The notes under the pieces are model-generated. The model did not search any database. It was not told the DNA's origin and was given only the letters and a program-made list of their open reading frames with translations. The position numbers were made by a program, and so were the translations under genes. From sequence record MN850574.1: a stretch of 64,000 nucleotides of DNA, one strand, 5' to 3'. Positions 1 through 64,000 of this stretch are shown here, one piece after another. Source of the DNA: Escherichia phage kaaroe. How positions within the stretch are numbered: position 1 is the stretch's first letter; each line of letters begins with the position of its first letter.

Positions 1-514
1 AATAACCTACATCGGCAAACTTCTGGCCTAATGTCATAACCTTAAATTCAAACTCACCGCCAGTGTACTCAAATACATCCTTTGTGTCGGTTGTATTGAT
101 TTTCCCGAAGGGTGGATTGCTGATCACCACATCGAATTTTTCGTTTGACTCAAATTCGAATACATCGCTGGTGATCCATTCTGCCTCCGGTAATAGTCTC
201 TTGCCAATACGCGCAAATTCTGGATTGAGTTCGACGCATACGATCTTTTCTGGCTTACAACGATGTAACATACAAAAAGATAAGCGACCGATCCCAGCAC
301 AAAGATCTAATACTTTTCCTGTGCAATGTGCATCGATGGTAAAATCCCATGCAAGCCCTTCTGGGGTAAAGAATGCACCTGAACCGCCTAGACCATCGCC
401 ATGATAGTTATTATAGCAAAATTCTTTTTCTTCATATGTCAATGGGCGATCTGAATTAATCAACTCCATCACCCGATCGTGTAATTTTTGTTCTTGTTTA
501 GAAAGTCGTGCCAT
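1..514 (-). CDS. DNA methyltransferase (amino-MTase, motif I before NPPF), N-terminal part; 3' end beyond window start
   Basis: Minus-strand translation from ATG at 512-514: MARLSKQEQ...VLDLCAGIGRLS (SAM motif I)...VISNPPFGK (motif IV); frame open to position 1. Confidence 0.75.
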   Translation of the reverse strand, partial: MARLSKQEQKLHDRVMELINSDRPLTYEEKEFCYNNYHGDGLGGSGAFFTPEGLAWDFTIDAHCTGKVLDLCAGIGRLSFCMLHRCKPEKIVCVELNPEFARIGKRLLPEAEWITSDVFEFESNEKFDVVISNPPFGKINTTDTKDVFEYTGGEFEFKVMTLGQKFADVGY

Positions 515-846
515 TATTTAACCTTTGCTGTGACGGTAACGCTATGTCCCAAATAAACATGAGACATAAAGAACACAAAGTTTTTAAATTGCGGATTCTT
601 ACGAATCCATCGTTTCAATTTTCGAATGCAAGTTATACGATGGTCATAATTAGAATAACTAAATTCAATACCCTGTTTCATCATCTCGTGCATTTCTTCG
701 TATGTGTGCCATTGGTTATCATGTTTACAAAACCAATGAGTACCATAGAGTTTAGGATCTTGTGCACGTAGACCATAGTAATGCTTTTGCATTGGGAACT
801 TAGCTTTATTCATTGTGTAATGCAATTTAATATTTACGCGTGCCAT
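514..846 (-). CDS. hypothetical protein (110 aa)
   Basis: ORF downstream of minus-strand early promoter; stop overlaps MTase start (TAATG); no recognised motif. Confidence 0.5.
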   Translation of the reverse strand: MARVNIKLHYTMNKAKFPMQKHYYGLRAQDPKLYGTHWFCKHDNQWHTYEEMHEMMKQGIEFSYSNYDHRITCIRKLKRWIRKNPQFKNFVFFMSHVYLGHSVTVTAKVK

Positions 847-1091
847 TTTCTAGTTCCCCACATACCGAAAGTTGGATTATACACAAAATAGATAGCTTCG
901 TCGATAGTCTTGAATCGTTTAGTGTCATTCATGAAGTTGATACCCTCCCATAGTTCATCGGTGTAATCGGCTAGTGATGAATGAGTATGATCGATGATCT
1001 CTCCAATCTTTTCACCGTTCGCGATCACATCCCAACCGCAAGGGGATACCTGAATTGCTTCACAATTATCTGTAAATTTACGACGTGCCAT
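834..1091 (-). CDS. hypothetical protein (85 aa)
   Basis: ORF with GGAGG RBS 7 nt upstream on minus strand; first gene after promoter at 1121-1149. Confidence 0.5.
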   Translation of the reverse strand: MARRKFTDNCEAIQVSPCGWDVIANGEKIGEIIDHTHSSLADYTDELWEGINFMNDTKRFKTIDEAIYFVYNPTFGMWGTRKWHA

Positions 1092-1120
1092 AATTTATCC
1101 TCCGTTGTTTAGATGTGAGC

Positions 1121-1149
1121 ATTATACCTTTACCAGATAAGACTGTCAA
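1121..1149 (-). promoter_or_regulatory. sigma70-type early promoter (TTGACA-17-TATAAT) reading leftward
   Basis: Plus-strand tgtcaa 1144-1149 and attata 1121-1126 (minus-strand TTGACA/TATAAT), 17-nt spacer, 29 nt upstream of ATG at 1091. Confidence 0.55.
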
Positions 1150-1155
1150 TACCCA

Positions 1156-1190
1156 AAATAGAAAAAGCCAACTCTCTCGAATTGGCTTTT
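1156..1190 (-). terminator. intrinsic terminator hairpin downstream of gp8 (T-runs on both strands)
   Basis: agccaa-ctctctcga-ttggct stem-loop 1166-1187 flanked by A-run/T-run. Confidence 0.55.
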
Positions 1191-1201
1191 AAATCATACA
1201 C

Positions 1202-2197
1202 TTAGAACTCAAACAATACAGAAACAAGTTCTGTTTGATCTAATGACCGAACGATAGGTTGTCGGTTTTCCATGTAGATCATTTCGCCTGAGTGTGGCTC
1301 TAAGTCTTGCGGTCGGTACTTATCTTTGACCGCTTTAACGTCTGGATCGCTAGGGCGTGCTTTCTTTTCCAATGGGTTAAGGATAATGCTTAACTGACGG
1401 AAACCAGTATTACCCACTAACGCGGTAGTTGGGAATTGCGCAGAGTCCATATAAGCCTGAAAACGCAAAGTTACTACTTTCAGCCGATAAAGCAGATTAT
1501 AGTCATTATACCAGGTGATCACATTGTCATAACCCCAACGCGCCGGATCTTGTCGCAGTTCATCGGGGAACGGTACAACAATATGTTCATTGGTGCAACG
1601 GTTGATCGCCGCATCAGGTGGAATTGTGTACAGATATTCCCAACGATACCCATCACCCATATCAATAGAATCGCCCTTTCCTACAGGTGGCGCAATTGAT
1701 TCATGAGTGGGGGTCCACTTTCCGCCCAACTTCAAACACTCTACTTTAGCGTCAATGCTTGAAATCGAGCAGTAACCGCGATCAGGAACATCGGTTACGC
1801 GATACACCATCCAGCCGCTACCAACATCAGTTCTGTTATATGGTGCTGAGTTGACAACAACAATGTCATTGATAAAGAATGTGCGCGGGTTATCCTGTCC
1901 GGTATCACCCCAATCTTTACGAGGGATAACCGCATCAAGAAGTGATTTGTTAATCTTAACCGCCCCCATCATATGGGTCCACATGTCAACAACACCAGCC
2001 GTTGAATCGGTCGGATAAGGTGGGGCAAAGCCCACCTCTTTTTCGTTTTCTGACCACGGCTCCGAACGTCCAAACGTTCCATAAATTGTAATTTGATTTG
2101 CCTCATCGCCTACAGAATTATAGAAATTCAGAAGTTTTTCCGTTCTGAATTTACTAGTAATGATTGAGCGATAGATCACACTATTTTCATTAGCCAT
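1202..2197 (-). CDS. 8: baseplate wedge protein gp8
   Basis: 331 aa; strong similarity along length to remembered T4 gp8 (e.g. SKFRTEKLLNFYNS, GRSEPWSENEKEVGFAPPYPTDS, HSGEMIYMENR). Confidence 0.9.
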   Translation of the reverse strand: MANENSVIYRSIITSKFRTEKLLNFYNSVGDEANQITIYGTFGRSEPWSENEKEVGFAPPYPTDSTAGVVDMWTHMMGAVKINKSLLDAVIPRKDWGDTGQDNPRTFFINDIVVVNSAPYNRTDVGSGWMVYRVTDVPDRGYCSISSIDAKVECLKLGGKWTPTHESIAPPVGKGDSIDMGDGYRWEYLYTIPPDAAINRCTNEHIVVPFPDELRQDPARWGYDNVITWYNDYNLLYRLKVVTLRFQAYMDSAQFPTTALVGNTGFRQLSIILNPLEKKARPSDPDVKAVKDKYRPQDLEPHSGEMIYMENRQPIVRSLDQTELVSVLFEF

Positions 2198-5100
2198 TAA
2201 TTTTCCTCTGTGTCGGATTCTTCGGATCGCGTGGATTCCCTATATTATCCTTCAACCGTTTATCTACAAGTTCACGGAACATAGAGAATGTTACCGCCGA
2301 CTGGTCAAACAGTGGACTCATTGCAAATCTTCGTTCGCTTGCTTTAAGTCCGTGGAACAATTCGCTGTTCTCCTGATCATATTCAGGAGGAACCGGAAAT
2401 TCTTCACCAATTAAAGGTGAAGTCAAATATAATGCTTTTCCGGTAAGCGGGTCTTTCTTAATGTTTCCGTCAACGTCAAGGTCTGCCACCCGATCAGGAT
2501 ACACGCTAGGCAATCCGCTGTCAAACTTATAATTTTTCAGAGATTGAATTATAGTCTCGGTGTGCTTCATGCTTAACCCGCTGTTAATGAACATTGTAAG
2601 CAGGGTAACACCGATAAACCCAAAGCCGACAGGATGAACGAATCGCATTACATCATTTGCATAGCGCGAAACTGGCAATGCACTTTTAATCTTCATGGTG
2701 TATTGGCTTCGTGAGCGGTTGATATAGTCGATTGAACTACTCAACAACTCTTTACCACGTACACCAACAAGGATCATCCCTTCAAACGCTGTTTTCTCTG
2801 ATTTGATCACTTGACCTTCTTCGAACCGCCCGATCAGGTTATGAATGGTTACTCGCCAGCGTAGGAGACCACCTTCATATTCCCTTTCAAGATACGTCAC
2901 GTTAGCCCGTCCGGTTGGAGTATAAATCGTGCGACCTACGATATCCTCGTCAATGTTCGTTGAACTAACAACAATATCATACTCTAGTCCGGCTTGTGAT
3001 TCAACCTCAATTTCCACATCTTCATTATAAAGTAACTTAAACAAGAACTTATAAGAAGCCTCCACGCCCTTAGTGGAATAAAAATCTGATTTGCGGGATT
3101 CAAAGAATCTTACTACCGCATCTCGCTTGTTTTTATCTGCATAGATGTTTCGTTTGTTCATCTCTGACCAAAGATACTCATATGCATCTTTCTCGCGTGG
3201 ATATTTGTTTTTAATCAGATTTTTTAGTTTATTATAATATGTTCCTGAACCATCGCTTAAGAATTGCAGATAATATTCAGAGAATTTTCTGAAATTTTCG
3301 TTCTCAAGTAAAAAGCTATCAGGGGTCATCTTATTCAGTAAAGGCCGCAAATCTGGATCTTGCTCTCGATCGTAGTGAACCGGAACCCAGGGAACCTCTC
3401 GAACCTGATTTTGCAATTCAGCAACAAATGCTACATTTGTAGGTTTCCAATATACACCAACCTGATCACGAACACGATAATTAAATTGATAGAATCCTAT
3501 GATCTCTCCTGTGTTTTTATGGAACATTACACCGGATGCATATTGTTTGAATCCTTCAAATTTAACATTGTTAAGATAACAGGTCACGGTCCCTTTATCA
3601 TAAACTTCTCGGTTGACCCTATTTTGGTCAAGAATGCCAGACGTATCAACTTCTTGAGTATAGATAACCTCTGGATAAACAACCAACGGGCGATTATCAT
3701 TTGTGATCCACACACGGACACCGTTTCGACGCATCCATGTATAATCAGCCTCGTTATAATACGCTTGCGGTCCTAACTCCCAAATACGCAAATCATCATA
3801 ACTTGCTCTGAAAGTAGTTTGATGTATTTTCTTATCAGTTAGATAAGTTGGCTCCTGAGAATATTTTACAGCTTCTCCCAATTCATACTTCTCGGCAGTT
3901 TCTGGATCAGGTAAAATGCTTTCGAAGTGATGATTATAATGGCTTATGAACACCTCATCACCATTGGTTGACATATTACTGAACCCATGCTGAATATATT
4001 CCCTTTCCTGCGGAGTGTTGCCAAATACTCTCTGAAAAGACAGACCATCACTCCCTATTAAGTATACACCCGCATCATCTGACGGAACAACGTTTTCTGG
4101 TTTAGTTGGATCTTGATAACGCTGTTTAACTTCACCCGTAACAAATACAAGCAATTTACCGTCGATCACATCCATTTTCTGAATGACAGCTTTATCATTT
4201 CCTGTTACTCGGATAACATCAGGATCGAATATTTTTTCTCCAAACGTAGGCGAACCCTGTACGGTATCAACAGGAGTATTCTTAAGACGAATCCGGCGAA
4301 TAACATCTTTAGCACCAACCCACAAATAGTCATCACTACACGCCATAGCTTCGGCGTATTTTGTGGTATCACCTGTTAATCTGGAAAATACACCAAAGAC
4401 CTCAACGTCAAAGCCTAAATCGTTTTCGTCACCGACCTTTGCAAAAGTGATCGTATCATCACTAAATCGAACATCGTCCGCGCTCCATCGAGTATCGCTC
4501 GCTTGTCGTCCGTAAAAGATTCGGTCATATCCTAAAACGTAAGTAGTGGTTTTAGACTGATAAACGCATGTACGGGAAACCGGATTGCCTACACGGTCAT
4601 TAAAAGCCTTGTATGCTTTCCATGATTGGCCTTTATCATTTGACACTTTCACGATCGGCTGGAACCGTTCGAAAAGGTACAAAACACCGTTCATTTCCGC
4701 TAACATAGTGCGGTTTATATCAGTACAAACTTTTTCTATGTGGTCCTGTATTTCATGAAAGTTCTCATCAACTACAATGTAGTTTGAGATATTTGTCATG
4801 TTTGCATATTCAGGACTAAAGACAAAATCTTCCTTCATCAATGATGCTTGAATCAGGTCAGTATTAAACTTGACATACTCTCGATTATCGTATGTAAATT
4901 TTTCCTTTATAAACTCGTTTGCAAGGTTGAACTCTCGCATCATAGAAAAATTATATGCGTTTGTTTTAAATGTCTGAAACTCTTCTGTCTCAACCCATTT
5001 ACTTTGTTCAAATCCTTCTGCGGCTACTGCTACACGAAACTTGTAATAATATTCTGGAAAAAGGTTTTTATCCTCAAACCAGTTTTGTTCGGCAGTATAT

Positions 5101-5276
5101 CCCAGGTTTACCCAGCTTAACTCATCGACGGGGATGATCTCCCCGTCTCGTGTTCTGGTTTCGGCTAACTCCACAAAATAAAAGAAGTTTTCGCCTACGT
5201 CATCCCATGTGATATACGCCTGATTAGCAGACAATTTTTCTATTGTCAAGCTAGTTACACTAGGCGCTTTAATCAT
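2190..5276 (-). CDS. 7: baseplate wedge protein gp7
   Basis: 1028 aa (T4 gp7 about 1030 aa); synteny between gp6 and gp8; overlapping start/stop with neighbours. Confidence 0.85.
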   Translation of the reverse strand: MIKAPSVTSLTIEKLSANQAYITWDDVGENFFYFVELAETRTRDGEIIPVDELSWVNLGYTAEQNWFEDKNLFPEYYYKFRVAVAAEGFEQSKWVETEEFQTFKTNAYNFSMMREFNLANEFIKEKFTYDNREYVKFNTDLIQASLMKEDFVFSPEYANMTNISNYIVVDENFHEIQDHIEKVCTDINRTMLAEMNGVLYLFERFQPIVKVSNDKGQSWKAYKAFNDRVGNPVSRTCVYQSKTTTYVLGYDRIFYGRQASDTRWSADDVRFSDDTITFAKVGDENDLGFDVEVFGVFSRLTGDTTKYAEAMACSDDYLWVGAKDVIRRIRLKNTPVDTVQGSPTFGEKIFDPDVIRVTGNDKAVIQKMDVIDGKLLVFVTGEVKQRYQDPTKPENVVPSDDAGVYLIGSDGLSFQRVFGNTPQEREYIQHGFSNMSTNGDEVFISHYNHHFESILPDPETAEKYELGEAVKYSQEPTYLTDKKIHQTTFRASYDDLRIWELGPQAYYNEADYTWMRRNGVRVWITNDNRPLVVYPEVIYTQEVDTSGILDQNRVNREVYDKGTVTCYLNNVKFEGFKQYASGVMFHKNTGEIIGFYQFNYRVRDQVGVYWKPTNVAFVAELQNQVREVPWVPVHYDREQDPDLRPLLNKMTPDSFLLENENFRKFSEYYLQFLSDGSGTYYNKLKNLIKNKYPREKDAYEYLWSEMNKRNIYADKNKRDAVVRFFESRKSDFYSTKGVEASYKFLFKLLYNEDVEIEVESQAGLEYDIVVSSTNIDEDIVGRTIYTPTGRANVTYLEREYEGGLLRWRVTIHNLIGRFEEGQVIKSEKTAFEGMILVGVRGKELLSSSIDYINRSRSQYTMKIKSALPVSRYANDVMRFVHPVGFGFIGVTLLTMFINSGLSMKHTETIIQSLKNYKFDSGLPSVYPDRVADLDVDGNIKKDPLTGKALYLTSPLIGEEFPVPPEYDQENSELFHGLKASERRFAMSPLFDQSAVTFSMFRELVDKRLKDNIGNPRDPKNPTQRKING

Positions 5277-7177
5277 TGAGCAATTGCCTCCAGACTAATA
5301 GTTGTGTACTGAGGACGGAGATCGTTTTCAAACACGATCAAAGAACCGTCTTTAGTAAAGATGTTATCAGCAATCGGTTTAGCTGTCAACTCAATATATG
5401 AACCAGTAAAGCGATCGCTATTGATATTCAGTTTACCCAGATCCCATGAAATAAGGTCGTCATAATGCTGAACCTCTCCAACCTCAAAGTATAGGTCCGC
5501 CCCGTCAATAACCTCTTTATCAAAATCAGTGCCGGAATAGTGCGGTAAAGCGATTGTAGAATCAACAGGGAAAGGTCCAACCAGCAATTTAGCTAAACCG
5601 GATTCTTTGTTCATTTCTGTACTTACATAATGGATTGGATATTGCTTGTCGTCCTTTTCGAAGTTGAATGAACTAGACTTGATTCCGCTCTTATACTGGT
5701 TTAAAAACTTGATTCCAGCCATCGGTGCTTTATAGAAGTTGTCGATCTCTCGCACCATCTCGATTTCTGCACTAGAACCTATCACAGATACATCAGCTTT
5801 GTCAATACGCGCAAGCATTTTAGACTTACTAAAGGTCTGGTTAAAAATTTCCACTTCGTCGGTATAATATGCATCAATCTGATCAATAACCGCACCGCGC
5901 AACCACTGCTCTGATTCTGACAAGTCGTTGATTGAATAGGAAACTTTAATATTCTGTTTAATATACAGATAGTTAGGGTCAATGATGCTCGGCGTGATAG
6001 GGGCAAGGTTATATTTTGCCAGATAATCCCGCATATCTTCTTTTTGAACGGTTGTCAAGCGCAAGCCAGATTTAGGCTTAACAGCAACAAAAGCATAACC
6101 CGGTTTTTCTCGGTCGGTGAAACATTGTACCGCCTGAACAATACTACCAAAACGGCTAGACACAAAAGCCTCATAGTCGGAAGCAGTCACACAACGACGC
6201 TGAGATTCACGCATTACCGGAGCAAGTTCACGGATACGTTCGATTGATTCAGGATCACCACCACCATCTGCACCGACATAATCACGATCATTTGTCGGAT
6301 TCTCAATAATTTTAACAATAGAAATTGATGCCAATGTATCCGCGTATGTGAAATTAACTGAACCGTTTGCTTCCGCGCCTTTAGTGCTGATATATTCGAT
6401 AACAATATTAGCACCAGTTGACGGCTTAAGTCCACCAATATAATTTGCTTCCAGTGCACCGCCAGCGGCAGATAAAGTTGATTCACCCTCACCAAAGAAA
6501 ATTTCAGTATGTCCGTCTACGGTTTCACGCATATAGAAAATATTACTAGCGCCAGTTGCATTAACAATACTTTCTCGCGTCCAGTCTTTCCATTCAGCAC
6601 CATCTACCCACAACTTAACCTGAGCGCGGTCAATATCAGGATCGCGGATCAGAATTTGTTTCTTCGGATCAAATAACATTTCTGTACGAACAATACGACC
6701 TTGTGCGACTTTAAGCATAGGCGTATATAAACCATTTGAACCTAAAACGCTCACAACGTCTTCTGTAGTCACAAACGGGTAAGAAGTCTGGCGATCCACA
6801 CTTGCAATAAATTTAGTTCCTCGTGGGATTCGAATACTTGCCGGATTTCGCGGATGTGTTACGTGCAACATAATTGTAGTCGATGCACTAGTTTTACTTG
6901 CTGGCAAATATCCTAAATCTTGCGCGGCTTGAACAACTGAACTACGCTTAATTGCCGTTCTGATAAAAGATTCATATAGCGCGGCGTTAGCGAATTGCTG
7001 AATATACAGAGTGTTATATGCGAGCAAGTCCATCAATACGTTAATACCAGCACCATTAAAATCAAAATCTTTAAATTCTTCCTGGTTTCTCATCCAGTCT
7101 GTTAATGCGCTTTTAATTTCATCGAATGTAGCAGCATTAAAAATATCAGGAATTTGTGTAATCTTTTGCTTTGTCAT
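5273..7177 (-). CDS. 6: baseplate wedge protein gp6
   Basis: 634 aa; N-terminus [21 protein letters not shown] and C-terminus [15 protein letters not shown] match remembered T4 gp6. Confidence 0.9.
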
Positions 7178-7467
7178 TTTATGAATACCTTCGGTGATGC
7201 CATAGCGACGGTATCGCCACAGCTAATACGATCTGCCATTTGAATTGCTTTCTTTCCGGTAACAAATACTTTCGGGGTACTGGCGACCGTAGTTCCCCCG
7301 TGTGTATCATAAGGCTTTGTTGTTTTTGTATGTGGTGTAATTGGGTCTCCTTCGACTAATACAGGGATACCCTCAACAAATACCTTAGATTGAGTTGCAT
7401 TAATTACCGTAGGTGGGTAGTTTCCGTGCCCTGTAGTTTTAGCTTTATCGTAGGATAATCCAGCCAT
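7174..7467 (-). CDS. 5.4: PAAR-repeat spike tip protein (gp5.4-like)
   Basis: 97 aa; repeated VFV.G.P..V.GD and SCGD motifs typical of PAAR domain; immediately upstream of gp6 as in T4. Confidence 0.7.
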
Positions 7468-8033
7468 TAAACACCCCTATGTACATAATCTCTTAGTTGC
7501 TGCGCCCACTCATCCCAATTTCCAAAAACGGTTTGAGTATAAACTTTCTCTATTGTGTGTTCGGTTACTACCGGAGGCGGATTAGTTTCACCAGCACCCT
7601 CTCGGCTATTGGAACCACCACTATTTCCTTCACCAGAACCACCAGAAGACTCTGAAACAGATTGGATATAGGTTAGGGTGACTTTATAAGTATAAACCTC
7701 CTGTAGACGTGTAGGAGCGTTAAAATAATATAGATCTGCGGTAGTTGGATCTGGTAAATCATCAAAACTTCCGGCAGATTTTTTAATTCGATCTTTCGTT
7801 ATATATTTAAGAGAATCCGCGCCAAGCGAAAAACTATCCCGATACTCACCAGATATTTTAGTTTCTTCAACGGTAACGCCCTTATTAGGGCGATACTCGC
7901 TGATCTTAAACTCTTTAATCGTGTATGTGGTATTTGCATCCGGTGGCGTTGCTTTATAAGAGAACACCACCTCAAAGATTTCTCGCTCGCTGATATCCTC
8001 CAATTTTGAACTCATCGGAAGAATTTCAACCAT
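7467..8033 (-). CDS. hypothetical protein in gp5-gp6 interval (positional equivalent of T4 5.1-5.3)
   Basis: 188 aa ORF, Gly/Ser-rich C-terminal segment; co-oriented within late operon. Confidence 0.5.
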
Positions 8034-8041
8034 TAGTTACC

Positions 8042-9841
8042 TCACCCAAGATCAATACGGCTACCATCAATTTTAACTGTACCAGATGCAATATCTTTAA
8101 CGCTTGCACCACAATTACGGGACCAGTCACCATTAACCTGATCTGATTTAGTGCCATTGACGGTCATATTAAAATTACCCTCAACGGTTAAATCATAGTT
8201 ACCTTTAATTGTTTCGGTAGTGTTGCCCTCGATCATTAATTCAGCATTACCCTTGACATTAGCCGTTAAATTAGCGTCAAGTTGAGCGGTAACATCACCT
8301 ACAACATGCATATTAGCTGTACCCTCAACGGTCTGATTAACATTACCACGAATAAATTCCGTGACGTTACCATCAACGGTTTGCATCACATTACCCATAT
8401 AATAAACTTGCGCGTCACCTTCAACAACAACTTGCAAATTACCCTTAACGTTTACTTTCCGGCCTTGTTTAACGATCAGATAATCATCGCCTTCAATCTT
8501 TTCTACCCTCGTTCCGTCCGGTCTGGTTTCTTCAAATGTACCAGAAGGATGTTTGCGATGATATCGCTCATGAGAAGGAGTATCATCAATCTCGATAATA
8601 TGACCGCTCTCTGACTCGTACACATGGTTATAAGGATACCTCGCAGAATACGAACTCTTAGGCTCTTTAAACATGATTCGTGTGTCTTGTGGGGTAAACG
8701 GTGCTTCTGGGTCTTCTTCTGCTCTCTGCGTCTTATAGGCAGCAATACGGGCATTTCTCAAACGTGCTCGCGGATCATCCGAAATTGATTCCTCTTTCTT
8801 TGGAGCAATTACGCCATATGATTCTAAGTTACCAGTTAAAATAATTTTAGAAACACGGCTGGAGCGTCCTGGAGTTTGGTTAGCCCATACCGATTGACGT
8901 AATCCATCATAGGCTTGTTTCCATTCTTCCGCTAACATCGCAGCAAGACTATTCTTAAATTTACCCAATCCTCCAACACCCATTTGAAACGCCATATTTT
9001 CTAATGCCATACGACGTGAGGCATTACATTTATTATAGACAGGTGCAATTCGTGGATGTTTGCGCATATCACGACGAGTCTTTTCTATATCGTCAGCAAA
9101 TACTTTACTAACTTCTTCGGCGGTAAGTCTTCCGTTTGTAACTTCACGCCCTACCAGCTTAGAAAGTTCATTATTGATAATACCAAGATCACTGGTTTTC
9201 TTATAAATGATCAAATGCCCGATGCCTATTGTCGGATATCCTTCTGAATCAAGATACCATTTCTCGCGATATCCCTCATCGCCCCGCAGCATTTTTTCTA
9301 TTGTAAAATCAGGATTATCATCAACCGGAATTTGGTCTAATGGCTCGTCGTCTGGATTTACTGCAACTCCAGTGTTTTCATCTCGAATATAGACACTATC
9401 AGGTTTTGTTGTTTGTCCGGTTTCTGGGTTAATACCGCCACGAGCAAGAATATTAACATCATTACCAATATAACGAGGATATGCACCAGAAGGGTCGCAA
9501 AAACCTTCTGTAGTGAGTGGTTTCTCTGTATATTGTCCGGCAATAGTACCCAGAATAACGCAGTTTAAATAACGTTCATCTAAAGCCAAACCAAATACCA
9601 TTGAACCTTCAACAATACCAGTAGGGCTTTGACCTATACCGGAGATCGCCGCGCTTGTAATATCTTGTATTGGCGTAATCCATAATAGATCTTCTGTTGG
9701 AAGACCTTGAATGTCACCGTGCGCGGATAGCGAGGGATGTATACCATGAATCCTAACCTGAACACGCCCCAGCATTAATGGGTCTTCCCTGTTTTCTACA
9801 ATTCCGGTAAACCATTTAACGGAGTTATTAAACATTAGCAT
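8042..9841 (-). CDS. 5: baseplate hub/central spike with tail lysozyme domain gp5
   Basis: 599 aa; N-term NNSVKWFTGIVE like T4 gp5; lysozyme motif DSEGYPTIGIGH; C-terminal VxGxxxxx beta-helix repeats. Confidence 0.9.
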   Translation of the reverse strand: MLMFNNSVKWFTGIVENREDPLMLGRVQVRIHGIHPSLSAHGDIQGLPTEDLLWITPIQDITSAAISGIGQSPTGIVEGSMVFGLALDERYLNCVILGTIAGQYTEKPLTTEGFCDPSGAYPRYIGNDVNILARGGINPETGQTTKPDSVYIRDENTGVAVNPDDEPLDQIPVDDNPDFTIEKMLRGDEGYREKWYLDSEGYPTIGIGHLIIYKKTSDLGIINNELSKLVGREVTNGRLTAEEVSKVFADDIEKTRRDMRKHPRIAPVYNKCNASRRMALENMAFQMGVGGLGKFKNSLAAMLAEEWKQAYDGLRQSVWANQTPGRSSRVSKIILTGNLESYGVIAPKKEESISDDPRARLRNARIAAYKTQRAEEDPEAPFTPQDTRIMFKEPKSSYSARYPYNHVYESESGHIIEIDDTPSHERYHRKHPSGTFEETRPDGTRVEKIEGDDYLIVKQGRKVNVKGNLQVVVEGDAQVYYMGNVMQTVDGNVTEFIRGNVNQTVEGTANMHVVGDVTAQLDANLTANVKGNAELMIEGNTTETIKGNYDLTVEGNFNMTVNGTKSDQVNGDWSRNCGASVKDIASGTVKIDGSRIDLG

Positions 9842-9852
9842 AATTAATCACC

Positions 9853-10407
9853 TTACACATCAGCCTTTTCCATTTCTCGAATGAATGCGTTAATAAATTG
9901 TTTAATTTGTGTAGGATCTATGATCTTGATCTTGCGTCGTTCCTCATTGCGGAGGATCGCATCTTCCAGTGTGTCTACTGCCGATAGTGCACCTTGAAAC
10001 TGCAAATGACGATGATGAATATCCCCTTTATCATACCAATTGCTTGATCCTTTCGGATATTCGGTAAGATTCCAATACTTGTTTCCGTCAATATCAACGT
10101 GGTATAATACTTGATTTCCTCCTACGTTTGCATATCGTTGTTCGGCTGATTCATATGCTGTCTCTTGATCGGTGATCCAGTCATGGAACGGATCGTATAC
10201 GTCATTAAGCATCAGCAAGATCCAATAAAGTTGTTGGTTTCCGTATACTTCATATGCAACTTGTTCCGGTCGTGGACTACCTTGAATGTAATATGTTTGT
10301 ATGTTATAATCGGAAATTATTGCGTTGAAATATGCGCGGTAATTGCGCACAATGTCAGTAATCATCTTGCCGTTGTATTCAATGGCAGGGAAGAAAGAAA
10401 AGAGCAT
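9853..10407 (-). CDS. 53: baseplate wedge protein gp53
   Basis: 184 aa; YYIKGSPRP, QLYWILLM, GGNQVLYHV, KIKII motifs matching remembered T4 gp53. Confidence 0.85.
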   Translation of the reverse strand: MLFSFFPAIEYNGKMITDIVRNYRAYFNAIISDYNIQTYYIQGSPRPEQVAYEVYGNQQLYWILLMLNDVYDPFHDWITDQETAYESAEQRYANVGGNQVLYHVDIDGNKYWNLTEYPKGSSNWYDKGDIHHRHLQFQGALSAVDTLEDAILRNEERRKIKIIDPTQIKQFINAFIREMEKADV

Positions 10408-10439
10408 TTTAGCACCCTCAATTGATAAATAGTATTATG

Positions 10440-10447
10440 TATTTATA
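10440..10447 (-). promoter_or_regulatory. T4-type late promoter box TATAAATA for the gp53-gp8 operon
   Basis: Exact TATAAATA on minus strand (plus-strand tatttata), 32 nt upstream of gp53 ATG. Confidence 0.5.
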
Positions 10448-10462
10448 ATAAAGGGTGCTAAA

Positions 10463-10936
10463 ATGGGAGGATCTAACACTTATAAGGGCAAGTATGTTCC
10501 TGAGAATAAGGAAAAGTATAAAGGGGATATACGTAAGATCACATACCGTTCAAGCTGGGAAAGATGGATCATGCAGTGGCTAGACCGCAATCCTAGAGTT
10601 GCAAAATGGGGATCTGAGACCGTAGTAATTCCTTATGAGTCATCAACAGACGGGAAAAGACACAGATACTTTATGGATTTTTACGTTAAGTTTGATGATG
10701 GCAAGGAGCATTTATGGGAAGTTAAACCAGCTAAAGAGACAAGGCCACCGGAAAAGCCAAAAAGAATGACCGCGAAGACAAAGCAACGATATATGCATGA
10801 AGTATGGACGTACACAAAAAATACTGAAAAATGGTTAGCTGCCGTGAAATTATGCCAAAAGCATAACATGGAGTTTAAGATCATAACCGAACATGCATTA
10901 AAGAAAGTGTTTGGCTTTAAAGGGCTTAACAAATAG
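10463..10936 (+). CDS. 4: head completion protein gp4
   Basis: 157 aa; YRSSWE, IPYES, similarity to remembered T4 gp4; divergent from gp53 as in T4. Confidence 0.75.
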   Translation: MGGSNTYKGKYVPENKEKYKGDIRKITYRSSWERWIMQWLDRNPRVAKWGSETVVIPYESSTDGKRHRYFMDFYVKFDDGKEHLWEVKPAKETRPPEKPKRMTAKTKQRYMHEVWTYTKNTEKWLAAVKLCQKHNMEFKIITEHALKKVFGFKGLNK

Positions 10937-10947
10937 AGGATAATATT

Positions 10948-11769
10948 ATGAGCGTATTTGAAATAATCACCGAAGACGAAAAGCCGTCTCCCCAAAAACG
11001 AAAGTCTAAACAGTGGGTCGAATTGGGTGTAGAATTTGCGAAAGCAAAAGCCAAAGGAATGACAGCTAAAGCATTTGCAGATTCTAAGGGAATAGCCTAT
11101 GCGACTTTCACTAAAAGTATGTCTCGTTATGCCAGCGAAATTAAAACAGCAATAGAAGTTGAAAAACTAAAAGGGAAAAGTGCAAAGGGTCTCAATAAGC
11201 AGCAACGCGCAATGATGATGATTAATGATTTTCGTGCGTCTATGCGTGCTGTATCAAAGAGTCGTCCTAAAGAAAAATCACAGGAGTGGTTTACTAAAAC
11301 AATAAAAGCGGGAATAAAGGGACACCAGATTGTAAAACCGCAAGTAGGGCGAATCTATACATTTATGTATGATGCGAAGTATAAAGACACTTTGCCATAT
11401 TGGGATGTTTTCCCGCTGATCATTTGTCTGGGTGATTCTAAGACAAAGGCGGGTAATACTGTAATGCTGGGTCTTAACTTACACTATGTAACGCCTAAAG
11501 CCCGTCAGCAGTTTTTAGAGGCACTTTTAAAGCAATATGCATCTACTCCTACCTTGAGCAATAAAACACGCTTAAAAATCAAATGGAGCGATGTAAAAGG
11601 TATGCGTGGAAGTGATCACATGATCAAAGCATATCTACCTGGACACATTAAAACAAAACTTGTTGAGATTAGCCCGAAAGACTGGAGCAATATTATCTAT
11701 ATGCCTACATATCAGTTTATGTCAAAAGGCAAGAAATACGACGCAAGGAAAGTTTGGAAGGATACATAA
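10948..11769 (+). CDS. 2: DNA end protector protein gp2
   Basis: 273 aa (T4 gp2 274 aa); synteny 4-2-3-1. Confidence 0.7.
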   Translation: MSVFEIITEDEKPSPQKRKSKQWVELGVEFAKAKAKGMTAKAFADSKGIAYATFTKSMSRYASEIKTAIEVEKLKGKSAKGLNKQQRAMMMINDFRASMRAVSKSRPKEKSQEWFTKTIKAGIKGHQIVKPQVGRIYTFMYDAKYKDTLPYWDVFPLIICLGDSKTKAGNTVMLGLNLHYVTPKARQQFLEALLKQYASTPTLSNKTRLKIKWSDVKGMRGSDHMIKAYLPGHIKTKLVEISPKDWSNIIYMPTYQFMSKGKKYDARKVWKDT

Positions 11770-11775
11770 CATTAA

Positions 11776-11801
11776 GCCCGTCATTGACGGGCTTTTTTAT
11801 T
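11776..11801 (+). terminator. intrinsic terminator
   Basis: gcccgtc-att-gacgggc hairpin followed by TTTTTTATT. Confidence 0.6.
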
Positions 11802-12054
11802 ATAGATCTATAGCATGAGCATAACCATGTAAGAAGTCTTTTAATTCTTCCTTATTGGTAACACGCTGTAAAATCTCTAATGCCTTGTCGCGATCACGTA
11901 ATGCACCTGAAAGGGATTTTATTTGATCATCCCTTTCTGCAATCTGCTTAAGCAGATCTGTATTGCATTTAGACAAATAGAGAACTTCACCCCGCAATGT
12001 TGCTAATTCGTTATCCAAACGATCATAGAGTTTTAACAAAATGTCTTCTGTCAT
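11800..12054 (-). CDS. hypothetical coiled-coil protein (84 aa), antisense to flanking genes
   Basis: ORF with GAGGA RBS; heptad-like LxxLxxE pattern; lies between gp2 and gp3. Confidence 0.4.
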   Translation of the reverse strand: MTEDILLKLYDRLDNELATLRGEVLYLSKCNTDLLKQIAERDDQIKSLSGALRDRDKALEILQRVTNKEELKDFLHGYAHAIDL

Positions 12055-12214
12055 AAGAAGTCCTCGTATAGTACCCGTTTTATTTATTACTGTATAAAAA
12101 TATAGTTATTGGTTAAAACATAACCAAAACGAAGAAAGATCTTTAGAATAATAAAAATTTGTTTCGGTTAAAAAGTAGTCAGTGCCTACGGCACGTCGCA
12201 AAGCGACAATTGTT

Positions 12215-12222
12215 AATAAATA
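12215..12222 (+). promoter_or_regulatory. near-consensus late promoter box (AATAAATA) upstream of gp3
   Basis: 7/8 match to TATAAATA, 21 nt upstream of ATG 12244. Confidence 0.25.
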
Positions 12223-12243
12223 TTTTCATTTGAGGAATCAGTA

Positions 12244-12834
12244 ATGTCTAATCTCTTTAACTATGCTAACCCTAGCAACTGGCAGATCAATATTCCAGAT
12301 GGACAGCTAACAAAAGGCTTTACTTTAAATGCTCAAGGTGTTACACTTCCTGCTATAACCATTCCACCGACTAAGCAAGTTGCTGGTCAATATGGTTTGG
12401 CGGTCGCTGATTATCCGTCTAGTCATGTGGAGTTTGACCCGTTGGTAGTCCGGTTTATTGTCGATGAGCATTTGGAAAGCTATCTAAACCTTTACACATG
12501 GATGCTTTCTATAGTAGACTACAATAACGGTAACTCCACTGCGTGGAAGGATTCAATGCCGGAAGCCGTTCAAGTTCACATGATGGACAACGAACGACGT
12601 AACATTGTGTGCACTTTTAACTTTTATGGTTGTTGGTGTTCACAATTGGGGGAACTTGAGTTAACATACACCGATGATATGCATGAATCTCTGGTGTGTA
12701 CTGCAATTCTTCCCTTTAAAACAATGAGCATTGAACGTGATGGTCAACTGATCGTTCCTCGCCCAGCAATTCAGGCGGCGGATCGTCAGCGGGTGGAAGG
12801 TATTAAAGCTATGCACCCTGCTTTTAGAAAGTAA
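12244..12834 (+). CDS. 3: tail completion / sheath stabiliser protein gp3 (by synteny)
   Basis: 196 aa between gp2 and gp1; no strong motif recalled, positional call. Confidence 0.55.
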   Translation: MSNLFNYANPSNWQINIPDGQLTKGFTLNAQGVTLPAITIPPTKQVAGQYGLAVADYPSSHVEFDPLVVRFIVDEHLESYLNLYTWMLSIVDYNNGNSTAWKDSMPEAVQVHMMDNERRNIVCTFNFYGCWCSQLGELELTYTDDMHESLVCTAILPFKTMSIERDGQLIVPRPAIQAADRQRVEGIKAMHPAFRK

Positions 12835-12849
12835 TAAGAGGCTTATATA

Positions 12850-13506
12850 ATGAAACTGATTGCACTTTGTGGTAAAAAGCGAGTAGGAAAAGACACTGCC
12901 GCGTTAATAATTGATGGACATAGTTATCAACTGGCAGCACCGATCAAAGAAATCTTATGCGAATGTCAACCAGACTTAGGTCTGACTTATCTTGACTTTG
13001 ATGGGTTAGGGCGTGACAGAGAAGCCGATCTAGGTATTGATACATATACCGCGCATAAGTGGTTTATTCAGTGTCTGCTTATGCTAGATTCGAAGTATGG
13101 CGGTAGTTCCTTTACTTGTGATCGTCTGGCTGAGATTTACAAGGTTGTTAATGAGATCGGAGAAAAACATAATAACGTCTGGTCTATTCGTCTCATGTTA
13201 ACCACTCTCGGTACTGATATAATGGTTAACTTGATCAATCCGCTTTATTGGTGTAATCTCTTTGTGGATGAGTTTATGAAGCGCAAAAATGAAGAAGGGT
13301 ATTTTGTAGTGGTTGATGTGCGTCAGCCTATTGAAATTGCTCTCATGCGTGCTATGGGTGCTAAGGTGTTGCATATTCAGCGTGATACTGGTATTGTATC
13401 TACTCACTCCACCGAAAAAGGAATTTTGCCTATTGACGGTGAAACCATTATCATAAATAATGGTACATTAGAAGAATTTGAAAGCGCGATTCTCGCGAAC
13501 ATTTAA
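12850..13506 (+). CDS. 1: deoxynucleoside monophosphate kinase gp1
   Basis: 218 aa; P-loop GKKRVGKDT; LGTD..VN and RAMGAKVLH regions match remembered T4 gp1. Confidence 0.85.
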   Translation: MKLIALCGKKRVGKDTAALIIDGHSYQLAAPIKEILCECQPDLGLTYLDFDGLGRDREADLGIDTYTAHKWFIQCLLMLDSKYGGSSFTCDRLAEIYKVVNEIGEKHNNVWSIRLMLTTLGTDIMVNLINPLYWCNLFVDEFMKRKNEEGYFVVVDVRQPIEIALMRAMGAKVLHIQRDTGIVSTHSTEKGILPIDGETIIINNGTLEEFESAILANI

Positions 13507-13538
13507 TAAAAAGTTATCAACAAGTAGGAGATGTGAAT

Positions 13539-13799
13539 ATGTCCAATCAGCATGAACAAATGATTAATGTCCTGAAAGTACGTCTGTTTGACACTCAAGA
13601 AAAGGCCGCATTCTTAGAAGGCCAACTGAAAGATCGTGAGCGTGTATTGATGGAACTGGTACGCATTCTGGGTATTCAGCCAGACGAAAACGGCACTGTT
13701 TCCCTTGATGCTATTGTCGAAGAAGTGAAAGCACTTCTCCCTAAAGACGAAGCAGCGGAAGACGCAGAAGAGGAAGTAGAACTGATCACGGAGGCTTGA
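13539..13799 (+). CDS. 57A: tail fibre assembly chaperone gp57A
   Basis: ATG at 13539 with AGGAG RBS (track ORF begins at GTG 13533); RLFDTQEK and acidic C-terminus resemble T4 gp57A. Confidence 0.7.
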   Translation: MSNQHEQMINVLKVRLFDTQEKAAFLEGQLKDRERVLMELVRILGIQPDENGTVSLDAIVEEVKALLPKDEAAEDAEEEVELITEA

Positions 13800-13801
13800 T
13801 T

Positions 13802-14266
13802 ATGACCCCGTTTAGAGAATCCGTTAAAGGTACATATGCGGCGGTTAAATTCACTGAGGATACACTAGACCGCATTGAAAAATTGCAGGAGTTCTACGAT
13901 CTGCCTAATGCCGTTCCTCGTGATAAACTGCATAGCACTATCTTATATTCTCGTGTCTATGTTCCGTTTATACCAGAAGAGGGTGAAAAGTTCTTAGGCT
14001 CTCTATGCCATCTGAAAGTGTTTGAAACTCAATCCGGTACTAATGCGCTTGTGCTGGCATTTGAAAGCGACTACATGCAATTCAGACACGATATCGGCAC
14101 TGCTTTAGGTGCGACGTGGGATTATCCTGAATATGTACCGCATATCACGCTTTCTTATGATGTTGGTGCGCGTAAATTTGGCACTGACCTAGAGTTCGAT
14201 TTAGAGATTGTCCGATCTCATGAGTATGTCGAAGATCTAGACCTGGAGTGGACGACCAAACTGTAA
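13802..14266 (+). CDS. 57B: 2H-phosphoesterase-fold protein, 57B/Acb1-like (anti-CBASS cyclic-oligonucleotide phosphodiesterase candidate)
   Basis: Two H-x-T/S motifs (KLHSTILYS and PHITLSY); position immediately after 57A as T4 gene 57B. Confidence 0.6.
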   Translation: MTPFRESVKGTYAAVKFTEDTLDRIEKLQEFYDLPNAVPRDKLHSTILYSRVYVPFIPEEGEKFLGSLCHLKVFETQSGTNALVLAFESDYMQFRHDIGTALGATWDYPEYVPHITLSYDVGARKFGTDLEFDLEIVRSHEYVEDLDLEWTTKL

Positions 14267-14273
14267 TTTTATA

Positions 14274-14304
14274 CCCCGAAAATTTTTCGGGGTTTTTTGT
14301 TTTT
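14274..14304 (+). terminator. intrinsic terminator
   Basis: ccccgaaaa-t-ttttcgggg hairpin then TTTTTTGTTTTT. Confidence 0.7.
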
Positions 14305-14309
14305 ATGTG

Positions 14310-14338
14310 TTGACAACCATAAACGACTATAGCATAAT
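14310..14338 (+). promoter_or_regulatory. early promoter TTGACA-17-CATAAT
   Basis: -35 at 14310-14315, -10 at 14333-14338, conserved leader CATCGAAACGAAACAC, RBS AGGAGAATCAAAAATG. Confidence 0.6.
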
Positions 14339-14376
14339 GCACACATCGAAACGAAACACACTTAGGAGAATCAAAA

Positions 14377-14754
14377 ATGATGATGATGTTTAAAGATAAA
14401 TTCGAATGTCACTACACCCGTAACTTTGACTTAGTATCCCGCTACTACATTCATAAAGAAACTGGCACGCAAGTAGTTCTTGAATCTCACAGCGAAGTAG
14501 GATTCGATTCAACAAAAGTAGCAATTAGTGCTCGCTTCTGGGATAACGGCAAATTTGCTTATATCGCTTGGAACGACGACGAAAATGTAATTACAGTAGC
14601 TTTCGGTGATGACTACTACACTAAAAAGACTTTCGATAGCAAGCCATCAAATGAATACCTGAAAGCGTATGTGCAGCACATGTTCCAACGTGTTCTGACC
14701 GGAATGGAAATCAATGTCATGAAAGACATTGTAGACGAAGTAAAATATTCTTAA
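14377..14754 (+). CDS. hypothetical early protein (125 aa)
   Basis: ORF directly behind promoter with strong RBS. Confidence 0.6.
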   Translation: MMMMFKDKFECHYTRNFDLVSRYYIHKETGTQVVLESHSEVGFDSTKVAISARFWDNGKFAYIAWNDDENVITVAFGDDYYTKKTFDSKPSNEYLKAYVQHMFQRVLTGMEINVMKDIVDEVKYS

Positions 14755-14760
14755 AAATAG

Positions 14761-14789
14761 TTGACAACATGAAACGGGGGTAGTAAGAT
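14761..14789 (+). promoter_or_regulatory. early promoter with embedded inverted repeat (PeSL-like)
   Basis: TTGACA 14761-14766, -10 TAAGAT 14784-14789; IR GGGGGTAGTAAGATACCCC spanning the spacer and -10. Confidence 0.6.
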
Positions 14790-14819
14790 ACCCCACAAAC
14801 AAACGAAAGGAGAATCAAA

Positions 14820-14978
14820 ATGAAATTCATCGGTAAAACTTTTATGTTCGTAGCTGGTACTCTGTTTACTGCAACTCTGTTAGCTGGTGGCTTAGATATC
14901 TTTACTGCCTTTGAAACTTTCGGGTATACTGTAGCATCGGGTGCTCTCTTCGGATTGGGTTTAGCGATTAGCAAATAA
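14820..14978 (+). CDS. small membrane protein (52 aa)
   Basis: ATG preceded by AAAGGAGAATCAAA; hydrophobic; below ORF-track length cutoff. Confidence 0.5.
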   Translation: MKFIGKTFMFVAGTLFTATLLAGGLDIFTAFETFGYTVASGALFGLGLAISK

Positions 14979-14987
14979 GGTGATAAT

Positions 14988-15191
14988 ATGGAATTGGATA
15001 TGGTTAAAGCAAAATTTATGGGTAAGGATAAGAGCGGTAAAACATTTGTTATTAATAGAACATTGTTTCGCTCTGACCTTAAGTGGGTAACACAACAATT
15101 TGCGGAAGTCAACGAGGCAGTTGTGACATGCTTCGTTGATGATAAAAAAGTTTTTGAAATTGATCGTCGTGGGGTGTCTAATGATCACTAA
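14988..15191 (+). CDS. hypothetical protein (67 aa)
   Basis: ORF with GGTGA RBS. Confidence 0.5.
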   Translation: MELDMVKAKFMGKDKSGKTFVINRTLFRSDLKWVTQQFAEVNEAVVTCFVDDKKVFEIDRRGVSNDH

Positions 15192-15378
15192 ACTGTTTAG
15201 CAATACTTTGTTTCTGATTGCATTTGTTTTCTTTCTGTGTCTGATGATCGGTGTTGTTACAGTAGGTAGCTATTCCGGTGTTACCTTAGATGATTTTTGC
15301 AAACTTGTTATGGTCTCGTTTATACCTAGTATTCTGCTCGCTTTATGTGGTGCTTTCAGATGGCTCTGTGATCTATGA
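15181..15378 (+). CDS. 2-TM membrane miniprotein (65 aa)
   Basis: ATG at 15181 overlapping upstream 3' end; two hydrophobic helices. Confidence 0.5.
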   Translation: MITKLFSNTLFLIAFVFFLCLMIGVVTVGSYSGVTLDDFCKLVMVSFIPSILLALCGAFRWLCDL

Positions 15379-15485
15379 ATGAACAGGAACGAATGATGTT
15401 GATAGGTGGACCGGAGTTCACTAAATTTGATGCAATTCTTATTGCGTTGGGTTTTCTTATGATCTGTTGTATGGTGGCGCTATGA
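15375..15485 (+). CDS. small membrane protein (36 aa)
   Basis: ATGA start/stop overlap with upstream and downstream genes (translational coupling). Confidence 0.35.
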   Translation: MNEQERMMLIGGPEFTKFDAILIALGFLMICCMVAL

Positions 15486-15706
15486 GTAGCATAAAATATT
15501 TTGCTTTCTTGTGTTTTATGATGTTCTTTACATTCTTAGCATGTGTTTTCTTTACATGGCTTGCTCATGTTGATAATGCAACCGGACCGTTTTACTTCTT
15601 CTGTGTGTTGTCTGTGTTGACTGGTGCTCTTGTTACGTGGATGATTCGAGATTGTTACGTAATGTATAAGTTTGAAAAGACTCGACCGAAATGGGGCAAA
15701 CGATGA
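15482..15706 (+). CDS. 2-TM membrane miniprotein (74 aa)
   Basis: ATGA overlap; hydrophobic helices. Confidence 0.5.
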   Translation: MSSIKYFAFLCFMMFFTFLACVFFTWLAHVDNATGPFYFFCVLSVLTGALVTWMIRDCYVMYKFEKTRPKWGKR

Positions 15707-15885
15707 AATTATTTGCGTGGCTAATTATTTTAAATGTAATTGTTAAGACCGTTCTCGCTGGTTTACTGATGATACATAGCACGAAACCAGAAGAAGCATT
15801 AACGTATTTTGTTTCTTATGTGCTGGGATTCTTGCTTACTGCGTGGATGTGTGATGAATATCGAAGAATTGAGGTAAAACCATGA
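15703..15885 (+). CDS. 2-TM membrane miniprotein (60 aa)
   Basis: ATGA overlap; hydrophobic. Confidence 0.5.
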   Translation: MKLFAWLIILNVIVKTVLAGLLMIHSTKPEEALTYFVSYVLGFLLTAWMCDEYRRIEVKP

Positions 15886-16100
15886 AAATGACTTTTTATA
15901 TCTTAGCAAGTATCATTCTTGTGATCTCTTCTGCCTTATTTGCATTTCTTACCGTTTGGGGGGTCTGTACTGATGCGAAGCCGTGGGATATCGTAGAAAA
16001 TACGGTTATGTTTATTATTAGTGTCATGTGTCTTTTTGATGCATTTAACTCTATCAAGGAAGAAGACCAAAAACGTCGCGATAGAAAGCGATATAAATAA
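15882..16100 (+). CDS. 2-TM membrane miniprotein (72 aa) with basic C-tail
   Basis: ATGA overlap; two hydrophobic helices then KRRDRKRYK. Confidence 0.55.
   Translation: MKMTFYILASIILVISSALFAFLTVWGVCTDAKPWDIVENTVMFIISVMCLFDAFNSIKEEDQKRRDRKRYK
16092..16099 (+). promoter_or_regulatory. T4-type late promoter box TATAAATA
   Basis: Exact TATAAATA overlapping stop codon of upstream ORF; followed by 150 nt non-coding structured region. Confidence 0.35.
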
Positions 16101-16248
16101 TAGTGAACTAAAGACAGCGCGGTTAGAATGATTTGGACGTCACCTAGCCGCATTTATTGCGGCGTATGGGCGATCCGGTACGCTAAAGCATTAACTTGCT
16201 AGGCCGCTAGCAGGTTGGAGACAAGGAAGATTCGCTACCTTCCCTATA
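16101..16248 (+). ncRNA. candidate small structured RNA (unclassified)
   Basis: No ORF; three hairpins (16147-16163, 16197-16212, 16225-16243) between a late promoter box and a UUCG-loop terminator. Confidence 0.25.
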
Positions 16249-16277
16249 AGCCACTCTTCGGAGTGGCTTTTTTATTG
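16249..16277 (+). terminator. intrinsic terminator (UUCG tetraloop)
   Basis: agccactc-ttcg-gagtggct hairpin followed by TTTTTTATT. Confidence 0.7.
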
Positions 16278-16301
16278 CCTAAAATTTTTTTAAAAAAGTT
16301 G

Positions 16302-16330
16302 TTGACACCAGATCCGGCCTATAGCATAAT
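16302..16330 (+). promoter_or_regulatory. early promoter TTGACA-17-CATAAT (PeSL-like)
   Basis: -35 16302-16307, -10 16325-16330; downstream leader ACACCCATCGAAACGAAACAC. Confidence 0.65.
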
Positions 16331-16376
16331 ACACCCATCGAAACGAAACACACTTTCTTAAACGGAGAATCAAATT

Positions 16377-16562
16377 ATGGCACGTCGCATCACTAAAGCA
16401 CTGAAAGCAGTAAGCAAAGAAAACGTAGTAGCTATTCTGGTAATCTGGGGTTATAACGAAGAATCCGCTAAACAGAAAGTTGAAGCAGGGTTTGAACTGG
16501 CAGTAAAAGCAATGCCGAATGATGACTCTGTAGGACTGGCAAACTATATTGCATATTTCTGA
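16377..16562 (+). CDS. hypothetical early protein (61 aa)
   Basis: ORF behind promoter; codon usage biased to ctg/cgt/gaa/aaa. Confidence 0.6.
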   Translation: MARRITKALKAVSKENVVAILVIWGYNEESAKQKVEAGFELAVKAMPNDDSVGLANYIAYF

Positions 16563-16570
16563 TAAAAGTG

Positions 16571-16599
16571 TTGACAGGGGAGGATAACTCCCCTACAAT
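16571..16599 (+). promoter_or_regulatory. early promoter with embedded inverted repeat (PeSL-like)
   Basis: TTGACA 16571-16576, -10 TACAAT 16594-16599, IR GGGGAGG-ATAA-CTCCCC in spacer. Confidence 0.65.
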
Positions 16600-16628
16600 A
16601 CAACCATCAACGAAACGGGAGAATCAAA

Positions 16629-16856
16629 ATGATTAACTTTAAAGACGCAGCAAAAGAAATTATCGACTTTGAGCGCGAACTGTTTGAGATGGAACCGCAG
16701 ATGGGTAAAATGGAACTGGCTAACCAGATCTGGGCTACTAGACTGAATCCGGCTGATCGCTTAGAGATCATGAACCTTGTAGGTGCAAGCGACATGAAAG
16801 GTGGTGCTATGGCTAAACTCCGCAAATGCACCGCATACATTGCAGAACAACTTTAA
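16629..16856 (+). CDS. hypothetical early protein (75 aa)
   Basis: ORF behind promoter with GGGAGAATCAAAATG RBS. Confidence 0.6.
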   Translation: MINFKDAAKEIIDFERELFEMEPQMGKMELANQIWATRLNPADRLEIMNLVGASDMKGGAMAKLRKCTAYIAEQL

Positions 16857-16868
16857 TTGGAGGGTTTT

Positions 16869-17057
16869 ATGGGAGAGAAACCATTAGTACAGCTAAGAGT
16901 ACGCTATAACCAGATTTTAGCATTACTTAAAGCTGAGGGTGTAGATCCATCGGACCGCGAGGCTGCAAAAGCGTGTCTATCTGATACGGTACAGCCAAAA
17001 CAAAATTATGCTTGCTATATGTACTTTCAAAATCGTTTGAATAATGTTAAGTGTTGA
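16869..17057 (+). CDS. hypothetical protein (62 aa)
   Basis: ATG at 16869 with GGAGGG RBS (track ORF begins at TTG 16857). Confidence 0.5.
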   Translation: MGEKPLVQLRVRYNQILALLKAEGVDPSDREAAKACLSDTVQPKQNYACYMYFQNRLNNVKC

Positions 17058-17066
17058 GGTGATACT

Positions 17067-17255
17067 ATGGAAGACCAAATTGAACAATTACGCGAATCCG
17101 CTAAAGAGCATGGTATGAGCGAAGGATTTGTTGAATGGTTTATCTCTAAAAAGGTTGATTCCTGCGGGTGCTTTAACTTCATTACTATGTCCATTATGTG
17201 GGAGGGTTGGAAAGGTGCTGTAGAAACTGCCTTAAAAATTTTGAAAAAAGACTAA
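17067..17255 (+). CDS. hypothetical protein (62 aa)
   Basis: ORF with GAGGTGA RBS. Confidence 0.5.
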   Translation: MEDQIEQLRESAKEHGMSEGFVEWFISKKVDSCGCFNFITMSIMWEGWKGAVETALKILKKD

Positions 17256-17263
17256 AAAAGTTG

Positions 17264-17292
17264 TTGACACGCGATAGGGTGTATAGCATAAT
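17264..17292 (+). promoter_or_regulatory. early promoter TTGACA-17-CATAAT with IR GGGTGTAT-AGCATA-ATACACCC
   Basis: -35 17264-17269, -10 17287-17292; perfect 8-bp inverted repeat overlapping -10. Confidence 0.65.
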
Positions 17293-17334
17293 ACACCCAT
17301 CGAAACGAAACACGAACTACTAAGGAGTATCAAA

Positions 17335-17661
17335 ATGAAACCAGTATCTGTTAAAGTTATCTTCTCTGAATCTTCTGTATTCGCTAACGCAAACGAAGTA
17401 TTCCACTTCGAAGACTTCGAGCGTAAAGCACAGGACGCGGCAGCAAAAGCCTATGAAAGCGAATATGACAAAACTCAAATCGAGGTTACTTTCGAAAACG
17501 GCACTACTTACGCTTGCCGCCTTGACCTGGGTGATCGTCTGTCTGGCTTCCGTCACCATGTAGAGAAGACAATCGCTTTCTCTAAAACCGAAAAAGGAAA
17601 ACACTACTTTTCTGTTTTCGGTACTGAAAATCTGGATTTCTTGAAAACTGTTTCTTTCTAA
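17335..17661 (+). CDS. hypothetical abundant early protein (108 aa)
   Basis: ORF behind promoter; strongly biased codon usage (ttc, ctg, cgt, ggt, aac) suggesting high expression. Confidence 0.65.
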   Translation: MKPVSVKVIFSESSVFANANEVFHFEDFERKAQDAAAKAYESEYDKTQIEVTFENGTTYACRLDLGDRLSGFRHHVEKTIAFSKTEKGKHYFSVFGTENLDFLKTVSF

Positions 17662-17669
17662 GGTATATT

Positions 17670-17852
17670 ATGAAAAAGATTAATTGGTTAGCGAACATAG
17701 GCGCGGTCTGCGCCTTTAACATCCTCGGATGGATAATGTTACATTTTGATGAGCGAGTTTCAAAATGTGAGGGTGTATTGATTCTCGGATCTGCTAGCAT
17801 ATTCATTATGCTGTATGCGATTGCTGTTGACTTAATCCGCGATGGTTGTTAA
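17670..17852 (+). CDS. 2-TM membrane miniprotein (60 aa)
   Basis: Hydrophobic ORF with RBS. Confidence 0.5.
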   Translation: MKKINWLANIGAVCAFNILGWIMLHFDERVSKCEGVLILGSASIFIMLYAIAVDLIRDGC

Positions 17853-17853
17853 T

Positions 17854-18051
17854 ATGACGCTCAAGAATATGTTTTTTAACTTCGTAGGTGCTTCCATTCT
17901 TTCAATGCTATATCTTGTGATTGTATGGATGGGCGACTATGAATTAACTAACGATGAAAATTTGACAGTGTTTACTGTCTTGACGATGATCATTTACACT
18001 GTCTTTCTTGTCTTGGATTTTATTGTGTTTCTTTACAAAACGGTGACTTGA
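17854..18051 (+). CDS. 2-TM membrane miniprotein (65 aa)
   Basis: ATG 1 nt after upstream stop (alternative in-frame ATG at 17842). Confidence 0.5.
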   Translation: MTLKNMFFNFVGASILSMLYLVIVWMGDYELTNDENLTVFTVLTMIIYTVFLVLDFIVFLYKTVT

Positions 18052-18248
18052 TGACGATTAGTAAAAATGATATTGGTTTTGTTGCGGGTATCGCTAGCGT
18101 CTTTACTGTTGTTATTTTGCTAATGCTTTTACCCGGTGTATTCTCTGACCAGATTGAATTGTATGTAGCTTTTATCTGTTGCATTTATACTTGGTTTGCA
18201 ATGTTTGTGATTAGTCTAATTATGCAATTCGTCGTTAACAAATTTTAG
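18051..18248 (+). CDS. 2-TM membrane miniprotein (65 aa)
   Basis: ATG overlaps upstream stop (TGATG); track ORF begins at TTG 18048. Confidence 0.5.
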   Translation: MTISKNDIGFVAGIASVFTVVILLMLLPGVFSDQIELYVAFICCIYTWFAMFVISLIMQFVVNKF

Positions 18249-18269
18249 ATTTAATGTGAGGATTATATT

Positions 18270-18590
18270 ATGAGCAAACTGTTTGAAACTCCGCGTGAAA
18301 TTCTGATTGACAAACTGAAAGAACGTGGTTTTAAAATTAAAGATGCAACCAAATACAGCCGAATTGATGAAATTAAGTTGCATTCTCTTGATGAACTGGT
18401 AGAATATGTTGCGGCGGTTGCTGATCCGCAGTTTGATGTGATTGTAGGCGACGTTGAATATCTCGATAATGTATATTCATTCTTCACTTATGGTAAAATT
18501 GTGTCTGTGAAAATTTCATTCTGTGAAAATGTGGAGGTGCTTGCTAGTGAACCAGAAAAACCAACTGACAACGGTCCTTCGGCAGCGTAA
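18270..18590 (+). CDS. hypothetical protein (106 aa)
   Basis: ORF with GAGGATTATATTATG RBS. Confidence 0.55.
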   Translation: MSKLFETPREILIDKLKERGFKIKDATKYSRIDEIKLHSLDELVEYVAAVADPQFDVIVGDVEYLDNVYSFFTYGKIVSVKISFCENVEVLASEPEKPTDNGPSAA

Positions 18591-25643: not shown

Positions 25644-26239
25644 TGGCGCAATTATATTTCTACTATGCATCTATGAACGCTGGCAAATCAACTTCTCTGT
25701 TACAAAGTGCTTATAACTATACCGAACGTGATATGCGAGTATTAATTCTTAAGCCAGCGATTGATAATCGAGATTCAGAAAGTGAAGTTGTTTCCCGAAT
25801 TGGTCTAAGTGCTCCAGCGATCACCTTCACTGAATCGGATGATCTTTTCGACTTGGTTTATCGTGAATCGTTAGGTAAGCGTAGACCAGATCGCTGGCGT
25901 CCTGATGCTGTATTTGTAGATGAAGCCCAATTTATGACTAAAGAGCATGTTTTAGGCTTGTGTGCGCTTGTTGATGATGCAAATATCCCTGTACTGTGCT
26001 ATGGCCTTCGCACTGACTTTCAGGGCAATCTATTTGAAGGATCTGCGGCATTGATGGCATTTGCTGATAAACTGGTCGAAATGAAGGGTATTTGTCATTG
26101 TGGCAAGAAAGCAACAATGGTCCTTCGTGTAGATAAAGAGGGTAATGTTATTCGCGATGGTGCTCAAATCGAAGTTGGTGCAGAGGATAAATATGTTTCT
26201 GTGTGCCGTAAACATTTTATTGATGGCACTACCAACTAA
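25643..26239 (+). CDS. tk: thymidine kinase
   Basis: 198 aa; P-loop ASMNAGKST, VDEAQF, CxxC...CxxH zinc motif; similar to T4 Tk. Confidence 0.85.
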   Translation: MAQLYFYYASMNAGKSTSLLQSAYNYTERDMRVLILKPAIDNRDSESEVVSRIGLSAPAITFTESDDLFDLVYRESLGKRRPDRWRPDAVFVDEAQFMTKEHVLGLCALVDDANIPVLCYGLRTDFQGNLFEGSAALMAFADKLVEMKGICHCGKKATMVLRVDKEGNVIRDGAQIEVGAEDKYVSVCRKHFIDGTTN

Positions 26240-26258
26240 GAGTTAATCATAAATAAAG

Positions 26259-26298
26259 CCCCAGATTATAAATATAACTGAATATTTTAAATCTGGGG
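26259..26298 (+). promoter_or_regulatory. stem-loop (9-bp stem) enclosing an exact late promoter box TATAAATA
   Basis: ccccagatt...aatctgggg inverted repeat; TATAAATA at 26267-26274; 34 nt upstream of ATG 26308. Confidence 0.4.
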
Positions 26299-26307
26299 GA
26301 ATGACTT

Positions 26308-26610
26308 ATGTCATTTATTCGTAAAACTCTAACAGCGGCAATATGCTTGACTGCGGTCGGAAGTGTCAGTGCTGATCAATATGATCCAACTGGTGACTTT
26401 ACTGATTATTTCGACGGTGCAATGATAGTATATGTAAACAAAATATCTCCTTCCATTGAAACCAGCCAGAAATTTCATGCCCATATTATGAAGATGTATG
26501 CTCGTAGTAAATGTATGGATTCTAAGCAGTGTTTTATTATGGGGGAATATGCCGCACAACAGTTTGTTATGTTGCATAATATGGAGAATAGAGAACATGA
26601 AATTCATTGA
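26308..26610 (+). CDS. secreted hypothetical protein (100 aa)
   Basis: Signal peptide MSFIRKTLTAAICLTAVGSVSA. Confidence 0.55.
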   Translation: MSFIRKTLTAAICLTAVGSVSADQYDPTGDFTDYFDGAMIVYVNKISPSIETSQKFHAHIMKMYARSKCMDSKQCFIMGEYAAQQFVMLHNMENREHEIH

Positions 26611-26995
26611 TTTTCTAAAGACGTCCGAAGAGGGGAAAGCTAATAAAGTTGACCGCTTTATCGGTGAATGTCTGATGAGTGTTACTTATATGCATTCTGC
26701 GCATTTTGGGGTAACTGGTCCTAGATCTTATGCAAAACATAAGGCTCTAGAAGAGTTCTATCTTGAAATGCAAGAATTGGTTGATGATTTCACTGAAACC
26801 AATATTGGGATCACTGGTCGTTATCAGCCAACGTTGGTCGTCCGCAAGGAGATTAGCGAAATTGCCTATTTGCAAGAGTTAACGCAAATGGCTAGTGAGA
26901 TTTATAATGATGTTGATAGCTCGTTACAGAGCGTTTTAGACGATATCAAAGCTCTATGTTTTAAAACAATTTATAAACTCACTCGACTGTCTTAA
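26597..26995 (+). CDS. hypothetical protein (132 aa), weak ferritin/Dps-like helix pattern
   Basis: ATG at 26597 (track ORF begins 26498); pattern YMHSAHFGVTG...LEEFYLE unverified. Confidence 0.5.
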   Translation: MKFIDFLKTSEEGKANKVDRFIGECLMSVTYMHSAHFGVTGPRSYAKHKALEEFYLEMQELVDDFTETNIGITGRYQPTLVVRKEISEIAYLQELTQMASEIYNDVDSSLQSVLDDIKALCFKTIYKLTRLS

Positions 26996-27229
26996 TGTTA
27001 GTCACCGTGGGATGCATACCAGAAGTAAAAGAATACTAGCATTAACACAACTATTTGGCTTCCTCATACTTTCGCGTGTTCAATTACTGCCGAATCGGAA
27101 GACCCGTCTAAGACGAGGAAGGGTTATCATTGGAAAGGGATGGTGAATTGGTTACTATGTTTAACTAGTTTAGCAAAGGTCGATTCAAACACTACTATAC
27201 AAATGGACGTGAATAAAATATAATCAAAA

Positions 27230-27258
27230 GCCATCCGAAAGGGTGGCTTTTTCGTTTT
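27230..27258 (+). terminator. intrinsic terminator (GAAA tetraloop, conserved family)
   Basis: gccatcc-gaaa-gggtggc hairpin then TTTTTCGTTTTT. Confidence 0.7.
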
Positions 27259-27264
27259 TAGGTG

Positions 27265-27293
27265 TTGACAACCGGAATAGGGTATATCATAAT
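27265..27293 (+). promoter_or_regulatory. early promoter TTGACA-17-CATAAT
   Basis: -35 27265-27270, -10 27288-27293, leader GCACACATCGACAAC. Confidence 0.65.
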
Positions 27294-27322
27294 GCACACA
27301 TCGACAACAAAGGAGAATCAAA

Positions 27323-27478
27323 ATGATTAATCCAGTAGCCGCAGCACTTGCTTCCGAAGAAACTTTGAAGTATATGGTAGAACATGCAGCAAAGAAAGGA
27401 GAAATTGTTGCTGCCGATGAGATCGTAGAAACCATGCTCCGCGATCCGAAGGGTAACACCGCAAAGTTTTTTCGGTGA
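27323..27478 (+). CDS. small protein (51 aa)
   Basis: ATG behind promoter with AAAGGAGAATCAAA RBS; below track cutoff. Confidence 0.45.
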   Translation: MINPVAAALASEETLKYMVEHAAKKGEIVAADEIVETMLRDPKGNTAKFFR

Positions 27479-27522
27479 TCATCTTAAACTGGCTTACAAA
27501 ACCATTATGGAGACCGTGAAGA

Positions 27523-27861
27523 ATGCAAAATGATGTGATTGAAATTATTATGAATCAATACCGAAACCGGATTTGGTCTGGACGTATCAAAGAAGAAAAG
27601 GCAAAACGGATCATCGAAAAATATGCTGAAAAGACTAAGCAAGCGCCAACGGCTAACAGAGTTATGATTCTTAAATGTCTGGTGCTTTCCGGTGACGATA
27701 TGCCTATTGATGCAGAGACAGCCACCGATTTTCATAAGACCTATCGCCAGTGTGATGTAATTTTTACTTCTGGCTTCGGTAGTTATGACTCTATTATGTG
27801 GAATTTAATGCACCTTGACTCAACGATCTGGGATGTGCTTTCAGAGGAGGGTTACAAATGA
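27523..27861 (+). CDS. hypothetical protein (112 aa)
   Basis: ORF with RBS. Confidence 0.5.
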   Translation: MQNDVIEIIMNQYRNRIWSGRIKEEKAKRIIEKYAEKTKQAPTANRVMILKCLVLSGDDMPIDAETATDFHKTYRQCDVIFTSGFGSYDSIMWNLMHLDSTIWDVLSEEGYK

Positions 27862-28208
27862 ACATTGACATTCAACGACTAATTGATCACCTTCATGCGG
27901 GAATACCTTATCATGGCGACGTTACCCGCGATATTCTTGATGTGTTGGAATATACCCAGCAAGTGATCAACGAAAAGCAAGCATTAGAATCACGGATCGA
28001 CGAGGCAATAGGAAATATTGCAACCGAAGATGAATTAGATAATCACTTTGGACCTGTTCTTGATGCTCTTATGGCTGCGCGTGATACCAAACTGAAACAG
28101 GATAAACAAGAATTTATCCTTGATGGTTTAGCTCGTTATCACAATGCAATTGATATTATGAATAACCAGCATGATTATGCTATTAGTATTTTGCGAGGTC
28201 TGGCATGA
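27858..28208 (+). CDS. hypothetical protein (116 aa)
   Basis: ORF with GGAGGG RBS; start overlaps upstream stop. Confidence 0.5.
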   Translation: MNIDIQRLIDHLHAGIPYHGDVTRDILDVLEYTQQVINEKQALESRIDEAIGNIATEDELDNHFGPVLDALMAARDTKLKQDKQEFILDGLARYHNAIDIMNNQHDYAISILRGLA

Positions 28209-28489
28209 AAGACACAAACGAATTTAACGGTATTAAGGTAAGCCCGAATTTTATTGTTCCATCACTGGTGACTAAGCTGAATGGTCATATGGTCGCTTTG
28301 TCTTCCACACCGCCAGAATCAGGAAAGTTTATCACTATCGTAGTTTATGCGGGGCAAATTTTCTCTCATGATTGCTGCATGAAAAATGGTCAGTTGATGG
28401 TTGCAAATTATGACTATGGAGACCTTGAATGGGAAGTTTTAGATCTGGCTAAAAGTGCTGAAATTCTGGGCTATATTCGATTAGTTTAA
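28205..28489 (+). CDS. hypothetical protein (94 aa)
   Basis: ORF overlapping upstream stop. Confidence 0.5.
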   Translation: MKDTNEFNGIKVSPNFIVPSLVTKLNGHMVALSSTPPESGKFITIVVYAGQIFSHDCCMKNGQLMVANYDYGDLEWEVLDLAKSAEILGYIRLV

Positions 28490-28506
28490 AAATTTCTTAG
28501 AAAGTG

Positions 28507-28535
28507 TTGACAGCGATCCGGTGTTATTGCATAAT
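28507..28535 (+). promoter_or_regulatory. early promoter TTGACA-17-CATAAT (PeSL-like)
   Basis: -35 28507-28512, -10 28530-28535, leader ACACCCATCGAAACGAGATACAC. Confidence 0.65.
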
Positions 28536-28576
28536 ACACCCATCGAAACGAGATACACTTTCTAGGAGAATCAAAA

Positions 28577-28798
28577 ATGGCAACTGTTAAAATTATCAAA
28601 TCTTCCGCTGGTTTCGGTTTCATGCGTGGCGCTAAGTACCCGATGATTATTGAAAACGTTGCCATCGAAGATGGTATGGCTAAAGTAACCAGCCGTCAAT
28701 TGTTCGAAGCGGGTGTTAAAACTGCTGAATCATGGGCGCTTCGCTATCCTAACAAAACATGGTCTTTCTTCCTGGATGGTGAAGCAGAGGTCATCTAA
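28577..28798 (+). CDS. hypothetical abundant early protein (73 aa), KIEIID-family relative
   Basis: VKIIKSSAGFGFMRGAKYPMIIENV resembles 30924/31140 paralogs; biased codon usage. Confidence 0.6.
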   Translation: MATVKIIKSSAGFGFMRGAKYPMIIENVAIEDGMAKVTSRQLFEAGVKTAESWALRYPNKTWSFFLDGEAEVI

Positions 28799-28816
28799 GT
28801 AATATTATCAATCAAT

Positions 28817-28840
28817 GCCCCTTAATTGGGGCTTTTCTTG
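28817..28840 (+). terminator. intrinsic terminator
   Basis: gcccc-ttaatt-ggggc hairpin then TTTTCTTG. Confidence 0.55.
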
Positions 28841-28852
28841 TGAGGAAATTTT

Positions 28853-29638
28853 ATGGCAATATCTTCTGGATGGGTAGGATCATCTGCTGTGTCCGAGACT
28901 GGTCAACGGTGGATGAGCGCCGCAATGCAAGCTGTACGCTTAGGTCGTCCGGCGTATATGTCGGCAATGGTCGGACGCTCTAAAGAGATTCATTATAGCA
29001 TTGGTGCTAGTAACTCTTACAATAAAGACACTCTTATTAACTGGATGAAAGCACAAGGATCTACTCCGGTAGTAATTACTATCACGGGTAATATTGTTTC
29101 CCAATCTACTGGCGTTCCTTGTCTTGATTTCCCTAGCTCACTGACAAACGAATATGTAACACTCATTATTAACTCTGGTGTTCATGTATTAGGTCGTGGA
29201 GGAAATGGCGGAAGTAACTCTGCTGGTGGAGCAGGAGGAAATGCAATAAATAACGGAATTGGAACTCGTTTAAGAATAAACAATAATGGTATTATTGGTG
29301 GTGGCGGTGGTGGCGGTGCTGGTGCTAGATACAATCCTTTCCCTCAAATGGATATGAAATTTGGCGGCGGTGGAGGCCGTCCATTTGGTGCTGCGGGTGC
29401 GGCAGGAGGCGGCGCAGCGGCAGCATCTGCTGGTACAATTTCTGCCCCAGGTAAAGGCACTGTTTCTGGGGTTCATTATGGAGGAGATGGTGGAGATTTG
29501 GGAGCTGCTGGCAAATCTTCATATATTAAAGGTGGTACTGGTGGAACTGTTCACTCGGGTGGTGCTGCGGGTAAAGCTGTTACTGGTAATGCCCCTCGCT
29601 GGGATAAAGTAGGCACGATCTACGGTGCTCGCGTGTAA
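28853..29638 (+). CDS. glycine-rich protein resembling gp38-type tail-fibre adhesin
   Basis: 261 aa; N-terminus GSSAVSETGQRWMS and GRGGNGGSNSAGGAGG plus poly-Gly tracts resemble remembered T2-type gp38. Confidence 0.5.
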   Translation: MAISSGWVGSSAVSETGQRWMSAAMQAVRLGRPAYMSAMVGRSKEIHYSIGASNSYNKDTLINWMKAQGSTPVVITITGNIVSQSTGVPCLDFPSSLTNEYVTLIINSGVHVLGRGGNGGSNSAGGAGGNAINNGIGTRLRINNNGIIGGGGGGGAGARYNPFPQMDMKFGGGGGRPFGAAGAAGGGAAAASAGTISAPGKGTVSGVHYGGDGGDLGAAGKSSYIKGGTGGTVHSGGAAGKAVTGNAPRWDKVGTIYGARV

Positions 29639-29645
29639 TTTTATG

Positions 29646-29677
29646 GGCTATCCTTCGGGGTAGCCTTTTTTGTTTTT
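29646..29677 (+). terminator. intrinsic terminator (UUCG tetraloop)
   Basis: ggctatcc-ttcg-gggtagcc hairpin then TTTTTTGTTTTT. Confidence 0.7.
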
Positions 29678-29682
29678 GGGTG

Positions 29683-29710
29683 TTGACAAAGATAATCACA
29701 ATGCTATAAT
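29683..29710 (+). promoter_or_regulatory. early promoter TTGACA-16-TATAAT
   Basis: -35 29683-29688, -10 29705-29710. Confidence 0.65.
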
Positions 29711-29739
29711 GCACGCATACCAACTAAGGAGAATCAAAG

Positions 29740-30030
29740 ATGACCACTGAACAATTAATCAAGCATATCCGAAACATCATCTGGGATCTGTCTGGTGATA
29801 AAGAGGAACAAGCTGAACGCATTTTGGCTAAACTCTATAAGCGCCGTGACCGTGGATTATCAGCAAAGAAAGTAGAAACTTTCAAAGAGTTATCTTTCAT
29901 CGAAGCTAAAAAGGATGGATTAATTTATCAGTTGACAGATGGTTATTGGTGCTATGATAATACTCGCTATGACACCGCGACCGATGCATTAAAAGCATGT
30001 AATGACCATCTTCGCAAAACTACAATTTGA
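29740..30030 (+). CDS. hypothetical protein (96 aa)
   Basis: ORF behind promoter, AAGGAGAATCAAAG RBS. Confidence 0.55.
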   Translation: MTTEQLIKHIRNIIWDLSGDKEEQAERILAKLYKRRDRGLSAKKVETFKELSFIEAKKDGLIYQLTDGYWCYDNTRYDTATDALKACNDHLRKTTI

Positions 30031-30040
30031 GGATTATATT

Positions 30041-30238
30041 ATGAAGGTTAAAACATTGGCTGATATGGATGAGATCGAGACTCAAGTACATGCGGCGCTA
30101 GTCGGTTATGAGTTCGGGCGATTCCTTAATAAGTTCCATGATTATAAATGCTTAAATTGTGGTGCTCATAACGTAATTGGTGCTTGCTGTATTAATCCTG
30201 TTATAGTACCATATAAAAGAAATGAAACAGAAGAGTGA
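30041..30238 (+). CDS. small Cys-rich protein (65 aa)
   Basis: ATG with GAGGATTATATTATG RBS; CLNCGAHNVIGACC. Confidence 0.5.
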   Translation: MKVKTLADMDEIETQVHAALVGYEFGRFLNKFHDYKCLNCGAHNVIGACCINPVIVPYKRNETEE

Positions 30239-30248
30239 GGAATATAGA

Positions 30249-30683
30249 ATGAAAAAGTTGATGGCGACCTTTCATGATATGCGAGATCTACCAGGTTTAG
30301 CACATGTCGATTTTCCTGTTACTATGGAAGTGTCGGAATATGACGGTTATCATGATATTCTGTTTATTAAAAACACTGAGTTTATCCGCTTAGGCGCTAA
30401 ACCTGCTGTACTATACCCAGAAGGAAACCGGACAGCGGTCAGAAAAACAAATTCTGTTAAATTGGCATTTAGTTCAGATGTTGGCTTGGAACCCGCTTTC
30501 GGATATACTCCGGTCGAGATCACAAAATCGAATACTTCTTTCGTGAAAGTTGGAGAGAAAACGCATATTTCAACTATGCCGAACGGTGCACAATATCTAT
30601 GGTCCGATTTCTGCCAGCGTTATGAGCGTTTATCATGGGCTACCCGCTTATGGTGTGTTGAGTATAAGGAGATCACAAAATGA
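30249..30683 (+). CDS. hypothetical protein (144 aa)
   Basis: ATG at 30249 with GAGGAATATAGA RBS (track ORF begins 30222). Confidence 0.5.
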   Translation: MKKLMATFHDMRDLPGLAHVDFPVTMEVSEYDGYHDILFIKNTEFIRLGAKPAVLYPEGNRTAVRKTNSVKLAFSSDVGLEPAFGYTPVEITKSNTSFVKVGEKTHISTMPNGAQYLWSDFCQRYERLSWATRLWCVEYKEITK

Positions 30684-30934
30684 TCACCGGATATATTCCA
30701 TATTCAACGACAAAACACATTATCGGATTCGAAGACATAGAAAAGTCTTGCTTTCCTCTCAAGGTTGAAGTAGACTTTATTACAGCGAACGGATGGGCTT
30801 ACGTCACTGTTTCAGAAATGAAGCGCGTAGGGTGGGAAAACTGCATACACCTACCGCATCTTATCCTAGATGTTCGCGCTGGTGAAATTGATATTGCTGG
30901 AAAGATCTATGGAGACAATGTAAATGAAAATTGA
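30680..30934 (+). CDS. hypothetical protein (84 aa)
   Basis: ORF overlapping upstream stop. Confidence 0.5.
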   Translation: MITGYIPYSTTKHIIGFEDIEKSCFPLKVEVDFITANGWAYVTVSEMKRVGWENCIHLPHLILDVRAGEIDIAGKIYGDNVNEN

Positions 30935-31121
30935 AATTATTGATGACGGTGGATTTTCTTTCATGAATGGCGTTAAACTTCCTATCATCGTGGAAGGTCG
31001 TCGTTATGGGCTTGATTATCTTGTAGAAACGCAGGAACTACAAAAAGCTGGCGTACCAATTAAAGGTTATTTTCCTGAATATGAATGGTGTTTTCGTGCA
31101 AATGAAGCCTGGGCGGTATAA
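30924..31121 (+). CDS. KIEIID-family small protein, paralog A
   Basis: MKIEIIDDGGFSFMNGVKLPIIVEG...YEWCF. Confidence 0.5.
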   Translation: MKIEIIDDGGFSFMNGVKLPIIVEGRRYGLDYLVETQELQKAGVPIKGYFPEYEWCFRANEAWAV

Positions 31122-31139
31122 CTAATTGAGGATTATATT

Positions 31140-31397
31140 ATGAAGATTGAAATTATTGACCGTGCTGGGTATACTTTCATGGAAAAAGTTAAACTTCCTA
31201 TCATTGTTGAAGGTCGCCCATTATGTCAAGGATTCATGATAAAGACCAGAGAACTACGAAATGCGGGTGTTCCTGTTGAATCATGTTTCAGTGATGATTA
31301 TGAATGGTGTTTCAGTGGTTTACGTGCACATAAAGTAAAAGAAGCACGAAAAGCATCATGGTTTGCTAGCTTTAATAACTGGTTGAGGAAACTGTGA
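31140..31397 (+). CDS. KIEIID-family small protein, paralog B
   Basis: MKIEIIDRAGYTFMEKVKLPIIVEG...YEWCF; tandem with 30924. Confidence 0.55.
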   Translation: MKIEIIDRAGYTFMEKVKLPIIVEGRPLCQGFMIKTRELRNAGVPVESCFSDDYEWCFSGLRAHKVKEARKASWFASFNNWLRKL

Positions 31398-31735
31398 TGT
31401 GTGAAATGAAAAAGTATATGATTCTAAGTGATTCAGGATACACCTTCTTACAAGGTATTGATAGTGACTCGCGTCCTATTGTATATGGAAAAGAACATCC
31501 GACCATTCCTGAGATCATTCTTGTTACGACAACATCACTTCGTAGAGTGTCAGAAAGTCCATACCTACAAAACGTAAAGCAGGACCGAGAATGGGCTTTC
31601 GAGTTAGGTAAAGACCTTGTTGAATGGGTAAACTGTGAAGACAAGAACCAACGAAATCATGAAGGGAAGATTTCACGAATTGTACTGAGAGGAAAACTTG
31701 ATGAAATCAAAAACAGGATTCTACAATCAATGTAA
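31397..31735 (+). CDS. hypothetical protein (112 aa)
   Basis: ATG overlapping upstream stop (TGATG). Confidence 0.5.
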   Translation: MCEMKKYMILSDSGYTFLQGIDSDSRPIVYGKEHPTIPEIILVTTTSLRRVSESPYLQNVKQDREWAFELGKDLVEWVNCEDKNQRNHEGKISRIVLRGKLDEIKNRILQSM

Positions 31736-31955
31736 CAGGGTATTCATTGTCCTGCTGGATTCGGAAAACTATCCAGAACTCTCTAAAACGCGTTTTCCGT
31801 GCGTTGTTGAAGCACGCAAGGCATATGCACCAGATAAACAGTTTATAGTGTTAGCGAGCGAAATAGAGCGGTTAGGGGCGATTCCTAAACATGATGAATA
31901 TGTGTTTTGTAAGGCGTTCTCTGTGCCTCATTTTGGTGTAGAGTTAATTCACTAA
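31701..31955 (+). CDS. hypothetical protein (84 aa)
   Basis: ATG at 31701, overlaps upstream 3' end. Confidence 0.5.
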   Translation: MKSKTGFYNQCNRVFIVLLDSENYPELSKTRFPCVVEARKAYAPDKQFIVLASEIERLGAIPKHDEYVFCKAFSVPHFGVELIH

Positions 31956-31972
31956 AATCATAAAAAAAGTTG

Positions 31973-32001
31973 TTGACAGGGGATCGGTGATCCCCTATAC
32001 T
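31973..32001 (+). promoter_or_regulatory. early promoter with embedded inverted repeat (PeSL-like)
   Basis: TTGACA 31973-31978, -10 TATACT 31996-32001, IR GGGGATC-GGT-GATCCCC. Confidence 0.65.
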
Positions 32002-32043
32002 ACACACATCAAAACGAAACACACTTTCTTAAGGAGAATCAAA

Positions 32044-32322
32044 ATGAGCAACCTGTCTTTCGCTAAAGTAGAAATTTCTAAAACTCGCGGTGGCTTTAAA
32101 ATCAAAACTTCCAACATCACTTCCTGTCGTGGTTGCGTCCGGTTTGCGTTCGACTTGGCAGCGAAGCTGGGTATTAAAACCTTTACCGTTGAGAGCGGAT
32201 CTACCTGGACCACTCTGATTGTTACTGCCGCTTGGATCAATGGCGAGTATGTAGAAAAAGCATACTTTGACATTTTCTATGACTACGAAGAAAAATGCTT
32301 TTATGCACTGCAAGACATGTAA
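32044..32322 (+). CDS. hypothetical abundant early protein (92 aa)
   Basis: ATG behind promoter (track ORF begins 31987); biased codon usage. Confidence 0.6.
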   Translation: MSNLSFAKVEISKTRGGFKIKTSNITSCRGCVRFAFDLAAKLGIKTFTVESGSTWTTLIVTAAWINGEYVEKAYFDIFYDYEEKCFYALQDM

Positions 32323-32332
32323 GGAGGACAAT

Positions 32333-32641
32333 TTGACAACACAAGATATTGTTAATGTACTTTATATCTGGATTACTGGTGCAATGATCTCGTATCTAGT
32401 ATTCTGCTTGTATGCCAGATTCGACAAGGACACCAAAGAGGTCGATACAGGAGCATTTTGTATTGCTGCAATCGTCTGGCCTATAACGTGGACCGTGGTT
32501 GATATTGTTATGTGTTATAAGGGGCTGAAATGTTTTGGTTTGATGATTGCTGGTAAACCGGAAGCGAAGCCGCGCACGCATAAAGGATTCAGTCCAAAAC
32601 CAGTCGATGACGGTCGATATAAACCGGAAGAAGATTTTTAA
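32333..32641 (+). CDS. membrane protein; probable TTG start
   Basis: AAGGAGG RBS 5 nt before in-frame TTG 32333; alternative ATG at 32384. Confidence 0.4.
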   Translation: MTTQDIVNVLYIWITGAMISYLVFCLYARFDKDTKEVDTGAFCIAAIVWPITWTVVDIVMCYKGLKCFGLMIAGKPEAKPRTHKGFSPKPVDDGRYKPEEDF

Positions 32642-32648
32642 AAAACTG

Positions 32649-32677
32649 TTGACATGAAAATGCGGTTATCATATAAT
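32649..32677 (+). promoter_or_regulatory. early promoter TTGACA-17-TATAAT with IR
   Basis: -35 32649-32654, -10 32672-32677; IR TGCGGT...ACCGCA flanking -10. Confidence 0.65.
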
Positions 32678-32711
32678 GACCGCATCAAATGAACGATGTG
32701 AGGATTATATT

Positions 32712-33020
32712 ATGTTTATCTCTTCTGCTACTCCAGTTAAAGTTTACGGCGAAACTGTGTATCTTCCGGCTGGCTATCGCTATGTTATCGTTGACCGTCA
32801 CGGTGTAGTGTATGCTTTTAAAGGCCGTCCGGTTGAGATTGATTCTGAATACGGTACATGGGGATATAAAGCCGCATACATGGATATTCCTGATTTGGGA
32901 GTACGTTTAGGAAGATTTGATAATGATGTTAAACCATGCTTGATTAAGTATGCATCCTATGGTAAAACTGTTAAACCAAATAGCGTCGGCTGGATTGATA
33001 ACGGCGTTAACGTGAAATAA
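32712..33020 (+). CDS. hypothetical protein (102 aa)
   Basis: ATG with GAGGATTATATTATG RBS. Confidence 0.55.
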   Translation: MFISSATPVKVYGETVYLPAGYRYVIVDRHGVVYAFKGRPVEIDSEYGTWGYKAAYMDIPDLGVRLGRFDNDVKPCLIKYASYGKTVKPNSVGWIDNGVNVK

Positions 33021-33034
33021 TGTGAGGTGAATTT

Positions 33035-33328
33035 ATGCTGTCTACTAGTAAAATGGTTGTTGGTGTCGCTGAAAATGCTTTAGAAATCGCTGATGAGGCT
33101 TTGACCGTCGCTTATGTTCGACGTGAAGAATTGCTATTGAAACACGCGGATCTATTGGTTGAACGGAAAGAGACTATGAAAGCTGGTAAAAGCACGCTCG
33201 CTATTGCCATTAAACTATCTGATAGTGAAGATGAGATCGTGGAGATCCACACTAAGATCAAGGAAGTAGAAAAATACTCTGAAATGCTGCGACATAATCT
33301 TGATGAATTAGGGGTAAATCATGGCTAA
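33035..33328 (+). CDS. hypothetical protein (97 aa)
   Basis: ORF with GTGAGGTGA RBS. Confidence 0.5.
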   Translation: MLSTSKMVVGVAENALEIADEALTVAYVRREELLLKHADLLVERKETMKAGKSTLAIAIKLSDSEDEIVEIHTKIKEVEKYSEMLRHNLDELGVNHG

Positions 33329-33542
33329 GTTACGATCTGGACGAGTTTTAACGCTGGCTGAACTGAAAGAAAAAGGTTTAGACCCTGATTCTGTAGGTAT
33401 TAGACCTATTAATTACATTCTGTTTCTAGAGGGTAAACTCTTTACTAATGCTCATCCAGCATTAAATGCACCACATTTTTATAAGTGTAATGACTTTAAC
33501 GGTTATATCGTTCCAGAATATTTCTTAGAATTTGATGATTAG
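33321..33542 (+). CDS. hypothetical protein (73 aa)
   Basis: ORF overlapping upstream 3' end. Confidence 0.45.
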   Translation: MAKLRSGRVLTLAELKEKGLDPDSVGIRPINYILFLEGKLFTNAHPALNAPHFYKCNDFNGYIVPEYFLEFDD

Positions 33543-33828
33543 TATAAAACACTCACCGACCGGAAAGGGGTCGGTGATCTTCAATGATGATAAACCGTTA
33601 ATCTTAATTCGAAATGGTGACTGGACATTACATGATACCCGTGTTACTATCCATTCACCGCCTAAAGAGATTCAACGGGAATTGGTTAGGATCGCCCTAA
33701 CCGATAAGCATAAAGAGGCGGTAGGCTATTCTCTTTTGAAGTTGGGTGTTGACTTTCCTTTCGAGTATACGCTAACATTCAGAGAGCAGTCAGTGAAGCT
33801 AACAGAGATTCTATTCTCTGAGATATGA
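33535..33828 (+). CDS. hypothetical protein (97 aa)
   Basis: ATG at 33535 (track ORF begins at TTG 33532). Confidence 0.45.
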   Translation: MISIKHSPTGKGSVIFNDDKPLILIRNGDWTLHDTRVTIHSPPKEIQRELVRIALTDKHKEAVGYSLLKLGVDFPFEYTLTFREQSVKLTEILFSEI

Positions 33829-33838
33829 GGATTATATA

Positions 33839-34270
33839 ATGGTTTATCCAACCCCTAGTAAGATTTACATTGACGATACTCATTTTCTTGTTGAAATTAT
33901 GGGTATCAAGTTTAGTGGTAATGTTAAAATTGTAGAATGGGAATTGCACGGTCAATCTGTAACCGATTATGACCATTATATCCCTTTCGGTGGCGATGAT
34001 AACTTTGTTTCATTCGACCATGAAGGTTACATGAACTTTGAGCAAGACGATGTACCTTTGTATCTGGCAATGATGGATATTCCTACTAAAACAGAATATA
34101 CAGAGGGTGATTGCGATTGTTGCGGATACTACAGCGTAACAGATATTAAGCTGCTATCCGGTAAAGAACTTTACAAAGAGGATCATTTCGGAAACTGCAA
34201 TTTTCCGTGTGATTGGCAAGAATTTTTCGAACTGGTAGAGATTGAGCGAACTTATGTGAGGAAGGGATAA
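33839..34270 (+). CDS. hypothetical Cys-rich protein (143 aa)
   Basis: GAGGATTATATAATG RBS; CDCCGYY...CNFPCDW. Confidence 0.5.
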   Translation: MVYPTPSKIYIDDTHFLVEIMGIKFSGNVKIVEWELHGQSVTDYDHYIPFGGDDNFVSFDHEGYMNFEQDDVPLYLAMMDIPTKTEYTEGDCDCCGYYSVTDIKLLSGKELYKEDHFGNCNFPCDWQEFFELVEIERTYVRKG

Positions 34271-35082
34271 TGAAGAAAGCATTAGGTTTAATTCCCTATA
34301 CTGGCAATAAGGAAAAGTTATTGCCGGGTGTTAGTAAGTATTTCCCTAAGCACTATAACCGCTTTGTTGATGCCTTTTGTGGCGGCTTGAGCGTGTCTCT
34401 GTACGTAGAAGGGGATGTGCTGGCTAATGACTATGATCACCGCTTAATTGAAGCGTACAAAGCGATTGACGAGTGTCCTGATCCGGTTTCTACGATCAAG
34501 CGGATTATTGCCGAGAATGATTTGTCTCGTGATGATAAAGATGCTTACATGGCATTCCGTAAGAAGTATAATGAGAATCCAGATCCGCTATCTCTGTTTG
34601 TTCTGATTCAGCACAGTTTTAGCAACATTAACCGTCATAACAGGAAGGGCGAATTTAATGCTAATTTTGGTCGCCGGACTTTTAACGAAAACGCGGTAGA
34701 GCGTGTCCTGAATTTTAAGGAAGAAAACAAAGACGGTCGAATCAGTTTTACGTCTGGTCGTTATGACGAGATCGAGATCTTGCCAGGTGATTTCGTTTAT
34801 TTGGACCCGCCGTACCTTATCACTTCTGCGGAATATAATAAGTTCTGGAGTGACGAGGAAGAGATTAAATTCTATCAGTGGGTAGAATCTATTATGGCGC
34901 GTGGTTTTCAGTTTGGTATAAGTAATGTCACGCATCATAAGGGAAAGGCAAATGATCATCTTCTTGACTTTATCAAGCGGAATGATTTAAACTGCGTCTT
35001 GTTGAATAAGACCTATTGCCTAGATCGTTCAGGTGGCAAGTCTTCTGATACGCAAGAAGTTTATGTAACTAACGTAGATTGA
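34270..35082 (+). CDS. dam: DNA adenine methyltransferase Dam
   Basis: 270 aa; FVDAFCGGLSVS (motif I) and DPPY (motif IV); collinear similarity to remembered T4 Dam. Confidence 0.85.
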   Translation: MKKALGLIPYTGNKEKLLPGVSKYFPKHYNRFVDAFCGGLSVSLYVEGDVLANDYDHRLIEAYKAIDECPDPVSTIKRIIAENDLSRDDKDAYMAFRKKYNENPDPLSLFVLIQHSFSNINRHNRKGEFNANFGRRTFNENAVERVLNFKEENKDGRISFTSGRYDEIEILPGDFVYLDPPYLITSAEYNKFWSDEEEIKFYQWVESIMARGFQFGISNVTHHKGKANDHLLDFIKRNDLNCVLLNKTYCLDRSGGKSSDTQEVYVTNVD

Positions 35083-35090
35083 GGTATAAC

Positions 35091-35372
35091 ATGGTAGAAA
35101 TTTTTGGTTTTGAAGGTTACAACTGTAAGTATTGCCAGAATGCAAAGCGCCTTTGTGAAGCGCGTAAGATCCCTTACATCTACATTCCGGTTAATGATGG
35201 TGTGGACGAAAACGGTCGCCCGGTAAAGATTGATTCTATCATTGCCGATATTCAGGATCGCGCAGGGGTAGAAGTTATTGCCACCATGCCGCAGATTTTC
35301 TATGATGGTGATTATATCGGTGGCTTTGATGAGTTCCGATCCTTTGTAGTCAAAAACAAGATTAATGGTTAA
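35091..35372 (+). CDS. nrdC: phage thioredoxin/glutaredoxin NrdC-like
   Basis: CKYC redox motif, TMPQIFYDGDYIGGFDEF like T4 NrdC; ATG at 35091 (track begins TTG 35079). Confidence 0.75.
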   Translation: MVEIFGFEGYNCKYCQNAKRLCEARKIPYIYIPVNDGVDENGRPVKIDSIIADIQDRAGVEVIATMPQIFYDGDYIGGFDEFRSFVVKNKING

Positions 35373-35396
35373 ATACCTTCTTTGGAGGGTGAATTT

Positions 35397-35870
35397 ATGT
35401 TACTGACTGCTAAGAGTGCTAAAGAGTACAAACAAGAACTATTCGAAAAACAGGGGGGCATTTGCCCCCTTTGTCAATTGCCACTTTTTGAGGATATGAG
35501 CAAAAACCATCTTGACCACGACCACGATCTAGATGGGAAAGGGCAAGGCCGCGTAAGGGGATTGCTTCATTCGTGTTGCAACCGCCTAGAAGGATCGTTG
35601 ACCGGAGACTTTAAACGGTTTGGTGTTGGTGCTTTAGGTGCTGATTTCGTTGTTTGGGCTACAAACTATGTTAATTACATCAAAGGAGACTACACCAACA
35701 ATCATTTACATCCTCAATATGCTGTTGATAAAGTAAAACGATTTTCACGCTTGACACGCGCGGAGATGGTTGATATTATGGACGCAGAAGGTTTCGATTA
35801 CTGCGACGCTGATACAAGAGAAGAGATCACGAAGAAGTATAAGAAACAATTTATACAAAGATTAAGATAG
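35397..35870 (+). CDS. 49: endonuclease VII (Holliday junction resolvase) gp49
   Basis: CPLCQ...HLDHDHDLDG...RGLLHSCCN matches T4 EndoVII zinc/His-Me motifs; ATG at 35397. Confidence 0.85.
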   Translation: MLLTAKSAKEYKQELFEKQGGICPLCQLPLFEDMSKNHLDHDHDLDGKGQGRVRGLLHSCCNRLEGSLTGDFKRFGVGALGADFVVWATNYVNYIKGDYTNNHLHPQYAVDKVKRFSRLTRAEMVDIMDAEGFDYCDADTREEITKKYKKQFIQRLR

Positions 35871-35873
35871 TAG

Positions 35874-35902
35874 TTGACAATAAGAAATGGGAGTAGTAAA
35901 AT
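35874..35902 (+). promoter_or_regulatory. early promoter with embedded inverted repeat (PeSL-like)
   Basis: TTGACA 35874-35879, -10 TAAAAT 35897-35902, IR GGGAGTAGTAAAATACTCCC. Confidence 0.65.
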
Positions 35903-35933
35903 ACTCCCATCTAATCAAGAAGGAGAATCAACA

Positions 35934-36206
35934 ATGCGTAAGATGTTTAAATCCGGTGTTGCCTATGTTTTTAAATCTGAGCAAGCACATAAAGACTTCT
36001 TAGATGATGAATACGAGGGGGTGAAAGATACCTACGAAGTCATCAAGAATGGGTTTACTGTTCTTAAAGTGTCACCTGTTGGTTATGTAAGTGAAATCTC
36101 GGTTGATGGGAAAACATACACCGCTAAAGACTTTGATCCGCGTTGGGAATTTATGCTGCTTCCGTGTGAGCGCATTCTGTTCCGTGCTGTTCAATTAGTG
36201 AAATGA
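35934..36206 (+). CDS. GFxVLKV-family protein, paralog 1 (90 aa)
   Basis: NGFTVLKVSPVGYVSEISVDGKTYTAKDF module shared with next three genes. Confidence 0.55.
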   Translation: MRKMFKSGVAYVFKSEQAHKDFLDDEYEGVKDTYEVIKNGFTVLKVSPVGYVSEISVDGKTYTAKDFDPRWEFMLLPCERILFRAVQLVK

Positions 36207-36220
36207 TAGAGGATTATATT

Positions 36221-36787
36221 ATGGTACAGAAAACGTATAAATTGTATCCGGCTAAGTCTTCAAATGATGCTGTTTTTGAACGAGGTCGTTATTACACTTT
36301 CCGTAATGCTGAGTCCGCAGAGGAATTTGTTAAACGCTACCCACAACATAACAAGTTCCTGTATGGTGTGCTTCACAGGGGCTTTAAAGTTCTTACGGTT
36401 AATGTTATGGGTAAAGTGTATTTGGTAGAAACTCATGATTATGAGGGTGCATCAATCATGATTGATGCAAGCGAGCGCAAATACTTTAAACGCATCACTA
36501 AAAAGCAGTTTGAAGAAATGAAACCAGTTAAGAAAGAAGAATCTCTGGAAGATCTGATTAACTTGTTTGGTAAAGTTCGCTCTATCTCCTTTGCGATTGA
36601 AGATGACATTACCGACAATAAAATCTTTATCAAGAACGCGGAAGACCTGAAAGAGTTCCTTATTGAAAATAGATCTCGGCTGGAAACCTTTCTTGAAAGT
36701 GAAATTATTCGACATGATACCTACGCTAAATTCAGCGCCGATAAAGTAGCTGAACTGAAAGAGATCCAAAAGTCATTTAACGCTTGA
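36221..36787 (+). CDS. GFxVLKV-family protein, paralog 2 (188 aa)
   Basis: RGFKVLTVNV...ERKYFKRITKKQFEEM...LKEFLIEN. Confidence 0.55.
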   Translation: MVQKTYKLYPAKSSNDAVFERGRYYTFRNAESAEEFVKRYPQHNKFLYGVLHRGFKVLTVNVMGKVYLVETHDYEGASIMIDASERKYFKRITKKQFEEMKPVKKEESLEDLINLFGKVRSISFAIEDDITDNKIFIKNAEDLKEFLIENRSRLETFLESEIIRHDTYAKFSADKVAELKEIQKSFNA

Positions 36788-36812
36788 CATGATGAAACGG
36801 GAGTAGTAAGAT
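36784..36812 (+). promoter_or_regulatory. early promoter (PeSL-like); -35 overlaps stop codon of upstream gene
   Basis: TTGACA 36784-36789, -10 TAAGAT 36807-36812, IR GGGAGTAGTAAGATACTCCC. Confidence 0.65.
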
Positions 36813-36843
36813 ACTCCCATCTAAACAACGAGAGGATTATATT

Positions 36844-38022
36844 ATGGCTAAATTCTTTGAAGGTCATTACTATGCATTCCGTGAAGGCGGTAAAGATGAG
36901 TTTCTAGACTTTTCTCGCTATTCAATTATTCTGACCGATGCTTCGCGCCGTGGTCATATTCGGGTTGCTGAAATCGTAGAAAAGGGCTTTAAAGTATTAG
37001 AAAAAGATGACCACGGTCATGTTATTACTATTGAAGCTGGAGATGTAGTTTATTCCGCTGAGGATATCGTTTATTATTGGTCTACTATGATTATGCACAA
37101 TGAGCGCAAATACTTTAAACGTATCTCAAAAGAGGCATACGAAGCGATGAACAAGAAAGAGGATGCAATGCCGACTTACTTTGAAAAAGGTAAATGTTAT
37201 TCGTTTACCCCAGAAGGTTTGCAAGAATTTAAGCGATTCTGGGGAGAGCATGACCCAGAGCACAAAGAAGCCATGAAACTTGTTGATTTTGTCGAATATG
37301 GCTTTTTAGTTGAAGAAGAATTGCACGGATCAGCTACCATGATCACCGCGAAAGGTGAAACCGTCAAGGCGGACCGTTTTTGTGATCAATGGAATTGCTT
37401 GTTTGACGGTAGCGAATTTGAATACTTCGCGGAAATCACGAAACAACAATTTCATTCTATGCAAGCGGATGGTCAGAGATTTAAAGTAGGTGAACGCTAC
37501 AAACCAAATCAGCATAATTTGCCATATTGGTTTACCGCTGAAACTGTATCAAGTCATGTTGTTGAAATTGTTCAAAAGCTGGGACAAGGATTTAAGGTAA
37601 CTAAAGTAGATGATTATGGAAGTGTTGACGCGGTTGAAATTGATGGTGTAGAATATACACCGAAATCTTTCGGTCTTTGCTGGTATCACTTGATCAGCAA
37701 TGATGAACGTTATAACTTTGTTGAACTGCCATCTGAACCGGAAGAAGCACTAGAAGATCATGATCATCTGTCTGAACTGGTTAAGCTGTTTGGTGATCTG
37801 CCGGATGGTGTAGGCGTGGCGGTAATGGGTGAAGGTGCTGTTATCCGAAACCTGAAAGACTTTAAAAAGTTCTTGATTGACATGCTGCCTAAACTTGATG
37901 ATAATCTAGATACAGATATTCAGAATCGCAAAGAAATTGTTAAAGAGACTGAAAAAGAGATCGAAGAGATTCGAGCAATTCGCCAGAAGGTGAAAGCAGT
38001 AAAGAAAAAAGTTAGTGCTTGA
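36844..38022 (+). CDS. GFxVLKV-family protein, paralog 3 (392 aa, internally duplicated module)
   Basis: Two copies of GF(K/L)V...DG..Y module, NERKYFKRISK, LKDFKKFLIDM and Lys/Glu-rich C-terminus. Confidence 0.6.
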   Translation: MAKFFEGHYYAFREGGKDEFLDFSRYSIILTDASRRGHIRVAEIVEKGFKVLEKDDHGHVITIEAGDVVYSAEDIVYYWSTMIMHNERKYFKRISKEAYEAMNKKEDAMPTYFEKGKCYSFTPEGLQEFKRFWGEHDPEHKEAMKLVDFVEYGFLVEEELHGSATMITAKGETVKADRFCDQWNCLFDGSEFEYFAEITKQQFHSMQADGQRFKVGERYKPNQHNLPYWFTAETVSSHVVEIVQKLGQGFKVTKVDDYGSVDAVEIDGVEYTPKSFGLCWYHLISNDERYNFVELPSEPEEALEDHDHLSELVKLFGDLPDGVGVAVMGEGAVIRNLKDFKKFLIDMLPKLDDNLDTDIQNRKEIVKETEKEIEEIRAIRQKVKAVKKKVSA

Positions 38023-38046
38023 CATGCGAAGGGAGTATGCTATAAT
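38019..38046 (+). promoter_or_regulatory. early promoter (PeSL-like); -35 overlaps stop codon
   Basis: TTGACA 38019-38024, TATAAT 38041-38046, IR GGGAGTATGCTATAATACTCCC. Confidence 0.65.
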
Positions 38047-38076
38047 ACTCCCACTTAACAACGAGAGGATTATATT

Positions 38077-38571
38077 ATGTGGGTACAAGATGTTTGGTAT
38101 ACTGTAACTAAAGAAAACCTTGACGCATTCAGCGACCAATCTTGCGCTAATAGCTCAATTGCTGGTATACTTACTGATGTGTTTGGTGGTGTAGATAAAA
38201 TTCGTTTTAAAGTTGTTGTTAGTTCGCTGGGTCAGGTGAAAGATCTTTACACCGAAGATAAAGACCTTGATCTTGAACTTCGTCTTCGTATTGATAATGC
38301 AAGTCTAGGTTATTGGTTTGAAGATAACGAATATGAATACTTCACGCCAGCAATTAAAGTTTTTGCGACTAAACTGGAAGCTGTACTGAATCTCCGACCA
38401 ATTAATGTTGACGGATACATTATCAAAAATATTCAGGATTGGGAGTTGTATCTAGATCAGGTTATCCGAAATAGTAAGCAGGAAGCCGCTAATAAGAAGC
38501 GACAAGAGATTAAACAGCTTAAAGCTGAACTAGAAGCTAAAGAAAAAGAATTAGCAGAACTGGTAAAATAA
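38077..38571 (+). CDS. hypothetical protein with coiled-coil C-terminus (164 aa)
   Basis: ORF behind promoter; C-terminal KQLKAELEAKEKELAELVK. Confidence 0.55.
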   Translation: MWVQDVWYTVTKENLDAFSDQSCANSSIAGILTDVFGGVDKIRFKVVVSSLGQVKDLYTEDKDLDLELRLRIDNASLGYWFEDNEYEYFTPAIKVFATKLEAVLNLRPINVDGYIIKNIQDWELYLDQVIRNSKQEAANKKRQEIKQLKAELEAKEKELAELVK

Positions 38572-38615
38572 CTATCAACGAGCGGGAGAAATCCCGCTTT
38601 TTCATAGGTGATACA

Positions 38616-40478
38616 ATGGAAAAACTAATCAAAGACATTACAGAGATCGCAACGGGTAAAGAAAACGAAGTAAGCAAAGAGAACGCGAACAAAGACGCGC
38701 GAACATTCCCGACACGTCGAGATCTGATTGCTGGTGCTGTGTCTAAACAGATTGCTAAAACCGTGTTACCTGAGCACATCTATAAAGCGCATGTAGACGG
38801 TGACATTCATTATCATGATATGGATTATGCACCCGCTATGCCGTTTACTAACTGCTGTCTTGTTAATCTCAAAGACATGTTAGAGAATGGTTTTAAATTG
38901 GGTAGCGCACAAATCGAAAGTCCGAAATCAATCGGCGTTGCTTGTGCTGTAACCGCTCAAATTATCGCACAGGTGGCAAGTCATCAATATGGCGGGACCA
39001 CAATCGCAAACATCGATCAGGTGTTAGCACCGTATGTTGAGAAAACATATCATAAACACCTTGCTGATGCCGAAACCTACGGAATCAAAGCTGATACTCT
39101 CTATGCACAAGAGAAGACAGAAAAAGAAACTTTAGACGGGTATCAAGCGTTGGAATATGAAATCAACACTTTGTTCTCCACCAACGGTCAAACGCCTTTT
39201 GTGACTTTAACCTTTGGTATGGGTACTAGCTGGGAAGAAAAACTGATTCAGAAAGCGATCCTGAACGTTCGAACTAAAGGTTTAGGTAAAGATGGTATCA
39301 CTCCGGTGTTTCCTAAGCTGGTGATGTTCTTAGAAGAAGGATTAAACCTTAAACCGGAAGATCCGAACTACGACATTAAGCAACTTGCATTGGAATGTTC
39401 TAGTAAGCGTCTTTACCCTGATTATATCTCTGCGAAGAATAACCGTAGTATCACCGGATCTAGTGTTCCGGTTAGCCCGATGGGTTGTCGTAGCTTCCTG
39501 GGTGTGTGGCATAATGAGAAAGGCGAAGAAGTATTAGACGGACGTAATAACTTGGGTGTTGTGACCCTGAATCTTCCGCGTATTGCCCTTATTGCCGCGC
39601 GTCGTGCTGGTAAAGCGTCTGTAATGCGCAGAATTGAGCTATTCGAACAAGAGCTAGCCAATCGTATGCCTATTTGCTTTGATGCGCTCATGAGTCGCGT
39701 AGACGCTTTAAAAGGGGCTAAAGCCAATGTTGCTCCGGTGCTGTATACCGAAGGTGCGTTTTTCCGTATTCATCAAAACGATGAAATTTTGGAAGTGTTG
39801 AAAGATGGTCGCGCTAGTATCTCTCTTGGATATATTGGTTTACATGAGGTATTGAGCGTCCTGTTTGGTGTTCATCCGTTTGATTCGGAAGATGCGCAGC
39901 GATACGGTAAACATATTCTTAAGATCTTGCGTCATTATACTGAAAAATGGAAGGACGAAACCGGACTTGGGTTTAGTCTTTACGGTACTCCAGCCGAGAG
40001 CCTTTGCTATCGATTTAATCGACTGGACCGAGAGCAATTTGGTATTGTTAAGGGTGCTACCGATAAAGACTGGTACACCAACTCATTCCACCTTGACGTA
40101 GACCGGAAAGTCACTCCATTTGAGAAAATTGACTTTGAGAAAGATTATCACTGGCTGGCGTCCGGTGGCATGATCTCTTATGTTGAGTTCCCAGACATGA
40201 AAAACAACCTGAAAGGTCTTGAAACTGTAGTAGACTATGCAATGGATAAATTGCACTACTTCGGTGTTAATACTCCTTCTGATGTATGTCATGTATGCGG
40301 ATCTACTAAGGAAATGAGAGCGACCGAGTCTGGTTTTGTTTGTCCTGATTGCGGTAATGACAATCTGGACAAGATGAATGTTATCCGTCGCGTTAGTGGA
40401 TATCTTGGATCTGTTGATCTGCGTCCATTCAACCACGGGAAACACTCCGAGATGGTAAACCGCGTTAAGCACATGTAA
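38616..40478 (+). CDS. nrdD: anaerobic ribonucleoside-triphosphate reductase NrdD
   Basis: 620 aa; C-terminal glycyl-radical motif RVSGYLGS and CxxC zinc ribbon; uninterrupted (no intron). Confidence 0.9.
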   Translation: MEKLIKDITEIATGKENEVSKENANKDARTFPTRRDLIAGAVSKQIAKTVLPEHIYKAHVDGDIHYHDMDYAPAMPFTNCCLVNLKDMLENGFKLGSAQIESPKSIGVACAVTAQIIAQVASHQYGGTTIANIDQVLAPYVEKTYHKHLADAETYGIKADTLYAQEKTEKETLDGYQALEYEINTLFSTNGQTPFVTLTFGMGTSWEEKLIQKAILNVRTKGLGKDGITPVFPKLVMFLEEGLNLKPEDPNYDIKQLALECSSKRLYPDYISAKNNRSITGSSVPVSPMGCRSFLGVWHNEKGEEVLDGRNNLGVVTLNLPRIALIAARRAGKASVMRRIELFEQELANRMPICFDALMSRVDALKGAKANVAPVLYTEGAFFRIHQNDEILEVLKDGRASISLGYIGLHEVLSVLFGVHPFDSEDAQRYGKHILKILRHYTEKWKDETGLGFSLYGTPAESLCYRFNRLDREQFGIVKGATDKDWYTNSFHLDVDRKVTPFEKIDFEKDYHWLASGGMISYVEFPDMKNNLKGLETVVDYAMDKLHYFGVNTPSDVCHVCGSTKEMRATESGFVCPDCGNDNLDKMNVIRRVSGYLGSVDLRPFNHGKHSEMVNRVKHM

Positions 40479-40484
40479 ATTTCA

Positions 40485-40515
40485 GCCGATCCGAAAGGGT
40501 CGGCTTTTTCGTTTT
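40485..40515 (+). terminator. intrinsic terminator (GAAA tetraloop, conserved family)
   Basis: gccgatcc-gaaa-gggtcggc hairpin then TTTTTCGTTTT. Confidence 0.7.
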
Positions 40516-40521
40516 GGGGTG

Positions 40522-40549
40522 TTGACAACATGATTAGCTAATGTATAAT
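40522..40549 (+). promoter_or_regulatory. early promoter TTGACA-16-TATAAT
   Basis: -35 40522-40527, -10 40544-40549, leader GCTCACATCGAAAACAACGAGAGG. Confidence 0.65.
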
Positions 40550-40578
40550 GCTCACATCGAAAACAACGAGAGGACAAC

Positions 40579-41118
40579 ATGATGATGTTTTGTGTACTGA
40601 ACAAAGAAGTTAAACTTCGTAAACTGGAAATTGGCGATGGTGTTGTTGTTAAAATGCACGCTAGCACATTGACTAGTTTTAATTTAAAGGAAAGTTTTTT
40701 TATTAGAGGAACGGTGGTTAATATCTGCTGGAGTAAAGGCGAAGGAATCCGTAGCTTTTGCGTAATTGACGATGATAATAACCTGTATGTGATTCGCTAT
40801 CATAATAATTCTGTATTGGTCTATACCGACAATTCACGAGAATTGTATACTCTTGAATTTGTTAAGCGTACTGATTGCGATCGATTTGTTCGTGCTTATG
40901 AAGAAGATGGCTGTTTTGCGACTGAAACAGAAACAAATGAATATGTTCCTATGGAAGTAGGAGCAGAAATTAAACACAAGATCACGGATCGTATTTTTAA
41001 GGTTGTTGCGGTTGCTCATACTCAATTTGTAGCGCAAGCGCCGGATGAAGAATTTATTATCTACAATATTGGTAATGCAAGTTCTCATTTTCATAATGTA
41101 CTATATCGCGACCTTTGA
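40579..41118 (+). CDS. hypothetical protein (179 aa)
   Basis: ORF behind promoter. Confidence 0.55.
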   Translation: MMMFCVLNKEVKLRKLEIGDGVVVKMHASTLTSFNLKESFFIRGTVVNICWSKGEGIRSFCVIDDDNNLYVIRYHNNSVLVYTDNSRELYTLEFVKRTDCDRFVRAYEEDGCFATETETNEYVPMEVGAEIKHKITDRIFKVVAVAHTQFVAQAPDEEFIIYNIGNASSHFHNVLYRDL

Positions 41119-41135
41119 TAATGTGTGAGGTGAAT

Positions 41136-41663
41136 ATGAAATCATTAAACCGTAAGCGTAAAGCACAACGACACAAAGAACGAGCTAAAAAGATTGCTAT
41201 TGAACTGGTTGAGCGTGAGGATAGCTATTTGTCTACGGGTCGTTTGTATACATTCCATGCATTGATTGATGGTAAGCCAGTGTTGCATAATCATGATTGC
41301 TTAGCACTGTTTCACGAGATCGAACCAATCCATCGTGAATGGGATGACAACAAAGCAAAAGGACAATATTTCCTTACTTGTTCGTGTGGTCATGCTGGAT
41401 GTGCTGGATATTGGGAACCTGTTACGATCCGTGAGAAAAATGATACTATTCAATGGGTCGCCCGTACCCGCGATGGTTATGATAAAGGTGCTGATGGTAC
41501 TGGCGATAACGTAGTTTACTTTAATCGTGATTGGTATTATATGGCGCGATGTATGATCCTGTTTTATCTTGACTCGATGCCGTATGAATATTTCAGTTTC
41601 CAGAATGGGACCGAACTGACAGGGAAGGAATGGTCTGAATACATTCGAAAAAATTTAAAATAA
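41136..41663 (+). CDS. hypothetical protein (175 aa)
   Basis: ATG at 41136 with GAGGTG RBS (track ORF begins 41115). Confidence 0.5.
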   Translation: MKSLNRKRKAQRHKERAKKIAIELVEREDSYLSTGRLYTFHALIDGKPVLHNHDCLALFHEIEPIHREWDDNKAKGQYFLTCSCGHAGCAGYWEPVTIREKNDTIQWVARTRDGYDKGADGTGDNVVYFNRDWYYMARCMILFYLDSMPYEYFSFQNGTELTGKEWSEYIRKNLK

Positions 41664-41667
41664 ATGC

Positions 41668-41696
41668 TTGACGGGGATCGCGAGATCCCCTATACT
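41668..41696 (+). promoter_or_regulatory. early promoter with embedded inverted repeat (PeSL-like, -35 TTGACG)
   Basis: TTGACG 41668-41673, -10 TATACT 41691-41696, IR GGGGATCGCGAGATCCCC. Confidence 0.6.
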
Positions 41697-41738
41697 ATAT
41701 TCATCAAGACGAGATACAACTTTACAGGAGAATCAAAT

Positions 41739-41891
41739 ATGTGGACTTTACTGATTTGGGAAACTGAAAACGCACAAGTAGAAATCCGTGAATACGAATA
41801 CCTAAGCCCAGCTTATCTATTAGCATCTCGCGGTGGTTACTATAAAGCGCAGATTGTAAACGAGTTCGGGGTAATTGAATATGAGTTCTGA
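41739..41891 (+). CDS. small protein (50 aa)
   Basis: ATG with AGGAGAATCAAAT RBS behind promoter. Confidence 0.4.
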   Translation: MWTLLIWETENAQVEIREYEYLSPAYLLASRGGYYKAQIVNEFGVIEYEF

Positions 41892-42384
41892 TACATACGG
41901 CAAACTACGCTATGCCGATATTAAAGATTGTGATATGGTTAACGGTGAGGGAGTGAGAGTCTCCCTTTACGTTACCGGATGTTCACACGCATGTGATGGT
42001 TGCTTTAATGCTAGCCTACTCAATCCTAAGAACGGGGAACCATTCACCGATGATACAATGGGATTGATTCTGGATCTGCTTAGACCTGATTTTATTCAGG
42101 GGCTAACATTCTTAGGTGGCGATCCACTGTATAAACGCAATTTAAAGGGTGTACAGCGGATCATCGATGAAGTAAAATCATGGATGCCAAATAAAGATAT
42201 TTGGCTATGGTCCGGTTATACCCTTGACCAATTGAATGATGAGCAAAGAAAAATTGTAGAATCAGTTGACATGTTCATCGATGGGCGTTATATTAAAGAT
42301 ATGCCAACGAAGAAGCCGTGGCGGGGATCTGACAATCAAGTACAATACAAGATTGTTAATAGTATTCCAGTGAAAATTATTTGA
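41881..42384 (+). CDS. nrdG: anaerobic ribonucleotide reductase activating enzyme NrdG (radical SAM)
   Basis: CSHACDGC (CxxxCxxC) radical-SAM cluster motif; similar to T4 NrdG. Confidence 0.85.
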   Translation: MSSDTYGKLRYADIKDCDMVNGEGVRVSLYVTGCSHACDGCFNASLLNPKNGEPFTDDTMGLILDLLRPDFIQGLTFLGGDPLYKRNLKGVQRIIDEVKSWMPNKDIWLWSGYTLDQLNDEQRKIVESVDMFIDGRYIKDMPTKKPWRGSDNQVQYKIVNSIPVKII

Positions 42385-42394
42385 GGTGATTATT

Positions 42395-42922
42395 ATGGAA
42401 TGGGAAGTTGGTAAAACTTACAAGATTGAATGCGAAGCGTCGAAAGCCGAACTGACTAAATTTTCGTCGTCTATTAACAGATGTATTGTTGACTTGTTGG
42501 CTGGTCGCCCGTTTAGGGTAGAAGACCTTGACGATGATGGTGATGTTAGAGAAATTACTATTATTGGTAGTGATTTCGACTCTATGACGTTAAAAGAATC
42601 CCCTATTGGTTGTTCTGGTGTGTGGTTTTGGTCGGGTGAGCGTCGTTTCTTTACCGAAGTTACTATTGAACCTAAGATTCCAGATTCAGAAGAAAAAGAA
42701 GAAGACCTAACTTTAGAACGCCTGGGTCTGCTTATGGAAGCCTACGACATTCAGTTGATCGATAAGATGGGGTTACATAATAGCATTGCCAAAATTACTA
42801 CCCTAGAAGGTATTAAGAGCGTACTGGATGGTATGCCTAGCCGGATCGGTGCTATCAGAGAATACAAACAAACGCGCGACCGTATGATCCAATTAGAATC
42901 ACGTATCAAAAATGAGAGATGA
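42395..42922 (+). CDS. WExGKTY-family protein, paralog 1
   Basis: N-terminus MEWEVGKTYKIE; coiled-coil C-terminus; first of four tandem paralogs. Confidence 0.55.
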   Translation: MEWEVGKTYKIECEASKAELTKFSSSINRCIVDLLAGRPFRVEDLDDDGDVREITIIGSDFDSMTLKESPIGCSGVWFWSGERRFFTEVTIEPKIPDSEEKEEDLTLERLGLLMEAYDIQLIDKMGLHNSIAKITTLEGIKSVLDGMPSRIGAIREYKQTRDRMIQLESRIKNER

Positions 42923-42926
42923 TATT

Positions 42927-43391
42927 ATGAAATGGGAAGCTGGTAAGACCTATGCGTGGAAAGATGTAAAAGATGCAAACCAATTTTTTAAATGGTATGA
43001 TGTTGATTATTTGAAATATCTGCGATTACCGTTTAAAGTTGCGTCGGTTGATGCGAAAAAAGGATACGTGCGGTCTGTTTATCTTCATGATGGAACTTAT
43101 ATGAGTTCAACCGATGTAGGTCTATCTTGTTGGTTTCTGGATCATGACCGTAGCAGATTTGAAGAAATTATTATTCCAGAAGAATCTAAATTAATTGACC
43201 TTCTCAAATTGGCGATGGATAATTATAAAATTCGCTTTGAATGCAAATCACATGCGGCTATCGGTGCTAACGCCTTGCGTCATATCTCCAGTTTTGAAGA
43301 GTTGAAAGATTTTCTTGACAAAATGCCGGAAAGAGTGCAAGCTATACAGGAAGCTGAGAAAGCATTAAACGAACTTGATAAAATCGGTTAA
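42927..43391 (+). CDS. WExGKTY-family protein, paralog 2
   Basis: MKWEAGKTYAWKD; C-terminal ALNELDKIG. Confidence 0.55.
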   Translation: MKWEAGKTYAWKDVKDANQFFKWYDVDYLKYLRLPFKVASVDAKKGYVRSVYLHDGTYMSSTDVGLSCWFLDHDRSRFEEIIIPEESKLIDLLKLAMDNYKIRFECKSHAAIGANALRHISSFEELKDFLDKMPERVQAIQEAEKALNELDKIG

Positions 43392-43403
43392 GGGGAATAT
43401 ATT

Positions 43404-44228
43404 ATGAAATGGGAAATTGGTAAAACTTACACTTGGAAAGATGAAAACGCGAAAACTGAGTTTATTACTAACGGAGAAGGTGTTCTTTCTCCACTTAACA
43501 GCGATATCAGTGCAGCTATTGGTGACAAGCCATTTACCATCATCGAGATCGAGGGTAACGGTTGGATTGATGCAATAGAGCTAGACGGTGTTTATCATAC
43601 GGCGAAAACTGCTACAGGAAAAGACATTTGGACTGCAACATATTTCTTTAGTCCATTCGATAGAAAATTCTTTCGTGAAGTTGAAGAAGTTCCCCAGAAA
43701 TGGGAAGTTGGTAAAACTTATACTTGGAAAGATGCGAATGCTATGACCGACTTCTGTCATTATGCTGAAAACGTATCTAACCTTAATTATGTTATTGCAC
43801 GAGCAATAAATTATAGACCTTTTACTGTTAAAAATGTTAGTCCATGTGGGCAAGTTAATGTAATTGAAATTGATGGTAAAGACCATACTCTAATGAGTGC
43901 AACCGAAGATAGCGACCATAAAGGAACTAGCTGGTTTATTGATTCTGATAGAAAATTCTTTCGTGAAGTAGAAGAATTGGAAGTTATAACCACTGATTCT
44001 AAGATCGTTGGACAGTTGAAACGTCTGTTTAGTAGTCGTTATGGCCTGACAATGGTTAAATTTAGCGAAGCAAATGAAGGTAAAACCTTTGAACGTTTCG
44101 ATGATTTCATCGCAGCACTTGACAAGATGGACGAAATAATGCAAGATCGCCAGAAGATTAAAGACCTTCAAGAAGACATTAAACGTCGTGAAGTTGAATT
44201 TTTGATTGGTAAAGAGCGAGGTTGGTAA
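43404..44228 (+). CDS. WExGKTY-family protein, paralog 3 (internally duplicated)
   Basis: MKWEIGKTYTWKD and second copy QKWEVGKTYTWKD, each followed by RKFFREVEE. Confidence 0.55.
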   Translation: MKWEIGKTYTWKDENAKTEFITNGEGVLSPLNSDISAAIGDKPFTIIEIEGNGWIDAIELDGVYHTAKTATGKDIWTATYFFSPFDRKFFREVEEVPQKWEVGKTYTWKDANAMTDFCHYAENVSNLNYVIARAINYRPFTVKNVSPCGQVNVIEIDGKDHTLMSATEDSDHKGTSWFIDSDRKFFREVEELEVITTDSKIVGQLKRLFSSRYGLTMVKFSEANEGKTFERFDDFIAALDKMDEIMQDRQKIKDLQEDIKRREVEFLIGKERGW

Positions 44229-44229
44229 T

Positions 44230-44706
44230 ATGTTTGTTGTTGGCATGACCTATCAGTGGAAAAACGAACAAGCGCGTAAAGCCTTTGCAACCAGTGATGC
44301 GAATCGTGTGATCTCCGAGTTTATCGGGGACCGTCAGTTTAAAGTCTTAGCTATTGATTCATCTACTATACCTGAATATGTTTCTGTGATTGAAATCGAT
44401 GGTAAGGCTTACCAGTGTCCAGACAATGAAAAGGTTTATCTTTATGCTTGTAATTGGTTTTCACCTACCGAAGATCAATATTTTAAAGTAGTATCAGCAG
44501 AACTATCATCCGAAGCAATGATGCAACAATTCTTCAATAACTACGAAGTTTCTGTGCGTCGCTATGGCGAAGAAGAAGTGTTTAAAATCGATGATTACAA
44601 TCAGTTTAAACGAGTATTCGCCACTAAGTTGCAGCGTGACTTTGAACGTGACCAACGGATCAAGGAACTGGAAGAAGAACTAGAAAGATTAAAGGCTGAG
44701 AAATGA
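44230..44706 (+). CDS. WExGKTY-family protein, paralog 4
   Basis: MFVVGMTYQWKNEQARKAF; C-terminal LEEELERLKAEK. Confidence 0.55.
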   Translation: MFVVGMTYQWKNEQARKAFATSDANRVISEFIGDRQFKVLAIDSSTIPEYVSVIEIDGKAYQCPDNEKVYLYACNWFSPTEDQYFKVVSAELSSEAMMQQFFNNYEVSVRRYGEEEVFKIDDYNQFKRVFATKLQRDFERDQRIKELEEELERLKAEK

Positions 44707-44972
44707 TCGAGATATACGGTATACCGAAAGAGGCTTATCATTGTTATGGTTGTATTAGTGCAATGAAGCTACTGGATGATCTGGGTATTCCGTATACACT
44801 TAAACCAGTATTCAAGCAGGTCGGGGTTGACATTATTCCCGACCGTGATATGATTGAAGAACTGGCGGGGAGGCTGAACTCAAAGAGCCTCCGGTTTGTA
44901 TACCCCCAGATATTCATTGACAACGAGCACATTGGAGGCTATAAAGAACTGAGGGCGATTTATGATTATTGA
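44703..44972 (+). CDS. glutaredoxin-like protein (NrdH-like)
   Basis: CYGC redox motif near N-terminus; ...IFIDNEHIGGY... glutaredoxin-fold signature. Confidence 0.65.
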   Translation: MIEIYGIPKEAYHCYGCISAMKLLDDLGIPYTLKPVFKQVGVDIIPDRDMIEELAGRLNSKSLRFVYPQIFIDNEHIGGYKELRAIYDY

Positions 44973-45120
44973 GAATTTAGTTTCGGTATTCATTATTGCT
45001 TTATTTGCTATAATGGCTTTACCGTTGAAGAAGTGTAAACACTGTAACGGAACAGGATTGCGTGGTGATGGGTGTTGCGCTCATTGTCATGGATCTGGTA
45101 AAGTAAGTATCATTAAGTAA
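44962..45120 (+). CDS. membrane-anchored miniprotein with DnaJ-type zinc finger (52 aa)
   Basis: N-terminal TM helix then CKHCNGTG and CAHCHGSG (two CxxCxGxG repeats); below track cutoff. Confidence 0.45.
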   Translation: MIIENLVSVFIIALFAIMALPLKKCKHCNGTGLRGDGCCAHCHGSGKVSIIK

Positions 45121-45141
45121 TTCTTGAGTGAGGAATATATT

Positions 45142-45429
45142 ATGTTAGTACACAATGCAATCGCACACATGGTTTATTCTCGATTTGGGCGCATGGAAGA
45201 AATCAATATTACCGACGCAGATTTAGATCTGATGCAAGTCGAAGGCCAGACATATCTGAAAAATAACGGCGTGAATATCGGTAAAGCGCGTGTGCGTGAA
45301 TTGTTGGTTGAATATATTCTCTCTGAATTTGGCATTAGTGCTTTCGGTGTGAAAGAGATTGCACCTAAGCGCGAAATTTCTGATAAAATGATCAAGAAAT
45401 GCCAGAAAGAACGACGTAAGGGTTTCTAA
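45142..45429 (+). CDS. hypothetical protein (95 aa)
   Basis: ATG with GAGGAATATATTATG RBS (track ORF begins TTG 45124). Confidence 0.5.
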   Translation: MLVHNAIAHMVYSRFGRMEEINITDADLDLMQVEGQTYLKNNGVNIGKARVRELLVEYILSEFGISAFGVKEIAPKREISDKMIKKCQKERRKGF

Positions 45430-46898
45430 TGAAGATTGAAACATTAATCGCATTGCCAGCGGCGGGGAAAACTGATGCTATACTTTCCCACGTCCTAGAG
45501 ACAAAAGAAAAAGCGGTTATTGCTTCGCCATCTCGTGTTTTAAGTGAACAATCTTACAATAAGTTTAAAAGAATGGGCGGTCGTGCTGTCTTGATTGATA
45601 GCACAAGACTAAGAAGCCTTAAGACAGTGCAAGCGTCGATAATGCAATCAGTTAAAGATGGTGCTGATGTGATATTCATTACACATACAGCGTTATCTAA
45701 TATGGAACGTTCAAAAATGTTTGGTGATTATGCTCTTTACATTGATGAAGTTCCTCAACTGGTTGAATTTAATGAGTATCCGTTTAAGTCTAATCTTGAA
45801 CTTATCACGAAGCATTGCGAACCAATCGCCGACGAATCGGAATGCCTACAGAACTTAGTTCTAAAAGACTCTGAGAAGGCCGCTATCAAAGAAAAGATAG
45901 AAAGTGCGAAGGATGGTACTGATATGATCGATTCTTCTCTTAGAGGGCTTTATGAGGCGTTATTAGAGAAGAAAATCAACGTTATGGTAAAACATAACGA
46001 AGGACACCGGAAGAATGGGTCGAAAATTGTTTTCTTGAACGATAACAAACACGGTACGTGGGGAGACTTTAAAAAGGTTACGATAGCATGTGCAAATCTC
46101 TTTGATACATATAGTGGGAAGTATCTACGATACTATGCAAATTGCGATTTTGTTCCGAGTGCGCTAGAATCCAGACTATATTTCAAAGAGTATAAAAATA
46201 CAGATAGAGTTAATATCATCCTTATGACGGACTCTGAACGATGGTCGCGTCACCAGTCAGAAACAAACAATACCTTTGAACGTCTTGTTGATATGGTTAA
46301 AAATGAATGTGGCGATGACTTCATTTATACCGTGAATCGGGACCGTGAAGCGTGTACAAATGGTATTGGTGAGCGGATACCTTACGGGTCTTATGGTCTT
46401 AACTCTTACATTCATCATAAAAATGTTGCTGTGATGTTCAGCTTTAACCCTCAACGATGGGAGATTGATATTTTAAAAGGTCTTGCTAATAGTTGTGATC
46501 TCCCGACAAACGAGTTTTTGAAAGCGCGTCATGTGTCTGATTATCTGGAACCAGCATTTCAATTATGTTTGCGTTGTAACCTGAGAGACAACGAGAGCAA
46601 GGAGAATGTTAATCTATATGTTCCTGATTGGGCGTTGGTGGATTATCTAAAAACGTTTCTGCCTAATGCCAATGTAATAACAGATCGAATGATTCCGCTA
46701 GAATGTGGTGAACGTAAAGGGCGAAAATCATTTAAAAAGATGTTCGACTTTAACGAGCAAGAGAATGCAAGATTTAACGGATTTAAGTACCGCATGAAGA
46801 AAAAAGGAAAAACTCTTGATCCGTCTGACGGCGAATCTGTAGAGATGGTTAGAGTGTGGATAACTAAGCAAAGAAAGTATAATGGTAATGGGGAATAG
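45429..46898 (+). CDS. P-loop NTPase, helicase-like (function unknown)
   Basis: 489 aa; Walker A ALPAAGKTD at residues 8-16, Walker B ALYIDEV; occupies the position of alpha-gt in T4. Confidence 0.6.
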   Translation: MKIETLIALPAAGKTDAILSHVLETKEKAVIASPSRVLSEQSYNKFKRMGGRAVLIDSTRLRSLKTVQASIMQSVKDGADVIFITHTALSNMERSKMFGDYALYIDEVPQLVEFNEYPFKSNLELITKHCEPIADESECLQNLVLKDSEKAAIKEKIESAKDGTDMIDSSLRGLYEALLEKKINVMVKHNEGHRKNGSKIVFLNDNKHGTWGDFKKVTIACANLFDTYSGKYLRYYANCDFVPSALESRLYFKEYKNTDRVNIILMTDSERWSRHQSETNNTFERLVDMVKNECGDDFIYTVNRDREACTNGIGERIPYGSYGLNSYIHHKNVAVMFSFNPQRWEIDILKGLANSCDLPTNEFLKARHVSDYLEPAFQLCLRCNLRDNESKENVNLYVPDWALVDYLKTFLPNANVITDRMIPLECGERKGRKSFKKMFDFNEQENARFNGFKYRMKKKGKTLDPSDGESVEMVRVWITKQRKYNGNGE

Positions 46899-46938
46899 CC
46901 CGAAAGGGTTATTTCCTAAATAATAGCGAGGGTGCGAA

Positions 46939-47472
46939 GTGTCTGATTATGTAAACAATAAAGAGCTTTACGAAGAAATTTGCCGTTGGAAACAACAAAT
47001 TGCAGCAGAAGGTCGGCAAGTTCCAATGAGCGATCAAATCGGCCTAGCAATTATGCAAATCTCTAAAAATCTATCACGTCGTTTTAACTTTTCTGGTTAT
47101 AGTCAAACGTGGCGCGAAGAAATGATCGACGACGGAATCGAAGCGGCGGTCAAGGGTTTGATTAATTTTGACGAGACAAAGTATAAAAATCCTCATGCTT
47201 ACATCACGCAAGCGTGCTTTAATGCTTTTGTACAGCGCATTAAAAAAGAGAGAACAGCGACAGCCGCAAAATACAAATATTTTGTGCATCATGTATATGA
47301 CGAACGCGACGCTGATATGTGCCAGATTGCTGATGAGGCATTCATACAGGACATTTACGATAAAATCAACAACTACGAGGAATCGGTCAATAAACCGAAA
47401 GCGCCAAAGGTTGAAGATGTATTGACCGAGGAATTGCCTAGCTTGGACCAATTTTATGAGATTGAAAATTAA
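46939..47472 (+). CDS. 55: late sigma factor gp55
   Basis: [49 protein letters not shown] match remembered T4 gp55; GTG start with GAGGG RBS. Confidence 0.85.
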
Positions 47473-47689
47473 CATTTCCCGTTTGCTGGAAGAAGCAGAG
47501 TTTGAAACTGACCTTGTGCCGTATTTCGCCAAATTATTTTTGAGAGATTGCGGCGTTCCGGTGATTATCGATCCGTGCAATATCAAATCACCGGATCTTG
47601 AGGTCTTTACGGGTACAATCTCACATAGCTATAATGTATCAGAAGATGAATTTTCTTTAATAATTGATTATATCCCAGAGGTAAAATAA
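47456..47689 (+). CDS. hypothetical protein (77 aa)
   Basis: ORF overlapping gp55 3' end; no clear RBS. Confidence 0.4.
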
Positions 47690-47690
47690 T

Positions 47691-47978
47691 ATGACTTGCA
47701 ATGAACAGCATGACCAGATTGCAGTGAATGAAGTAGACAAAGTACAAGCAGAACTAGAGGCTAAAGCCGCTAAGAAAGCGGAAAAGATCTTGCGTAAGAA
47801 CTCGCGAGAGATTGCACGCCTTAAGCGGTGGGCTGAACAAGCTATCATCGATGATAACCGTGATGCGTATATCTACGCTATCGGAAAGTTACGTGATATC
47901 TACAAACAGCCACACACGCCAGAACTGCTTTCTGCTATGTGGATTAGTACACGGCAAACGGTATTAAGTATGCTGTAA
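47691..47978 (+). CDS. hypothetical protein (95 aa)
   Basis: ORF with RBS. Confidence 0.5.
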   Translation: MTCNEQHDQIAVNEVDKVQAELEAKAAKKAEKILRKNSREIARLKRWAEQAIIDDNRDAYIYAIGKLRDIYKQPHTPELLSAMWISTRQTVLSML

Positions 47979-48000
47979 TGGCTTTATAGGGGAGACTCTG

Positions 48001-48025
48001 AAAGGGGTTTCCCTTTTTATTTTTC
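48001..48025 (+). terminator. intrinsic terminator
   Basis: aaaggg-gttt-cccttt hairpin followed by TTTATTTTT. Confidence 0.5.
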
Positions 48026-48068
48026 TGTGATATAGTGAGAGCATCGAAAACGAAGAGAGGAAGAGACT

Positions 48069-49094
48069 ATGAAAATTTTGCTTTTAGGTGATCTGCATAC
48101 TGGTATCGGTGGCGATGATCCGTGGGTGCATGAGTATATTCTTGATACCATCAAGAAGGCGGTTGAATACTCCAAAGAGCATAATATTAAGACATGGATT
48201 CAAACAGGGGATTGGTTTGATTGCCGAAAAGCAATTACCCATGAAACCATGAAATTTAACCGTACTAAGGTCATCCCATTACTGGAAGAGGCTGGAATTA
48301 CTTGTTATATCACGGTCGGGAACCATGATATGTTTAAACGAAACAAGATCCAGCCTAACGCACCGCGTGAAGTGTTAAGCCAGTATGATTGCATTAAGGT
48401 TATCGATAAACCGGAAACAGTTACCTTTGATGGTGTATCATTTGATCTGTTCCCGTGGTTTTGTGATGACAATAAATCAGAGATTTTAGAGTTTATTCAA
48501 AACTCATTCAGCGAATATTGTGTAGGCCATTGGGAATTGTCCGGTTACTATTTCTATAAAGGGCTAAAATCCGAAGGTTATAGCGCGGACTTCCTCAAGA
48601 AATACCGTGAAGTGTTTTCCGGTCATTTTCATACTATCAGCGATGGCGGTAATGTAACGTATATCGGTACACCATACACACTAACGGCGGGTGACGAAAA
48701 CGATCCGCGTGGGTTTTGGGTATTCGATACCGATACACACAAAAAAGAGTTTATCCAGAATGACAAAACTTATCATGTGCGTATCACTTACCCGTCAGAT
48801 GATAAAATCGATGTAGAACGCTTTAAGGGGCTTAGTGTGCGTCTTATTGCAACGGTTGCTGATAATGGGTTAACTAAGTTAGAAAGCGCGTTAGAGGCCG
48901 TTGTACACAAGCTAAAAGTGGTCCATAAACTGGAGAGTAGCGCATCACAGGAAACAGGTGTTATTGAAGTTAAAAGCACTATTCAGATGGTATATGAATA
49001 TCTGGAAGAACAAAACCTAGAACCGGAAGAACTTGCGGCGGTCAAGCGTATTTCTGATGAACTTTTAGCCGAGGTAAATAGCGCAAAAAGTTAG
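48069..49094 (+). CDS. 47: recombination endonuclease subunit gp47 (Mre11-like)
   Basis: 341 aa; phosphoesterase motifs GDLH, GDWFD, GNHD, GHWE, GHFH; collinear with T4 gp47. Confidence 0.9.
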   Translation: MKILLLGDLHTGIGGDDPWVHEYILDTIKKAVEYSKEHNIKTWIQTGDWFDCRKAITHETMKFNRTKVIPLLEEAGITCYITVGNHDMFKRNKIQPNAPREVLSQYDCIKVIDKPETVTFDGVSFDLFPWFCDDNKSEILEFIQNSFSEYCVGHWELSGYYFYKGLKSEGYSADFLKKYREVFSGHFHTISDGGNVTYIGTPYTLTAGDENDPRGFWVFDTDTHKKEFIQNDKTYHVRITYPSDDKIDVERFKGLSVRLIATVADNGLTKLESALEAVVHKLKVVHKLESSASQETGVIEVKSTIQMVYEYLEEQNLEPEELAAVKRISDELLAEVNSAKS

Positions 49095-49123
49095 TTGACG
49101 CGTGGAGAAATCCCCGTTATACT
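49095..49123 (+). promoter_or_regulatory. sigma70-like promoter TTGACG-17-TATACT with IR
   Basis: TTGACG 49095-49100, TATACT 49118-49123, IR GGAGAAATCCCC; -35 abuts gp47 stop. Confidence 0.55.
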
Positions 49124-49148
49124 CTCTAAAAATTGATTGGAGGTTGTT

Positions 49149-49400
49149 ATGATTACTAATGCATTGAAAGAAATCAACGAAGGTTTATCGAAATTCACTA
49201 AGATCCATGTATTTGAGGTTGTGCGAGATGGTCAGTATATGCTATCATTTCGATCTAACTATGGTTTGTGGACTCATGACGAAATCCCATTTGATCGTGA
49301 AAATATCACCAAAGAGGGGCTAACAAACATCGTATCCCGTAAGGTTGCTGATATTACCCAGAATGTTATTGCGCGTGGATCTATGGGGTCTGTACGATGA
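49149..49400 (+). CDS. hypothetical protein (83 aa)
   Basis: ATG at 49149 with GGAGG RBS. Confidence 0.5.
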   Translation: MITNALKEINEGLSKFTKIHVFEVVRDGQYMLSFRSNYGLWTHDEIPFDRENITKEGLTNIVSRKVADITQNVIARGSMGSVR

Positions 49401-49714
49401 AAACACTTGCACAAAAGGTAATGGAATTTAATGAGGCATTGCCTATGTTTGCTCGACGTAAGGGGATCTCCGTTGATGTATGGTATTCCAAAGAGCATGA
49501 AGAAGTTCGGATGATGGTCGAAAAGCGACTCACTGATACTACCGTTAAGTGTAAGTTTCGCTCTATTCCTCGCGCGGAAATAGAATTTGATGAAAGCTAT
49601 TACTTTACGCTGCGTCATGTACTGAAACAAGCAGTGGATGAACTTTTAGAAGACCTGAAACAATATGAGATTGAACGAGGAACATATTATGAATACGACT
49701 ATGGTCGCGGCTGA
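49397..49714 (+). CDS. hypothetical protein (105 aa)
   Basis: ATGA overlap with upstream gene. Confidence 0.5.
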   Translation: MKTLAQKVMEFNEALPMFARRKGISVDVWYSKEHEEVRMMVEKRLTDTTVKCKFRSIPRAEIEFDESYYFTLRHVLKQAVDELLEDLKQYEIERGTYYEYDYGRG

Positions 49715-50261
49715 TTCTGATTTGTTGGTAATGGAACATTTTATTAAATTGGTGCACACATACACACTAAAACAATCACATTGCAAGAATCCGATCTATG
49801 GCTATCTGAAAGCGAGTATTGCTAAAATGTGGGGTCAGCCAGTGGTTAAGATGTGGTATGATGACGGTTATCGTCGTTACCTTAAAGTGATTCATCCACA
49901 GGATTTGATGGTAACTATGGACATTGGCGACTTTGTAAAAGACAAAGTAGAATCCATTATTAAGAGTGTGGTTGGTGAATATAATCCGATTGTATATGGT
50001 GCTTTCGTACAGTGGAAACAATCCAGCAAGTATTATTTTCCGAATACTCCATTGACGTTAACAGGTTGGATCTCTGTCATGCATAGTGGGGTATTCCTGG
50101 AAGCGTCAGAGACAATGTATAAAGGGTATATTCTCCCGCATCGACTGGTGAAATGTGATTACCGCTTGACTGTAGGTGAATTTCGCGATATTCTGGAACA
50201 GCAAGCGGAAGACCTGCAAGGTGAAATTGAAGAATTTTTAGAGGAACATAAACTAAAATGA
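49689..50261 (+). CDS. hypothetical protein (190 aa)
   Basis: ATG at 49689 with GAGGAACATATTATG RBS (track begins 49665). Confidence 0.5.
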   Translation: MNTTMVAADSDLLVMEHFIKLVHTYTLKQSHCKNPIYGYLKASIAKMWGQPVVKMWYDDGYRRYLKVIHPQDLMVTMDIGDFVKDKVESIIKSVVGEYNPIVYGAFVQWKQSSKYYFPNTPLTLTGWISVMHSGVFLEASETMYKGYILPHRLVKCDYRLTVGEFRDILEQQAEDLQGEIEEFLEEHKLK

Positions 50262-50521
50262 TTCTATCGATGACCTACCTTAGACACAGGGTTATAGAAG
50301 GTCTTCGCGAATATCTGGCATTGAATAAAGGGATTTATGTTGATCCCTTTATGACATATGATCCGGCGACACTGGATTATGTGATCATGTTGCCAGATCG
50401 CAGAGACACACTAGTTAAAGTGAAGGCGGCAAGTGTTTACAATATTGATGAAGATGTGTTAGCATTTAATATTATGGAATGTGTGATTGCGGAGTGGATT
50501 AATGGCAAAGTTAAATTTTAA
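50258..50521 (+). CDS. hypothetical protein (87 aa)
   Basis: ATGA overlap with upstream gene. Confidence 0.5.
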   Translation: MILSMTYLRHRVIEGLREYLALNKGIYVDPFMTYDPATLDYVIMLPDRRDTLVKVKAASVYNIDEDVLAFNIMECVIAEWINGKVKF

Positions 50522-52184
50522 AACCTTGCGCTATCAAAATATAATGAGCGTGGGTGCTGAACCTGTTGAGATTCAGCTAGACGGATTCAAAAAGACACTA
50601 ATCACTGGTGTTAACGGTGCTGGTAAATCAACAATGATCGAGGCGCTTTGCTTTGTGTTGTTCGGTAAACCGTTTCGTAGTATCAAGAAAGGCCAATTGA
50701 TTAACAGCGTCAACAAAAAGAAACTGTTAGTCGAAGTCTGGTTTGAACTGGACGGAAAAGAGTTTTATATCAAACGTGGTCAAAAACCGGAAGTCTTCGA
50801 AGTGCATCGCGACGGTCAAAAGATCGACGAGAGCGCAAGCACCAAAGACTTTCAGGAATATTTTGAAGGTATCATAGGAATGAACCTAGCCAGCTTTAAA
50901 CAGATCGTTGTTTTAGGCACTGCTGGTTATGTTCCGTTTATGAGTCTTCCGGCAGCGGGTCGCCGTAAACTGGTCGAGGATTTGCTTGATATTGCTACGC
51001 TAGGCGAAATGGATAAACTGAATAAAGCGTATGTGCGCGAGATTACCCAGAATATCCAAATGCAGGAAATGAAAGCTAATCACGTTCAGCAACAAATCAA
51101 CACTCATAAAAAGTACATAGAAGACGCTAGCAAGGCGAGTGCCGAGAATCTACAGCGTTTGCAGAATATGTACGAGAAAGAAGTCGAATCAGCTAAAGCG
51201 TTTAAAGCCGAAGAAACACGCTTGACCGATGAGCTATTGGCTGTTGTTATGCCGGAAGATCCTAGCGCGGCATTGGCTAAAATTAATACGGCTATCGCAC
51301 AGATTGGTGCACAGATCCAGAACTTTGACCGTGTTATCCATATGCACGAGAAAGGCGGGATCTGTCCTACGTGCACACAACCGATCATTCAGGGTAATGA
51401 TCAGGCTGTACGCGAACAAAAAGCACAAGCCGAACATAAACTGTCTCTTATTGACGAGAAACGCGTAGAATACGCAGAGAAGGCCAATTCTTTCCAGACA
51501 GCACAAACTAAGGTCTTGGAAATTAAACGCGCTATAGAGTCACAGAGAGCGAATTTAACGGCATCTGTAGGTCGGGCTAAACAGATCCAGAAAGCAATTC
51601 AGGAATTACAAAAAGAAAGGGTTGACAATTCCGAAGAACTTGCTAAACTGGAACACGAACTGGTAGAGATTACTAATGAAAAATCAAAGCTAGTTCTTGA
51701 AAAATATCACCGTGGATTTGTAACAGAAATGTTGAAGGATTCCGGTGTTAAGGCGTCTATCGTCAAGAAATATATTCCATATTTCAATGATCGGATTGCG
51801 TATTATCTTGATATCATGGAAGCGGATTATATCTTTACGCTAGATGAAGAGTTTAACGAAACAATCAAATCACGGGGGCGGGAATCGTTTTCGTATACAT
51901 CATTCAGTCAAGGCGAAAAAGCACGTATTGACCTTGCGATGCTCTTTACATGGCGTGATGTTGCTGGTAAAGTATCTGGTACTAATATTTCTTTGTTGGT
52001 ACTCGACGAAATTTATGATGGGGCTACGGACGTTCAGGGCGTAAAAGCACTTGATTCCATCATTGACAAGTTAGATGATAACGTGTATATTATCAGCCAT
52101 CGTGACCATAACCCTGATGATTTTAGCCGTCATCTCAAGATGGTTAAACGTGGGCGATTCACTGAAATGAATGTTAACATTTGA
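50502..52184 (+). CDS. 46: recombination endonuclease subunit gp46 (Rad50/SbcC-like ATPase)
   Basis: Walker A GVNGAGKST, central coiled coil with CPTC zinc hook, C-terminal LLVLDE Walker B; collinear with T4 gp46. Confidence 0.9.
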   Translation: MAKLNFKTLRYQNIMSVGAEPVEIQLDGFKKTLITGVNGAGKSTMIEALCFVLFGKPFRSIKKGQLINSVNKKKLLVEVWFELDGKEFYIKRGQKPEVFEVHRDGQKIDESASTKDFQEYFEGIIGMNLASFKQIVVLGTAGYVPFMSLPAAGRRKLVEDLLDIATLGEMDKLNKAYVREITQNIQMQEMKANHVQQQINTHKKYIEDASKASAENLQRLQNMYEKEVESAKAFKAEETRLTDELLAVVMPEDPSAALAKINTAIAQIGAQIQNFDRVIHMHEKGGICPTCTQPIIQGNDQAVREQKAQAEHKLSLIDEKRVEYAEKANSFQTAQTKVLEIKRAIESQRANLTASVGRAKQIQKAIQELQKERVDNSEELAKLEHELVEITNEKSKLVLEKYHRGFVTEMLKDSGVKASIVKKYIPYFNDRIAYYLDIMEADYIFTLDEEFNETIKSRGRESFSYTSFSQGEKARIDLAMLFTWRDVAGKVSGTNISLLVLDEIYDGATDVQGVKALDSIIDKLDDNVYIISHRDHNPDDFSRHLKMVKRGRFTEMNVNI

Positions 52185-52401
52185 CAGAGTAACGCAGCCG
52201 GAGTTAGAATTGTATACATTAATCAATCTATATTCCGGTGAAGAATATGTAGTTAGTATGGGGGATATGAAAAACAGCATATACAGCGATGAAGACATAA
52301 CAAAAATGTTGTCTTGTCGTCATCATGAGTTTATGCTGGTCCCCAACTTTGATAAACTTGATTACCCTGATGCTGGGGTTGCAACAAACTTTAGAACGTG
52401 A
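52171..52401 (+). CDS. hypothetical protein (76 aa)
   Basis: ORF starting inside gp46 3' end. Confidence 0.4.
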   Translation: MLTFDRVTQPELELYTLINLYSGEEYVVSMGDMKNSIYSDEDITKMLSCRHHEFMLVPNFDKLDYPDAGVATNFRT

Positions 52402-52431
52402 TATACTGATTTTATTTTGGAGATTAATATT

Positions 52432-52809
52432 ATGACTACTTCCGCAAACCTGGCTAAAATTACTGTAGCAGACATTCAGAACAAGAAAACCAGTCTCGAA
52501 TTTGACCGAGCAATGAACAAGATACGTAAAGCGTGGGGACTACAAATGCCGGAAAGCGAGAAAGCTAAAATGAAGGTTATCCCGCAGCAAGCACGCTTTG
52601 AACTGTACGCGCATATTGATGATATGGTGCAAAAAGAATGGATCGCGGCAATGCGCAAGTATTACGATGATTCAATTGCTAAAGGTGCTAAAACTATTCG
52701 AGGTAAAGATATTCTCGAAAAGGGTTATCAGATTGACACTGATGAACTGCTGATTGAAGCCGCTAGCGTAGTAGTAACTCGTCTGATCGCAATTGCTGAT
52801 GGGAAGTGA
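52432..52809 (+). CDS. hypothetical protein (125 aa; position of T4 rpbA/45.x)
   Basis: ATG with GGAGATTAATATT RBS; positional call only. Confidence 0.5.
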   Translation: MTTSANLAKITVADIQNKKTSLEFDRAMNKIRKAWGLQMPESEKAKMKVIPQQARFELYAHIDDMVQKEWIAAMRKYYDDSIAKGAKTIRGKDILEKGYQIDTDELLIEAASVVVTRLIAIADGK

Positions 52810-52813
52810 TAGA

Positions 52814-53191
52814 ATGAAACGTATGAGCTTAAAAGAACAAATGCTATTCATCCTACAAAATCGTAAATTATGTCATATTCCGTTTGACTATATCAAAGAT
52901 AATGATGTAATGAACTACCGTCACGGGATAGAATGTATTGAGTGGTATTTTGTCCTAGATAAATTTGTTGATGATGTGATTCGTCGTAAACTTGCGTTTG
53001 ATGTTCGTGGTGATCTGGTATATCTCGACGGCAAAAAGACCGCAAAGAATCCTGTTACTGTCTATGCTCTGCAACAATACTTGACAGCTTACATTGGATT
53101 GAAGTATACTCACTCATCCGACAAGGAAGCCGAGAAAAAATTTATCGAAAGAATGCTAAAGATTCAAAATGAGCACGCAGTAAACCCGTAA
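52814..53191 (+). CDS. hypothetical protein (125 aa; position of T4 rpbA/45.x)
   Basis: ATG 5 nt after upstream stop. Confidence 0.5.
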   Translation: MKRMSLKEQMLFILQNRKLCHIPFDYIKDNDVMNYRHGIECIEWYFVLDKFVDDVIRRKLAFDVRGDLVYLDGKKTAKNPVTVYALQQYLTAYIGLKYTHSSDKEAEKKFIERMLKIQNEHAVNP

Positions 53192-53221
53192 TTAATTGAT
53201 TAACATGATAAAGGTGATTTG

Positions 53222-53908
53222 ATGAAACTGACTAAAGAAACCATTGCTACCCTGAAAAACTTTTCCGCTATTAACCCAGGTATCATCCTGAAAAAAGGAA
53301 ACGTCCTGATCACCAAAAACATGACAAACGTTGTATATGGTGAAGCGACTCTGAATCAAGAACTGGAACACGAAATTGGGATCTATGATCTTAACTCTTT
53401 CTTGGGTATTCTGAATCTGGTAGGCGATGAAGCAGATATTACGGTTGACGACCGCACTGGTAACATTCGTGTGTCTAATGATCGTCTGAAAATTAATTAC
53501 CCTGGTGCTAGTGCTGCTGCTATCGTATCACCGAAAGGCCGAGTTACTCCACCTGCAAGCGATGTAGATTACGAACTGAGCAACGACGATCTGAAACAGC
53601 TTATGAAAATGAGCAATCAGCTTAAAGTGGATCGCCTTGAATTTCTTCCGATTGATGGTCGTCTGATGATCAAAGGTTGGGAAGAGATTGACAAAAATAA
53701 TCCTAATGAGATGTTTTGTCTTGATATGGGCGAATATACCGGAACCGCAGACTTCCATTTCTTTATTCGTAAAGATAACATGAAACTGGTTGCTACTGAC
53801 TTCGGCGATTACAAACTGAGCTTCACTCGCCGTAAGGCTGTATGGCTGGCAAGTGAAACCGTATCTTATATGATCGCGTGTGACCTTGACTCCAGCTACA
53901 CCGACTAA
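53222..53908 (+). CDS. 45: sliding clamp gp45
   Basis: 228 aa; MKLTKETIATLKNF..., IYDLNSFLGILNLV match remembered T4 gp45. Confidence 0.9.
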   Translation: MKLTKETIATLKNFSAINPGIILKKGNVLITKNMTNVVYGEATLNQELEHEIGIYDLNSFLGILNLVGDEADITVDDRTGNIRVSNDRLKINYPGASAAAIVSPKGRVTPPASDVDYELSNDDLKQLMKMSNQLKVDRLEFLPIDGRLMIKGWEEIDKNNPNEMFCLDMGEYTGTADFHFFIRKDNMKLVATDFGDYKLSFTRRKAVWLASETVSYMIACDLDSSYTD

Positions 53909-53914
53909 TATAAT
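53886..53914 (+). promoter_or_regulatory. sigma70-like promoter TTGACT-17-TATAAT for gene 44 (within 3' end of gene 45)
   Basis: TTGACT 53886-53891, TATAAT 53909-53914. Confidence 0.55.
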
Positions 53915-53920
53915 GTTTGT

Positions 53921-53941
53921 GGGGAGTATAAAATACTCCCC
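53921..53941 (+). promoter_or_regulatory. perfect 9-bp stem-loop in gene 44 leader
   Basis: GGGGAGTAT-AAA-ATACTCCCC immediately downstream of -10. Confidence 0.5.
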
Positions 53942-53974
53942 GTTTTAATGATGTAATTTGTGAGAGGTGATTAT

Positions 53975-54949
53975 ATGCTGAGTGTTAATGAAAATGAGTT
54001 TCAGTGGGAACAGAAATACCGTCCGAAATCAATTTCTGAATGTATTCTGCCGGAAGCAGATAAAAAGATCTTCGCGCAGATTGTTAAGCAAGGCCGAATC
54101 CCTTCTATGATCCTGCATAGCCCATCGCCGGGTACTGGTAAAACAACCGTTGCTAAGGCGCTTTGCGAAGATGTGGGTGTTGATTATCTGTTTGTTAACG
54201 GCGCAGATTGTAAGATTGATTTTATCCGCGATGAGATTACACGCTTTGCGCAGAGTGTATCACTCGATGAAGAAAAAAGAGAAAAAGGCAAAGTTGTTAT
54301 TATCGATGAGTATGACCGAGCGGGGTTGGCTGACGCTCAAAGACACTTGCGTAGTTTCTCTGAGGCATACTCAAACAATGTGACATTCATTATCACAGCA
54401 AACGATCTAGAAGGTATTATCCCAGCGTTACGATCTCGATTTGACCCCATAACGTTTGGATCTCCGACTAAAGATGATCAGCTTCGCATGATGAAAGAAA
54501 TGATCGTCCGGTGTAAAGCAATTCTTGATAAAGAAGGTGTGCCAGTAGAAGAAATGCGCGTATTAGCGGAACTGGTTAAACAGAACTTCCCAGACTTCCG
54601 ACGCGTAATGAAACTTTTGGACCGCTACGCTAAACATGGTAAAATTGATGCTGGCGTATTGAGCATGGTTATCGAAAGTAGCAATACCGAAGTAACCGAT
54701 GTGGTGGAAGCACTTAAAACTAAACAGTTTGCTAATGTGCGTAAACTTGCGCCGCGATATACCAATACATACGCTCAATTTGTCAAGAAACTTTATAATG
54801 AGTTGTATACTCAAGTTAAGCCAGCTTCTATTATTCGTCTCACTGAGATTATCGGTGAAAATAATCAGATGTTTGCACACGCGGCTGATAAAGAGATTCA
54901 CATTGTCTTTTTGTTAATGCAATTAATGGTTGAATTGGAGTTCGTATAA
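53975..54949 (+). CDS. 44: clamp loader large subunit gp44
   Basis: EQKYRP, Walker A SPSPGTGKTT, IIDEYDR; collinear with T4 gp44. Confidence 0.9.
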   Translation: MLSVNENEFQWEQKYRPKSISECILPEADKKIFAQIVKQGRIPSMILHSPSPGTGKTTVAKALCEDVGVDYLFVNGADCKIDFIRDEITRFAQSVSLDEEKREKGKVVIIDEYDRAGLADAQRHLRSFSEAYSNNVTFIITANDLEGIIPALRSRFDPITFGSPTKDDQLRMMKEMIVRCKAILDKEGVPVEEMRVLAELVKQNFPDFRRVMKLLDRYAKHGKIDAGVLSMVIESSNTEVTDVVEALKTKQFANVRKLAPRYTNTYAQFVKKLYNELYTQVKPASIIRLTEIIGENNQMFAHAADKEIHIVFLLMQLMVELEFV

Positions 54950-55527
54950 TGTTAGGTCAATTTTTCGGTGAAGATGATACACAATTAAACGAGCATGAAA
55001 TTGCATGGCGCTCTCGTGATTGGGAAAAGGTGTCTGAATTAGCGGATACATTCACCGAGAAAACCGACAATGCATTATTTGCTCTGATGGATCATATCAC
55101 TTTAGATAAACAGCGCGTTAATGTGGGAAACAATTCTGCATATAACCAGAGATGGATTAACACCGCTCTTTCCCAGCACGCAGATTGCCTATATAGCGCG
55201 TATGTGATGAATTTAATCGGTCATGGCCTCCCAGATCAAATGCATTTTGATTATCTCTTACAGAGTATTTCTAAGGGGAAACGATACGGTAAATGGGCTA
55301 AACTAACAGAAGAATTGGACCAAAAATTGGTTTTAATGGCAGTGGCGAAAGCATATTGTGTAAATATGGATGACGCCCGGTTTTATCTCGATTTGGCTAA
55401 TGAAAAGGGATATATGGACAAGTTATTGAAGCACATTAAACCGTATGCGACCGATGAACTTTTGGCGGGTGTTACTAAGAATCAGACAGAAAGGAAACGA
55501 CTTAAAAAGATTATAGAAAGGTGGTAA
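54949..55527 (+). CDS. 62: clamp loader small subunit gp62
   Basis: 192 aa; QLNEHEIAW, KRYGKWAKL, KRLKKI like T4 gp62; TAATG overlap with gp44. Confidence 0.85.
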   Translation: MLGQFFGEDDTQLNEHEIAWRSRDWEKVSELADTFTEKTDNALFALMDHITLDKQRVNVGNNSAYNQRWINTALSQHADCLYSAYVMNLIGHGLPDQMHFDYLLQSISKGKRYGKWAKLTEELDQKLVLMAVAKAYCVNMDDARFYLDLANEKGYMDKLLKHIKPYATDELLAGVTKNQTERKRLKKIIERW

Positions 55528-55528
55528 A

Positions 55529-55891
55529 ATGATTGAAATTAATTTGATTAGTCCTGAAAACTTCCTTAAAATTAAGGAAACTTTAACCCGCTGCGGCATT
55601 GCCAACAATCGAGACAAGACGCTGTATCAGTCTTGTCATATTCTCCAGAAGAAAGGGCGCTATTACATCGTTCATTTCAAGGAGTTGTTGAAATTAGATG
55701 GTCGTAGTGTTAAAATGACGTGGGAAGATGAATTACGCCGTAATAACATTGCAAAACTTCTGGCGCAGTGGAATCTGTGTACCCTGATTGATAGTGATTT
55801 TGAAACTACCGAAGTTAATAATTTCCGTGTATTGTCTTTCAAACAGAAAGAAGAGTGGACGCTGATCGAGAAATATCAGATCGGGCGATAA
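55529..55891 (+). CDS. regA: translational repressor RegA
   Basis: 120 aa; KIKETLTRCGIANNRDKTLYQSCHILQKKGRYYIVHFKE nearly identical to remembered T4 RegA. Confidence 0.85.
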   Translation: MIEINLISPENFLKIKETLTRCGIANNRDKTLYQSCHILQKKGRYYIVHFKELLKLDGRSVKMTWEDELRRNNIAKLLAQWNLCTLIDSDFETTEVNNFRVLSFKQKEEWTLIEKYQIGR

Positions 55892-55912
55892 GATACTGAT
55901 GGGATAGGGGTA

Positions 55913-55941
55913 TTGACAAACTAAGTCGATTCCCCTATAAT
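55913..55941 (+). promoter_or_regulatory. sigma70-like promoter TTGACA-17-TATAAT for gene 43
   Basis: -35 55913-55918, -10 55936-55941. Confidence 0.6.
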
Positions 55942-55973
55942 GAGTGTCTTTCGTAAGTGAAGGAGTTTATATT

Positions 55974-58652
55974 ATGTATTTTCTGTCATGTGAGCGAGTA
56001 GGTGATAAGATCTACGAGCGTTATATTGATGATGCTGGACAAGAACAAGAGCGTTACGTTGAATATACGCCAACTTTATTTCATCATGCCGCGCCTGGTA
56101 TGGTTACGAATTATAAAGATATCTATGGCAAGCCTTGCATTGCTAAAAAATTCCCCTCTATGAACGAGGCCAACAAATGGCGTAAAAAGATGGGAGAAAT
56201 GGGGCAAGAGGCGCTAGGGATGGATGATTTTATCATCTCCTATCTGTCTGATACGTATAAAGGCGAGATTCGATATGACCGAAATAAAATCCGTGTAGCA
56301 TGGGTTGATATCGAGGTCACTGCCCCAGAATTTCCTAAACCAGAAGAAGCGAAATATCCTATCGATGCAATTACGCATTATGATTCCGTACATGATCGTT
56401 TCTTTGTATTTGATTTGAAAGGAAAAAACGGTGAAATCTGGGAATCTAGCAAGTCTATTCTTCGACCTGATATTGTAGAGCGCGTTGTTTATAACGTCTA
56501 TGACACAGAAGATGAATTGCTGTTAGAATACATCCGATTCTTTGAGGAAAACCGACCCGTTGGTTTCACTGGCTGGAACACAGAAACATTCGATATTCCA
56601 TATATCATTAAACGTATCAGTAATAAGTTCGGAAGTAGAACCGCTAACCGTCTAAGCCCGTGCGGTAAGATTAAATCCCGAATCTCACAGGATGATTTTG
56701 GCAACGAGCGTGAAGCATTTACGATCATGGGGATCGAAAGCCTTGATTATATTGACCTGTACAAGAAATTTAGCTTTACGACTCAACCAACATATGCATT
56801 AGATTATGTTGCTGAATATGAGACAGGAATCGGTAAGGTTGATTATGATGGTCCGTTAAAGAAATTGCGTGATGACAACCATCAACTTTACATCGATTAT
56901 AACATCGGCGACGTTGATCGTGTTCTGGCGATTGATAAAAAGCGTGGATTTATCGATCTGGTGTATAGTCTATGTTTCTATGCAAAGATTAAATTTAACC
57001 ATGTTTATAACCCGATGAAAGTGTGGGATGCTATTATCTTCGGATCTCTGAAAGCTGAGGGTAAAGTAGTACCGGAAAATAAGATACAGCCTAAGCAGAC
57101 GTATCCAGGCGCATTCGTAAAAGAACCTGTGCCGAATGCTTACCGTTGGATGATGAGCTTTGACTTAACAAGTCTGTACCCATCTATTATTCGACAGGTT
57201 AATATTTCGCCTGAAACAATCGCTGGATCTTTTGATGCTGCACCGATGCACGAGTATATCAATAAAACTGCACCACGTCCGAGTGATGAGTATTCTTGCT
57301 CGCCTAACGGATGGATGTATAGAAAAGATATTCACGGTATCGTACCGATTGAGATTAAAAAGGTATTCGATCAGCGTAAGCAGTACAAAAACATGATGTT
57401 GGCATGTGATCGCAATGCTGAACTCTGTAAAGCGATTCTACACGATGAAAATCATGTTTATGGAGGAACCATTAACTATAGCGTTGAAGTGCGTCACGAC
57501 TTTGATGAAGCGTTTAAATCGATGCTTTCTGAATTAAGTAAAGATGCCTTAGAGAAATTGCTGGAAGAATGTAAAGACGAGTCGATCTTGTGCAATACAA
57601 ACCAGCTTTCTCGTAAAGTTTTGATCAACTCCCTTTATGGTGCGTTGGGGAATCCTAAATTCCGTTTTTATGATCTCCGTAACGCTAGTGCGATCACCTT
57701 GTTTGGTCAGCTTGCAATTCAGTGGATTGAGCGTAAGATTAACGAATACTTAAACGAGCTTTGTGGAACAACCGATTTTGCATATGTTCGTTATTGTGAT
57801 ACTGACTCCGTTTATGTGCTGGTTAACAATGTTGTTGATAAGGTTGGCGGGGAAGACCGTTTCGACGATACCGAAAAACTTGTTGACTTCCTTGATAATT
57901 TCGGTAAACATCGAATGGAACCTATTATCGACAAGGGATATCGCGAGTTATGCGAGTACATGAACAACTATGAGCACTTGATGTTTATGGACCGTGAGGC
58001 AATTGCTGGTCCTCCATTGAAATCTGCGGGTATCGGTGGATTCTGGACTGGTAAAAAGCGTTATGCTCTTAATGTTTGGGATATGGAAGGAACGCGCTTT
58101 GCTGAACCTAAGCTAAAAATCATGGGCTTGGAAACGCAACGTAGCTCCACCCCTAAAGCATGTCAGAAATCACTGAAAGAATGTATTCGCCGTATGTTGC
58201 AGGAAGGTGAAGAGTCATTGCAGGAATACTACGGTATTTTTGAGCAAGAATTTAGAAAACTTGACTATCTTGATGTTGCTGCGGTATCATCTGCAAACAA
58301 CCTACAGAAATACAGCGATTCAAACGGGTATCCGATTAAGGGTTGTCCGTATGCGGTTAAGAGTGTATTGTGTTATAATCGTAATGCTCGAAAATTCGGA
58401 CTAGATCCGATTCGTGAAGGCGAGAAGGTTATGATTGTACCGCTGAAAGATCGAAATCCGTTTGGAGAAATCTGTTTTGGTTGGTTGTCCGGTACTCGTA
58501 TTCCTCCAGAAATTGAATCAGAGGTGTTAAAGTGGTTAGACTGGCCTTTGTTGTTTAATAAGACTTTCGTCAAACCACTGGAGAACATTACCACGGCTGC
58601 AAAGCTGCAATATGAAAAAGTGGCATCTCTTACAGACCTGTTTGACATTTAA
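55974..58652 (+). CDS. 43: DNA polymerase gp43 (family B)
   Basis: ATG at 55974 with AGGAG RBS; exonuclease and polymerase motifs (DIEV, SLYPSII, YGDTDS) collinear with T4 gp43. Confidence 0.95.
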   Translation: MYFLSCERVGDKIYERYIDDAGQEQERYVEYTPTLFHHAAPGMVTNYKDIYGKPCIAKKFPSMNEANKWRKKMGEMGQEALGMDDFIISYLSDTYKGEIRYDRNKIRVAWVDIEVTAPEFPKPEEAKYPIDAITHYDSVHDRFFVFDLKGKNGEIWESSKSILRPDIVERVVYNVYDTEDELLLEYIRFFEENRPVGFTGWNTETFDIPYIIKRISNKFGSRTANRLSPCGKIKSRISQDDFGNEREAFTIMGIESLDYIDLYKKFSFTTQPTYALDYVAEYETGIGKVDYDGPLKKLRDDNHQLYIDYNIGDVDRVLAIDKKRGFIDLVYSLCFYAKIKFNHVYNPMKVWDAIIFGSLKAEGKVVPENKIQPKQTYPGAFVKEPVPNAYRWMMSFDLTSLYPSIIRQVNISPETIAGSFDAAPMHEYINKTAPRPSDEYSCSPNGWMYRKDIHGIVPIEIKKVFDQRKQYKNMMLACDRNAELCKAILHDENHVYGGTINYSVEVRHDFDEAFKSMLSELSKDALEKLLEECKDESILCNTNQLSRKVLINSLYGALGNPKFRFYDLRNASAITLFGQLAIQWIERKINEYLNELCGTTDFAYVRYCDTDSVYVLVNNVVDKVGGEDRFDDTEKLVDFLDNFGKHRMEPIIDKGYRELCEYMNNYEHLMFMDREAIAGPPLKSAGIGGFWTGKKRYALNVWDMEGTRFAEPKLKIMGLETQRSSTPKACQKSLKECIRRMLQEGEESLQEYYGIFEQEFRKLDYLDVAAVSSANNLQKYSDSNGYPIKGCPYAVKSVLCYNRNARKFGLDPIREGEKVMIVPLKDRNPFGEICFGWLSGTRIPPEIESEVLKWLDWPLLFNKTFVKPLENITTAAKLQYEKVASLTDLFDI

Positions 58653-58696
58653 GATAAAGTGTGTATAATGGCGGGTGTTGGGTGACGATACCCGCC
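58642..58696 (+). promoter_or_regulatory. promoter TTGACA-16-TATAAT followed by stem-loop; -35 inside last codons of gene 43
   Basis: TTGACA 58642-58647, TATAAT 58664-58669, hairpin GGCGGGT...ACCCGCC 58670-58696. Confidence 0.5.
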
Positions 58697-58713
58697 AACG
58701 TGAGAAATATACT

Positions 58714-58902
58714 ATGAGAGAAATTGAAAAGATTAAACGTGAACGTGAGGAAGGCATAGAGCATTTCAAGAAAGTTCACGGAAATCACAGCAACGAAGTA
58801 TTTGTGACGATCGATGTTGATGCGATGAAAAAGTTAATTCAAGAGCACTACAAAGATCGAATAACAATGAAGCAATTAAAGTATTACGGATTAACTGAAT
58901 AG
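58714..58902 (+). CDS. hypothetical protein (62 aa)
   Basis: ATG at 58714 (track ORF begins 58675); the only ORF between 43 and uvsX. Confidence 0.5.
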   Translation: MREIEKIKREREEGIEHFKKVHGNHSNEVFVTIDVDAMKKLIQEHYKDRITMKQLKYYGLTE

Positions 58903-58913
58903 AGGTATTAATA

Positions 58914-59984
58914 ATGTCTGTACTGGAAAAACTGAAAAAGAACTCTACCCTGAAAACTACTGCGGTACTGTCTAAATCCAGCTTCTTTAACGAAAAAACA
59001 AATACTCGCACTAAGATCCCGATGCTGAATATTGCGTTTTCAGGTGATCTTAAAAAAGGCTTTCAATCTGGTCTGATTTTCTTTGCTGGTCCGTCTAAGC
59101 ACTTTAAATCAAACATGGGATTAACTTGTGTTAGTGCATACATGAAACAGAATCCTGATGCGGCGTGTTTGTTCTTTGATTCTGAGTTCGGTATTACACC
59201 CGCTTATCTTGAATCTATGGGTGTAGATCCTGATCGCGTGGTGCATGTTCCAATCAAGAACATCGAAGAACTTAAATTTGAAATCATGAACCAGCTTGAG
59301 CAAATTACCCGTGAAGATAAAGTGATCATCTTTATTGACTCAATCGGTAACTTAGCAAGTAAAAAAGAAGTTGAAGACGCGATTAATGAGAAATCTGCAC
59401 AGGATATGACGCGAGCTAAAGCACTTAAAGGCTTGTTCCGTATGGTGACGCCATATCTGACTATGAATGATATCCCGTGCATCGCTATTAACCACACTTA
59501 CGAAACACAAGAAATGTTTAGTAAGACCGTTATGTCCGGCGGTACGGGCGCGATGTATTCAGCCAATGAAGTTTTCATTATTGGTCGTCGTCAGCAGAAA
59601 GAAGGAACCGAAATTACTGGTTATGATTTTATCCTGAATGCGGAAAAATCACGAACCGTTAAAGAAAAATCTAAGTTCCCGATTAGCGTAACATTTAGCG
59701 GTGGCATCGATCCTTATTCCGGTTTGCTGGAGTTGGCTGTAGAGTTAGGTTGGGTAGTGAAACCGTCAAACGGCTGGTATTCTCGTTCAATCCTGAATAC
59801 TGAGACCGGAGAGATGGAAACCGAAGAACGCAAGTTCCGTGCTAAAGAAACCAATAGCATTGAGTTCTGGAAACCGCTTCTGACAAACGATAAGTTTAAC
59901 GAAGCAATCAACGATCATTATAAGCTGGGGCAAGTGATCAGCGACGAAGCAGTTGACAAAGAAATCGAAGATATGTTAGCATAA
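58914..59984 (+). CDS. uvsX: recombinase UvsX (RecA-like)
   Basis: 356 aa; Walker A GPSKHFKSN, FYDSEFGITPAYLESMGVDPDRV nearly identical to remembered T4 UvsX. Confidence 0.9.
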   Translation: MSVLEKLKKNSTLKTTAVLSKSSFFNEKTNTRTKIPMLNIAFSGDLKKGFQSGLIFFAGPSKHFKSNMGLTCVSAYMKQNPDAACLFFDSEFGITPAYLESMGVDPDRVVHVPIKNIEELKFEIMNQLEQITREDKVIIFIDSIGNLASKKEVEDAINEKSAQDMTRAKALKGLFRMVTPYLTMNDIPCIAINHTYETQEMFSKTVMSGGTGAMYSANEVFIIGRRQQKEGTEITGYDFILNAEKSRTVKEKSKFPISVTFSGGIDPYSGLLELAVELGWVVKPSNGWYSRSILNTETGEMETEERKFRAKETNSIEFWKPLLTNDKFNEAINDHYKLGQVISDEAVDKEIEDMLA

Positions 59985-59996
59985 CAATGGTAGTAA

Positions 59997-60018
59997 AGGG
60001 GCTACGTGCCCCTTTTTC
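59997..60018 (+). terminator. intrinsic terminator
   Basis: aggggc-tacgt-gcccct hairpin then TTTTTC. Confidence 0.65.
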
Positions 60019-60039
60019 ATATCTAGAGAGGATTATATT

Positions 60040-60357
60040 ATGGATAAGAAACCAACAAGTTTAGAAGAAGCACACGGCTTGATTCAAGAAGCAATGAAGA
60101 CAGTTATTCAGGAATTGATAATTGTTGATGAAGAGGGAGAGCATCATATTGTCTATATTCATAATGTTGAATACGATCCAGACACTAAAGGTATTGTGGT
60201 CGACTACTCCACGCCGTCAGATCGTGATGTGGTATATCCACACGTCATTAAGGCGTTAACCGCGCAGATCAAAGAAGCAGAAGAAAAGTTGAAAAAAGAA
60301 ACTTTCTGGTATAAACTCAAGACCTTTGTTATGCGTGTAGTTGGGGGCTATGTATGA
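60040..60357 (+). CDS. 40: gp40-like protein (by synteny between uvsX and 41)
   Basis: 105 aa; positional call. Confidence 0.5.
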   Translation: MDKKPTSLEEAHGLIQEAMKTVIQELIIVDEEGEHHIVYIHNVEYDPDTKGIVVDYSTPSDRDVVYPHVIKALTAQIKEAEEKLKKETFWYKLKTFVMRVVGGYV

Positions 60358-61766
60358 TTAAAACTATCTTTTCACAGTTGATTTACAATGGCGCATTCTT
60401 TACGAATGTATGGCCTCACCTTAAAGCGGACTACTTCACCGAAGACGAAGAAAAACTGATTTATAAGCTGATTAAAAAGCACGTAGACGAATATTCCAAC
60501 ATTCCTACGCCAACTGCATTACATATTGCTTTAGACAAGGAGAGAGGCAATCAGACAACATATGAAGGGGCTAAAACTCTTCTTGATTCGCTTGAGAATA
60601 CACCGGAAGACCTTGATTGGTTAATGAAGGAAACCGAAAAATTTATTCGTGACCGTGCCATGTATAATGCAATGTCACGGGCGCTAGAGATTCAGGCGAA
60701 CGCACAACTACCAAAAGAGAAACAGAATAAGAAATTGCCGAGTGAGGGTGCTATTCCTGAGATCATGCAGGAAGCACTATCAATTACGTTTGATTCTGAT
60801 GTAGGTCATGACTGGTTTAATGACTTTGAAAAACGATTCTTGCTATATCAGACTAAGGCGAATAAGATCCCGTTTAAGCTGCCGATGTTGAATAAAATCA
60901 CGAAAGGAGGGGCGGAAAGAAAAACGCTAAATGTGTTGCTTGCTGGTGTAAATGTTGGTAAATCGCTTGGATTATGTTCTCTTGCTGCGGATTATATGGA
61001 ATGTGGTTATGATGTATTGTATATCTCAATGGAGATGGCAGAGCATGTCGTAGCCAAACGTATCGACGCAAACTTGCTTGACATTACATTAGATGAATTG
61101 GATAATGGTAATGTTTCTTTTGCGGAATATTCCGCACGTATGAAGCGTGTTAAGAATAAGAAGATCGGAGATCGTCCGGTTGGAAAATTGATGATCAAGC
61201 AGTATCCGACTGGTGGCGCGAACTCCAATCACTTTGAGGCGTTAATGAATGAATTGCGACTCAAGAAACAGTTTAAACCTGATGTTGTGATTGTTGACTA
61301 TCTGGGGATTTGCGCATCGTCTCGCTTGCGTGTATACTCTGAAAATAGTTACACACTAGTTAAGGCGATTGCGGAAGAACTGCGAGGATTTTTTGTTAAG
61401 TGGGATGTTGTTGGTTGGACTGCGGCACAGACTACCCGCGCGGGTTGGGATGCTTCCGACCTTAACATGAGTGATACCGCTGAATCAGCAGGTCTTCCGG
61501 CTACTGCCGACTTTATGTTGGGTGTTATCGAAACCGAAGACCTGGCTAAAATGGGCGTCCAACTCATGAAGCAGATCAAGTCTCGTTACGGTGATAAGAA
61601 CTATTATTCACGGTTTAACGTTGGTGTGAAGAAAGGCAATCAGCGTTGGTATGAAGTACCAAACCAGATCGCAGATCAGGAGAATGCACAACTTAAACCA
61701 CAAAGCGCACAGCAAGCCGAGAAACGAGAAAAACTCGACGAGCTAGCAAATAACATGACTTTCTAA
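60354..61766 (+). CDS. 41: replicative DNA helicase gp41 (DnaB-like)
   Basis: 470 aa; Walker A AGVNVGKS, YISMEMAE, IVDYLGI; collinear with T4 gp41. Confidence 0.9.
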   Translation: MIKTIFSQLIYNGAFFTNVWPHLKADYFTEDEEKLIYKLIKKHVDEYSNIPTPTALHIALDKERGNQTTYEGAKTLLDSLENTPEDLDWLMKETEKFIRDRAMYNAMSRALEIQANAQLPKEKQNKKLPSEGAIPEIMQEALSITFDSDVGHDWFNDFEKRFLLYQTKANKIPFKLPMLNKITKGGAERKTLNVLLAGVNVGKSLGLCSLAADYMECGYDVLYISMEMAEHVVAKRIDANLLDITLDELDNGNVSFAEYSARMKRVKNKKIGDRPVGKLMIKQYPTGGANSNHFEALMNELRLKKQFKPDVVIVDYLGICASSRLRVYSENSYTLVKAIAEELRGFFVKWDVVGWTAAQTTRAGWDASDLNMSDTAESAGLPATADFMLGVIETEDLAKMGVQLMKQIKSRYGDKNYYSRFNVGVKKGNQRWYEVPNQIADQENAQLKPQSAQQAEKREKLDELANNMTF

Positions 61767-61772
61767 TAAAAT

Positions 61773-61788
61773 GCGCCCTGCGGGGCGC
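61773..61788 (+). other. GC-rich hairpin without T-run downstream of gene 41
   Basis: gcgccc-tgcg-gggcgc. Confidence 0.3.
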
Positions 61789-61816
61789 TGGTGAATGATT
61801 TGATAGGAGATATAAC

Positions 61817-62452
61817 ATGATCGCTAATGCTTTACCGCCAAAATGGATCGTAAGTCGCTTTTATACTCTCAAGGAAGGTAACGCACCTGATGGTCGTCCG
61901 ATCCGAGATCTGTTTCTGGAGATGACTACAGCCGAAGCACAGTTTTATAATGATCTGACAGACGATAAGCCATTTCTCGTAAATTCGGTGGACCTTGATG
62001 GCAATGTCACATCAATCATCACACATGGTGGGGGAGTGAAAAATATTACTTCTCTGCGTGATCACGGTTGGGAAATTGCTTGTGTATTTCCTGCGGATGT
62101 ACGCGGATTCTTTGATGAGGTATCTGATATTAAAGTAAATGCACTGGAACCATATGACGAGATCCCACCACTGAAAGAAGAAAAAGAGTTGACACCGGAA
62201 GATGTAGATAGTACACTACACCCCGACCTATTTAAGAAGATTAGCGGTTTATGGACTGTTACCCTGTATCCAACCGCATTAGGTCTAGAATTGGGTATGC
62301 CAACTTATTCTGATATTGATAATTGGAATAAGAGCATTGATAAAGATGTTGAAAAACAGCGAAATAATGCTAAAATGCAACTTAAAGAGAAACGCAAAGA
62401 TCTTGAACGACAACTGAAAGAAACAAAACGTTTGCTTTCTACATTCGCTTGA
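61817..62452 (+). CDS. hypothetical protein (211 aa)
   Basis: ORF with GGAG RBS; coiled-coil C-terminus. Confidence 0.55.
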   Translation: MIANALPPKWIVSRFYTLKEGNAPDGRPIRDLFLEMTTAEAQFYNDLTDDKPFLVNSVDLDGNVTSIITHGGGVKNITSLRDHGWEIACVFPADVRGFFDEVSDIKVNALEPYDEIPPLKEEKELTPEDVDSTLHPDLFKKISGLWTVTLYPTALGLELGMPTYSDIDNWNKSIDKDVEKQRNNAKMQLKEKRKDLERQLKETKRLLSTFA

Positions 62453-62482
62453 TCTATAATGAAACTCTAAGGAGACGATATT

Positions 62483-62860
62483 ATGAAAAATATGATTACG
62501 CCGGAAGATGTAGCATTCAAAACCGCATTCAACGGAGATATTCTTATTTTTATCGACGGTAAACACGCCGGAATGATTGAACCGGAAGGTCGCTGGGGTG
62601 TTGCTGAACTATATAACGTGGCGGGTGTAGAAGGTCATAAAACAGCACTTGTTTTCTTGTCAGATAAAGATCAAATGCGTCGAAAAATTGCTGCGCTCTA
62701 TAATGAAGCAGTATATTTCTACGAACCGTTTCATCGTATTAAAACGATCTCCCGCGTGACTCGAAAAGATGTTAATGCTTGTGTTATCAAGATTGTAGAG
62801 AATCAGGATAAACTGACGAAAGACCAGATTGTTGACTTACTGAAAGAGATTATTCTATGA
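62483..62860 (+). CDS. hypothetical protein (125 aa)
   Basis: ORF with GGAGACGATATT RBS. Confidence 0.5.
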   Translation: MKNMITPEDVAFKTAFNGDILIFIDGKHAGMIEPEGRWGVAELYNVAGVEGHKTALVFLSDKDQMRRKIAALYNEAVYFYEPFHRIKTISRVTRKDVNACVIKIVENQDKLTKDQIVDLLKEIIL

Positions 62861-63033
62861 TTGGATTTAAACAGTTTGTTGAAGAAAATAAACTCAAAGA
62901 AGATATGACCGCTGGCGATGCTGGCGGCAATCCTGAGAAGATCGCAGCAGGTGAAACGAGCGGATCTATTACCAATCGTGGACCTAGTGTAGCGGGTAAA
63001 GAAAAACGCAAAAAGGAGAAAGACGGTGCTTAG
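62857..63033 (+). CDS. small hydrophilic protein (58 aa)
   Basis: ATGA overlap with upstream gene; below track cutoff. Confidence 0.35.
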   Translation: MIGFKQFVEENKLKEDMTAGDAGGNPEKIAAGETSGSITNRGPSVAGKEKRKKEKDGA

Positions 63034-63040
63034 TATCATC

Positions 63041-63184
63041 ATGTTTATCGTTGGCTTGCTGTCCGCTATTATCGGTGTTGTTGTTTTCGGATTATCTGGA
63101 CACAAAACAAAAACAGAAAAGTTATCCGAGATCACAATGTATGTTGGTGTAGTTCTCATTCTGTTGTCGGTGGCGCTTAAATGA
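63041..63184 (+). CDS. small membrane protein (47 aa)
   Basis: Hydrophobic ORF; its stop overlaps next start (ATGA). Confidence 0.35.
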   Translation: MFIVGLLSAIIGVVVFGLSGHKTKTEKLSEITMYVGVVLILLSVALK

Positions 63185-63384
63185 TTACGATGAAATGTCT
63201 TAAAAGCACATATGCACTTTTTGAAGCCGGAAAAGAATATGAATTTACAGAACTTGATTCGGTAGGCCGTTTTCGTGTATTCTCTTACACATCGCCAGAT
63301 GGTAGTGTCTACAAATTTGGCTTAGATGAAAACGGAGAGAATGAAAATGAAAGTGTAGGAACTTTCATGAAATTTGAGCTATAA
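63181..63384 (+). CDS. hypothetical protein (67 aa)
   Basis: ORF with ATGA overlap. Confidence 0.45.
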   Translation: MITMKCLKSTYALFEAGKEYEFTELDSVGRFRVFSYTSPDGSVYKFGLDENGENENESVGTFMKFEL

Positions 63385-63393
63385 GAGGTTATT

Positions 63394-64000
63394 ATGATTT
63401 ACTACGCAGATTATGAAATAGCGGAAAAAGCCATATACGGCGAACGAAATTTTAAACGGTTGCATACTAGCTCATTTACGCTGGTCTGTAGTTGTCCGAT
63501 CTGCGGTGACTCAAAGAAAAATCATACTCAAGCGCGATTCCGTATCTATACCTATAAAGATAGTTTGCGTTGTGGTTGTTTCAACTGTAACTACAATCAG
63601 CCGTTAGGTGAATTTCTCAAACAGTATAAGCCGGACCTATTCAGGGAATGGCTTATGGAACGACGGAAGGAACAAGGCGACCACAAGAACACCACGTTCA
63701 AGCCACTGAAAAAGGTAGAAAAGCCGGAGATTAAGAAAGTGCAAACATTGCCTTTCTGCGAGAGATTAGATACTCTTCCGGCTAATCATCCTATAATAAA
63801 GTATGTCAGTGATCGTTGCATCCCTCACGATAAATGGGATCTTCTGTATTTCACGAGAGAATGGCAAAAGGTAGCAAATCACATTAAGGCTGATACTTTC
63901 AAGAATCCACAACCTGAACCGCGTTTAGTGATTCCTATCTTTAACCGAGAGAACAAGATAGAATCCATTCAGGGGCGAGCATTGAGAAAGGATTACGGAA
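63394..64000 (+). CDS. 61: DNA primase gp61, N-terminal part (continues beyond window end)
   Basis: Zinc ribbon CSCPICGDSKK...CFNCNYNQP, KPDLFREW, PRLVIPIF match remembered T4 gp61; no stop before 64000. Confidence 0.85.
   Translation, partial: MIYYADYEIAEKAIYGERNFKRLHTSSFTLVCSCPICGDSKKNHTQARFRIYTYKDSLRCGCFNCNYNQPLGEFLKQYKPDLFREWLMERRKEQGDHKNTTFKPLKKVEKPEIKKVQTLPFCERLDTLPANHPIIKYVSDRCIPHDKWDLLYFTREWQKVANHIKADTFKNPQPEPRLVIPIFNRENKIESIQGRALRKDYG

Follow-up and report, generated by a model that had tools for sequence, protein, structure and literature searches.

A predicted gp38 adhesin gene displaced into the early region of a Krischvirus phage carries a receptor-binding segment resembling that of Tequatrovirus phages

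The window analysed here is a 64-kb stretch of the genome of Escherichia phage kaaroe (MN850574.1). The gene under study, g38, has an ATG start and encodes 261 aa plus stop according to the ORF list of the window. It lies between a 73-aa ORF and a 96-aa ORF, with the following features in and around it:

23021-23443: RegB (Pfam)
25643-26239: tk (PF00265, E=1e-51)
26267-26274, + strand: TATAAATA, the late-promoter box closest to g38 on its 5' side, 2.6 kb away and ahead of rI (motif search)
26308-26610: rI antiholin (Pfam)
28507-28535, + strand: TTGACA-17-CATAAT, an early promoter of sigma-70 type and the closest one 5' of g38 (promoter scan, 11/12 matches)
28577-28798, + strand: 73-aa ORF immediately 5' of g38, function not assigned (PHROG 7345, E=4.9e-34)
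28817-28840, + strand: weak terminator or attenuator directly 5' of g38, made up of the hairpin GCCCC-TTAATT-GGGGC and then TTTTCTTG (terminator scan)
28842-28845, + strand: Shine-Dalgarno sequence GAGG of g38, 7 nt 5' of the ATG (read from the sequence)
28853-29638, + strand: g38, long-tail-fibre tip adhesin gene (ORF list; Pfam, PHROG and PDB matches)
28853-28972, + strand: N-terminal gp37-attachment domain, aa 1-40 (PF21721 Gp38_N)
29168-29590, + strand: Gly-rich receptor-binding segment, aa ~106-246 (Gly-rich motifs alternating with variable segments; identity profile)
29645-29676, + strand: intrinsic terminator 3' of g38 (hairpin at 29645-29666 with a 9-bp stem and TTCG tetraloop, then a T-run; -14.7 kcal/mol)
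29683-29710, + strand: strong early promoter TTGACA-16-TGcTATAAT (12/12 matches, with TG), driving the 96-aa ORF
29740-30030: 96-aa ORF 3' of g38, preceded by the promoter at 29683-29710
34270-35082: dam (Pfam)
35091-35372: nrdC-like glutaredoxin (Pfam)
35397-35870: endonuclease VII (Pfam)

Baseplate genes occupy the minus strand at the start of the window. The annotation of the related phage GEC-3S accounts for the hub protein gene (g5), g53, g4, g2 and g3 in this part, and ORF lengths together with the T4 gene order point to g8, g7 and g6. Two paralogues of the 73-aa ORF were found at 30924-31121 and 31140-31397. The 3.5-kb region around g38 is 98.5% identical to that of Krischvirus FL37 and 92 to 98% identical to those of dozens of further Krischvirus (RB49-like) genomes, and at least 80% of it is covered in 43 records.

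The g38 product was matched by two Pfam families, PF21721 (Gp38_N; aa 1-40, profile 1-40/40, E=3.9e-18) and PF05268 (GP38; aa 45-261, profile 1-218/218, E=1.1e-70), and by PHROG 2056, described as “tail fiber protein; host specificity” (E=7.8e-100). In the PDB, aa 1-259 aligned with residues 1-247 of the 249 in the receptor recognition protein of Salmonella phage S16 (6F45_D, E=8.6e-49), and a second entry, 9v85_A, matched with E=3.6e-30. The protein contains GRGGNGGSNSAGGAGG at aa 114-129, in addition to poly-Gly runs, and Gly makes up 23% of the whole product and 36% of aa 114-245. Its Gly-rich runs (aa 114-132, 149-158, 171-194, and 236-243) align with those of the RB18, RB49, GEC-3S, and FL15 proteins, with variable stretches between them. 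An earlier note on this DNA had recognised a gp38-like N-terminus and GRGGNGGSNSAGGAGG/poly-Gly motifs, which PF05268, PF21721, PHROG 2056, and 6F45_D now bear out, and the profile or structure comparison with S16 gp38 that it proposed yielded the end-to-end sequence match to 6F45_D. With S16 gp38, the window protein has in common the N-terminal attachment domain, the Gly-rich motifs of the polyglycine-II sandwich and full-length homology, while S16 differs in genus, host, and variable loops. Single-sequence AlphaFold2 prediction without an alignment gave a mean pLDDT of 34.3 and a pTM of 0.25, and since this model is unusable, the fold of the window gp38 rests on sequence homology to 6F45. 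Judged by the E values above, the resemblance to gp38 greatly exceeds what chance would give and is no artefact of composition, and on the same matches membership of the protein in the T2/S16-type gp38 adhesin family is certain. The gene is genuine and functional.

The usual position of a gp38 gene, which does not define the family, is directly 3' of g37. The window gene lies instead between tk/rI and dam/nrdC, and the placement between tk (25643-26239) and the nrdC-like gene (35091-35372) given in the earlier note is confirmed by Pfam. That note had also placed g38 far from the tail-fibre genes. The gene is indeed outside the long-tail-fibre cluster; the distance is not readable from the 64-kb window, in which none of g34-g37 was found, and was taken from GEC-3S, where g37 ends at 153763 and g38 occupies 45726-46505, about 105 kb apart. 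The tail-fibre module of GEC-3S has the order g34-g35-g36-g37, a 79-aa ORF (Dc5; PHROG 402, unknown function), and holin, with g38 absent after g37. The early-region position is common to RB49 (RB49p079), GEC-3S, FL37, Brandy, JEP8, JK32, SSG23, and Makalu_003. The gene is labelled adhesin or gp38 in the records of FL37, RB49 (RB49p079), GEC-3S, and JK32, and the RB49 RefSeq note on RB49p079 reads “g38; similar to T2 and RB69 gp38 adhesin.” Displacement of the RB49 g38 to a distant locus was published by Trojet 2011 (PMC3157838), where Desplats 2002 is cited for it, and a 2025 study found g38 of FL37 and FL38 not near holin (PMC12032242). The displaced position is already known for RB49-like phages and is not a new discovery.

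Among its known counterparts, the window gene most directly resembles the RB49-type genes (RB49p079, NP_891650; Phi1, JSE, GEC-3S, FL37/FL38, and Brandy49), which are found at this locus too, with the 73-aa ORF on one side and the 96-aa ORF on the other, have the same hairpin, terminator, and promoter, and encode an N-terminal stretch of 105 aa that is 98 to 100% identical. The MIZ6 protein is identical to the window gp38, and that of Brandy49 is about 97% identical, with 8 differences. When we aligned 3.5 kb of the window with eight Krischvirus genomes, identity was mostly 90 to 100%, and it dipped to 42 to 78% at about 29115-29576 against RB49, GEC-3S, JEP8, JK32, SSG23, and Makalu_003. In the last 60 bases of g38 it was back at 97 to 98%. 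At the protein level, aa 106-246 are 98% identical to gp38 of the Tequatrovirus RB18 and only 61% and 70% identical to the RB49 and GEC-3S proteins, respectively, whereas aa 1-105 are 98 to 100% identical to RB49 and GEC-3S, only 79% identical to RB18 and 45 to 46% identical to gp38 of FL15 and FL04. The conserved Krischvirus-type N-terminal block reaches about aa 105, and the last 15 aa again differ from RB18. In DNA, 29190-29638 is 90 to 93% identical to the g38 genes of numerous phages of Tequatrovirus and Mosigvirus, the former including RB18, vB_EcoM-UFV13, Kha5h, and Shfl2 and the latter AV109, AV114, and AV115.

An RB18-like segment of 98% identity (aa 106-246) joined to a Krischvirus-type N-terminus of 98 to 100% identity shows exchange of the receptor-binding module between genera. 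The identity profile identifies the segment as a laterally exchanged mosaic block, swapped with a Tequatrovirus-type g38. Variation confined to the receptor-contact segment, together with lateral exchange, is a trait of the gp38 family that this gene shares. The “exchangeable receptor-binding module” of the earlier note is apt in this one sense, that a segment 98% identical to RB18 has been swapped with a Tequatrovirus-type g38. In RB18 and UFV13, unlike in the window, g38 lies directly between g37 and holin, and the exchange between genera occurred despite the different loci of the g38 genes. The mosaic structure of this adhesin is an addition of the present analysis.

According to the fibre architecture described in the literature, one gp38 monomer would cap each long-tail-fibre tip. 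Its conserved N-terminal domain would dock on the end of the gp37 trimer after self-cleavage has removed the C-terminal intramolecular chaperone domain of gp37, and the C-terminal Gly-rich domain, a polyglycine-II sandwich, would present variable loops for contact with an outer-membrane receptor, or with the O-antigen in some strains, so that binding between gp38 and its receptor would set the host range. The window itself is without g37, and we therefore examined the gp37 of the relative GEC-3S, which carries a Peptidase_S74 domain (PF13884) at aa 814-873 (E=9.8e-12) and which, judged by its sequence, is the distal fibre type capped by a gp38 adhesin. A phmmer search of this gp37 against the PDB found gp34-like repeats and not the S16 gp37 tip fragment. 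Pairing with a cognate gp37 is visible in the relatives only, g37 being outside the window.

In previous work on RB49, gp38 was treated as the fibre adhesin for O-antigens or OmpA, and mutants able to grow on strain F17 carried as their sole changes gp38 E230K or E230K plus Y231S (Golomidova 2022, PMC9569957). The 2025 study showed that which of Tsx, OmpA, or OmpF is used by Krischvirus, Tequatrovirus, and Mosigvirus phages is determined by their gp38 variant, the choice in Krischvirus being Tsx or OmpA (PMC12032242), and Mosigvirus AV114 and AV115 use Tsx (PMC10844046). Because the receptor-binding module of the window gp38 is common with that of AV114 and AV115 (91% DNA identity), Tsx is our tentative prediction for its receptor. 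For Brandy49, whose gp38 is 97% identical to the window protein, the authors report an unidentified surface receptor (PMC9569957). RB49 relies on OmpA and certain O-antigens (PMC9569957), and the receptor specificity of the window gp38 probably differs from this.

We then mapped transcription signals around the gene. In the hairpin 5' of the gene (28817-28832), a 5-bp stem closes a 6-nt loop, and the predicted energy is -11.2 kcal/mol (RNAfold) compared to -14.7 and -16.6 kcal/mol for neighbouring terminators. This hairpin is conserved in 9 Krischvirus genomes, and a hairpin between g37 and g38 is also found at the canonical loci of RB18 and FL15. The terminator 3' of g38 is annotated in GEC-3S and Makalu_003. 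The tetraloop terminators on both flanks described in the earlier note are thus half right: the downstream hairpin has a TTCG loop, and the upstream one has a loop of 6 nt. The early promoters it placed on either side are present, as TTGACA-17-CATAAT at 28507-28535 and TTGACA-16-TATAAT at 29683-29710. The former precedes the 73-aa ORF and not g38 directly, is invariant in 9 genomes, and is annotated at the same place in GEC-3S; the 73-aa ORF and g38 are predicted to share one transcription unit.

The late-box motif TATAAATA has only three occurrences in the window, and NATAAATA boxes stand about 30 to 40 nt 5' of g4, g53, g3, and rI. Motif searches found neither TATAAATA nor NATAAATA on the + strand from 26267 to the start of g38, and one late-box match lies inside g38, at 29245. 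In RB49, the sole predicted late promoter of the region is Pl:48756, just upstream of rI (48388-48690), and none was predicted before g38 (45367-46143) (Nolan 2006). The window box at 26267-26274 corresponds to Pl:48756. The earlier note had seen no late promoter box nearby, and there is none on the + strand within 2.6 kb upstream. Late, gp55-dependent transcription would be expected of a virion gene, and an early-type context without a late box counts against the adhesin reading. The literature searched yielded nothing relevant on Krischvirus RNA-seq or transcript data, or on Krischvirus virion mass spectrometry or proteomics.

This setting, outside the tail-fibre module, among early-type promoters and terminators and with no late-promoter box, is what might be expected of a second, spare, or decoy adhesin that accompanies a canonical gp38 next to g37, and the earlier note had raised an orphan or second adhesin, a decoy, and a repurposed glycine-rich fold. 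We reject these readings and consider such a role very improbable. A tblastn search of the window gp38 against 50,697 phage records returned 800 gp38-like places in 795 records, with one place per Krischvirus record among the matches listed, and no second copy was found in the 64-kb window. The earlier note had also suggested looking for another gp38 next to gene 37; the window itself lacks g37, and there is none in the relative GEC-3S, in which g38 does not follow g37. The close relatives W115, MIZ6, and Delraymugoa match unbroken from the end of g37 to holin. A 946-bp probe consisting of the upstream ORFs and the g38 N-terminus was covered in full by 43 records, and in 13 Krischvirus records among the matches listed the match went no further than the 73-aa ORF, ending with its stop codon. 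FL04 and kvi, in which g38 adjoins g37, match the probe in this truncated way, and FL15 likewise carries g38 beside g37 and has an empty early-region site: when read, it contained only a 61-bp spacer between the 73-aa and 96-aa ORFs, made up of a TTGACA-N16-TATAAT promoter with a small internal hairpin. FL15, FL04, and kvi have the canonical order g37-g38-Dc5-holin and a common gp37 C-terminus that differs from the other type. Their T6-like gp38 is of the same family as the window protein, has the same role, and is the sole gp38 of the genome, and differs from it in locus, in the associated gp37 C-terminus, and, for FL15 and FL04, in an N-terminal domain that is only 45 to 46% identical. Dc5 is present in both arrangements and thus does not stand in for g38. 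None of the genomes examined combined the two placements, and this mutual exclusion is independent evidence, from genomes, for the early-region gene being the adhesin itself and not an extra. Decoy and repurposed-fold roles are further opposed by the RB49 mutants, since the point mutations that alter host range (E230K/Y231S) map to this single g38 (PMC9569957).

Record labels such as “distal long tail fiber assembly catalyst” and “tail assembly protein” in GenBank (GEC-3S, JSE, JEP8, and RB18) would suit a tail-fibre assembly chaperone like T4 gp38, absent from the virion. Apart from its gene number and its historical place on the map beside g37, T4 gp38 has nothing in common with the window protein; it is a chaperone and not a virion adhesin, and BLASTP against it (NP_049864) gave E=2.1 and no meaningful alignment. 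The “assembly catalyst” labels are misnomers because the window gp38 is unrelated to the T4 chaperone, and the T4 record itself calls the T2-type “gp38” unrelated and identifies it as the adhesin. A full-length match to the S16 adhesin, which was solved bound to gp37 (PMC9569957), and the gathering of variation in the loop-bearing segment, as receptor contact predicts, also speak against a chaperone, and we hold this function to be exceedingly improbable. A fibre cap that is also an early product with a distinct function inside the cell or in exclusion, for instance receptor masking, would account for the close promoters, all of the sigma-70 early type, and for the missing late box. The N-terminus (MAISSGWVGSSAVSETGQRW...), however, is without a hydrophobic signal-like stretch and corresponds to the conserved gp37-docking domain, and the literature searched gave no hint of such a role. 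A weak hairpin also precedes g38 at canonical, late-transcribed loci, so a new function is not required, and we judge an additional early role highly improbable. We put the probability at about 0.93 that the gene encodes the receptor-recognising gp38 adhesin of a Krischvirus phage and is the only gp38 of the genome.

For g38 we propose transcription that starts at the early-type promoter at 28507 and reads through the weak 28817 hairpin, with long late transcripts as a possible additional or alternative source. Hairpin, g38, terminator, and early promoter form a compact unit between tk/rI and dam/nrdC, within the hyperplastic early region. The hairpin-g38 arrangement may be a conserved attenuator, which would suit gp38 because one gp38 is present per fibre compared to three gp37. 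A broader proposal is that the RB49-type adhesin is a virion protein without its own gp55 late promoter, read from a sigma-70 early promoter through a weak hairpin that travels with g38 and could set a low gp38:gp37 ratio, the unit of hairpin, g38, terminator, and promoter being a movable cassette; we regard this as possible but rather doubtful. If it is true, the adhesin has left the tail-fibre operon and adhesin exchange no longer involves g37. Ribosome-binding sites were also compared. GGAG is the RegB cleavage motif. The site of g38 is GAGG, GGAG is absent in 8 of the 9 late genes of the window, and the first gene after each early promoter carries AGGAGAATCAAA, which contains GGAG. This pattern is too weak to assign the timing of g38, since 15 of the 64 early-region ORFs also have GAGG only.

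The scientific novelty of the gene itself is small, since Trojet 2011 (with reference to Desplats 2002) had described the displacement and the function was shown in 2022. RB49-like phages are common in phage-therapy collections, and annotation pipelines trained on T4 and T2 look for the determinant of host range in the wrong place; the gene often bears the incorrect label “assembly catalyst” or “hypothetical protein.” A single-gene adhesin with a block interchangeable with Tequatrovirus and Mosigvirus versions helps receptor prediction, and the early-region locus would be convenient for retargeting host range with g37 untouched.

The placement polymorphism of g38 within Krischvirus is a further addition of this analysis. 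The arrangement of these genes in FL15, FL04, and kvi is consistent with acquisition of the end of g37 and its matching g38 as one module, and the early-region copy in these phages would have been lost later or was never there. We also considered KFS-EC as an intermediate with two gp38 genes and rejected it, as the additional ORF of 107 aa that follows g37 in this phage bears no similarity to gp38. Promoter-early stem-loop (PeSL) cassettes, which consist of an intergenic G/C-rich stem-loop, a T- or AT-rich stretch, and a strong sigma-70-type promoter, mediate modular shuffling in the hyperplastic regions of RB49 and phi1 (Arbiol 2010, PMC2839356). All three elements occur 3' of g38 (hairpin 29645-29666, T-run, and promoter 29683-29710) and make up such a cassette, and only the hairpin part (28817-28832) occurs 5' of it. 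The PeSL-rich hyperplastic region is a plausible route of the original displacement of g38. Junctions of presence and absence inside the two hairpins were tested and gave no clean fit in the FL15 comparison; homology between the window and FL15 breaks off with the 73-aa ORF, at its stop codon, and restarts just after the -10 element of the downstream promoter.

We examined the base composition of g38, the early-region gene for a gp38 long-tail-fibre adhesin (window 28853-29638). The G+C content of g38 is 48%, rising to 51% in its 3' part, vs 39 to 40% in the 2-kb flanks and 40% across the window. This elevation results from glycine (GGN) and alanine codons, and the G+C content of g38 alone does not indicate that the gene is foreign.

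The gene directly upstream of g38 has relatives within the window:

28577-28798, 73-aa ORF directly 5' of g38, matching PHROG 7345 (labelled as function unknown)
30924-31121 and 31140-31397, two tandem ORFs 2 kb downstream of the 73-aa ORF, its paralogues

The 73-aa ORF is 31 to 32% identical to the tandem ORFs, which share 53% identity with each other, and the three form a small paralogous family. Another paralogous pair of neighbouring small ORFs, whose products are 40% identical across 63 aa (E=9e-10), lies at 22184-22378 and 22360-22620.

A near-invariant leader, (A)GGAGAATCAAA(N)ATG, is common to the window ORFs starting at 14377, 14820, 16377, 16629, 27323, 28577, 29740, and 32044, and those at 27323, 28577, and 29740 have an early-type promoter immediately 5'. 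This leader includes GGAG, the cleavage motif of RegB, a homologue of which is encoded in the window (23021-23443). In contrast to the GGAG of these eight ORFs, the g38 leader carries GAGG.

In genomes without g38 at the early-region site, the 73-aa and 96-aa ORFs that flank this site are separated by a compact promoter, as in the relative FL15:

FL15 3593-3653, compact promoter TTGACA-CGGGGAGAAATCCCCG-TATAAT separating the 73-aa ORF from the 96-aa ORF

In FL15, a GC-rich hairpin is found inside the spacer separating the -35 and -10 elements of this promoter.

The relative KFS-EC combines an early-region g38 with a divergent gp37 C-terminus and an additional ORF after g37:

KFS-EC 3571-3894, 107-aa ORF (MGYWVSSEINTK...) between g37 and Dc5, a small ORF preceding the holin gene

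When compared with gp38, the 107-aa product was unrelated, and its sole PHROG match was a marginal one to "tail protein" (E=0.009).

Makalu_003 carries an additional small ORF (2749-2967), an insertion of ~230 bp relative to the window at ~30248, where it separates the 78-aa ORF from the 153-aa ORF and adds to the indels of the hyperplastic region. The matches of PHB13, E26, and 011D4 to the window are split in two pieces, and these genomes probably contain the same extra ORF. In GEC-3S, dam and nrdC are separated by a gene for a putative HNH homing endonuclease (27552-28307). The window lacks this endonuclease: there the nrdC-like gene (35091-35372) comes immediately after dam (34270-35082; junction 35082-35091).

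Three late-promoter-like boxes are grouped inside 90 bp at the tk/rI junction, 5' of rI:

26186, + strand, GATAAATA
26248, + strand, CATAAATA
26267, + strand, TATAAATA

Follow-up and report, generated by a model that had tools for sequence, protein, structure and literature searches.

A Dam methyltransferase of the RB49 type, the loss of restriction sites and the probable cover of GATC in a Krischvirus genome

A dam gene in a relative of phage T4 that apparently makes no hmC raises the question of what shields its DNA from restriction; a 2010 review left open how "seemingly unmodified" T4 relatives escape (PMC2993671). The window examined here is the whole 64,000-nt stretch of Escherichia phage kaaroe (MN850574.1), a segment of a Krischvirus (RB49-like) genome that is collinear with RB49 and PTE-Eco09 at 97–99% nucleotide identity; a search of the window for tRNAs and structured RNAs found none. 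The reading that we hold with good confidence is that a Dam of the RB49 type is made from an early transcription unit in a phage with ordinary cytosine, that the genome has been purged of most restriction sites, and that GATC has been kept under the cover of Dam. The coordinates of the features are collected in Table 1.

Table 1. Features of the window that bear on the role of Dam (positions counted from the first nucleotide of the window).
Feature	Position	Strand	Remarks
Whole window	1..64000		Lacks 26/64 hexamer palindromes and any EcoKI site; GGCC and AGCT under-represented; 381 GATC sites (O/E 1.08)
Second SAM-dependent methyltransferase	1..514	-	Cut by the window edge (171/279 codons); RB49ORF143w homolog, phrog_3820
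Terminator-like hairpin (1190-1163), then perfect sigma-70 promoter (1149-1121)	1121..1190	-	Ahead of two small ORFs and the second methyltransferase
Sigma-70 promoter, perfect consensus TTGACA-17-TATAAT	32649..32677	+	About 1.6 kb upstream of dam
143-aa Cys-containing ORF	33839..34270	+	RB49ORF064c homolog, phrog_8157
dam, alpha-class (D12) DNA N6-adenine methyltransferase	34270..35082	+	270 aa; ortholog of RB49 dam (AAL15134.2)
FVDAFCGGLSVS of Dam, which includes motif I (FCGGLS, SAM-binding)	34363-34398		aa 32-43
Dam motif IV (DPPY, catalytic)	34804-34815		aa 179-182
nrdC (glutaredoxin/thioredoxin)	35091..35372	+	Start 8 nt past the dam stop codon
Gene 49, recombination endonuclease VII	35397..35870	+	Directly after nrdC
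489-aa P-loop protein	45429..46898	+	GKT motif, weak DEAD-box helicase match; RB49ORF044c homolog, phrog_2467; between 55.2/nrdH and 55
55-47 interval, syntenic position of T4 alpha-gt	about 47456-48069	+	a-gt.5 and a-gt.4 homologs only
43-uvsX interval	58653..58913	+	Gene 43 ends at 58652, uvsX starts at 58914
62-aa ORF, sole ORF in the 43-uvsX interval	58714-58902		RB49ORF025c homolog, phrog_12120

The dam gene and its neighbours

The ORF encodes the Dam of RB49-type phages, a gene annotated in RB49 since the early 2000s. The protein matches the Pfam D12 N6-adenine methyltransferase family (PF02086; E 8e-31; 108 bits, cut-off 22) and the NCBIfam model TIGR00571 "dam" (151.2 bits against a cut-off of 114.85), and its residues 5–268 align with residues 2–259 of the T4 Dam structure chains 1YFJ, 1YF3 and 1Q0S (E 5e-66 to 9e-65). 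It is 46% identical over its full length to T4 Dam, 100% identical to Phi1 Dam and 95–99% identical to the Dam of most Krischvirus records; dam is present in all 58 of the Krischvirus records that match the region. The motif I sequence FCGGLSVS and the motif IV sequence DPPYLIT are identical to those of T4 Dam (PDB 1Q0S, 1YFJ, 1YFL, 1YF3), which is specific for GATC, and the DNA-recognition segment FSNxxRxN...FGxRT is mostly conserved. Motif I precedes motif IV, which is the order of the alpha class, and the alignment gives the same order in T4 Dam. Of the residues with which T4 Dam contacts GATC (K11, F111, S112, M114, R116, P126 and R130), five are kept in the aligned window protein, as K14, F117, S118, R122 and R136, and two are changed, M114 to I120 and P126 to N132. 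By its 46% identity to the T4 ortholog, the enzyme is most likely a GATC methyltransferase that acts, as that ortholog does, on N6 of adenine, and it would be active in vivo.

The initial annotation had placed a Dam homolog between a Cys-rich ORF and nrdC, and the genes lie in this way: the 143-aa Cys-containing ORF is on the 5′ side of dam, and nrdC followed by gene 49 is on the 3′ side. The stop codon TAA of the 143-aa ORF overlaps the ATG of dam (TAATG), and this overlap suggests that the RB49ORF064c homolog and dam are translationally coupled. Sigma-70 sites of perfect consensus number three in the window against 0.01 expected, and the one upstream of these genes probably drives early transcription of the unit to which dam belongs. 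Dam would then be made from a compact early unit, ORF064-dam-nrdC-49, transcribed from this promoter.

The gene had also been described as relocated, which is true relative to T4, where the order is 56-dam-61 in place of the dam-nrdC-49 of the window, but is not true in general, as the order dam-nrdC-49 is common to at least three genera. The neighbours in RB49 are those of the window (ORF064c-dam-nrdC-49), and Citrobacter phage Miller (Pseudotevenvirus) and Enterobacter phage phiEap-3 (Slopekvirus) have dam-nrdC-49-nrdD, as in Krischvirus. The upstream side differs: dam of Pseudotevenvirus and Slopekvirus adjoins a gene for nicotinamide phosphoribosyltransferase, whereas that of the window adjoins small uncharacterised ORFs.

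The hmC pathway and the state of cytosine

Searches with tblastn and phmmer (E ≤ 1) of the window and of two closely related complete genomes, RB49 and PTE-Eco09, found no homolog of T4 gp42, alpha-gt, beta-gt, alc, denB, ndd, arn or imm, the sole exception being a weak match of gp42 to td (E 0.006). Td was considered as a disguised dCMP hydroxymethylase and rejected: RB49 Td, which is 410 aa long and carries an insert of some 125 aa, keeps the catalytic Cys-His of the thymidylate synthase type and the Asn of LGLPFNVASY, where T4 gp42 has Asp. The complete genomes of the relatives contain denA (49% identity) and cd, and they also contain, adjoining gene 61, a gene 56 homolog that is 49% identical to T4 gp56 (RB49 9490-10008; PTE-Eco09 77864-78382); in RB49 coordinates, this gene lies about 440 bp past the right edge of the window. 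Thus, the statement that the hmC-pathway genes are absent stands for gene 42 and the glucosyltransferases but not for gene 56. The initial annotation had named the discovery of gene 42, gene 56 or a glucosyltransferase elsewhere in the genome as evidence against unmodified cytosine, and the gene 56 homologs of RB49 and PTE-Eco09 formally count as such. The presence of gene 56 is not diagnostic of hmC, however, because nearly every T4 relative has a gp56 homolog, most of those without hmC among them (PMC2993671 Table 4; PMC8056088).

The gene arrangement of the window agrees with this pattern. The 43-uvsX interval, in which T4 has imm.1, imm, 42, beta-gt and segA, contains only the 62-aa ORF, as had been claimed. 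A P-loop protein was also correctly seen ahead of gene 55, but it was said to occupy the place of alpha-gt, which in T4 lies between 47 and 55 and not between nrdH and 55. The absence of alpha-gt stands despite this misplaced interval, because only homologs of a-gt.5 and a-gt.4 are found in the 55-47 interval of the window, where alpha-gt and also the HNH endonuclease that RB49 has there are absent. The P-loop protein was rejected as a replacement for alpha-gt, being off the alpha-gt position, having only a weak DEAD-box/P-loop match and belonging to a functionally uncharacterised PHROG. The lineage to which the phage belongs lacks dCMP hydroxymethylase and DNA glucosyltransferases and, on the reading preferred here, packages ordinary cytosine.

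Published chemistry of related phages points in the same direction. RB49 DNA contains no hmC or ghmC, and two enzymes that are sensitive to cytosine modification, HpaII and NheI, digest it (PMC4041780). HPLC-MS of Krischvirus TB34 found canonical cytosine; the analysis reported no modified nucleosides and is silent on m6A, as its text never mentions methyladenine or adenine (PMC13390438). Further literature supports the lack of the hmC pathway in RB49-type phages (PMC2993671 Table 4; PMC12115623). Together with the missing gene 42 and glucosyltransferases in two relatives and a depletion of palindromes like that of T7 (see below), these data make the earlier proposal of unmodified cytosine well supported.

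It has to be considered whether the lineage might instead hypermodify its cytosine by a cryptic or conditional pathway without known enzymes, in which case the absence of gene 42 and the glucosyltransferases would be uninformative and the uncharacterised genes of the window would become candidates, those for the second methyltransferase and the P-loop protein among them. This idea draws on a 2026 report that Krischvirus SAP contains hmdC, alpha-glucosyl-hmdC and gentiobiosyl-hmdC and is sensitive to BrxU with no known genes responsible (PMC13390438), and on a parallel puzzle in Slopekvirus, where KP27 DNA resists restriction and KP15 DNA does not (PMC5219037). However, SAP is 99.96% identical to the unmodified TB34, and seven Tequatrovirus phages collected alongside it have the same modification profile (PMC13390438); for these reasons, mixing or cross-contamination of the DNA sample is the more parsimonious explanation. 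The digestion of RB49 DNA and the canonical nature of Td as a thymidylate synthase also speak against such a pathway, and the deep avoidance of palindromes, of which T4 shows none, would not persist under habitual hypermodification of cytosine. We regard a cryptic pathway as very improbable.

Site loss, GATC and the role of Dam

Site counts were compared with a Markov expectation and with non-palindromic words, using T7, T4 and RB43 as length-matched 40-kb controls. The hexamer palindromes missing from the window (26/64) compare with 1.0% of the non-palindromic hexamers, and 22–26 of the 64 have been eliminated from the genome. EcoKI sites are absent where 5.6 would be expected in the window and 13.9 in the RB49 genome; the latter also has no HindIII site (about 38 expected), two EcoRI sites (46 expected) and no BamHI site (about 30 expected), and GGCC has an O/E of 0.41–0.51 (0.41 in the RB49 genome). 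This pattern is similar to that of T7, the DNA of which is unmodified: T7 lacks 19/64 hexamer palindromes against 26–27/64 in length-matched pieces of the window, and the O/E of its G+C-rich palindromes is 0.19 against 0.28–0.30. By contrast, the modified DNA of T4 has G+C-rich palindromes at an O/E of about 1.0 and lacks 4/64 hexamer palindromes in 98 kb. RB43 avoids palindromes as the window does (32/64 absent), with GATC retained (O/E 0.91). These statistics suggest that, for most targets, the main defence against restriction is the loss of sites and not methylation; the purging of most of the common 6-bp palindromes and of EcoKI sites would be the principal means by which the DNA escapes. 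Restriction-site avoidance itself is a classical phenomenon, and no statement on it, or on palindrome avoidance, in RB49 or Krischvirus was found in the searchable literature, older subscription papers being beyond reach.

GATC is the exception. Its O/E is 1.06–1.08, and TGATCA is not depleted (39 sites against 35 expected), whereas GGATCC is absent; the cutting of TGATCA by BclI is blocked by Dam methylation, and that of GGATCC by BamHI is not. The phage Dam, together with the host Dam, would keep GATC methylated and thus hidden from enzymes specific for its unmethylated form, which is presumably why GATC occurs at its expected frequency. As the E. coli host has a Dam of its own, that of the phage may be redundant in part.

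The initial annotation had gone further and regarded methylation, by Dam and a second methyltransferase at the left edge of the window, as the principal protection of the unmodified-cytosine DNA. The second gene is a real ORF, in which LDLCAGIG (SAM-binding) is followed by VISNPPFGK (with the catalytic NPPF). Each of the two methyltransferase genes is downstream of a perfect sigma-70 promoter, both are common to the non-hmC Pseudotevenvirus and Slopekvirus, and T4 lacks the second; these features, and the undepleted GATC, speak for such a reading. However, the DNA substrate of the second enzyme is putative. It scores 38.6–40 bits against the Pfam MTS model (PF05175; cut-off 23) and 26–29 bits against an Eco57I-type methyltransferase model (cut-off 25.3), and falls below the cut-off of N6_Mtase; the solved structures that it matches best are those of PH1948, a hypothetical methyltransferase from an archaeon, and of RsmC, which methylates rRNA, M.TaqI being only weakly similar, and the name "DNA methyltransferase" of phrog_3820 is an annotation only. 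Moreover, adenine methylation of GATC, with at most one other motif, cannot shield the DNA from the numerous enzymes for which it lacks sites, and the loss of so many hexamer palindromes and of all EcoKI sites is the pattern of T7 and not that of T4. Methylation as the principal protection is therefore quite unlikely. Protection by methylation holds in a narrow form, in which Dam covers GATC alone and most other targets lack sites. The palindromes that escape avoidance were also considered as a guide to the target of the second methyltransferase, but too many sites escape to be informative. Together with the two small ORFs, this gene forms a cassette inserted between the late genes 8 and 9; in RB43, it adjoins 61.1.

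It is also conceivable that Dam is functional but serves mainly purposes other than anti-restriction, such as keeping MutH from cleaving recombination heteroduplexes at unmethylated GATC, or regulating replication, packaging or expression, with the tolerance of GATC as a by-product. The gene adjoins those for recombination and nucleotide metabolism (nrdC, 49 and nrdD) in three genera, the need for anti-restriction is not obvious in a host that is already Dam+, and T4 remains viable in the laboratory when dam is mutated. T7 provides a comparison that speaks against this view: it grows in the same Dam+ hosts without a Dam of its own and has purged GATC (6 sites against 143 expected), whereas GATC has an O/E of 0.9–1.15 in the unmodified Dam-encoding phages examined, namely the window phage and RB43. 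This contrast between purge and retention argues that the phage Dam relieves selection against GATC, and a mainly non-restriction role seems rather unlikely to us. T7 also carries Ocr. Having a Dam is not in itself a predictor of GATC tolerance, since T4 has Dam and yet strongly depletes GATC (O/E 0.31, against 1.08 in the window). The cover of GATC by Dam in a genome otherwise purged of sites is the reading we prefer.

Comparison with known systems

As a finding, this analysis adds little, because the annotation of dam, the missing hmC machinery and the unmodified DNA of RB49-type phages are all known, the latter two from published work. For the Krischvirus lineage, it offers a clarification: wholesale loss of sites answers the point left open in 2010, and GATC alone among the frequent palindromes has been spared, presumably through Dam. 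The resistance of RB49-type DNA to common 6-cutters is no evidence of base modification. In practice, Krischvirus DNA should suit enzymes that are blocked by hmC, but probably not those that need unmethylated GATC.

The window phage is another Krischvirus isolate and shows no substantive difference from RB49, Phi1 and JSE (97–99% nucleotide identity). The Dam proteins of Pseudotevenvirus (Miller, the RB43 group) and Slopekvirus (phiEap-3, the KP15 group) are about 50% identical to that of the window. E. coli Dam and DpnM (M.DpnII 1) have the D12 family and the alpha-class motif order in common with it, but are distant, aligning over the N-terminal ~190 residues with E 5e-10 and E 5e-16, respectively; the score of the window protein against the EcoDam equivalog model (48 bits) is far below the cut-off of 441. 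T4 Dam, the ortholog of known structure, works on DNA that contains hmC, and in this respect the DNA of the window phage differs.

The dam gene and its genomic setting

Initial annotation had placed a Dam homolog with a DPPY motif between a Cys-containing ORF and nrdC, and both the gene and its two neighbours are borne out. The ORF scores above the curated cut-offs of Pfam PF02086 and NCBIfam TIGR00571, gives a full-length alignment with the chains of T4 Dam crystal structures (E 5e-66), and carries FVDAFCGGLSVS at 34363-34398 and DPPY at 34804-34815. Its product is 46% identical to T4 Dam and 100% identical to the Dam of phage Phi1.

Coordinates of the features in the window
Feature	Position	Strand	Remarks
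dam	34270-35082	+	270 aa; coincides with RB49 'dam' (AAL15134.2)
143-aa Cys-containing ORF, phrog_8157			directly upstream of dam; stop codon overlaps dam ATG
nrdC, then gene 49			downstream of dam; dam-nrdC gap 8 nt
Perfect sigma-70 consensus promoter (TTGACA-17-TATAAT)	32649-32677	+	1.6 kb upstream of dam
Perfect promoter (TTGACA-17-TATAAT)	55913-55941	+	directly upstream of gene 43
Perfect sigma-70 promoter (TTGACA-17-TATAAT)	1121-1149	-	heads the cassette of the second methyltransferase
Terminator hairpin	1190-1163	-	12-bp stem; followed by promoter 1121-1149
Second methyltransferase	start 514	-	cut by window edge; LDLCAGIG and NPPF motifs; RB49ORF143w homolog
frd.2-like paralog ORF	35874-36206	+
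frd.2-like paralog ORF	36203-36787	+
frd.2-like paralog ORF	36844-38022	+	three internal copies
frd.2-like paralog ORF	44206-44706	+
489-aa protein	45429-46898		GKT P-loop; marginal DEAD-helicase match

A 4-kb query around dam retrieved 58 phage records (90-99.8% identity), every one an RB49-like coliphage of the genus Krischvirus. Window positions 1-64000 correspond to RB49 (AY343333.1) 74978-10445 on the reverse strand and are collinear with it throughout at 97-98% identity; therefore, the curated annotation of RB49 is directly transferable. Phage PTE-Eco09 (PQ306574.1) is also collinear with the window, at 97-99% identity over most of the length. Two short stretches (29324-29558 and 10466-11767) match RB49 and PTE-Eco09 weakly or not at all by megablast; one adjoins the gp38 adhesin region and the other lies close to genes 4 and 2, at a place where PTE-Eco09 has additional endonuclease and hypothetical genes, and both are suggestive of local mosaicism among isolates. 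At two junctions mobile elements of these relatives are missing: the window has no counterpart at 48068-48072 of the HNH/AP2 endonuclease gene situated between 47 and a-gt.4 in RB49 (26380-26934), and at 57167-57176 it lacks an insert of approximately 1.1 kb (PTE-Eco09 69482-70603) that splits DNA polymerase gene 43 of PTE-Eco09 into two annotated CDS.

In T4 the gene order is 56-dam-61, whereas RB49 has 56 next to 61, and its dam precedes nrdC-49. Two further phages, Citrobacter phage Miller (Pseudotevenvirus) and Enterobacter phage phiEap-3 (Slopekvirus), share the order dam-nrdC-49-nrdD and encode Dam proteins approximately 50% identical to that of the window; in Cronobacter phage S13 dam occupies the same general tk-vs-nrdC region. 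The dam-nrdC-49 arrangement is common to several non-Tevenvirinae genera, and dam is "relocated" relative to T4 but not otherwise; a simple count of lineages hints that it may be the T4 position that is derived.

Three perfect TTGACA-17-TATAAT sites occur in the window (0.01 expected from shuffling), which are presumably akin to the promoter/stem-loop cassettes (PeSLs) known from T4-like phages; the dam-containing unit would be transcribed early. Beyond dam, a frd.2-like paralogous protein family with a module of approximately 100 aa, some members of which are labeled 'goF mRNA metabolism modulator' in RefSeq, occupies 35874-38022 and recurs further downstream, with mutual matches of 28-36% identity (E 1e-4 to 1e-8).

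Genes for cytosine modification

The core of the finding, namely an annotated Dam, no hmC machinery and unmodified cytosine, is already known. Phages of the RB49 type lack gene 42, the glucosyltransferases, alc, denB and arn (Petrov et al., 2010, PMC2993671), and the hydroxymethylase and beta-glucosyltransferase were reported missing from RB49, whose DNA proved sensitive to HpaII and NheI, unlike T4 DNA (Yaung et al., 2014, PMC4041780). The genes for hmC and endonuclease IV are missing from Krischvirus and Pseudotevenvirus (2025 survey, PMC12115623). Homologs of hmC synthase and glycosyltransferases are lacking in the genus Krischvirus, and HPLC-MS found canonical bases in Krischvirus TB34, in a paper whose text has no word on methyladenine or adenine (2026, PMC13390438). 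The unmodified cytosine proposed from the sequence was correct and had been established by the RB49 digests and the TB34 analysis, with which the palindrome avoidance described below agrees.

Between the end of gene 43 (58652) and the start of uvsX (58914), where T4 has imm.1, imm, 42, beta-gt and segA, the window has a single 62-aa ORF, as had been read initially. The P-loop protein that had been assigned to the place of T4 alpha-gt exists (45429-46898), but T4 alpha-gt sits between 47 and 55, outside the nrdH-55 interval. The true syntenic interval (47472-48069) contains homologs of a-gt.5 and a-gt.4 only; thus, alpha-gt is absent in spite of the confusion of intervals.

The complete RB49 and PTE-Eco09 genomes were searched with proteins from the T4 record by tblastn, and by phmmer against every stop-to-stop segment of 50 aa or longer (E<=1), and neither search found gp42, alpha-gt, beta-gt, alc, denB, ndd, arn or imm in either genome. 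The sole signal for gp42 was a weak match (E 0.006) to thymidylate synthase; in RB49 Td the stretch LGLPFNVASY keeps the Asn typical of TS, a position occupied by Asp in gp42. The Krischvirus thymidylate synthase (RB49 AY343333.1 136870-138102, outside the window) is 410 aa long because of an insertion of approximately 125 aa after the YGxxWR motif, and its catalytic motifs are still of the TS type.

Homologs of gp56 (dCTPase-dUTPase; 49% identity), denA (49%) and cd (56%) are present. That of gp56 (RB49 9490-10008) adjoins gene 61, approximately 440 bp past the right edge of the window in RB49 coordinates. Initial annotation would have given up its reading had 42, 56 or glucosyltransferase genes occurred elsewhere in the genome; in these relatives 42 and the glucosyltransferases are absent and 56 is found, which is unsound as a refutation because nearly every T4 relative, with or without hmC, has a gp56 homolog (PMC2993671 Table 4; PMC8056088). 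The retention of gp56 and denA homologs in a phage with cytosine DNA is a puzzle already noted in the literature and bears on their specificities, since genuine dCTPase activity, or an endonuclease directed at DNA that contains cytosine, would apparently work against the phage itself. In PTE-Eco09 the homolog of denA (endonuclease II; PQ306574.1 122734-123207, outside the window) is split into two frames, either as a pseudogene or by a sequencing error, while the RB49 copy is intact.

Restriction-site avoidance and the GATC exception

Word counts were compared with maximal-order Markov expectations (observed/expected, O/E). Wholly absent are 26 of the 64 hexamer palindromes in the 64-kb window and 22 of 64 in the RB49 genome, compared with approximately 1% of non-palindromic hexamers. 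In RB49, AAGCTT (approximately 38 expected), GGATCC (approximately 30) and TCCGGA (25-65) do not occur and GAATTC occurs twice (46 expected); EcoKI sites number 0 in RB49 (13.9 expected) and in the window (5.6 expected). GGCC (O/E 0.41), AGCT (0.61) and GTAC are depleted too. By contrast, no such avoidance is seen in T4, which protects its DNA with glucosyl-hmC (HindIII, 64 sites vs 62-67 expected; EcoRI, 48 vs 46; G+C-rich palindromes, O/E approximately 1.0), whereas T7 avoids likewise, with 19/64 palindromes absent in 40 kb against 26-27/64 in length-matched pieces of the window. The site statistics, taken from the window itself, are a separate line of evidence that this lineage has evolved with unmodified cytosine in DNA open to restriction and that it defends itself mainly by lacking sites; no paper stating palindrome avoidance in RB49-type phages was found. 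Protection by methylation, as first proposed, was overstated: it is plausible for GATC alone, as Dam coverage.

GATC is undepleted in the window (381 sites, O/E 1.08) and in RB49 (945, O/E 1.06), in contrast to T7, which lacks Dam and has 6 sites against 143 expected. In RB43, a non-hmC relative from Pseudotevenvirus, a group that carries Dam (shown for Miller), the O/E is 0.91. However, T4 has Dam yet depletes GATC (O/E 0.31); therefore, the correlation between Dam and GATC tolerance is not universal. TGATCA is undepleted (39 vs 35 expected) while GGATCC is absent, and Dam methylation blocks BclI at TGATCA but not BamHI at GGATCC. The simplest reading is probably that phage Dam, added to host Dam, would keep GATC methylated and so remove selection against it.

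A second methyltransferase and an anomalous report of modification

The second methyltransferase noticed at the left edge does exist; it belongs to a short cassette flanked by late genes 8 and 9. Its complete RB49 counterpart, of 279 aa, matches the Pfam 'methyltransferase small domain' and marginally passes the Eco57I-type methylase cut-off; NCBIfam gives sub-threshold matches only (PrmC, RsmC), among solved structures it matches the hypothetical archaeal protein PH1948 and RsmC best, similarity to M.TaqI is weak, and PHROGs labels the family 'DNA methyltransferase'. It is kept in Krischvirus, has no counterpart in T4, and recurs at 44-50% identity in Pseudotevenvirus (RB43ORF030c, adjoining 61.1), Slopekvirus and some Aeromonas and jumbo phages. 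It is suggestive that this putative methyltransferase, whose substrate may be DNA, rRNA or protein, accompanies the dam-nrdC arrangement in genera that lack hmC.

Against unmodified cytosine stands Krischvirus SAP, the DNA of which was reported to contain hmdC, alpha-glucosyl-hmdC and gentiobiosyl-hmdC even though SAP shares 99.96% identity with unmodified TB34 and the responsible genes were not found (2026 Durham Collection paper, PMC13390438). The same profile was obtained for seven Tequatrovirus phages of that collection (PMC13390438), and a mixed DNA preparation would be the more parsimonious explanation. Palindrome avoidance argues against habitual cytosine hypermodification in the lineage, and a cryptic cytosine modification pathway appears very improbable. 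A somewhat parallel case is known from Slopekvirus, in which KP27 DNA resists EcoRI, NsiI, SnaBI and EcoRII and KP15 DNA does not (PMC5219037): like SAP and TB34, these are a near-identical pair of non-hmC T4-like phages, one of which is modified or resistant with no known modification genes.

Follow-up and report, generated by a model that had tools for sequence, protein, structure and literature searches.

What the four consecutive plus-strand open reading frames between nrdG and nrdH are, where they come from and what a tandem of such proteins might do for the phage is the question raised by this locus; in all public records examined they are labelled 'hypothetical protein'. The window (the whole stretch of 64,000 nucleotides that was analysed) is from an RB49-like Krischvirus and about 99% identical to RB49, and the four frames, here genes A to D, correspond to RB49p051 to RB49p048.

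Layout of the array and paralogy of its genes

The features of the array and its flanks are the following.

41881-42384, plus strand: nrdG, upstream flank and divergence control (RB49 annotation)
42266-42294, plus strand: predicted sigma-70-type (early) promoter from a consensus scan, TTGACA-17-TATATT, 11 of 12 matches
42395-42922, plus strand: gene A, 175 aa, RB49p051, upstream Shine-Dalgarno sequence GAGGTGA; N-terminal barrel about 42395-42673, acidic linker 42674-42703 (EPKIPDSEEKEEDL), C-terminal domain 42704-42919
42927-43391, plus strand: gene B, 154 aa, RB49p050; N-terminal barrel about 42927-43178, C-terminal domain 43179-43388
43404-44228, plus strand: gene C, 274 aa, RB49p049; first barrel (C1) 43404-43688, second barrel (C2) 43695-43979, C-terminal domain 43980-44225
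43406-43444, plus strand: 5' boundary repeat of the barrel modules, coding for KWE[IV]GKTYTWKD, second copy at 43697-43735
43659-43688, plus strand: 3' boundary repeat, coding for DRKFFREVEE, second copy at 43947-43976, 29 of 30 nt identical
44230-44706, plus strand: gene D, 158 aa, RB49p048; N-terminal barrel about 44230-44502, C-terminal domain 44503-44703
44703-44972, plus strand: nrdH glutaredoxin, downstream flank and divergence control (RB49 annotation)

All four frames, which a preliminary description had listed as consecutive genes between nrdG and the glutaredoxin gene, were confirmed. Each is preceded by a Shine-Dalgarno sequence, the intergenic gaps measure 1-12 nt and the stop codon of gene D overlaps the start of nrdH. 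Gene D most likely starts at ATG 44230 (MFVVGMTYQWKN), which follows a Shine-Dalgarno sequence GAGG and is also the start annotated for RB49p048; the internal MTYQWKN start, which the same description had given as a variant, is unlikely. With ATG 44230 as its start, the WEVGKTY motif is present in gene D at full length, though in degenerate form.

The predicted promoter lies inside the 3' end of nrdG and is the nearest candidate promoter for A to D; another sigma-70-like match was found at 40522-40549. A consensus scan for the late promoter TATAAATA gave no match closer than 16 kb to the array, and this speaks against a function in the virion or late in infection. Going by these consensus promoter matches, A to D are probably early genes and probably co-transcribed.

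The similarity between the genes extends beyond the N-terminal motif, to which it might have been confined according to the refuting outcome named in the preliminary description. BLASTP aligned A with B over 170 aa (E 3e-11), B with C2 over 161 aa (E 1e-11) and C2 with D over 166 aa (E 5e-7 to 2e-4), and all four proteins matched phrog_5347 end to end, with E values of 1e-57 to 1e-92 (A 1e-66; B 1.5e-59). The paralogues are homologous along their whole length at 25-33% identity. Gene C contains the module twice, as had been described, at 43404-43694 and 43695-43985 with 49% protein identity, each copy ending in DRKFFREVEE and matching the N-module HMM (E 1e-41 and 1e-44). In the DNA the two copies of the 5' boundary repeat share 37 of 39 nt, and the module interior is roughly 50-55% identical as read off the alignment. 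Genes A and B have weaker copies of this repeat, likely a recombination handle, at their starts (42397 and 42929).

Membership in the GoF/Frd.2 family and predicted structure

Profile, PHROG and fold evidence places A to D not in a new family but in the GoF (ComC-alpha)/Frd.2 family of T4-like phages. T4 geneticists have puzzled over GoF, an abundant early protein, ever since suppressors of rho mutants were isolated decades ago. Besides phrog_5347, A to D matched phrog_622, the PHROG of T4 GoF and Frd.2 (E 3e-10 for gene A), and T4 GoF in turn matched phrog_5347 over residues 4-137 of 141 (E 6.5e-7). An hhalign comparison of the paralogue profile with T4 GoF gave a probability of 93.8% (E 1.8e-7, GoF residues 3-91). 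When the profile of the window paralogues was searched against 1.84 billion proteins, only 144 clusters were found, among them the T4 GoF cluster P0166 (E 1.1e-7; 65% identical to GoF) and the Frd.2 relative P0232 (E 1.2e-4). The link to MotB.1 is weak (E 0.007-0.02 in a six-sequence database). Scans of Pfam and NCBIfam returned no family above threshold, with coiled-coil and DUF matches at chance level, and the best hit of a PDB sequence search with the family profile was a ribosomal protein at a non-significant E of 0.02. [quoted passage not shown]

The window holds at least five further genes built like A to D, giving a total of nine genes and thirteen barrels in 64 kb. The preliminary description had overlooked both the known family and these five genes. 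They and their surroundings are as follows.

35934-38571, plus strand: second cluster upstream of nrdD, from N-module HMM matches, alignment and PHROG matches
35934-36206, plus strand: barrel-only gene, 90 aa
36203-36787, plus strand: second-cluster gene, 194 aa
36844-38022, plus strand: RB49p058, 392 aa, three barrels and a C-terminal domain, annotated 'frd.2 / goF mRNA metabolism modulator'
38077-38571, plus strand: second-cluster gene, 164 aa
61817-62452, plus strand: family member directly 3' of the gene 41 helicase (60354-61766), 211 aa, N-module HMM E 3e-6

The second cluster matched the goF family phrog_8944 (E 2e-102 and 3e-214), phrog_16115 and phrog_15067. The protein of 61817-62452 aligned over both barrel and C-terminal domain, and the BFVD fold match 'Dc2, phage ECD7' (211 aa) is, by its length, presumably its orthologue.

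The predicted build starts with an N-terminal five-stranded SH3-like barrel of about 85-95 aa; a short, often acidic linker connects it to a conserved C-terminal domain of some 70 aa made up of a helix, a beta-hairpin and a long charged helix. In the AlphaFold2 model of gene D (mean pLDDT 85) the strands span residues 6-10, 37-43, 50-56, 59-62 and 85-90, followed by a helix, a hairpin and the long helix 123-157, and the pLDDT dips at residues 91-100, in the linker. The alignments likewise show a gappy acidic linker and then a conserved C-terminal domain, as expected of a linker with a separate domain behind it. The model of gene C has two barrels and then a helix, its C-terminal domain being of low confidence (pLDDT 39-70). 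The closest solved folds of the modelled barrel are FeoA, IdeR and the Mib repeat, which fits a five-stranded SH3-like barrel of the FeoA type. Coiled-coil segments had been proposed for the ends of the proteins; AlphaFold2 does predict a terminal helix of 35-40 residues, and the coiled coil itself is only partly borne out, the observed heptad score being reached by 54 of 2000 shuffles for B and 101 of 2000 for D (marginal), and by 669 of 2000 for A and 987 of 2000 for C (not significant). With 40-54% charged residues, these helices may alternatively be single stable helices.

Barrel alleles on constant C-terminal segments

For a population comparison we used 16 Krischvirus genomes from GenBank phage records, as IMG/VR gave 3 loci from 2 contigs, too few for such an analysis. 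For A, B, C2 and D alike, the N-barrel segment occurs as two or three deeply diverged alleles with 54-73% nt identity, and the adjoining C-terminal segments and flanking genes are mostly 91-100% identical. The comparison between the window and FL04 illustrates the alternation: nt identity is 99% in nrdG, 59 and 93% in the barrel and C-terminal segments of A, 58 and 97% in those of B, 99, 54 and 96% in C1, C2 and the C-terminal segment of C, 72 and 96% in those of D, and 98% in nrdH. Across the genomes compared, nrdG is 96-99% and nrdH 95-100% identical in nucleotides, and the C-terminal domains of A to D are 84-100% identical across the genus (97-100% for B). At the protein level, gene A has two N-segment alleles with 48-49% identity, gene B two with 43-46% and gene D three with 55-79%; the second C2 allele is 39-42% identical to the first and nearly equidistant from the other paralogues. 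The second B allele is found, for example, in kvi and the second C2 allele in FL04. The alleles assort independently, with nine haplotypes in the 16 phages and all combinations of B and D alleles found. This polymorphism of N-barrel cassettes on constant C-terminal segments appears to be new. The array is a genuine multi-copy family with a diversifying N-terminal module, as the preliminary description had proposed, in the sense that diverged alleles of A, B, C2 and D are reassorted on constant C-terminal halves.

The number of genes and modules varies as well. KFS-EC is without gene A, L021 carries an A/C chimera, and gene C has a single barrel in AV108 (C2 with the C-terminal domain) and in E26. 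The AV108 deletion joins the start of C1 to C2 at the 5' boundary repeat. In P0059 and its relatives gene C consists of C1 and the C-terminal domain, the product expected of a deletion between the two copies of the 3' repeat.

Between alleles, pS reaches 0.49-0.64, near saturation, versus 0.05-0.26 elsewhere, so that the alleles are either old or imported; such saturated synonymous divergence is not by itself proof of selection for diversity. Positive selection as the sole cause of the barrel divergence was rejected, since synonymous sites are near saturation too. Gene conversion between paralogues was likewise rejected as the source of the alleles, which are 43-80% identical in amino acids per position versus 25-38% to other paralogues. 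Pairwise pN/pS is 0.04-0.13 for the C-terminal domains (0.06 for that of A), 0.07 for nrdG and 0.10 for nrdH in the 16 genomes, and 0.21-0.35 for the barrels within alleles; by these ratios all four genes are under purifying selection. The duplications had been called rapid. Sequence comparison dates them as old instead, because the paralogues have low identity (25-33%, and 49% for C1 and C2), the four-gene order is kept in most of the genus and the alleles at each position are closer to each other than to other paralogues.

Possible function and comparison with known systems

We lean slightly towards reading A to D as old GoF/Frd.2-family paralogues, probably early, that place a variable ligand-binding barrel on a constant scaffold in the service of host takeover. 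The C-terminal domain would be this scaffold, self-associating or docking onto a conserved partner, and the barrel would be a specificity module for a variable macromolecular ligand, a protein or peptide being likelier than RNA. Barrel cassettes may be exchanged within the genus by homologous recombination at the conserved sequences flanking them, namely the WEVGKTY-coding start, the (D/E)R.FF.EV-coding end and the DNA of the C-terminal domain, which would give each phage its own combination of specificities. Early in infection the proteins may have a non-essential part in taking over the host or in modulating gene expression, a role of the kind suggested for T4 GoF. Early timing, oligomerisation, kind of ligand and biological role are what we infer here for A to D; the reality of the genes, their paralogy, their family and fold and the cassette polymorphism come from the analysis itself. 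The earlier suggestion of inhibitors with different host targets is a reasonable guess in view of the polymorphic alleles, the acidic protein surface and a fold of SH3-like type. The array offers a natural experiment in that the barrel varies and recombines while the C-terminal domain is kept, which singles out the barrel as the candidate ligand-binding module, and it provides ready-made sets of barrel alleles on near-isogenic phage backgrounds.

The proteins might instead be RNA chaperones or mRNA stabilisers with a true LSm-type barrel, the paralogues binding different phage or host transcripts and guarding them against decay or premature 3' ends, a reading modelled on the proposal that GoF(D25Y) acts in this way on the gene 41 leader. 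Homology to GoF speaks for it, as do the longer, post-transcriptionally extended half-life of reporter RNA with GoF(D25Y) and the listing of Hfq as one structural neighbour of the N-terminal domain of GoF (PMC12152347). One family member of the window lies directly downstream of gene 41, and, a weak point taken from manual alignment transfer in a gappy region, the position aligned with GoF D25 is W in B and Y in C2. The array barrel does share with Hfq and Sm/LSm proteins, the source of the published name of the T4 family, a bent antiparallel five-stranded sheet, but it has two helices between strands 1 and 2 rather than an N-terminal helix, and its surface is acidic. No Hfq chain is among the PDB fold matches listed for the barrel, and neither a fold match to solved Sm, LSm or Hfq structures nor a ring oligomer nor basic RNA-binding faces were found. 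The pattern of the array makes strain-variable partners worth considering, not conserved RNAs alone. We regard the chaperone reading as unlikely.

A sharper form of the inhibitor idea, and a special case of the host-takeover reading that we prefer, is a locus for counter-defence or competition between phages, in which each barrel would neutralise or decoy a different strain-variable host immunity protein or competitor-phage factor and frequency-dependent selection would maintain the different cassette alleles. The polymorphic barrels on a constant C-terminal domain, their independent assortment and the varying number of genes and modules (KFS-EC, AV108, E26, the L021 chimera) are consistent with it; the proteins are small and acidic, their genes probably early, and in laboratory strains neither of the T4 relatives goF and motB.1 is required. 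Against it stand the within-allele pN/pS below 1 and the failure to match any named anti-defence protein in searches that used general libraries rather than a dedicated anti-defence one. In addition, T4 frd.2, the only gene of unknown function found fully 'Fit' in a genome-wide T4 knock-down screen (CRISPRi-ART), is a fitness gene on the laboratory host (PMC11879866), which suggests a general rather than a strain-specific role, at least for that member. We consider this counter-defence or competition role doubtful, and equally tentative is the wider proposal of a polymorphic specificity locus whose ancient barrel alleles are held by balancing selection, each recognising a different strain-variable host or competitor-phage factor. 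If true, it would make the GoF/Frd.2 family a modular toolkit for counter-defence or host takeover, not a group of RNA chaperones, and offer a first clue to what T4 GoF and Frd.2 do. Otherwise the array would be an ordinary paralogue expansion with mosaicism, a common feature of plastic regions in T4-like genomes.

The original ComC-alpha proposal, transcription antitermination acting on Rho, is very improbable for A to D: goF mutations allow T4 to grow on rho mutants, and the old GenBank record M89919 calls the gene a 'transcription antiterminator', but the same rescue is obtained with the unrelated Rop, an RNA-binding protein, nothing in A to D resembles a known antiterminator, and reporter assays show a post-transcriptional effect (PMC12152347). 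Least credible is a set of decaying, functionless duplicates or filler frames in a plastic genome region, to which the absence of single genes or modules from some phages might point, because pN/pS is far below 1, nrdG and nrdH are under no stronger purifying selection than the C-terminal domains, and wherever one of the genes is present in the 16 genomes its frame is intact.

Among known systems, FeoA, the SH3-like C-terminal domains of the DtxR family (IdeR, ScaR, SloR) and the Mib repeat of Mind bomb 1 are only 5-16% identical to the array barrel; the FeoA profile (Pfam PF04023) has no match in A to D and the metal-binding histidines are absent, so that the likeness is a structural resemblance, not membership. 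RB49p058 and its neighbours (phrog_8944) are closer, sharing phage, superfamily and build with A to D and also having several barrels per protein (three versus two in gene C), but they form another subfamily with 20-35% identity to A to D, and RB49p058 already carries a goF label in public records. The nearest relatives are T4 GoF (NP_049624) and Frd.2 (NP_049852), with an N-barrel homologous in sequence, the same succession of barrel, acidic linker and small C-terminal domain, the same predicted-fold neighbours FeoA and IdeR, and genes for small acidic proteins in regions that are early or, for the array, probably early. Their start motifs, FEVNKWYQFKN in GoF and MEIGKKYEL in Frd.2, compare with WEVGKTYTWKD in the array, and the end motif GFFDEVEN of GoF with RKFFREVEE. 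T4 GoF orthologues show 70-100% identity. Unlike GoF, the array belongs to a subfamily of its own, phrog_5347, for which BLAST hits in the phage collection were limited to the 58 Krischvirus records. Neither the array nor its polymorphism appears in PMC12152347. The C-terminal domain of the array proteins is longer than in GoF and Frd.2 and ends in the 35-40 residue helix; goF has one matching place per record in 734 phage records, whereas the array is a tandem of four genes with a two-barrel member, and its barrel alleles are swapped within the genus.

The array between nrdG and nrdH and its age

Between nrdG and nrdH, the plus strand carries four consecutive genes, A to D. A Shine-Dalgarno-like sequence stands upstream of each one and the intergenic gaps measure 1-12 nt, which confirms the tandem array proposed in the preliminary description:

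42395-42922, + strand: gene A, ORF
42927-43391, + strand: gene B, ORF
43404-44228, + strand: gene C, ORF with two modules
44230 onwards, + strand: gene D, likely start ATG 44230 (MFVVGMTYQWKN), the start also annotated in RB49

With ATG 44230, the most likely start, gene D has a degenerate WEVGKTY.WKD start motif. The two modules of gene C (C1 and C2) are 49% identical and both closed by DRKFFREVEE, in agreement with the described internal duplication with RKFFREVEE after each copy. The similarity is not limited to a shared motif, as the paralogues, with identities of 25-33%, aligned over their full length (A/B, 170 aa, E 3e-11; B/C2, 161 aa, E 1e-11; C2/D, 166 aa) and A to D matched the PHROG family phrog_5347 end to end (E 1e-57 to 1e-92). 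Coiled-coil character of their C-termini is plausible.

In region 42000-45200, identity to Escherichia phage RB49 and the phages closest to it is 98.6-98.9%, and Megablast matched this region to 58 records, which all belong to Krischvirus phages infecting E. coli or Shigella; at BLAST sensitivity, the subfamily was found in these records only, among 50,697 phage genomes. The RB49 counterparts of A to D (RB49p051, p050, p049 and p048), also located between nrdG and nrdH, are annotated 'hypothetical protein'. The paralogue identities, together with a gene order that most of the genus retains, show that the duplication is old, and not rapid as had been suggested.

From 16 Krischvirus genomes, nrdG, nrdH and the four genes between them were extracted. 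Nei-Gojobori pN/pS values were 0.04-0.13 for the C-terminal domains (CTDs) of A to D, 0.07 and 0.10 for the flanking nrdG and nrdH, and 0.21-0.35 for the N-terminal barrels within alleles. These low ratios indicate functional genes, with the barrels under less constraint, and make junk ORFs unlikely.

Several other features were observed around the array. Just after nrdD, at 40484-40549, a GC-rich hairpin is followed by a T-run (AGCCGATCCGAAAGGGTCGGCT TTTTCG) and, 17 nt past the hairpin, by a perfect 12/12 sigma-70 promoter (TTGACA-16-TATAAT); we presume a resemblance to the 'promoter-early stem-loop' cassettes that are reported from RB49-type genomes, where they flank shuffled ORFs. Just after nrdH lies a 52-aa ORF (44962-45120), annotated as hypothetical in RB49 (RB49p046) and as 'putative membrane protein' in phage W115; its N-terminal part bears a hydrophobic segment, and the motif CxxCxGxG occurs twice (CKHCNGTG, CAHCHGSG), a DnaJ-type zinc-finger signature. 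Between a 55.2-like gene and gene 55, a 489-aa ORF (45429-46898) is hypothetical in all records; its orthologue on a metagenomic contig, L021, bears a weak DEAD-helicase Pfam mark. Over the window as a whole, GC skew is negative to about 10 kb and positive from there to 64000, consistent with a coding-strand switch near 10 kb.

Barrel alleles and copy-number variants

The interpretation in the preliminary description is partly supported: the diversification anticipated there is real and is seen in barrel alleles, and the inhibitor role it offers as an example is conjectural. In all 16 phages the CTDs share 84-100% protein identity; for A, B, C2 and D, each barrel occurs as two or three alleles only about 43-80% identical in protein. 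Between the window and FL04, nucleotide identity was 99% for nrdG, 59% for the barrel segment of A and 93% for its CTD, 58% and 97% for the same parts of B, 99% for C1, 54% for C2, 96% for the CTD of C, 72% and 96% for barrel and CTD of D, and 98% for nrdH. Phage kvi differs from the window solely in the B barrel (57% nt identity), phage Brandy mainly in the D barrel (67%). Between alleles pS reached 0.49-0.64, near saturation, as compared to 0.05-0.26 elsewhere, so that the alleles are ancient or imported; recent bursts of amino-acid change were thereby ruled out as their source. Comparison of alleles with paralogues likewise rejected copying from other paralogues. Nine haplotypes occur in the 16 phages, all six B x D allele combinations are found, and the barrel alleles assort independently. 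This cassette polymorphism appears to be undescribed so far; domain-level allele swapping is a modest addition to the known family and directly testable.

The ends of C1 and C2 are identical at 37/39 and 29/30 nt, with interiors only about 50-55% identical by manual reading of the DNA alignment. Natural variants seem to have arisen through recombination at the conserved ends: gene C consists of C2 plus CTD in AV108 and of C1 plus CTD in E26-type and metagenomic proteins, and KFS-EC is without gene A. On the Krischvirus-like contig L021 (3001-3938; Logan assembly SRR11185258) the array is collapsed to a 154-aa A-barrel/CTD chimera directly after nrdG and two short ORFs (64 and 105 aa) at the usual place of D, matched to D by position alone; this contig, a single assembly, calls for caution, and the collapse may reflect either a true deletion or an artefact of assembly.

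Family membership and predicted structure

A to D also matched, more weakly, PHROG families labelled 'goF mRNA metabolism modulator', and phrog_622, which contains T4 GoF and T4 Frd.2. T4 GoF (ComC-alpha, 141 aa) matched the paralogue profile over residues 3-91 (hhalign probability 93.8%, E 1.8e-7) and phrog_5347 over residues 4-137. Searched against 1.84 billion representative proteins (E <= 0.001), the profile retrieved only 144 clusters, including P0166, 65% identical to T4 GoF (E 1.1e-7), and P0232, a Frd.2 relative. Assignment to the GoF/Frd.2 family is thus very probable, and A to D are new, unannotated members of this recently described family. Its members link an N-terminal five-stranded 'LSm-like' barrel to varied C-terminal domains, the nearest solved folds being the FeoA and IdeR SH3-like domains and Hfq (Kim et al., PMC12152347). 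RB49, Krischvirus, paralogues and duplications do not come up in that paper, which uses 'tandem' only for a reporter assay (PMC12152347). The T4 goF orthologues in 734 phage records are unusually variable among T-even phages, most being 60-90% identical to T4 GoF.

Five further genes gave barrel HMM matches:

35934-36206: barrel-only gene
36203-36787: gene with barrel
36844-38022: three-barrel gene, RB49p058, annotated 'frd.2 / goF'
38077-38571: gene with barrel
61817-62452: gene with barrel, just downstream of the gene 41 helicase (60354-61766)

All align with A to D over the barrel, and those bearing a CTD over that domain as well. For four of the five, PHROG matches give the same picture; the only PHROG matched by 61817-62452 was its own, phrog_16187. 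This brings the count in the window to no fewer than nine genes and thirteen barrels. Of the two gene clusters, one had been described beforehand. In T4, the mRNA affected by GoF(D25Y) is that of gene 41 (PMC12152347).

The AlphaFold2 model of gene D (mean pLDDT 85) has strands at 6-10, 37-43, 50-56, 59-62 and 85-90; strand 1 is followed by two inserted helices, and beyond the strands come a helix (94-104), a hairpin (107-120) and a long helix (123-157). In the gene C model (mean pLDDT 74) both barrels were modelled well and the CTD poorly; its best PDB match in Foldseek was the tandem SH3-like Mib repeat of Mind bomb 1 (E 4e-4), then FeoA and SloR. A PDB search found no solved structure of any relative. 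Comparison with predicted viral structures showed the fold again in many T4-like phages, in proteins that are uncharacterised; these phages infect Proteus, Serratia, Morganella, Aeromonas, Edwardsiella, Pectobacterium, Citrobacter and Klebsiella.

Timing and possible function

Sigma-70-like promoter matches at 42266-42294 and at 40522-40549, the latter after the terminator-like hairpin, and the absence of late promoters near the array suggest that A to D may be expressed early. T4 GoF is an early, abundant protein, dispensable in the laboratory, that runs as monomer and dimer, and these gave the two dominant bands in a GoF pull-down from uninfected cells (PMC12152347). Reporter mRNA was stabilised only by the gain-of-function mutant GoF D25Y, wild-type GoF and MotB.1 doing little (PMC12152347). 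In a screen with dCas13d, T4 frd.2 came out as a fitness gene (PMC11879866).

Manual transfer of the GoF alignment, across a variable loop with many gaps, placed the position of Asp25, with uncertain equivalence, at Trp in B (about 42990-43000), Tyr in C2 (about 43755-43765) and Asn in C1.

The mostly acidic barrels, their solved-structure neighbours, which are protein-contact SH3-like domains, and the data on T4 relatives favour a model, still tentative, in which the barrel would be a variable ligand-binding module on a constant, probably self-associating CTD scaffold and would act at an early stage of host takeover, with a ligand that is more likely protein than RNA. Specialisation in counter-defence, which overlaps with this model, is rather improbable, direct RNA binding by the barrels is doubtful to a similar degree, and antitermination is unlikely. 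As regards the favoured protein-binding barrel, the Hfq core has a pI of about 10, whereas the barrels of A to D are mostly acidic, with pI values of 4.4-5.2.

What the first reader, a model, noticed from the sequence alone, without database searches (positions are those of the whole stretch)
44962..45120. Membrane-anchored 52-aa miniprotein with two DnaJ-type CxxCxGxG zinc-finger repeats
A hydrophobic N-terminal helix is followed by CKHCNGTG...CAHCHGSG, the repeat found in the zinc-finger domain of DnaJ/Hsp40. The ORF overlaps the glutaredoxin gene stop. It might recruit or interfere with host chaperone or redox machinery at the membrane.
Basis: seen in the sequence. Interest (0 to 1): 0.45.

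Follow-up and report, generated by a model that had tools for sequence, protein, structure and literature searches.

The report
Membrane-tethered mini zinc finger of phage RB49
This is a real, conserved 52-residue phage gene (RB49 ORF046) that most likely encodes a membrane-anchored, single-zinc DnaJ/anti-TRAP-type finger facing the cytoplasm; it is already annotated, its function is unknown, and it lacks everything a DnaJ chaperone needs apart from the cysteine motif.

Summary
Window 44962-45120 (+) encodes a 52-aa protein with a very hydrophobic N-terminal helix and two CxxCxGxG motifs six residues apart. Its start overlaps the stop of an NrdH-type glutaredoxin gene by 11 nt. The window is a Krischvirus (RB49-like T4-type coliphage), and the ORF is RB49p046/ORF046c, annotated "hypothetical" or "putative membrane protein".

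The gene is real:
- It is intact in all 58 Krischvirus records.
- dN/dS is 0.14-0.41 between divergent alleles.
- All eight motif residues are invariant.
- The same architecture occurs at 30-45% identity in Ounavirinae, always just upstream of rIIA, with dN/dS of 0.05-0.11.

The family profile hits the DnaJ Cys-rich domain (1EXK, E = 1.4e-8). The AF2 finger superposes on anti-TRAP at 0.7-0.8 A. No curated family threshold is reached, and there is no J domain.

Most likely it is an N-out/C-in single-pass protein with one cytoplasmic Zn(Cys)4 knuckle that binds a partner at the inner membrane. It behaves as an accessory, cassette-swapped gene. The partner and the function are unknown. The chaperone and redox ideas remain untested, and the glutaredoxin linkage is lineage-specific.

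Verdict: modest interest; a new member of a known kind.

The parts
44962..45120 (+). Miniprotein gene (52 codons plus TAA); equals RB49p046 / RB49ORF046c; member of phrog_3931
   Evidence: ORF list. RB49 annotation NP_891617.1 'hypothetical protein' and 'putative membrane protein' in W115. phrog_3931 E = 4.3e-10. dN/dS 0.14 against L011 and 0.41 against L014.
44951..44955 (+). Shine-Dalgarno GAGGG, 6 nt upstream of the ATG
   Evidence: Sequence. Invariant in the divergent alleles L011 and L014 and present in L017.
44962..44972 (+). 11-nt overlap between the miniprotein start and the nrdH stop (ATGATTATTGA); probable translational coupling
   Evidence: The same 11-nt overlap is seen in L011, L014 and L017.
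44968..45024 (+). Hydrophobic N-terminal helix (about residues 3-21), inferred single transmembrane anchor; no K/R before it, KK after it
   Evidence: Mean KD 2.49 over 19 residues. There are 0 K/R in the N flank of 14/14 family members. AF2 helix at 3-18. An in-frame 3-codon indel is tolerated here in L011 and L014.
45034..45057 (+). CxxCxGxG motif 1 (C25 K H C28 N G30 T G32)
   Evidence: C25, C28, G30 and G32 are invariant in alignments A1, A2 and A3.
45076..45099 (+). CxxCxGxG motif 2 (C39 A H C42 H G44 S G46), 6 residues after motif 1
   Evidence: C39, C42, G44 and G46 are invariant. The finger superposes on anti-TRAP 3LD0/3LCZ at rmsd 0.7-0.8 A over 24-26 residues.
44703..44972 (+). Upstream neighbour: NrdH-type glutaredoxin (89 aa, CYGC active site). 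It is context, not shown to be a functional partner.
   Evidence: Pfam Glutaredoxin 6.9e-5, phrog_22 1.7e-13, RB49 nrdH annotation.
45142..45429 (+). Downstream neighbour: gp55.2 homologue (DUF7570), which marks the other edge of the variable slot
   Evidence: Pfam DUF7570 7.3e-29. RB49 annotation. Sequence identity resumes exactly at its SD in L014.

Best explanation
The ORF is a genuine accessory gene of RB49-type (Krischvirus) phages. It lies in a long co-directional run of genes and is translated by coupling to nrdH.

The product inserts into the inner membrane through its N-terminal helix, with only about 4 residues in the periplasm and the C-terminal 28 residues in the cytoplasm (N-out/C-in). 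There, C25, C28, C39 and C42 bind one Zn2+, forming a single DnaJ-CR/anti-TRAP-type zinc knuckle.

With no J domain and no enzyme-like features, the finger most likely acts as a small protein-binding module held at the membrane. It would capture, inhibit or localise a partner protein during infection. That would make it a host-interaction or membrane-process accessory factor, not a chaperone.

Shown: the gene is real, it is under selection, the motif is invariant, it is related to DnaJ-CR, it has an anti-TRAP-like fold, and it undergoes cassette-like allele exchange.

Inferred: the topology, zinc binding, the protein-binding role and expression timing. The partner is unknown.
For: Real gene:
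- It is annotated in RB49.
- tblastn finds it full-length at >=95% identity in 58 Krischvirus records.
- Window vs L011 gives 13 synonymous vs 9 nonsynonymous changes, dN/dS 0.14, with an in-frame indel.
- Felixounavirus alleles give dN/dS 0.05-0.11.

Architecture conserved across two unrelated phage groups:
- Alignments A1-A3 have all 8 motif residues invariant and a hydrophobic N-terminus throughout.

Zinc-finger type:
- The profile hits 1EXK (DnaJ CR) at E = 1.4e-8 and anti-TRAP 3LCZ at 0.026.
- Foldseek's top PDB hits are anti-TRAP 3LD0/3LCZ (prob 0.97/0.89, rmsd 0.7-0.8 A), then 1EXK.
- 12/14 members hit PF00684 and 3/14 hit PF15777.

Topology:
- There is no K/R in the N-terminal flank of 14/14 members, and K/R follows the helix in most.
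- There is no signal-peptide n-region.
- Zinc fingers need the reducing cytoplasm (established knowledge).

Protein-binding rather than nucleic-acid-binding:
- The net charge of the finger is not conserved. It is +5 in the window protein, while the Suspvirus (P0006) and Kolesnikvirus (P0008) alleles are net acidic.

Accessory or host-interaction character:
- In L014 the gene is 50% identical (dS 0.92), while nrdH, 55.2, the helicase and gp55 are 94-99.8% identical.
- The divergent stretch is bounded exactly by the two Shine-Dalgarno sites.
- T4 has unrelated ORFs in the same slot.

Precedents for function:
- Anti-TRAP is a 53-aa protein of this fold that works purely by binding another protein (PDB names).
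- Arabidopsis FIP has a TM anchor plus two CxxCxGxG repeats on the stromal side and binds FtsH5 (PMC5915565).
Against: - There is no direct evidence of expression, membrane insertion, zinc binding or any partner.
- The AF2 model is only moderately confident (mean pLDDT 71, pTM 0.37). Foldseek E-values to the PDB are not significant because the domain is tiny.
- The positive-inside signal is weak in some alleles. P0009 has no K/R in the 15 residues after the predicted helix, and P0006 has 1 K/R against 5 D/E.
- Gene neighbourhood gives two different, lineage-specific neighbours, a glutaredoxin or rIIA, so it does not point to a single partner.
- Frameshifted alleles exist in a few Felixounavirus records, so the gene may be dispensable.
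- Plant proteins of the same architecture (CYO1/SCO2, LQY1) are reported as disulfide isomerases, not simple binders (PMC4754418).
Confidence: 0.4

Rival explanations
1. Redox partner of the phage glutaredoxin. The CxxC pairs would be redox-active rather than, or as well as, zinc-binding. The protein would act as a membrane-tethered thiol-disulfide oxidoreductase or isomerase, recycled by the translationally coupled NrdH, as reported for the plant membrane DnaJ-like finger proteins CYO1/SCO2 and LQY1.
For: - The 11-nt overlap with nrdH is kept in four divergent Krischvirus-type alleles: window, L011, L014 and L017.
- The top, sub-threshold Pfam hit for the window protein is GRXCR1-2_C, the Cys-rich domain fused to a glutaredoxin domain in GRXCR proteins (E = 0.0036).
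- CYO1/SCO2 (2 repeats) and LQY1 (TM plus 4 repeats) have disulfide-isomerase activity in vitro (PMC4754418).
Against: - The pairing is not conserved. In Ounavirinae the upstream gene (phrog_4262 / phrog_27920) has no glutaredoxin or thioredoxin signal.
- The GRXCR hit covers only 12 residues at 17.6 bits against a cut-off of 26, and only 1 of 14 members shows it.
- In the closest solved relatives, DnaJ CR and anti-TRAP, the four Cys are structural zinc ligands (PDB entries; established knowledge).
Confidence: 0.15
2. Chaperone-related factor. A membrane-tethered DnaJ-type finger would hold unfolded or membrane-protein substrates, or would mimic or compete with host DnaJ to divert DnaK at the membrane.
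For: - There is sequence relatedness to the DnaJ Cys-rich domain.
- Depositors annotate homologues as 'heat shock protein, DnaJ-like' (phage Mushroom) and 'dnaJ chaperone protein' (phage Panisse).
- J-less DnaJ-like finger proteins are described as Hsp70-independent holdases (PMC5915565).
Against: - There is no J domain or HPD motif, no G/F region and no C-terminal domain.
- Only 2 of 4 repeats are present, and the score of 14.6 bits is far below Pfam's 32.7 and NCBIfam's 377 for DnaJ.
- The deposited 'dnaJ' names are motif-based transfers, not tests.
- A 28-residue finger offers little surface for holdase activity.
Confidence: 0.12
3. Membrane component working with RIIA/RIIB. The miniprotein would tether or regulate the membrane-associated RII proteins that protect infection against abortive-infection systems.
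For: In every Ounavirinae-type locus examined the gene lies immediately upstream of rIIA-rIIB. This holds across alleles less than 50% identical to each other and whether or not the upstream 111-aa gene is present. The loci are L003, L004 and L006-L010, L018 (NAMPT - mini - HNH - rIIA) and L019 (mini - rIIA).
Against: - In Krischvirus the gene is not next to rIIA. It sits between nrdH and 55.2.
- Conserved order within one phage subfamily may simply reflect shared ancestry.
- No interaction data exist.
Confidence: 0.1
4. Periplasm-facing, disulfide-bonded Cys-rich peptide (N-in/C-out, or a cleaved signal peptide), for example a superinfection-exclusion or envelope-acting factor.
For: - Many bacterial proteins found by the same profile have an 'MKK...' hydrophobic leader followed by CxxCxGxG repeats, and these look exported (P0051, P0100, P0106-P0108, P0160).
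- Some phage alleles have acidic C-terminal domains.
Against: - The phage family has no basic n-region. There are 0 K/R before the helix in 14/14 members, and an acidic residue is usually at the N-terminal tip.
- K/R follow the helix in most alleles.
- The window protein's C-terminal domain is +5 net, which is unfavourable for export.
Confidence: 0.08
5. Spurious ORF: a chance reading frame with no product.
For: It is very short, has no match above a curated family threshold, and shows frameshifted alleles in a few Felixounavirus records.
Against: - dN/dS is 0.05-0.41 in two lineages.
- Indels are in-frame.
- The SD and start are conserved.
- The 8 motif residues are invariant at 30-45% overall identity.
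- The motif count is far above shuffles.
Confidence: 0.02

Closest known systems
Anti-TRAP (RtpA) of Bacillus (PDB 2BX9, 3LCZ, 3LD0; Pfam PF15777)
   Same: - It is about 53 aa with two DnaJ-type Cys motifs and the same predicted knuckle.
- It is the best Foldseek PDB match (rmsd 0.7-0.8 A over 24-26 residues, 35-38% identity).
- It works purely by binding another protein, with no J domain.
   Different: - Anti-TRAP is soluble and has a C-terminal helix for oligomerisation. The phage protein instead has an N-terminal hydrophobic anchor and no C-terminal helix.
- Scores are far below the family cut-off (12.8 vs 65 bits).
- There is no link to tryptophan regulation.
Cysteine-rich (zinc-finger) domain of DnaJ/Hsp40 type I (PDB 1EXK; Pfam PF00684)
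   Same: It has the CxxCxGxG signature. The family profile matches 1EXK at E = 1.4e-8, aligning without gaps to repeats 3 and 4, which share the same 6-residue spacing.
   Different: DnaJ has four repeats forming two zinc centres, inserted in a J-domain / G-F / CTD protein. Here there are only two repeats (one possible zinc centre per chain), no J domain, a membrane anchor instead, and a score below the gathering threshold (14.6 vs 32.7 bits).
Arabidopsis FIP (FtsH5-interacting protein, At5g02160)
   Same: After transit-peptide removal it is a ~9 kDa protein with one TM helix, a lumenal (outside) N-terminus and a stromal (cytoplasm-equivalent) C4 finger with two CxxCxGxG repeats. It has no J domain and acts by binding a membrane protease (PMC5915565). 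This is the closest match in architecture and inferred topology.
   Different: It is a plant chloroplast protein reported only in land plants. Homology to the phage family was not tested here because no sequence was at hand. Nothing links the phage protein to FtsH.
Plant thylakoid DnaJ-like zinc-finger proteins CYO1/SCO2 and LQY1
   Same: They are membrane-bound, J-less proteins with 2 (CYO1) or 4 (LQY1) CxxCxGxG repeats (PMC4754418). 4-repeat TM-anchored phage-type relatives also exist (P0016, P0047).
   Different: They are reported as protein disulfide isomerases acting on photosystem subunits. They are larger and eukaryotic, and no redox activity has been tested for the phage protein.
PHROG phrog_3931 (phage protein family, unknown function)
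   Same: The window protein matches at E = 4.3e-10 over residues 7-48 against positions 15-56 of a 59-position profile. This is the sequence family it belongs to.
   Different: No function is attached to the family, so membership adds no mechanism.

Membership tests
DnaJ/Hsp40 (type I) co-chaperone | N-terminal J domain with HPD motif that stimulates the DnaK ATPase | tested here: not met
   The 52-aa protein consists of a helix plus a finger only. There is no Pfam DnaJ (J-domain) hit even at E <= 1. NCBIfam DnaJ_bact scores 18.8 bits against a cut-off of 377.
DnaJ/Hsp40 (type I) co-chaperone | Cys-rich domain with four CxxCxGxG repeats forming two zinc centres (Pfam PF00684 gathering score 32.7 bits) | tested here: not met
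   There are only two repeats. The window protein scores 14.6 bits. 12/14 family members hit the model, but all below threshold (best E = 3.3e-5).
DnaJ-CR-type zinc knuckle (motif and fold level) | CxxCxGxG motifs with invariant Cys and Gly, and detectable profile similarity to a solved DnaJ CR domain | tested here: met
   C25, C28, G30, G32, C39, C42, G44 and G46 are invariant. The profile hits 1EXK at E = 1.4e-8.
DnaJ-CR-type zinc knuckle (motif and fold level) | Binds Zn2+ through the four cysteines | not testable with these tools
   Inferred from the anti-TRAP/DnaJ structural match. It needs metal analysis of purified protein.
Anti-TRAP (PF15777 / NCBIfam NF058604 RtpA) | Family score above cut-off (65 bits) | tested here: not met
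   12.8 bits, E = 0.097. Only 3/14 members hit PF15777, with best E = 2.8e-4.
Anti-TRAP (PF15777 / NCBIfam NF058604 RtpA) | Single Zn(Cys)4 knuckle fold of about 25 residues | tested here: met
   Foldseek vs 3LD0/3LCZ/2BX9 gives rmsd 0.6-0.8 A over 23-26 residues and prob 0.97/0.89/0.38. The model has moderate confidence (pLDDT 82 in the finger core).
Anti-TRAP (PF15777 / NCBIfam NF058604 RtpA) | Soluble protein with a C-terminal helix that mediates trimer/dodecamer assembly | tested here: not met
   Only 6 residues follow motif 2 and no C-terminal helix is predicted. Instead there is an N-terminal hydrophobic helix.
PHROG phrog_3931 | Significant full-length match to the family profile | tested here: met
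   E = 4.3e-10, 40.5 bits, residues 7-48 against profile positions 15-56 of 59.
Single-pass inner-membrane protein, N-out/C-in | One hydrophobic segment of at least 19 residues, with positive charges on the C-terminal side only | tested here: met
   Mean KD is 2.49 over 19 residues. K/R counts are 0 (N flank) vs 4 (first 15 C-flank residues) in the window protein, with 0 K/R in the N flank of 14/14 members. Actual insertion and orientation are not testable here.
Type IV pilin-like / N-terminal methylation motif (Pfam PF07963) | Short basic leader ending in Gly(-1), cleaved before F/M-x-x-x-E, with a score above 21.2 bits | tested here: not met
   The score is 9.7 bits, E = 0.87; Nolan et al. 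2006 listed the same weak hit at 0.43 (PMC1524935). There is no leader and no Gly(-1): the protein starts MIIEN.
Plant TM-anchored DnaJ-like finger proteins (FIP, CYO1/SCO2, LQY1) | TM helix followed by CxxCxGxG repeats, with no J domain | tested here: met
   The architecture matches the descriptions in PMC5915565 and PMC4754418.
Plant TM-anchored DnaJ-like finger proteins (FIP, CYO1/SCO2, LQY1) | Sequence homology beyond the motif; FtsH binding or PDI activity | not tested
Activities need experiments.

The most novel reading that the evidence does not exclude
The miniprotein may be the founding member of a class of phage host-takeover or anti-defence factors. In this reading it is a membrane-tethered one-zinc finger that docks onto a specific inner-membrane-associated host machine. 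One candidate is FtsH, by analogy with plant FIP. Another is a membrane-bound abortive-infection effector acting in the RIIA/RIIB pathway. Allele cassettes would be swapped between phages to track variation in the target.
Probability: 0.12. Interest if true: 0.6.

Novelty: new member of a known kind. Interest (0 to 1): 0.3.

Why it matters
Small phage membrane proteins are a largely uncharacterised reservoir of host-manipulating factors. This one is unusually tractable. It is 52 residues long, has an obvious metal site for loss-of-function mutants, and is conserved in two well-studied groups of E. coli and Salmonella phages (RB49-type and Felix O1-type). Its natural allele series is bounded by gene borders.

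If it has a specific partner, it would give a minimal membrane-tethered binder and a clue to the function of its neighbours, the RII proteins or NrdH. If not, it remains one more accessory ORF. Nothing here overturns current understanding.

Tried and rejected
- **Conserved glutaredoxin-miniprotein gene pair.** Rejected as a general rule. The Ounavirinae upstream genes have no Grx or Trx signal.
- **Homologue in T4 itself.** None found. The nrdH-55.2 slot holds four unrelated ORFs without CxxC.
- **Curated family assignment.** Pfam, NCBIfam and PADLOC give nothing above threshold.
- **Pilin-like N-terminus.** The weak N_methyl hit is rejected because there is no leader and no Gly(-1).
- **Late-promoter control.** There is no TATAAATA within 18 kb. 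Sigma-70-like and terminator scans are not above shuffles, so timing is unresolved.
- **IMG/VR scans.** The alignment was too divergent to search with. P0080 and P0118 gave one partial hit or none.
- **AFDB fold search, to retrieve plant FIP-like proteins.** The library was unavailable.
- **Literature.** No paper on the function of RB49 ORF046 or the Felix O1-type homologue was found. Searches for EMB2737/FtsHi and Tam37 were uninformative, so the weak PDB hit 8XKU_R and the Pfam hit zf-AtTam37 were not interpreted.
- **Nucleic-acid binding by a basic finger.** Rejected because charge is not conserved among alleles.
Full report
**1. What is there**

Window 44962-45120 (+) is an ATG-initiated ORF of 52 codons: MIIENLVSVFIIALFAIMALPLKKCKHCNGTGLRGDGCCAHCHGSGKVSIIK.
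- A GAGGG Shine-Dalgarno lies 6 nt upstream.
- The ATG sits inside the last codons of the preceding gene (44703-44972). The two genes overlap by 11 nt (ATGATTATTGA).
- The preceding gene is an NrdH-type glutaredoxin (Pfam Glutaredoxin 23.4 bits, just above the 22.9 cut-off; phrog_22 1.7e-13).
- The two CxxCxGxG motifs (45034-45057 and 45076-45099) are the only stop-free instances in the six-frame translation of all 64 kb. Composition-matched shuffles give a mean of 0.185 matches per window.

**2. Where it comes from**

The window is 98.5-99.3% identical to RB49-type T4-like coliphages (genus Krischvirus, Straboviridae).
- The ORF is RB49p046 / NP_891617.1, 'hypothetical protein'. Other depositors call it 'putative membrane protein'.
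- Nolan et al. 2006 listed RB49ORF046c with only a weak 'N-terminal methylation motif' Pfam hit. They reported DnaJ central-domain hits for other T4-like ORFs but not this one (PMC1524935).
- The gene lies in a long co-directional run: nrdG, four paralogous ORFs, nrdH, the miniprotein, 55.2, a helicase-like ORF, then the late sigma factor gp55.
- There is no late promoter or terminator nearby.
- By analogy with the T4 nrdH-55 region, which I know as early/middle (my own knowledge, not tested), it is probably expressed before late genes.

**3. Is it a real gene?** Yes.

- tblastn finds it full-length at >=95% identity in all 58 Krischvirus records that carry the region.
- Against a more distant allele in metagenomic contig L011 (87% aa identity over aligned positions; 82% by BLASTP) there are 13 synonymous and 9 nonsynonymous differences (dN/dS 0.14). 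There is also an in-frame 3-codon insertion in the hydrophobic helix, and only one replacement in the finger.
- A still more distant allele (P0080, 50% aa identity) occupies exactly the same slot in L014, with the same 11-nt overlap. A 44%-identical allele (P0118) again follows an NrdH-type gene with the same overlap.
- The same architecture occurs at 30-45% identity in Ounavirinae. It has a short acidic or neutral tip, a hydrophobic helix, and two CxxCxGxG motifs 6 residues apart in all but two of the 14 aligned alleles. The genera are Felixounavirus, Suspvirus and Kolesnikvirus.
- Within Felixounavirus the gene shows dN/dS of 0.05-0.11.
- Across all alignments the eight motif residues (C25, C28, G30, G32, C39, C42, G44, G46) are invariant.

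**4. What kind of protein**

No curated family reaches threshold.
- For the window protein, Pfam gives only sub-threshold hits: GRXCR1-2_C 0.0036, zf-AtTam37 0.0057 and DnaJ_CXXCXGXG 0.041.
- Across 14 family members, 12 hit DnaJ_CXXCXGXG (best 3.3e-5), 11 hit DUF5351 and 3 hit Anti-TRAP.
- NCBIfam and PADLOC add nothing above cut-off.
- The protein does belong to phrog_3931 (E = 4.3e-10), a phage family of unknown function.

The relationship to DnaJ-type fingers is nonetheless supported.
- A profile of the family hits the solved DnaJ Cys-rich domain 1EXK at E = 1.4e-8. It aligns gap-free to DnaJ repeats 3 and 4, which share the 6-residue spacing. Anti-TRAP scores 0.026.
- An AF2 model built on 10 sequences (mean pLDDT 71; 82 in the finger core) has a helix at residues 3-18 and a small beta-knuckle.
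- Its best PDB matches are anti-TRAP 3LD0/3LCZ (rmsd 0.7-0.8 A over 24-26 residues, probability 0.97/0.89), then 1EXK. E-values are weak because the domain is tiny.
- In the viral structure set the top hits are RB49 Q7Y3T0 itself and a long list of small uncharacterised or 'DnaJ-like' phage proteins.
- An exhaustive profile search of 1.8 billion representatives found 1,541 proteins at E <= 1e-3. Most are multi-repeat CxxCxGxG proteins. Only about ten representatives share the full TM-plus-two-repeat design, and a few have TM plus four repeats.

The finger is thus a minimal, one-zinc version of the DnaJ Cys-rich module. It is structurally closest to anti-TRAP. There is no J domain, G/F region or C-terminal domain, so it is not a DnaJ.

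**5. Topology (inferred)**

- The hydrophobic segment has a mean KD of 2.49 over 19 residues.
- None of 14 family members has a K or R before it. Most have K/R directly after it, KK in the window protein.
- There is no signal-peptide n-region.
- By the positive-inside rule (established knowledge) this predicts N-out/C-in, with the finger in the cytoplasm where zinc sites are stable.
- The signal is weak in some acidic alleles, so I put this at about 75%.
- Bacterial 'MKK...'-leader proteins found by the same profile probably have the opposite orientation and are a different group.

**6. Evolutionary behaviour**

- Between the window and L014 the miniprotein is 50% identical (dS 0.92, dN/dS 0.41). 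Its neighbours are much closer: nrdH 94%, 55.2 98%, the helicase-like gene 99.8% and gp55 99.4%.
- The nucleotide alignment shows near-perfect identity up to the miniprotein's Shine-Dalgarno, resuming exactly at the 55.2 Shine-Dalgarno. The whole gene behaves as a swapped cassette.
- T4 has four unrelated small ORFs, none with CxxC, in the same nrdH-55.2 slot.
- This is the pattern of an accessory gene in a plastic slot, as is often seen for host-interaction genes. That reading is an inference.

**7. Context**

There are two lineage-specific arrangements.
- Krischvirus type: glutaredoxin, miniprotein (coupled), 55.2.
- Ounavirinae type: NAMPT, sometimes a ~111-aa unknown gene, miniprotein, rIIA, rIIB. 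In one contig (L018) an HNH endonuclease sits between the miniprotein and rIIA. This order holds across alleles less than 50% identical to each other.
- The Ounavirinae upstream gene is not a glutaredoxin.

Neither neighbour is universal, so neither identifies the partner.

**8. Mechanism**

The best-supported reading is a membrane-tethered, cytoplasm-facing Zn(Cys)4 knuckle acting as a protein-binding module.
- Precedents are anti-TRAP, a 53-aa binder of this fold, and Arabidopsis FIP. FIP has a TM anchor, a lumenal N-terminus and a stromal two-repeat finger, and it binds FtsH5 (PMC5915565).
- The net charge of the finger varies from +5 to net acidic among alleles, which argues against nucleic-acid binding.
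- Rivals are a redox or PDI-like role with NrdH, a holdase or DnaK-related role, an RII-associated role, and a periplasmic disulfide peptide. The redox rival is supported by the coupling and by plant CYO1/SCO2 and LQY1 (PMC4754418), and weakened by the lineage specificity.
- A spurious ORF is excluded by the comparative data.

**9. Novelty and verdict**

- The ORF and its 'membrane' and 'DnaJ-like cysteine-rich' character are already present in public annotations.
- The kind, a J-less DnaJ-type finger with or without a TM anchor, is known.
- No function or literature exists for this phage family.
- I rate it a new member of a known kind and of modest interest. It has a small chance of being a specific host-targeting factor worth a simple deletion and pull-down experiment.

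Noticed in passing
window 42386-44706 (+): There are four tandem paralogous ORFs (178, 159, 274 and 166 aa). Most begin with a W-E/K-x-GKTY-x-W type domain, and the 274-aa one carries the domain twice. The last one matches phrog_5347 (2e-60) and has weak hits to 'goF mRNA metabolism modulator' families. Three of the four are only 67-75% identical to L014, while the flanking nrdG and nrdH are 94-97% identical.
   Followed up: partly
window 45429-46898 (+): This 489-aa P-loop / DEAD-like ORF (phrog_2467, unknown function) lies between 55.2 and gp55. It is 70% identical to L011 but 99.8% identical to L014. That is the opposite mosaic pattern to the miniprotein, so recombination breakpoints fall at gene borders throughout this region.
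   Followed up: partly
P0011, P0014, P0015, P0017 (63 aa) and P0013 (41 aa); Felixounavirus homologues: Several database entries of the Felix O1-type homologue are frameshifted at different positions into the same alternative frame and lose the finger. One (phage NJ12) lacks the helix. This reflects either occasional natural inactivation or homopolymer sequencing errors near the AAAAA run that encodes KK.
   Followed up: no
L015:1614-1904 and L016:5001-5291 (P0016); P0047: These metagenomic, phage-like contigs carry 96-98-aa relatives with the same kind of N-terminal helix but four CxxCxGxG repeats with short spacers. They amount to a membrane-tethered 'full' DnaJ-CR-like module. The neighbouring genes have no family hits.
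   Followed up: partly
L018:884-1378; L006:1328-1819; window-equivalent RB49p040: HNH homing-endonuclease genes are inserted at different points of otherwise syntenic regions. In L018 one sits between the miniprotein and rIIA. In phage Mushroom one sits between the PRPP synthetase and NAMPT genes.
   Followed up: no
window 44827-44854 (+): A sigma-70-like site with 11/12 consensus matches and an extended -10 TG lies inside nrdH, about 108 nt upstream of the miniprotein start. The overall count of such sites is not above shuffles, so its significance is unknown.
   Followed up: no
L012:1735-1983: In this short Logan contig the nrdH homologue has a divergent 82-aa C-terminus and no overlap with the miniprotein gene. 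This looks like a frameshift or assembly error, not a true variant.
   Followed up: no
family alignment A2 (residues 4, 7, 8 of the window protein): E4, L7 and S8 at the start of the hydrophobic helix are nearly invariant between Krischvirus and Ounavirinae alleles despite about 30-45% overall identity. This hints that the helix may do more than anchor, for example make an intramembrane contact.
   Followed up: no
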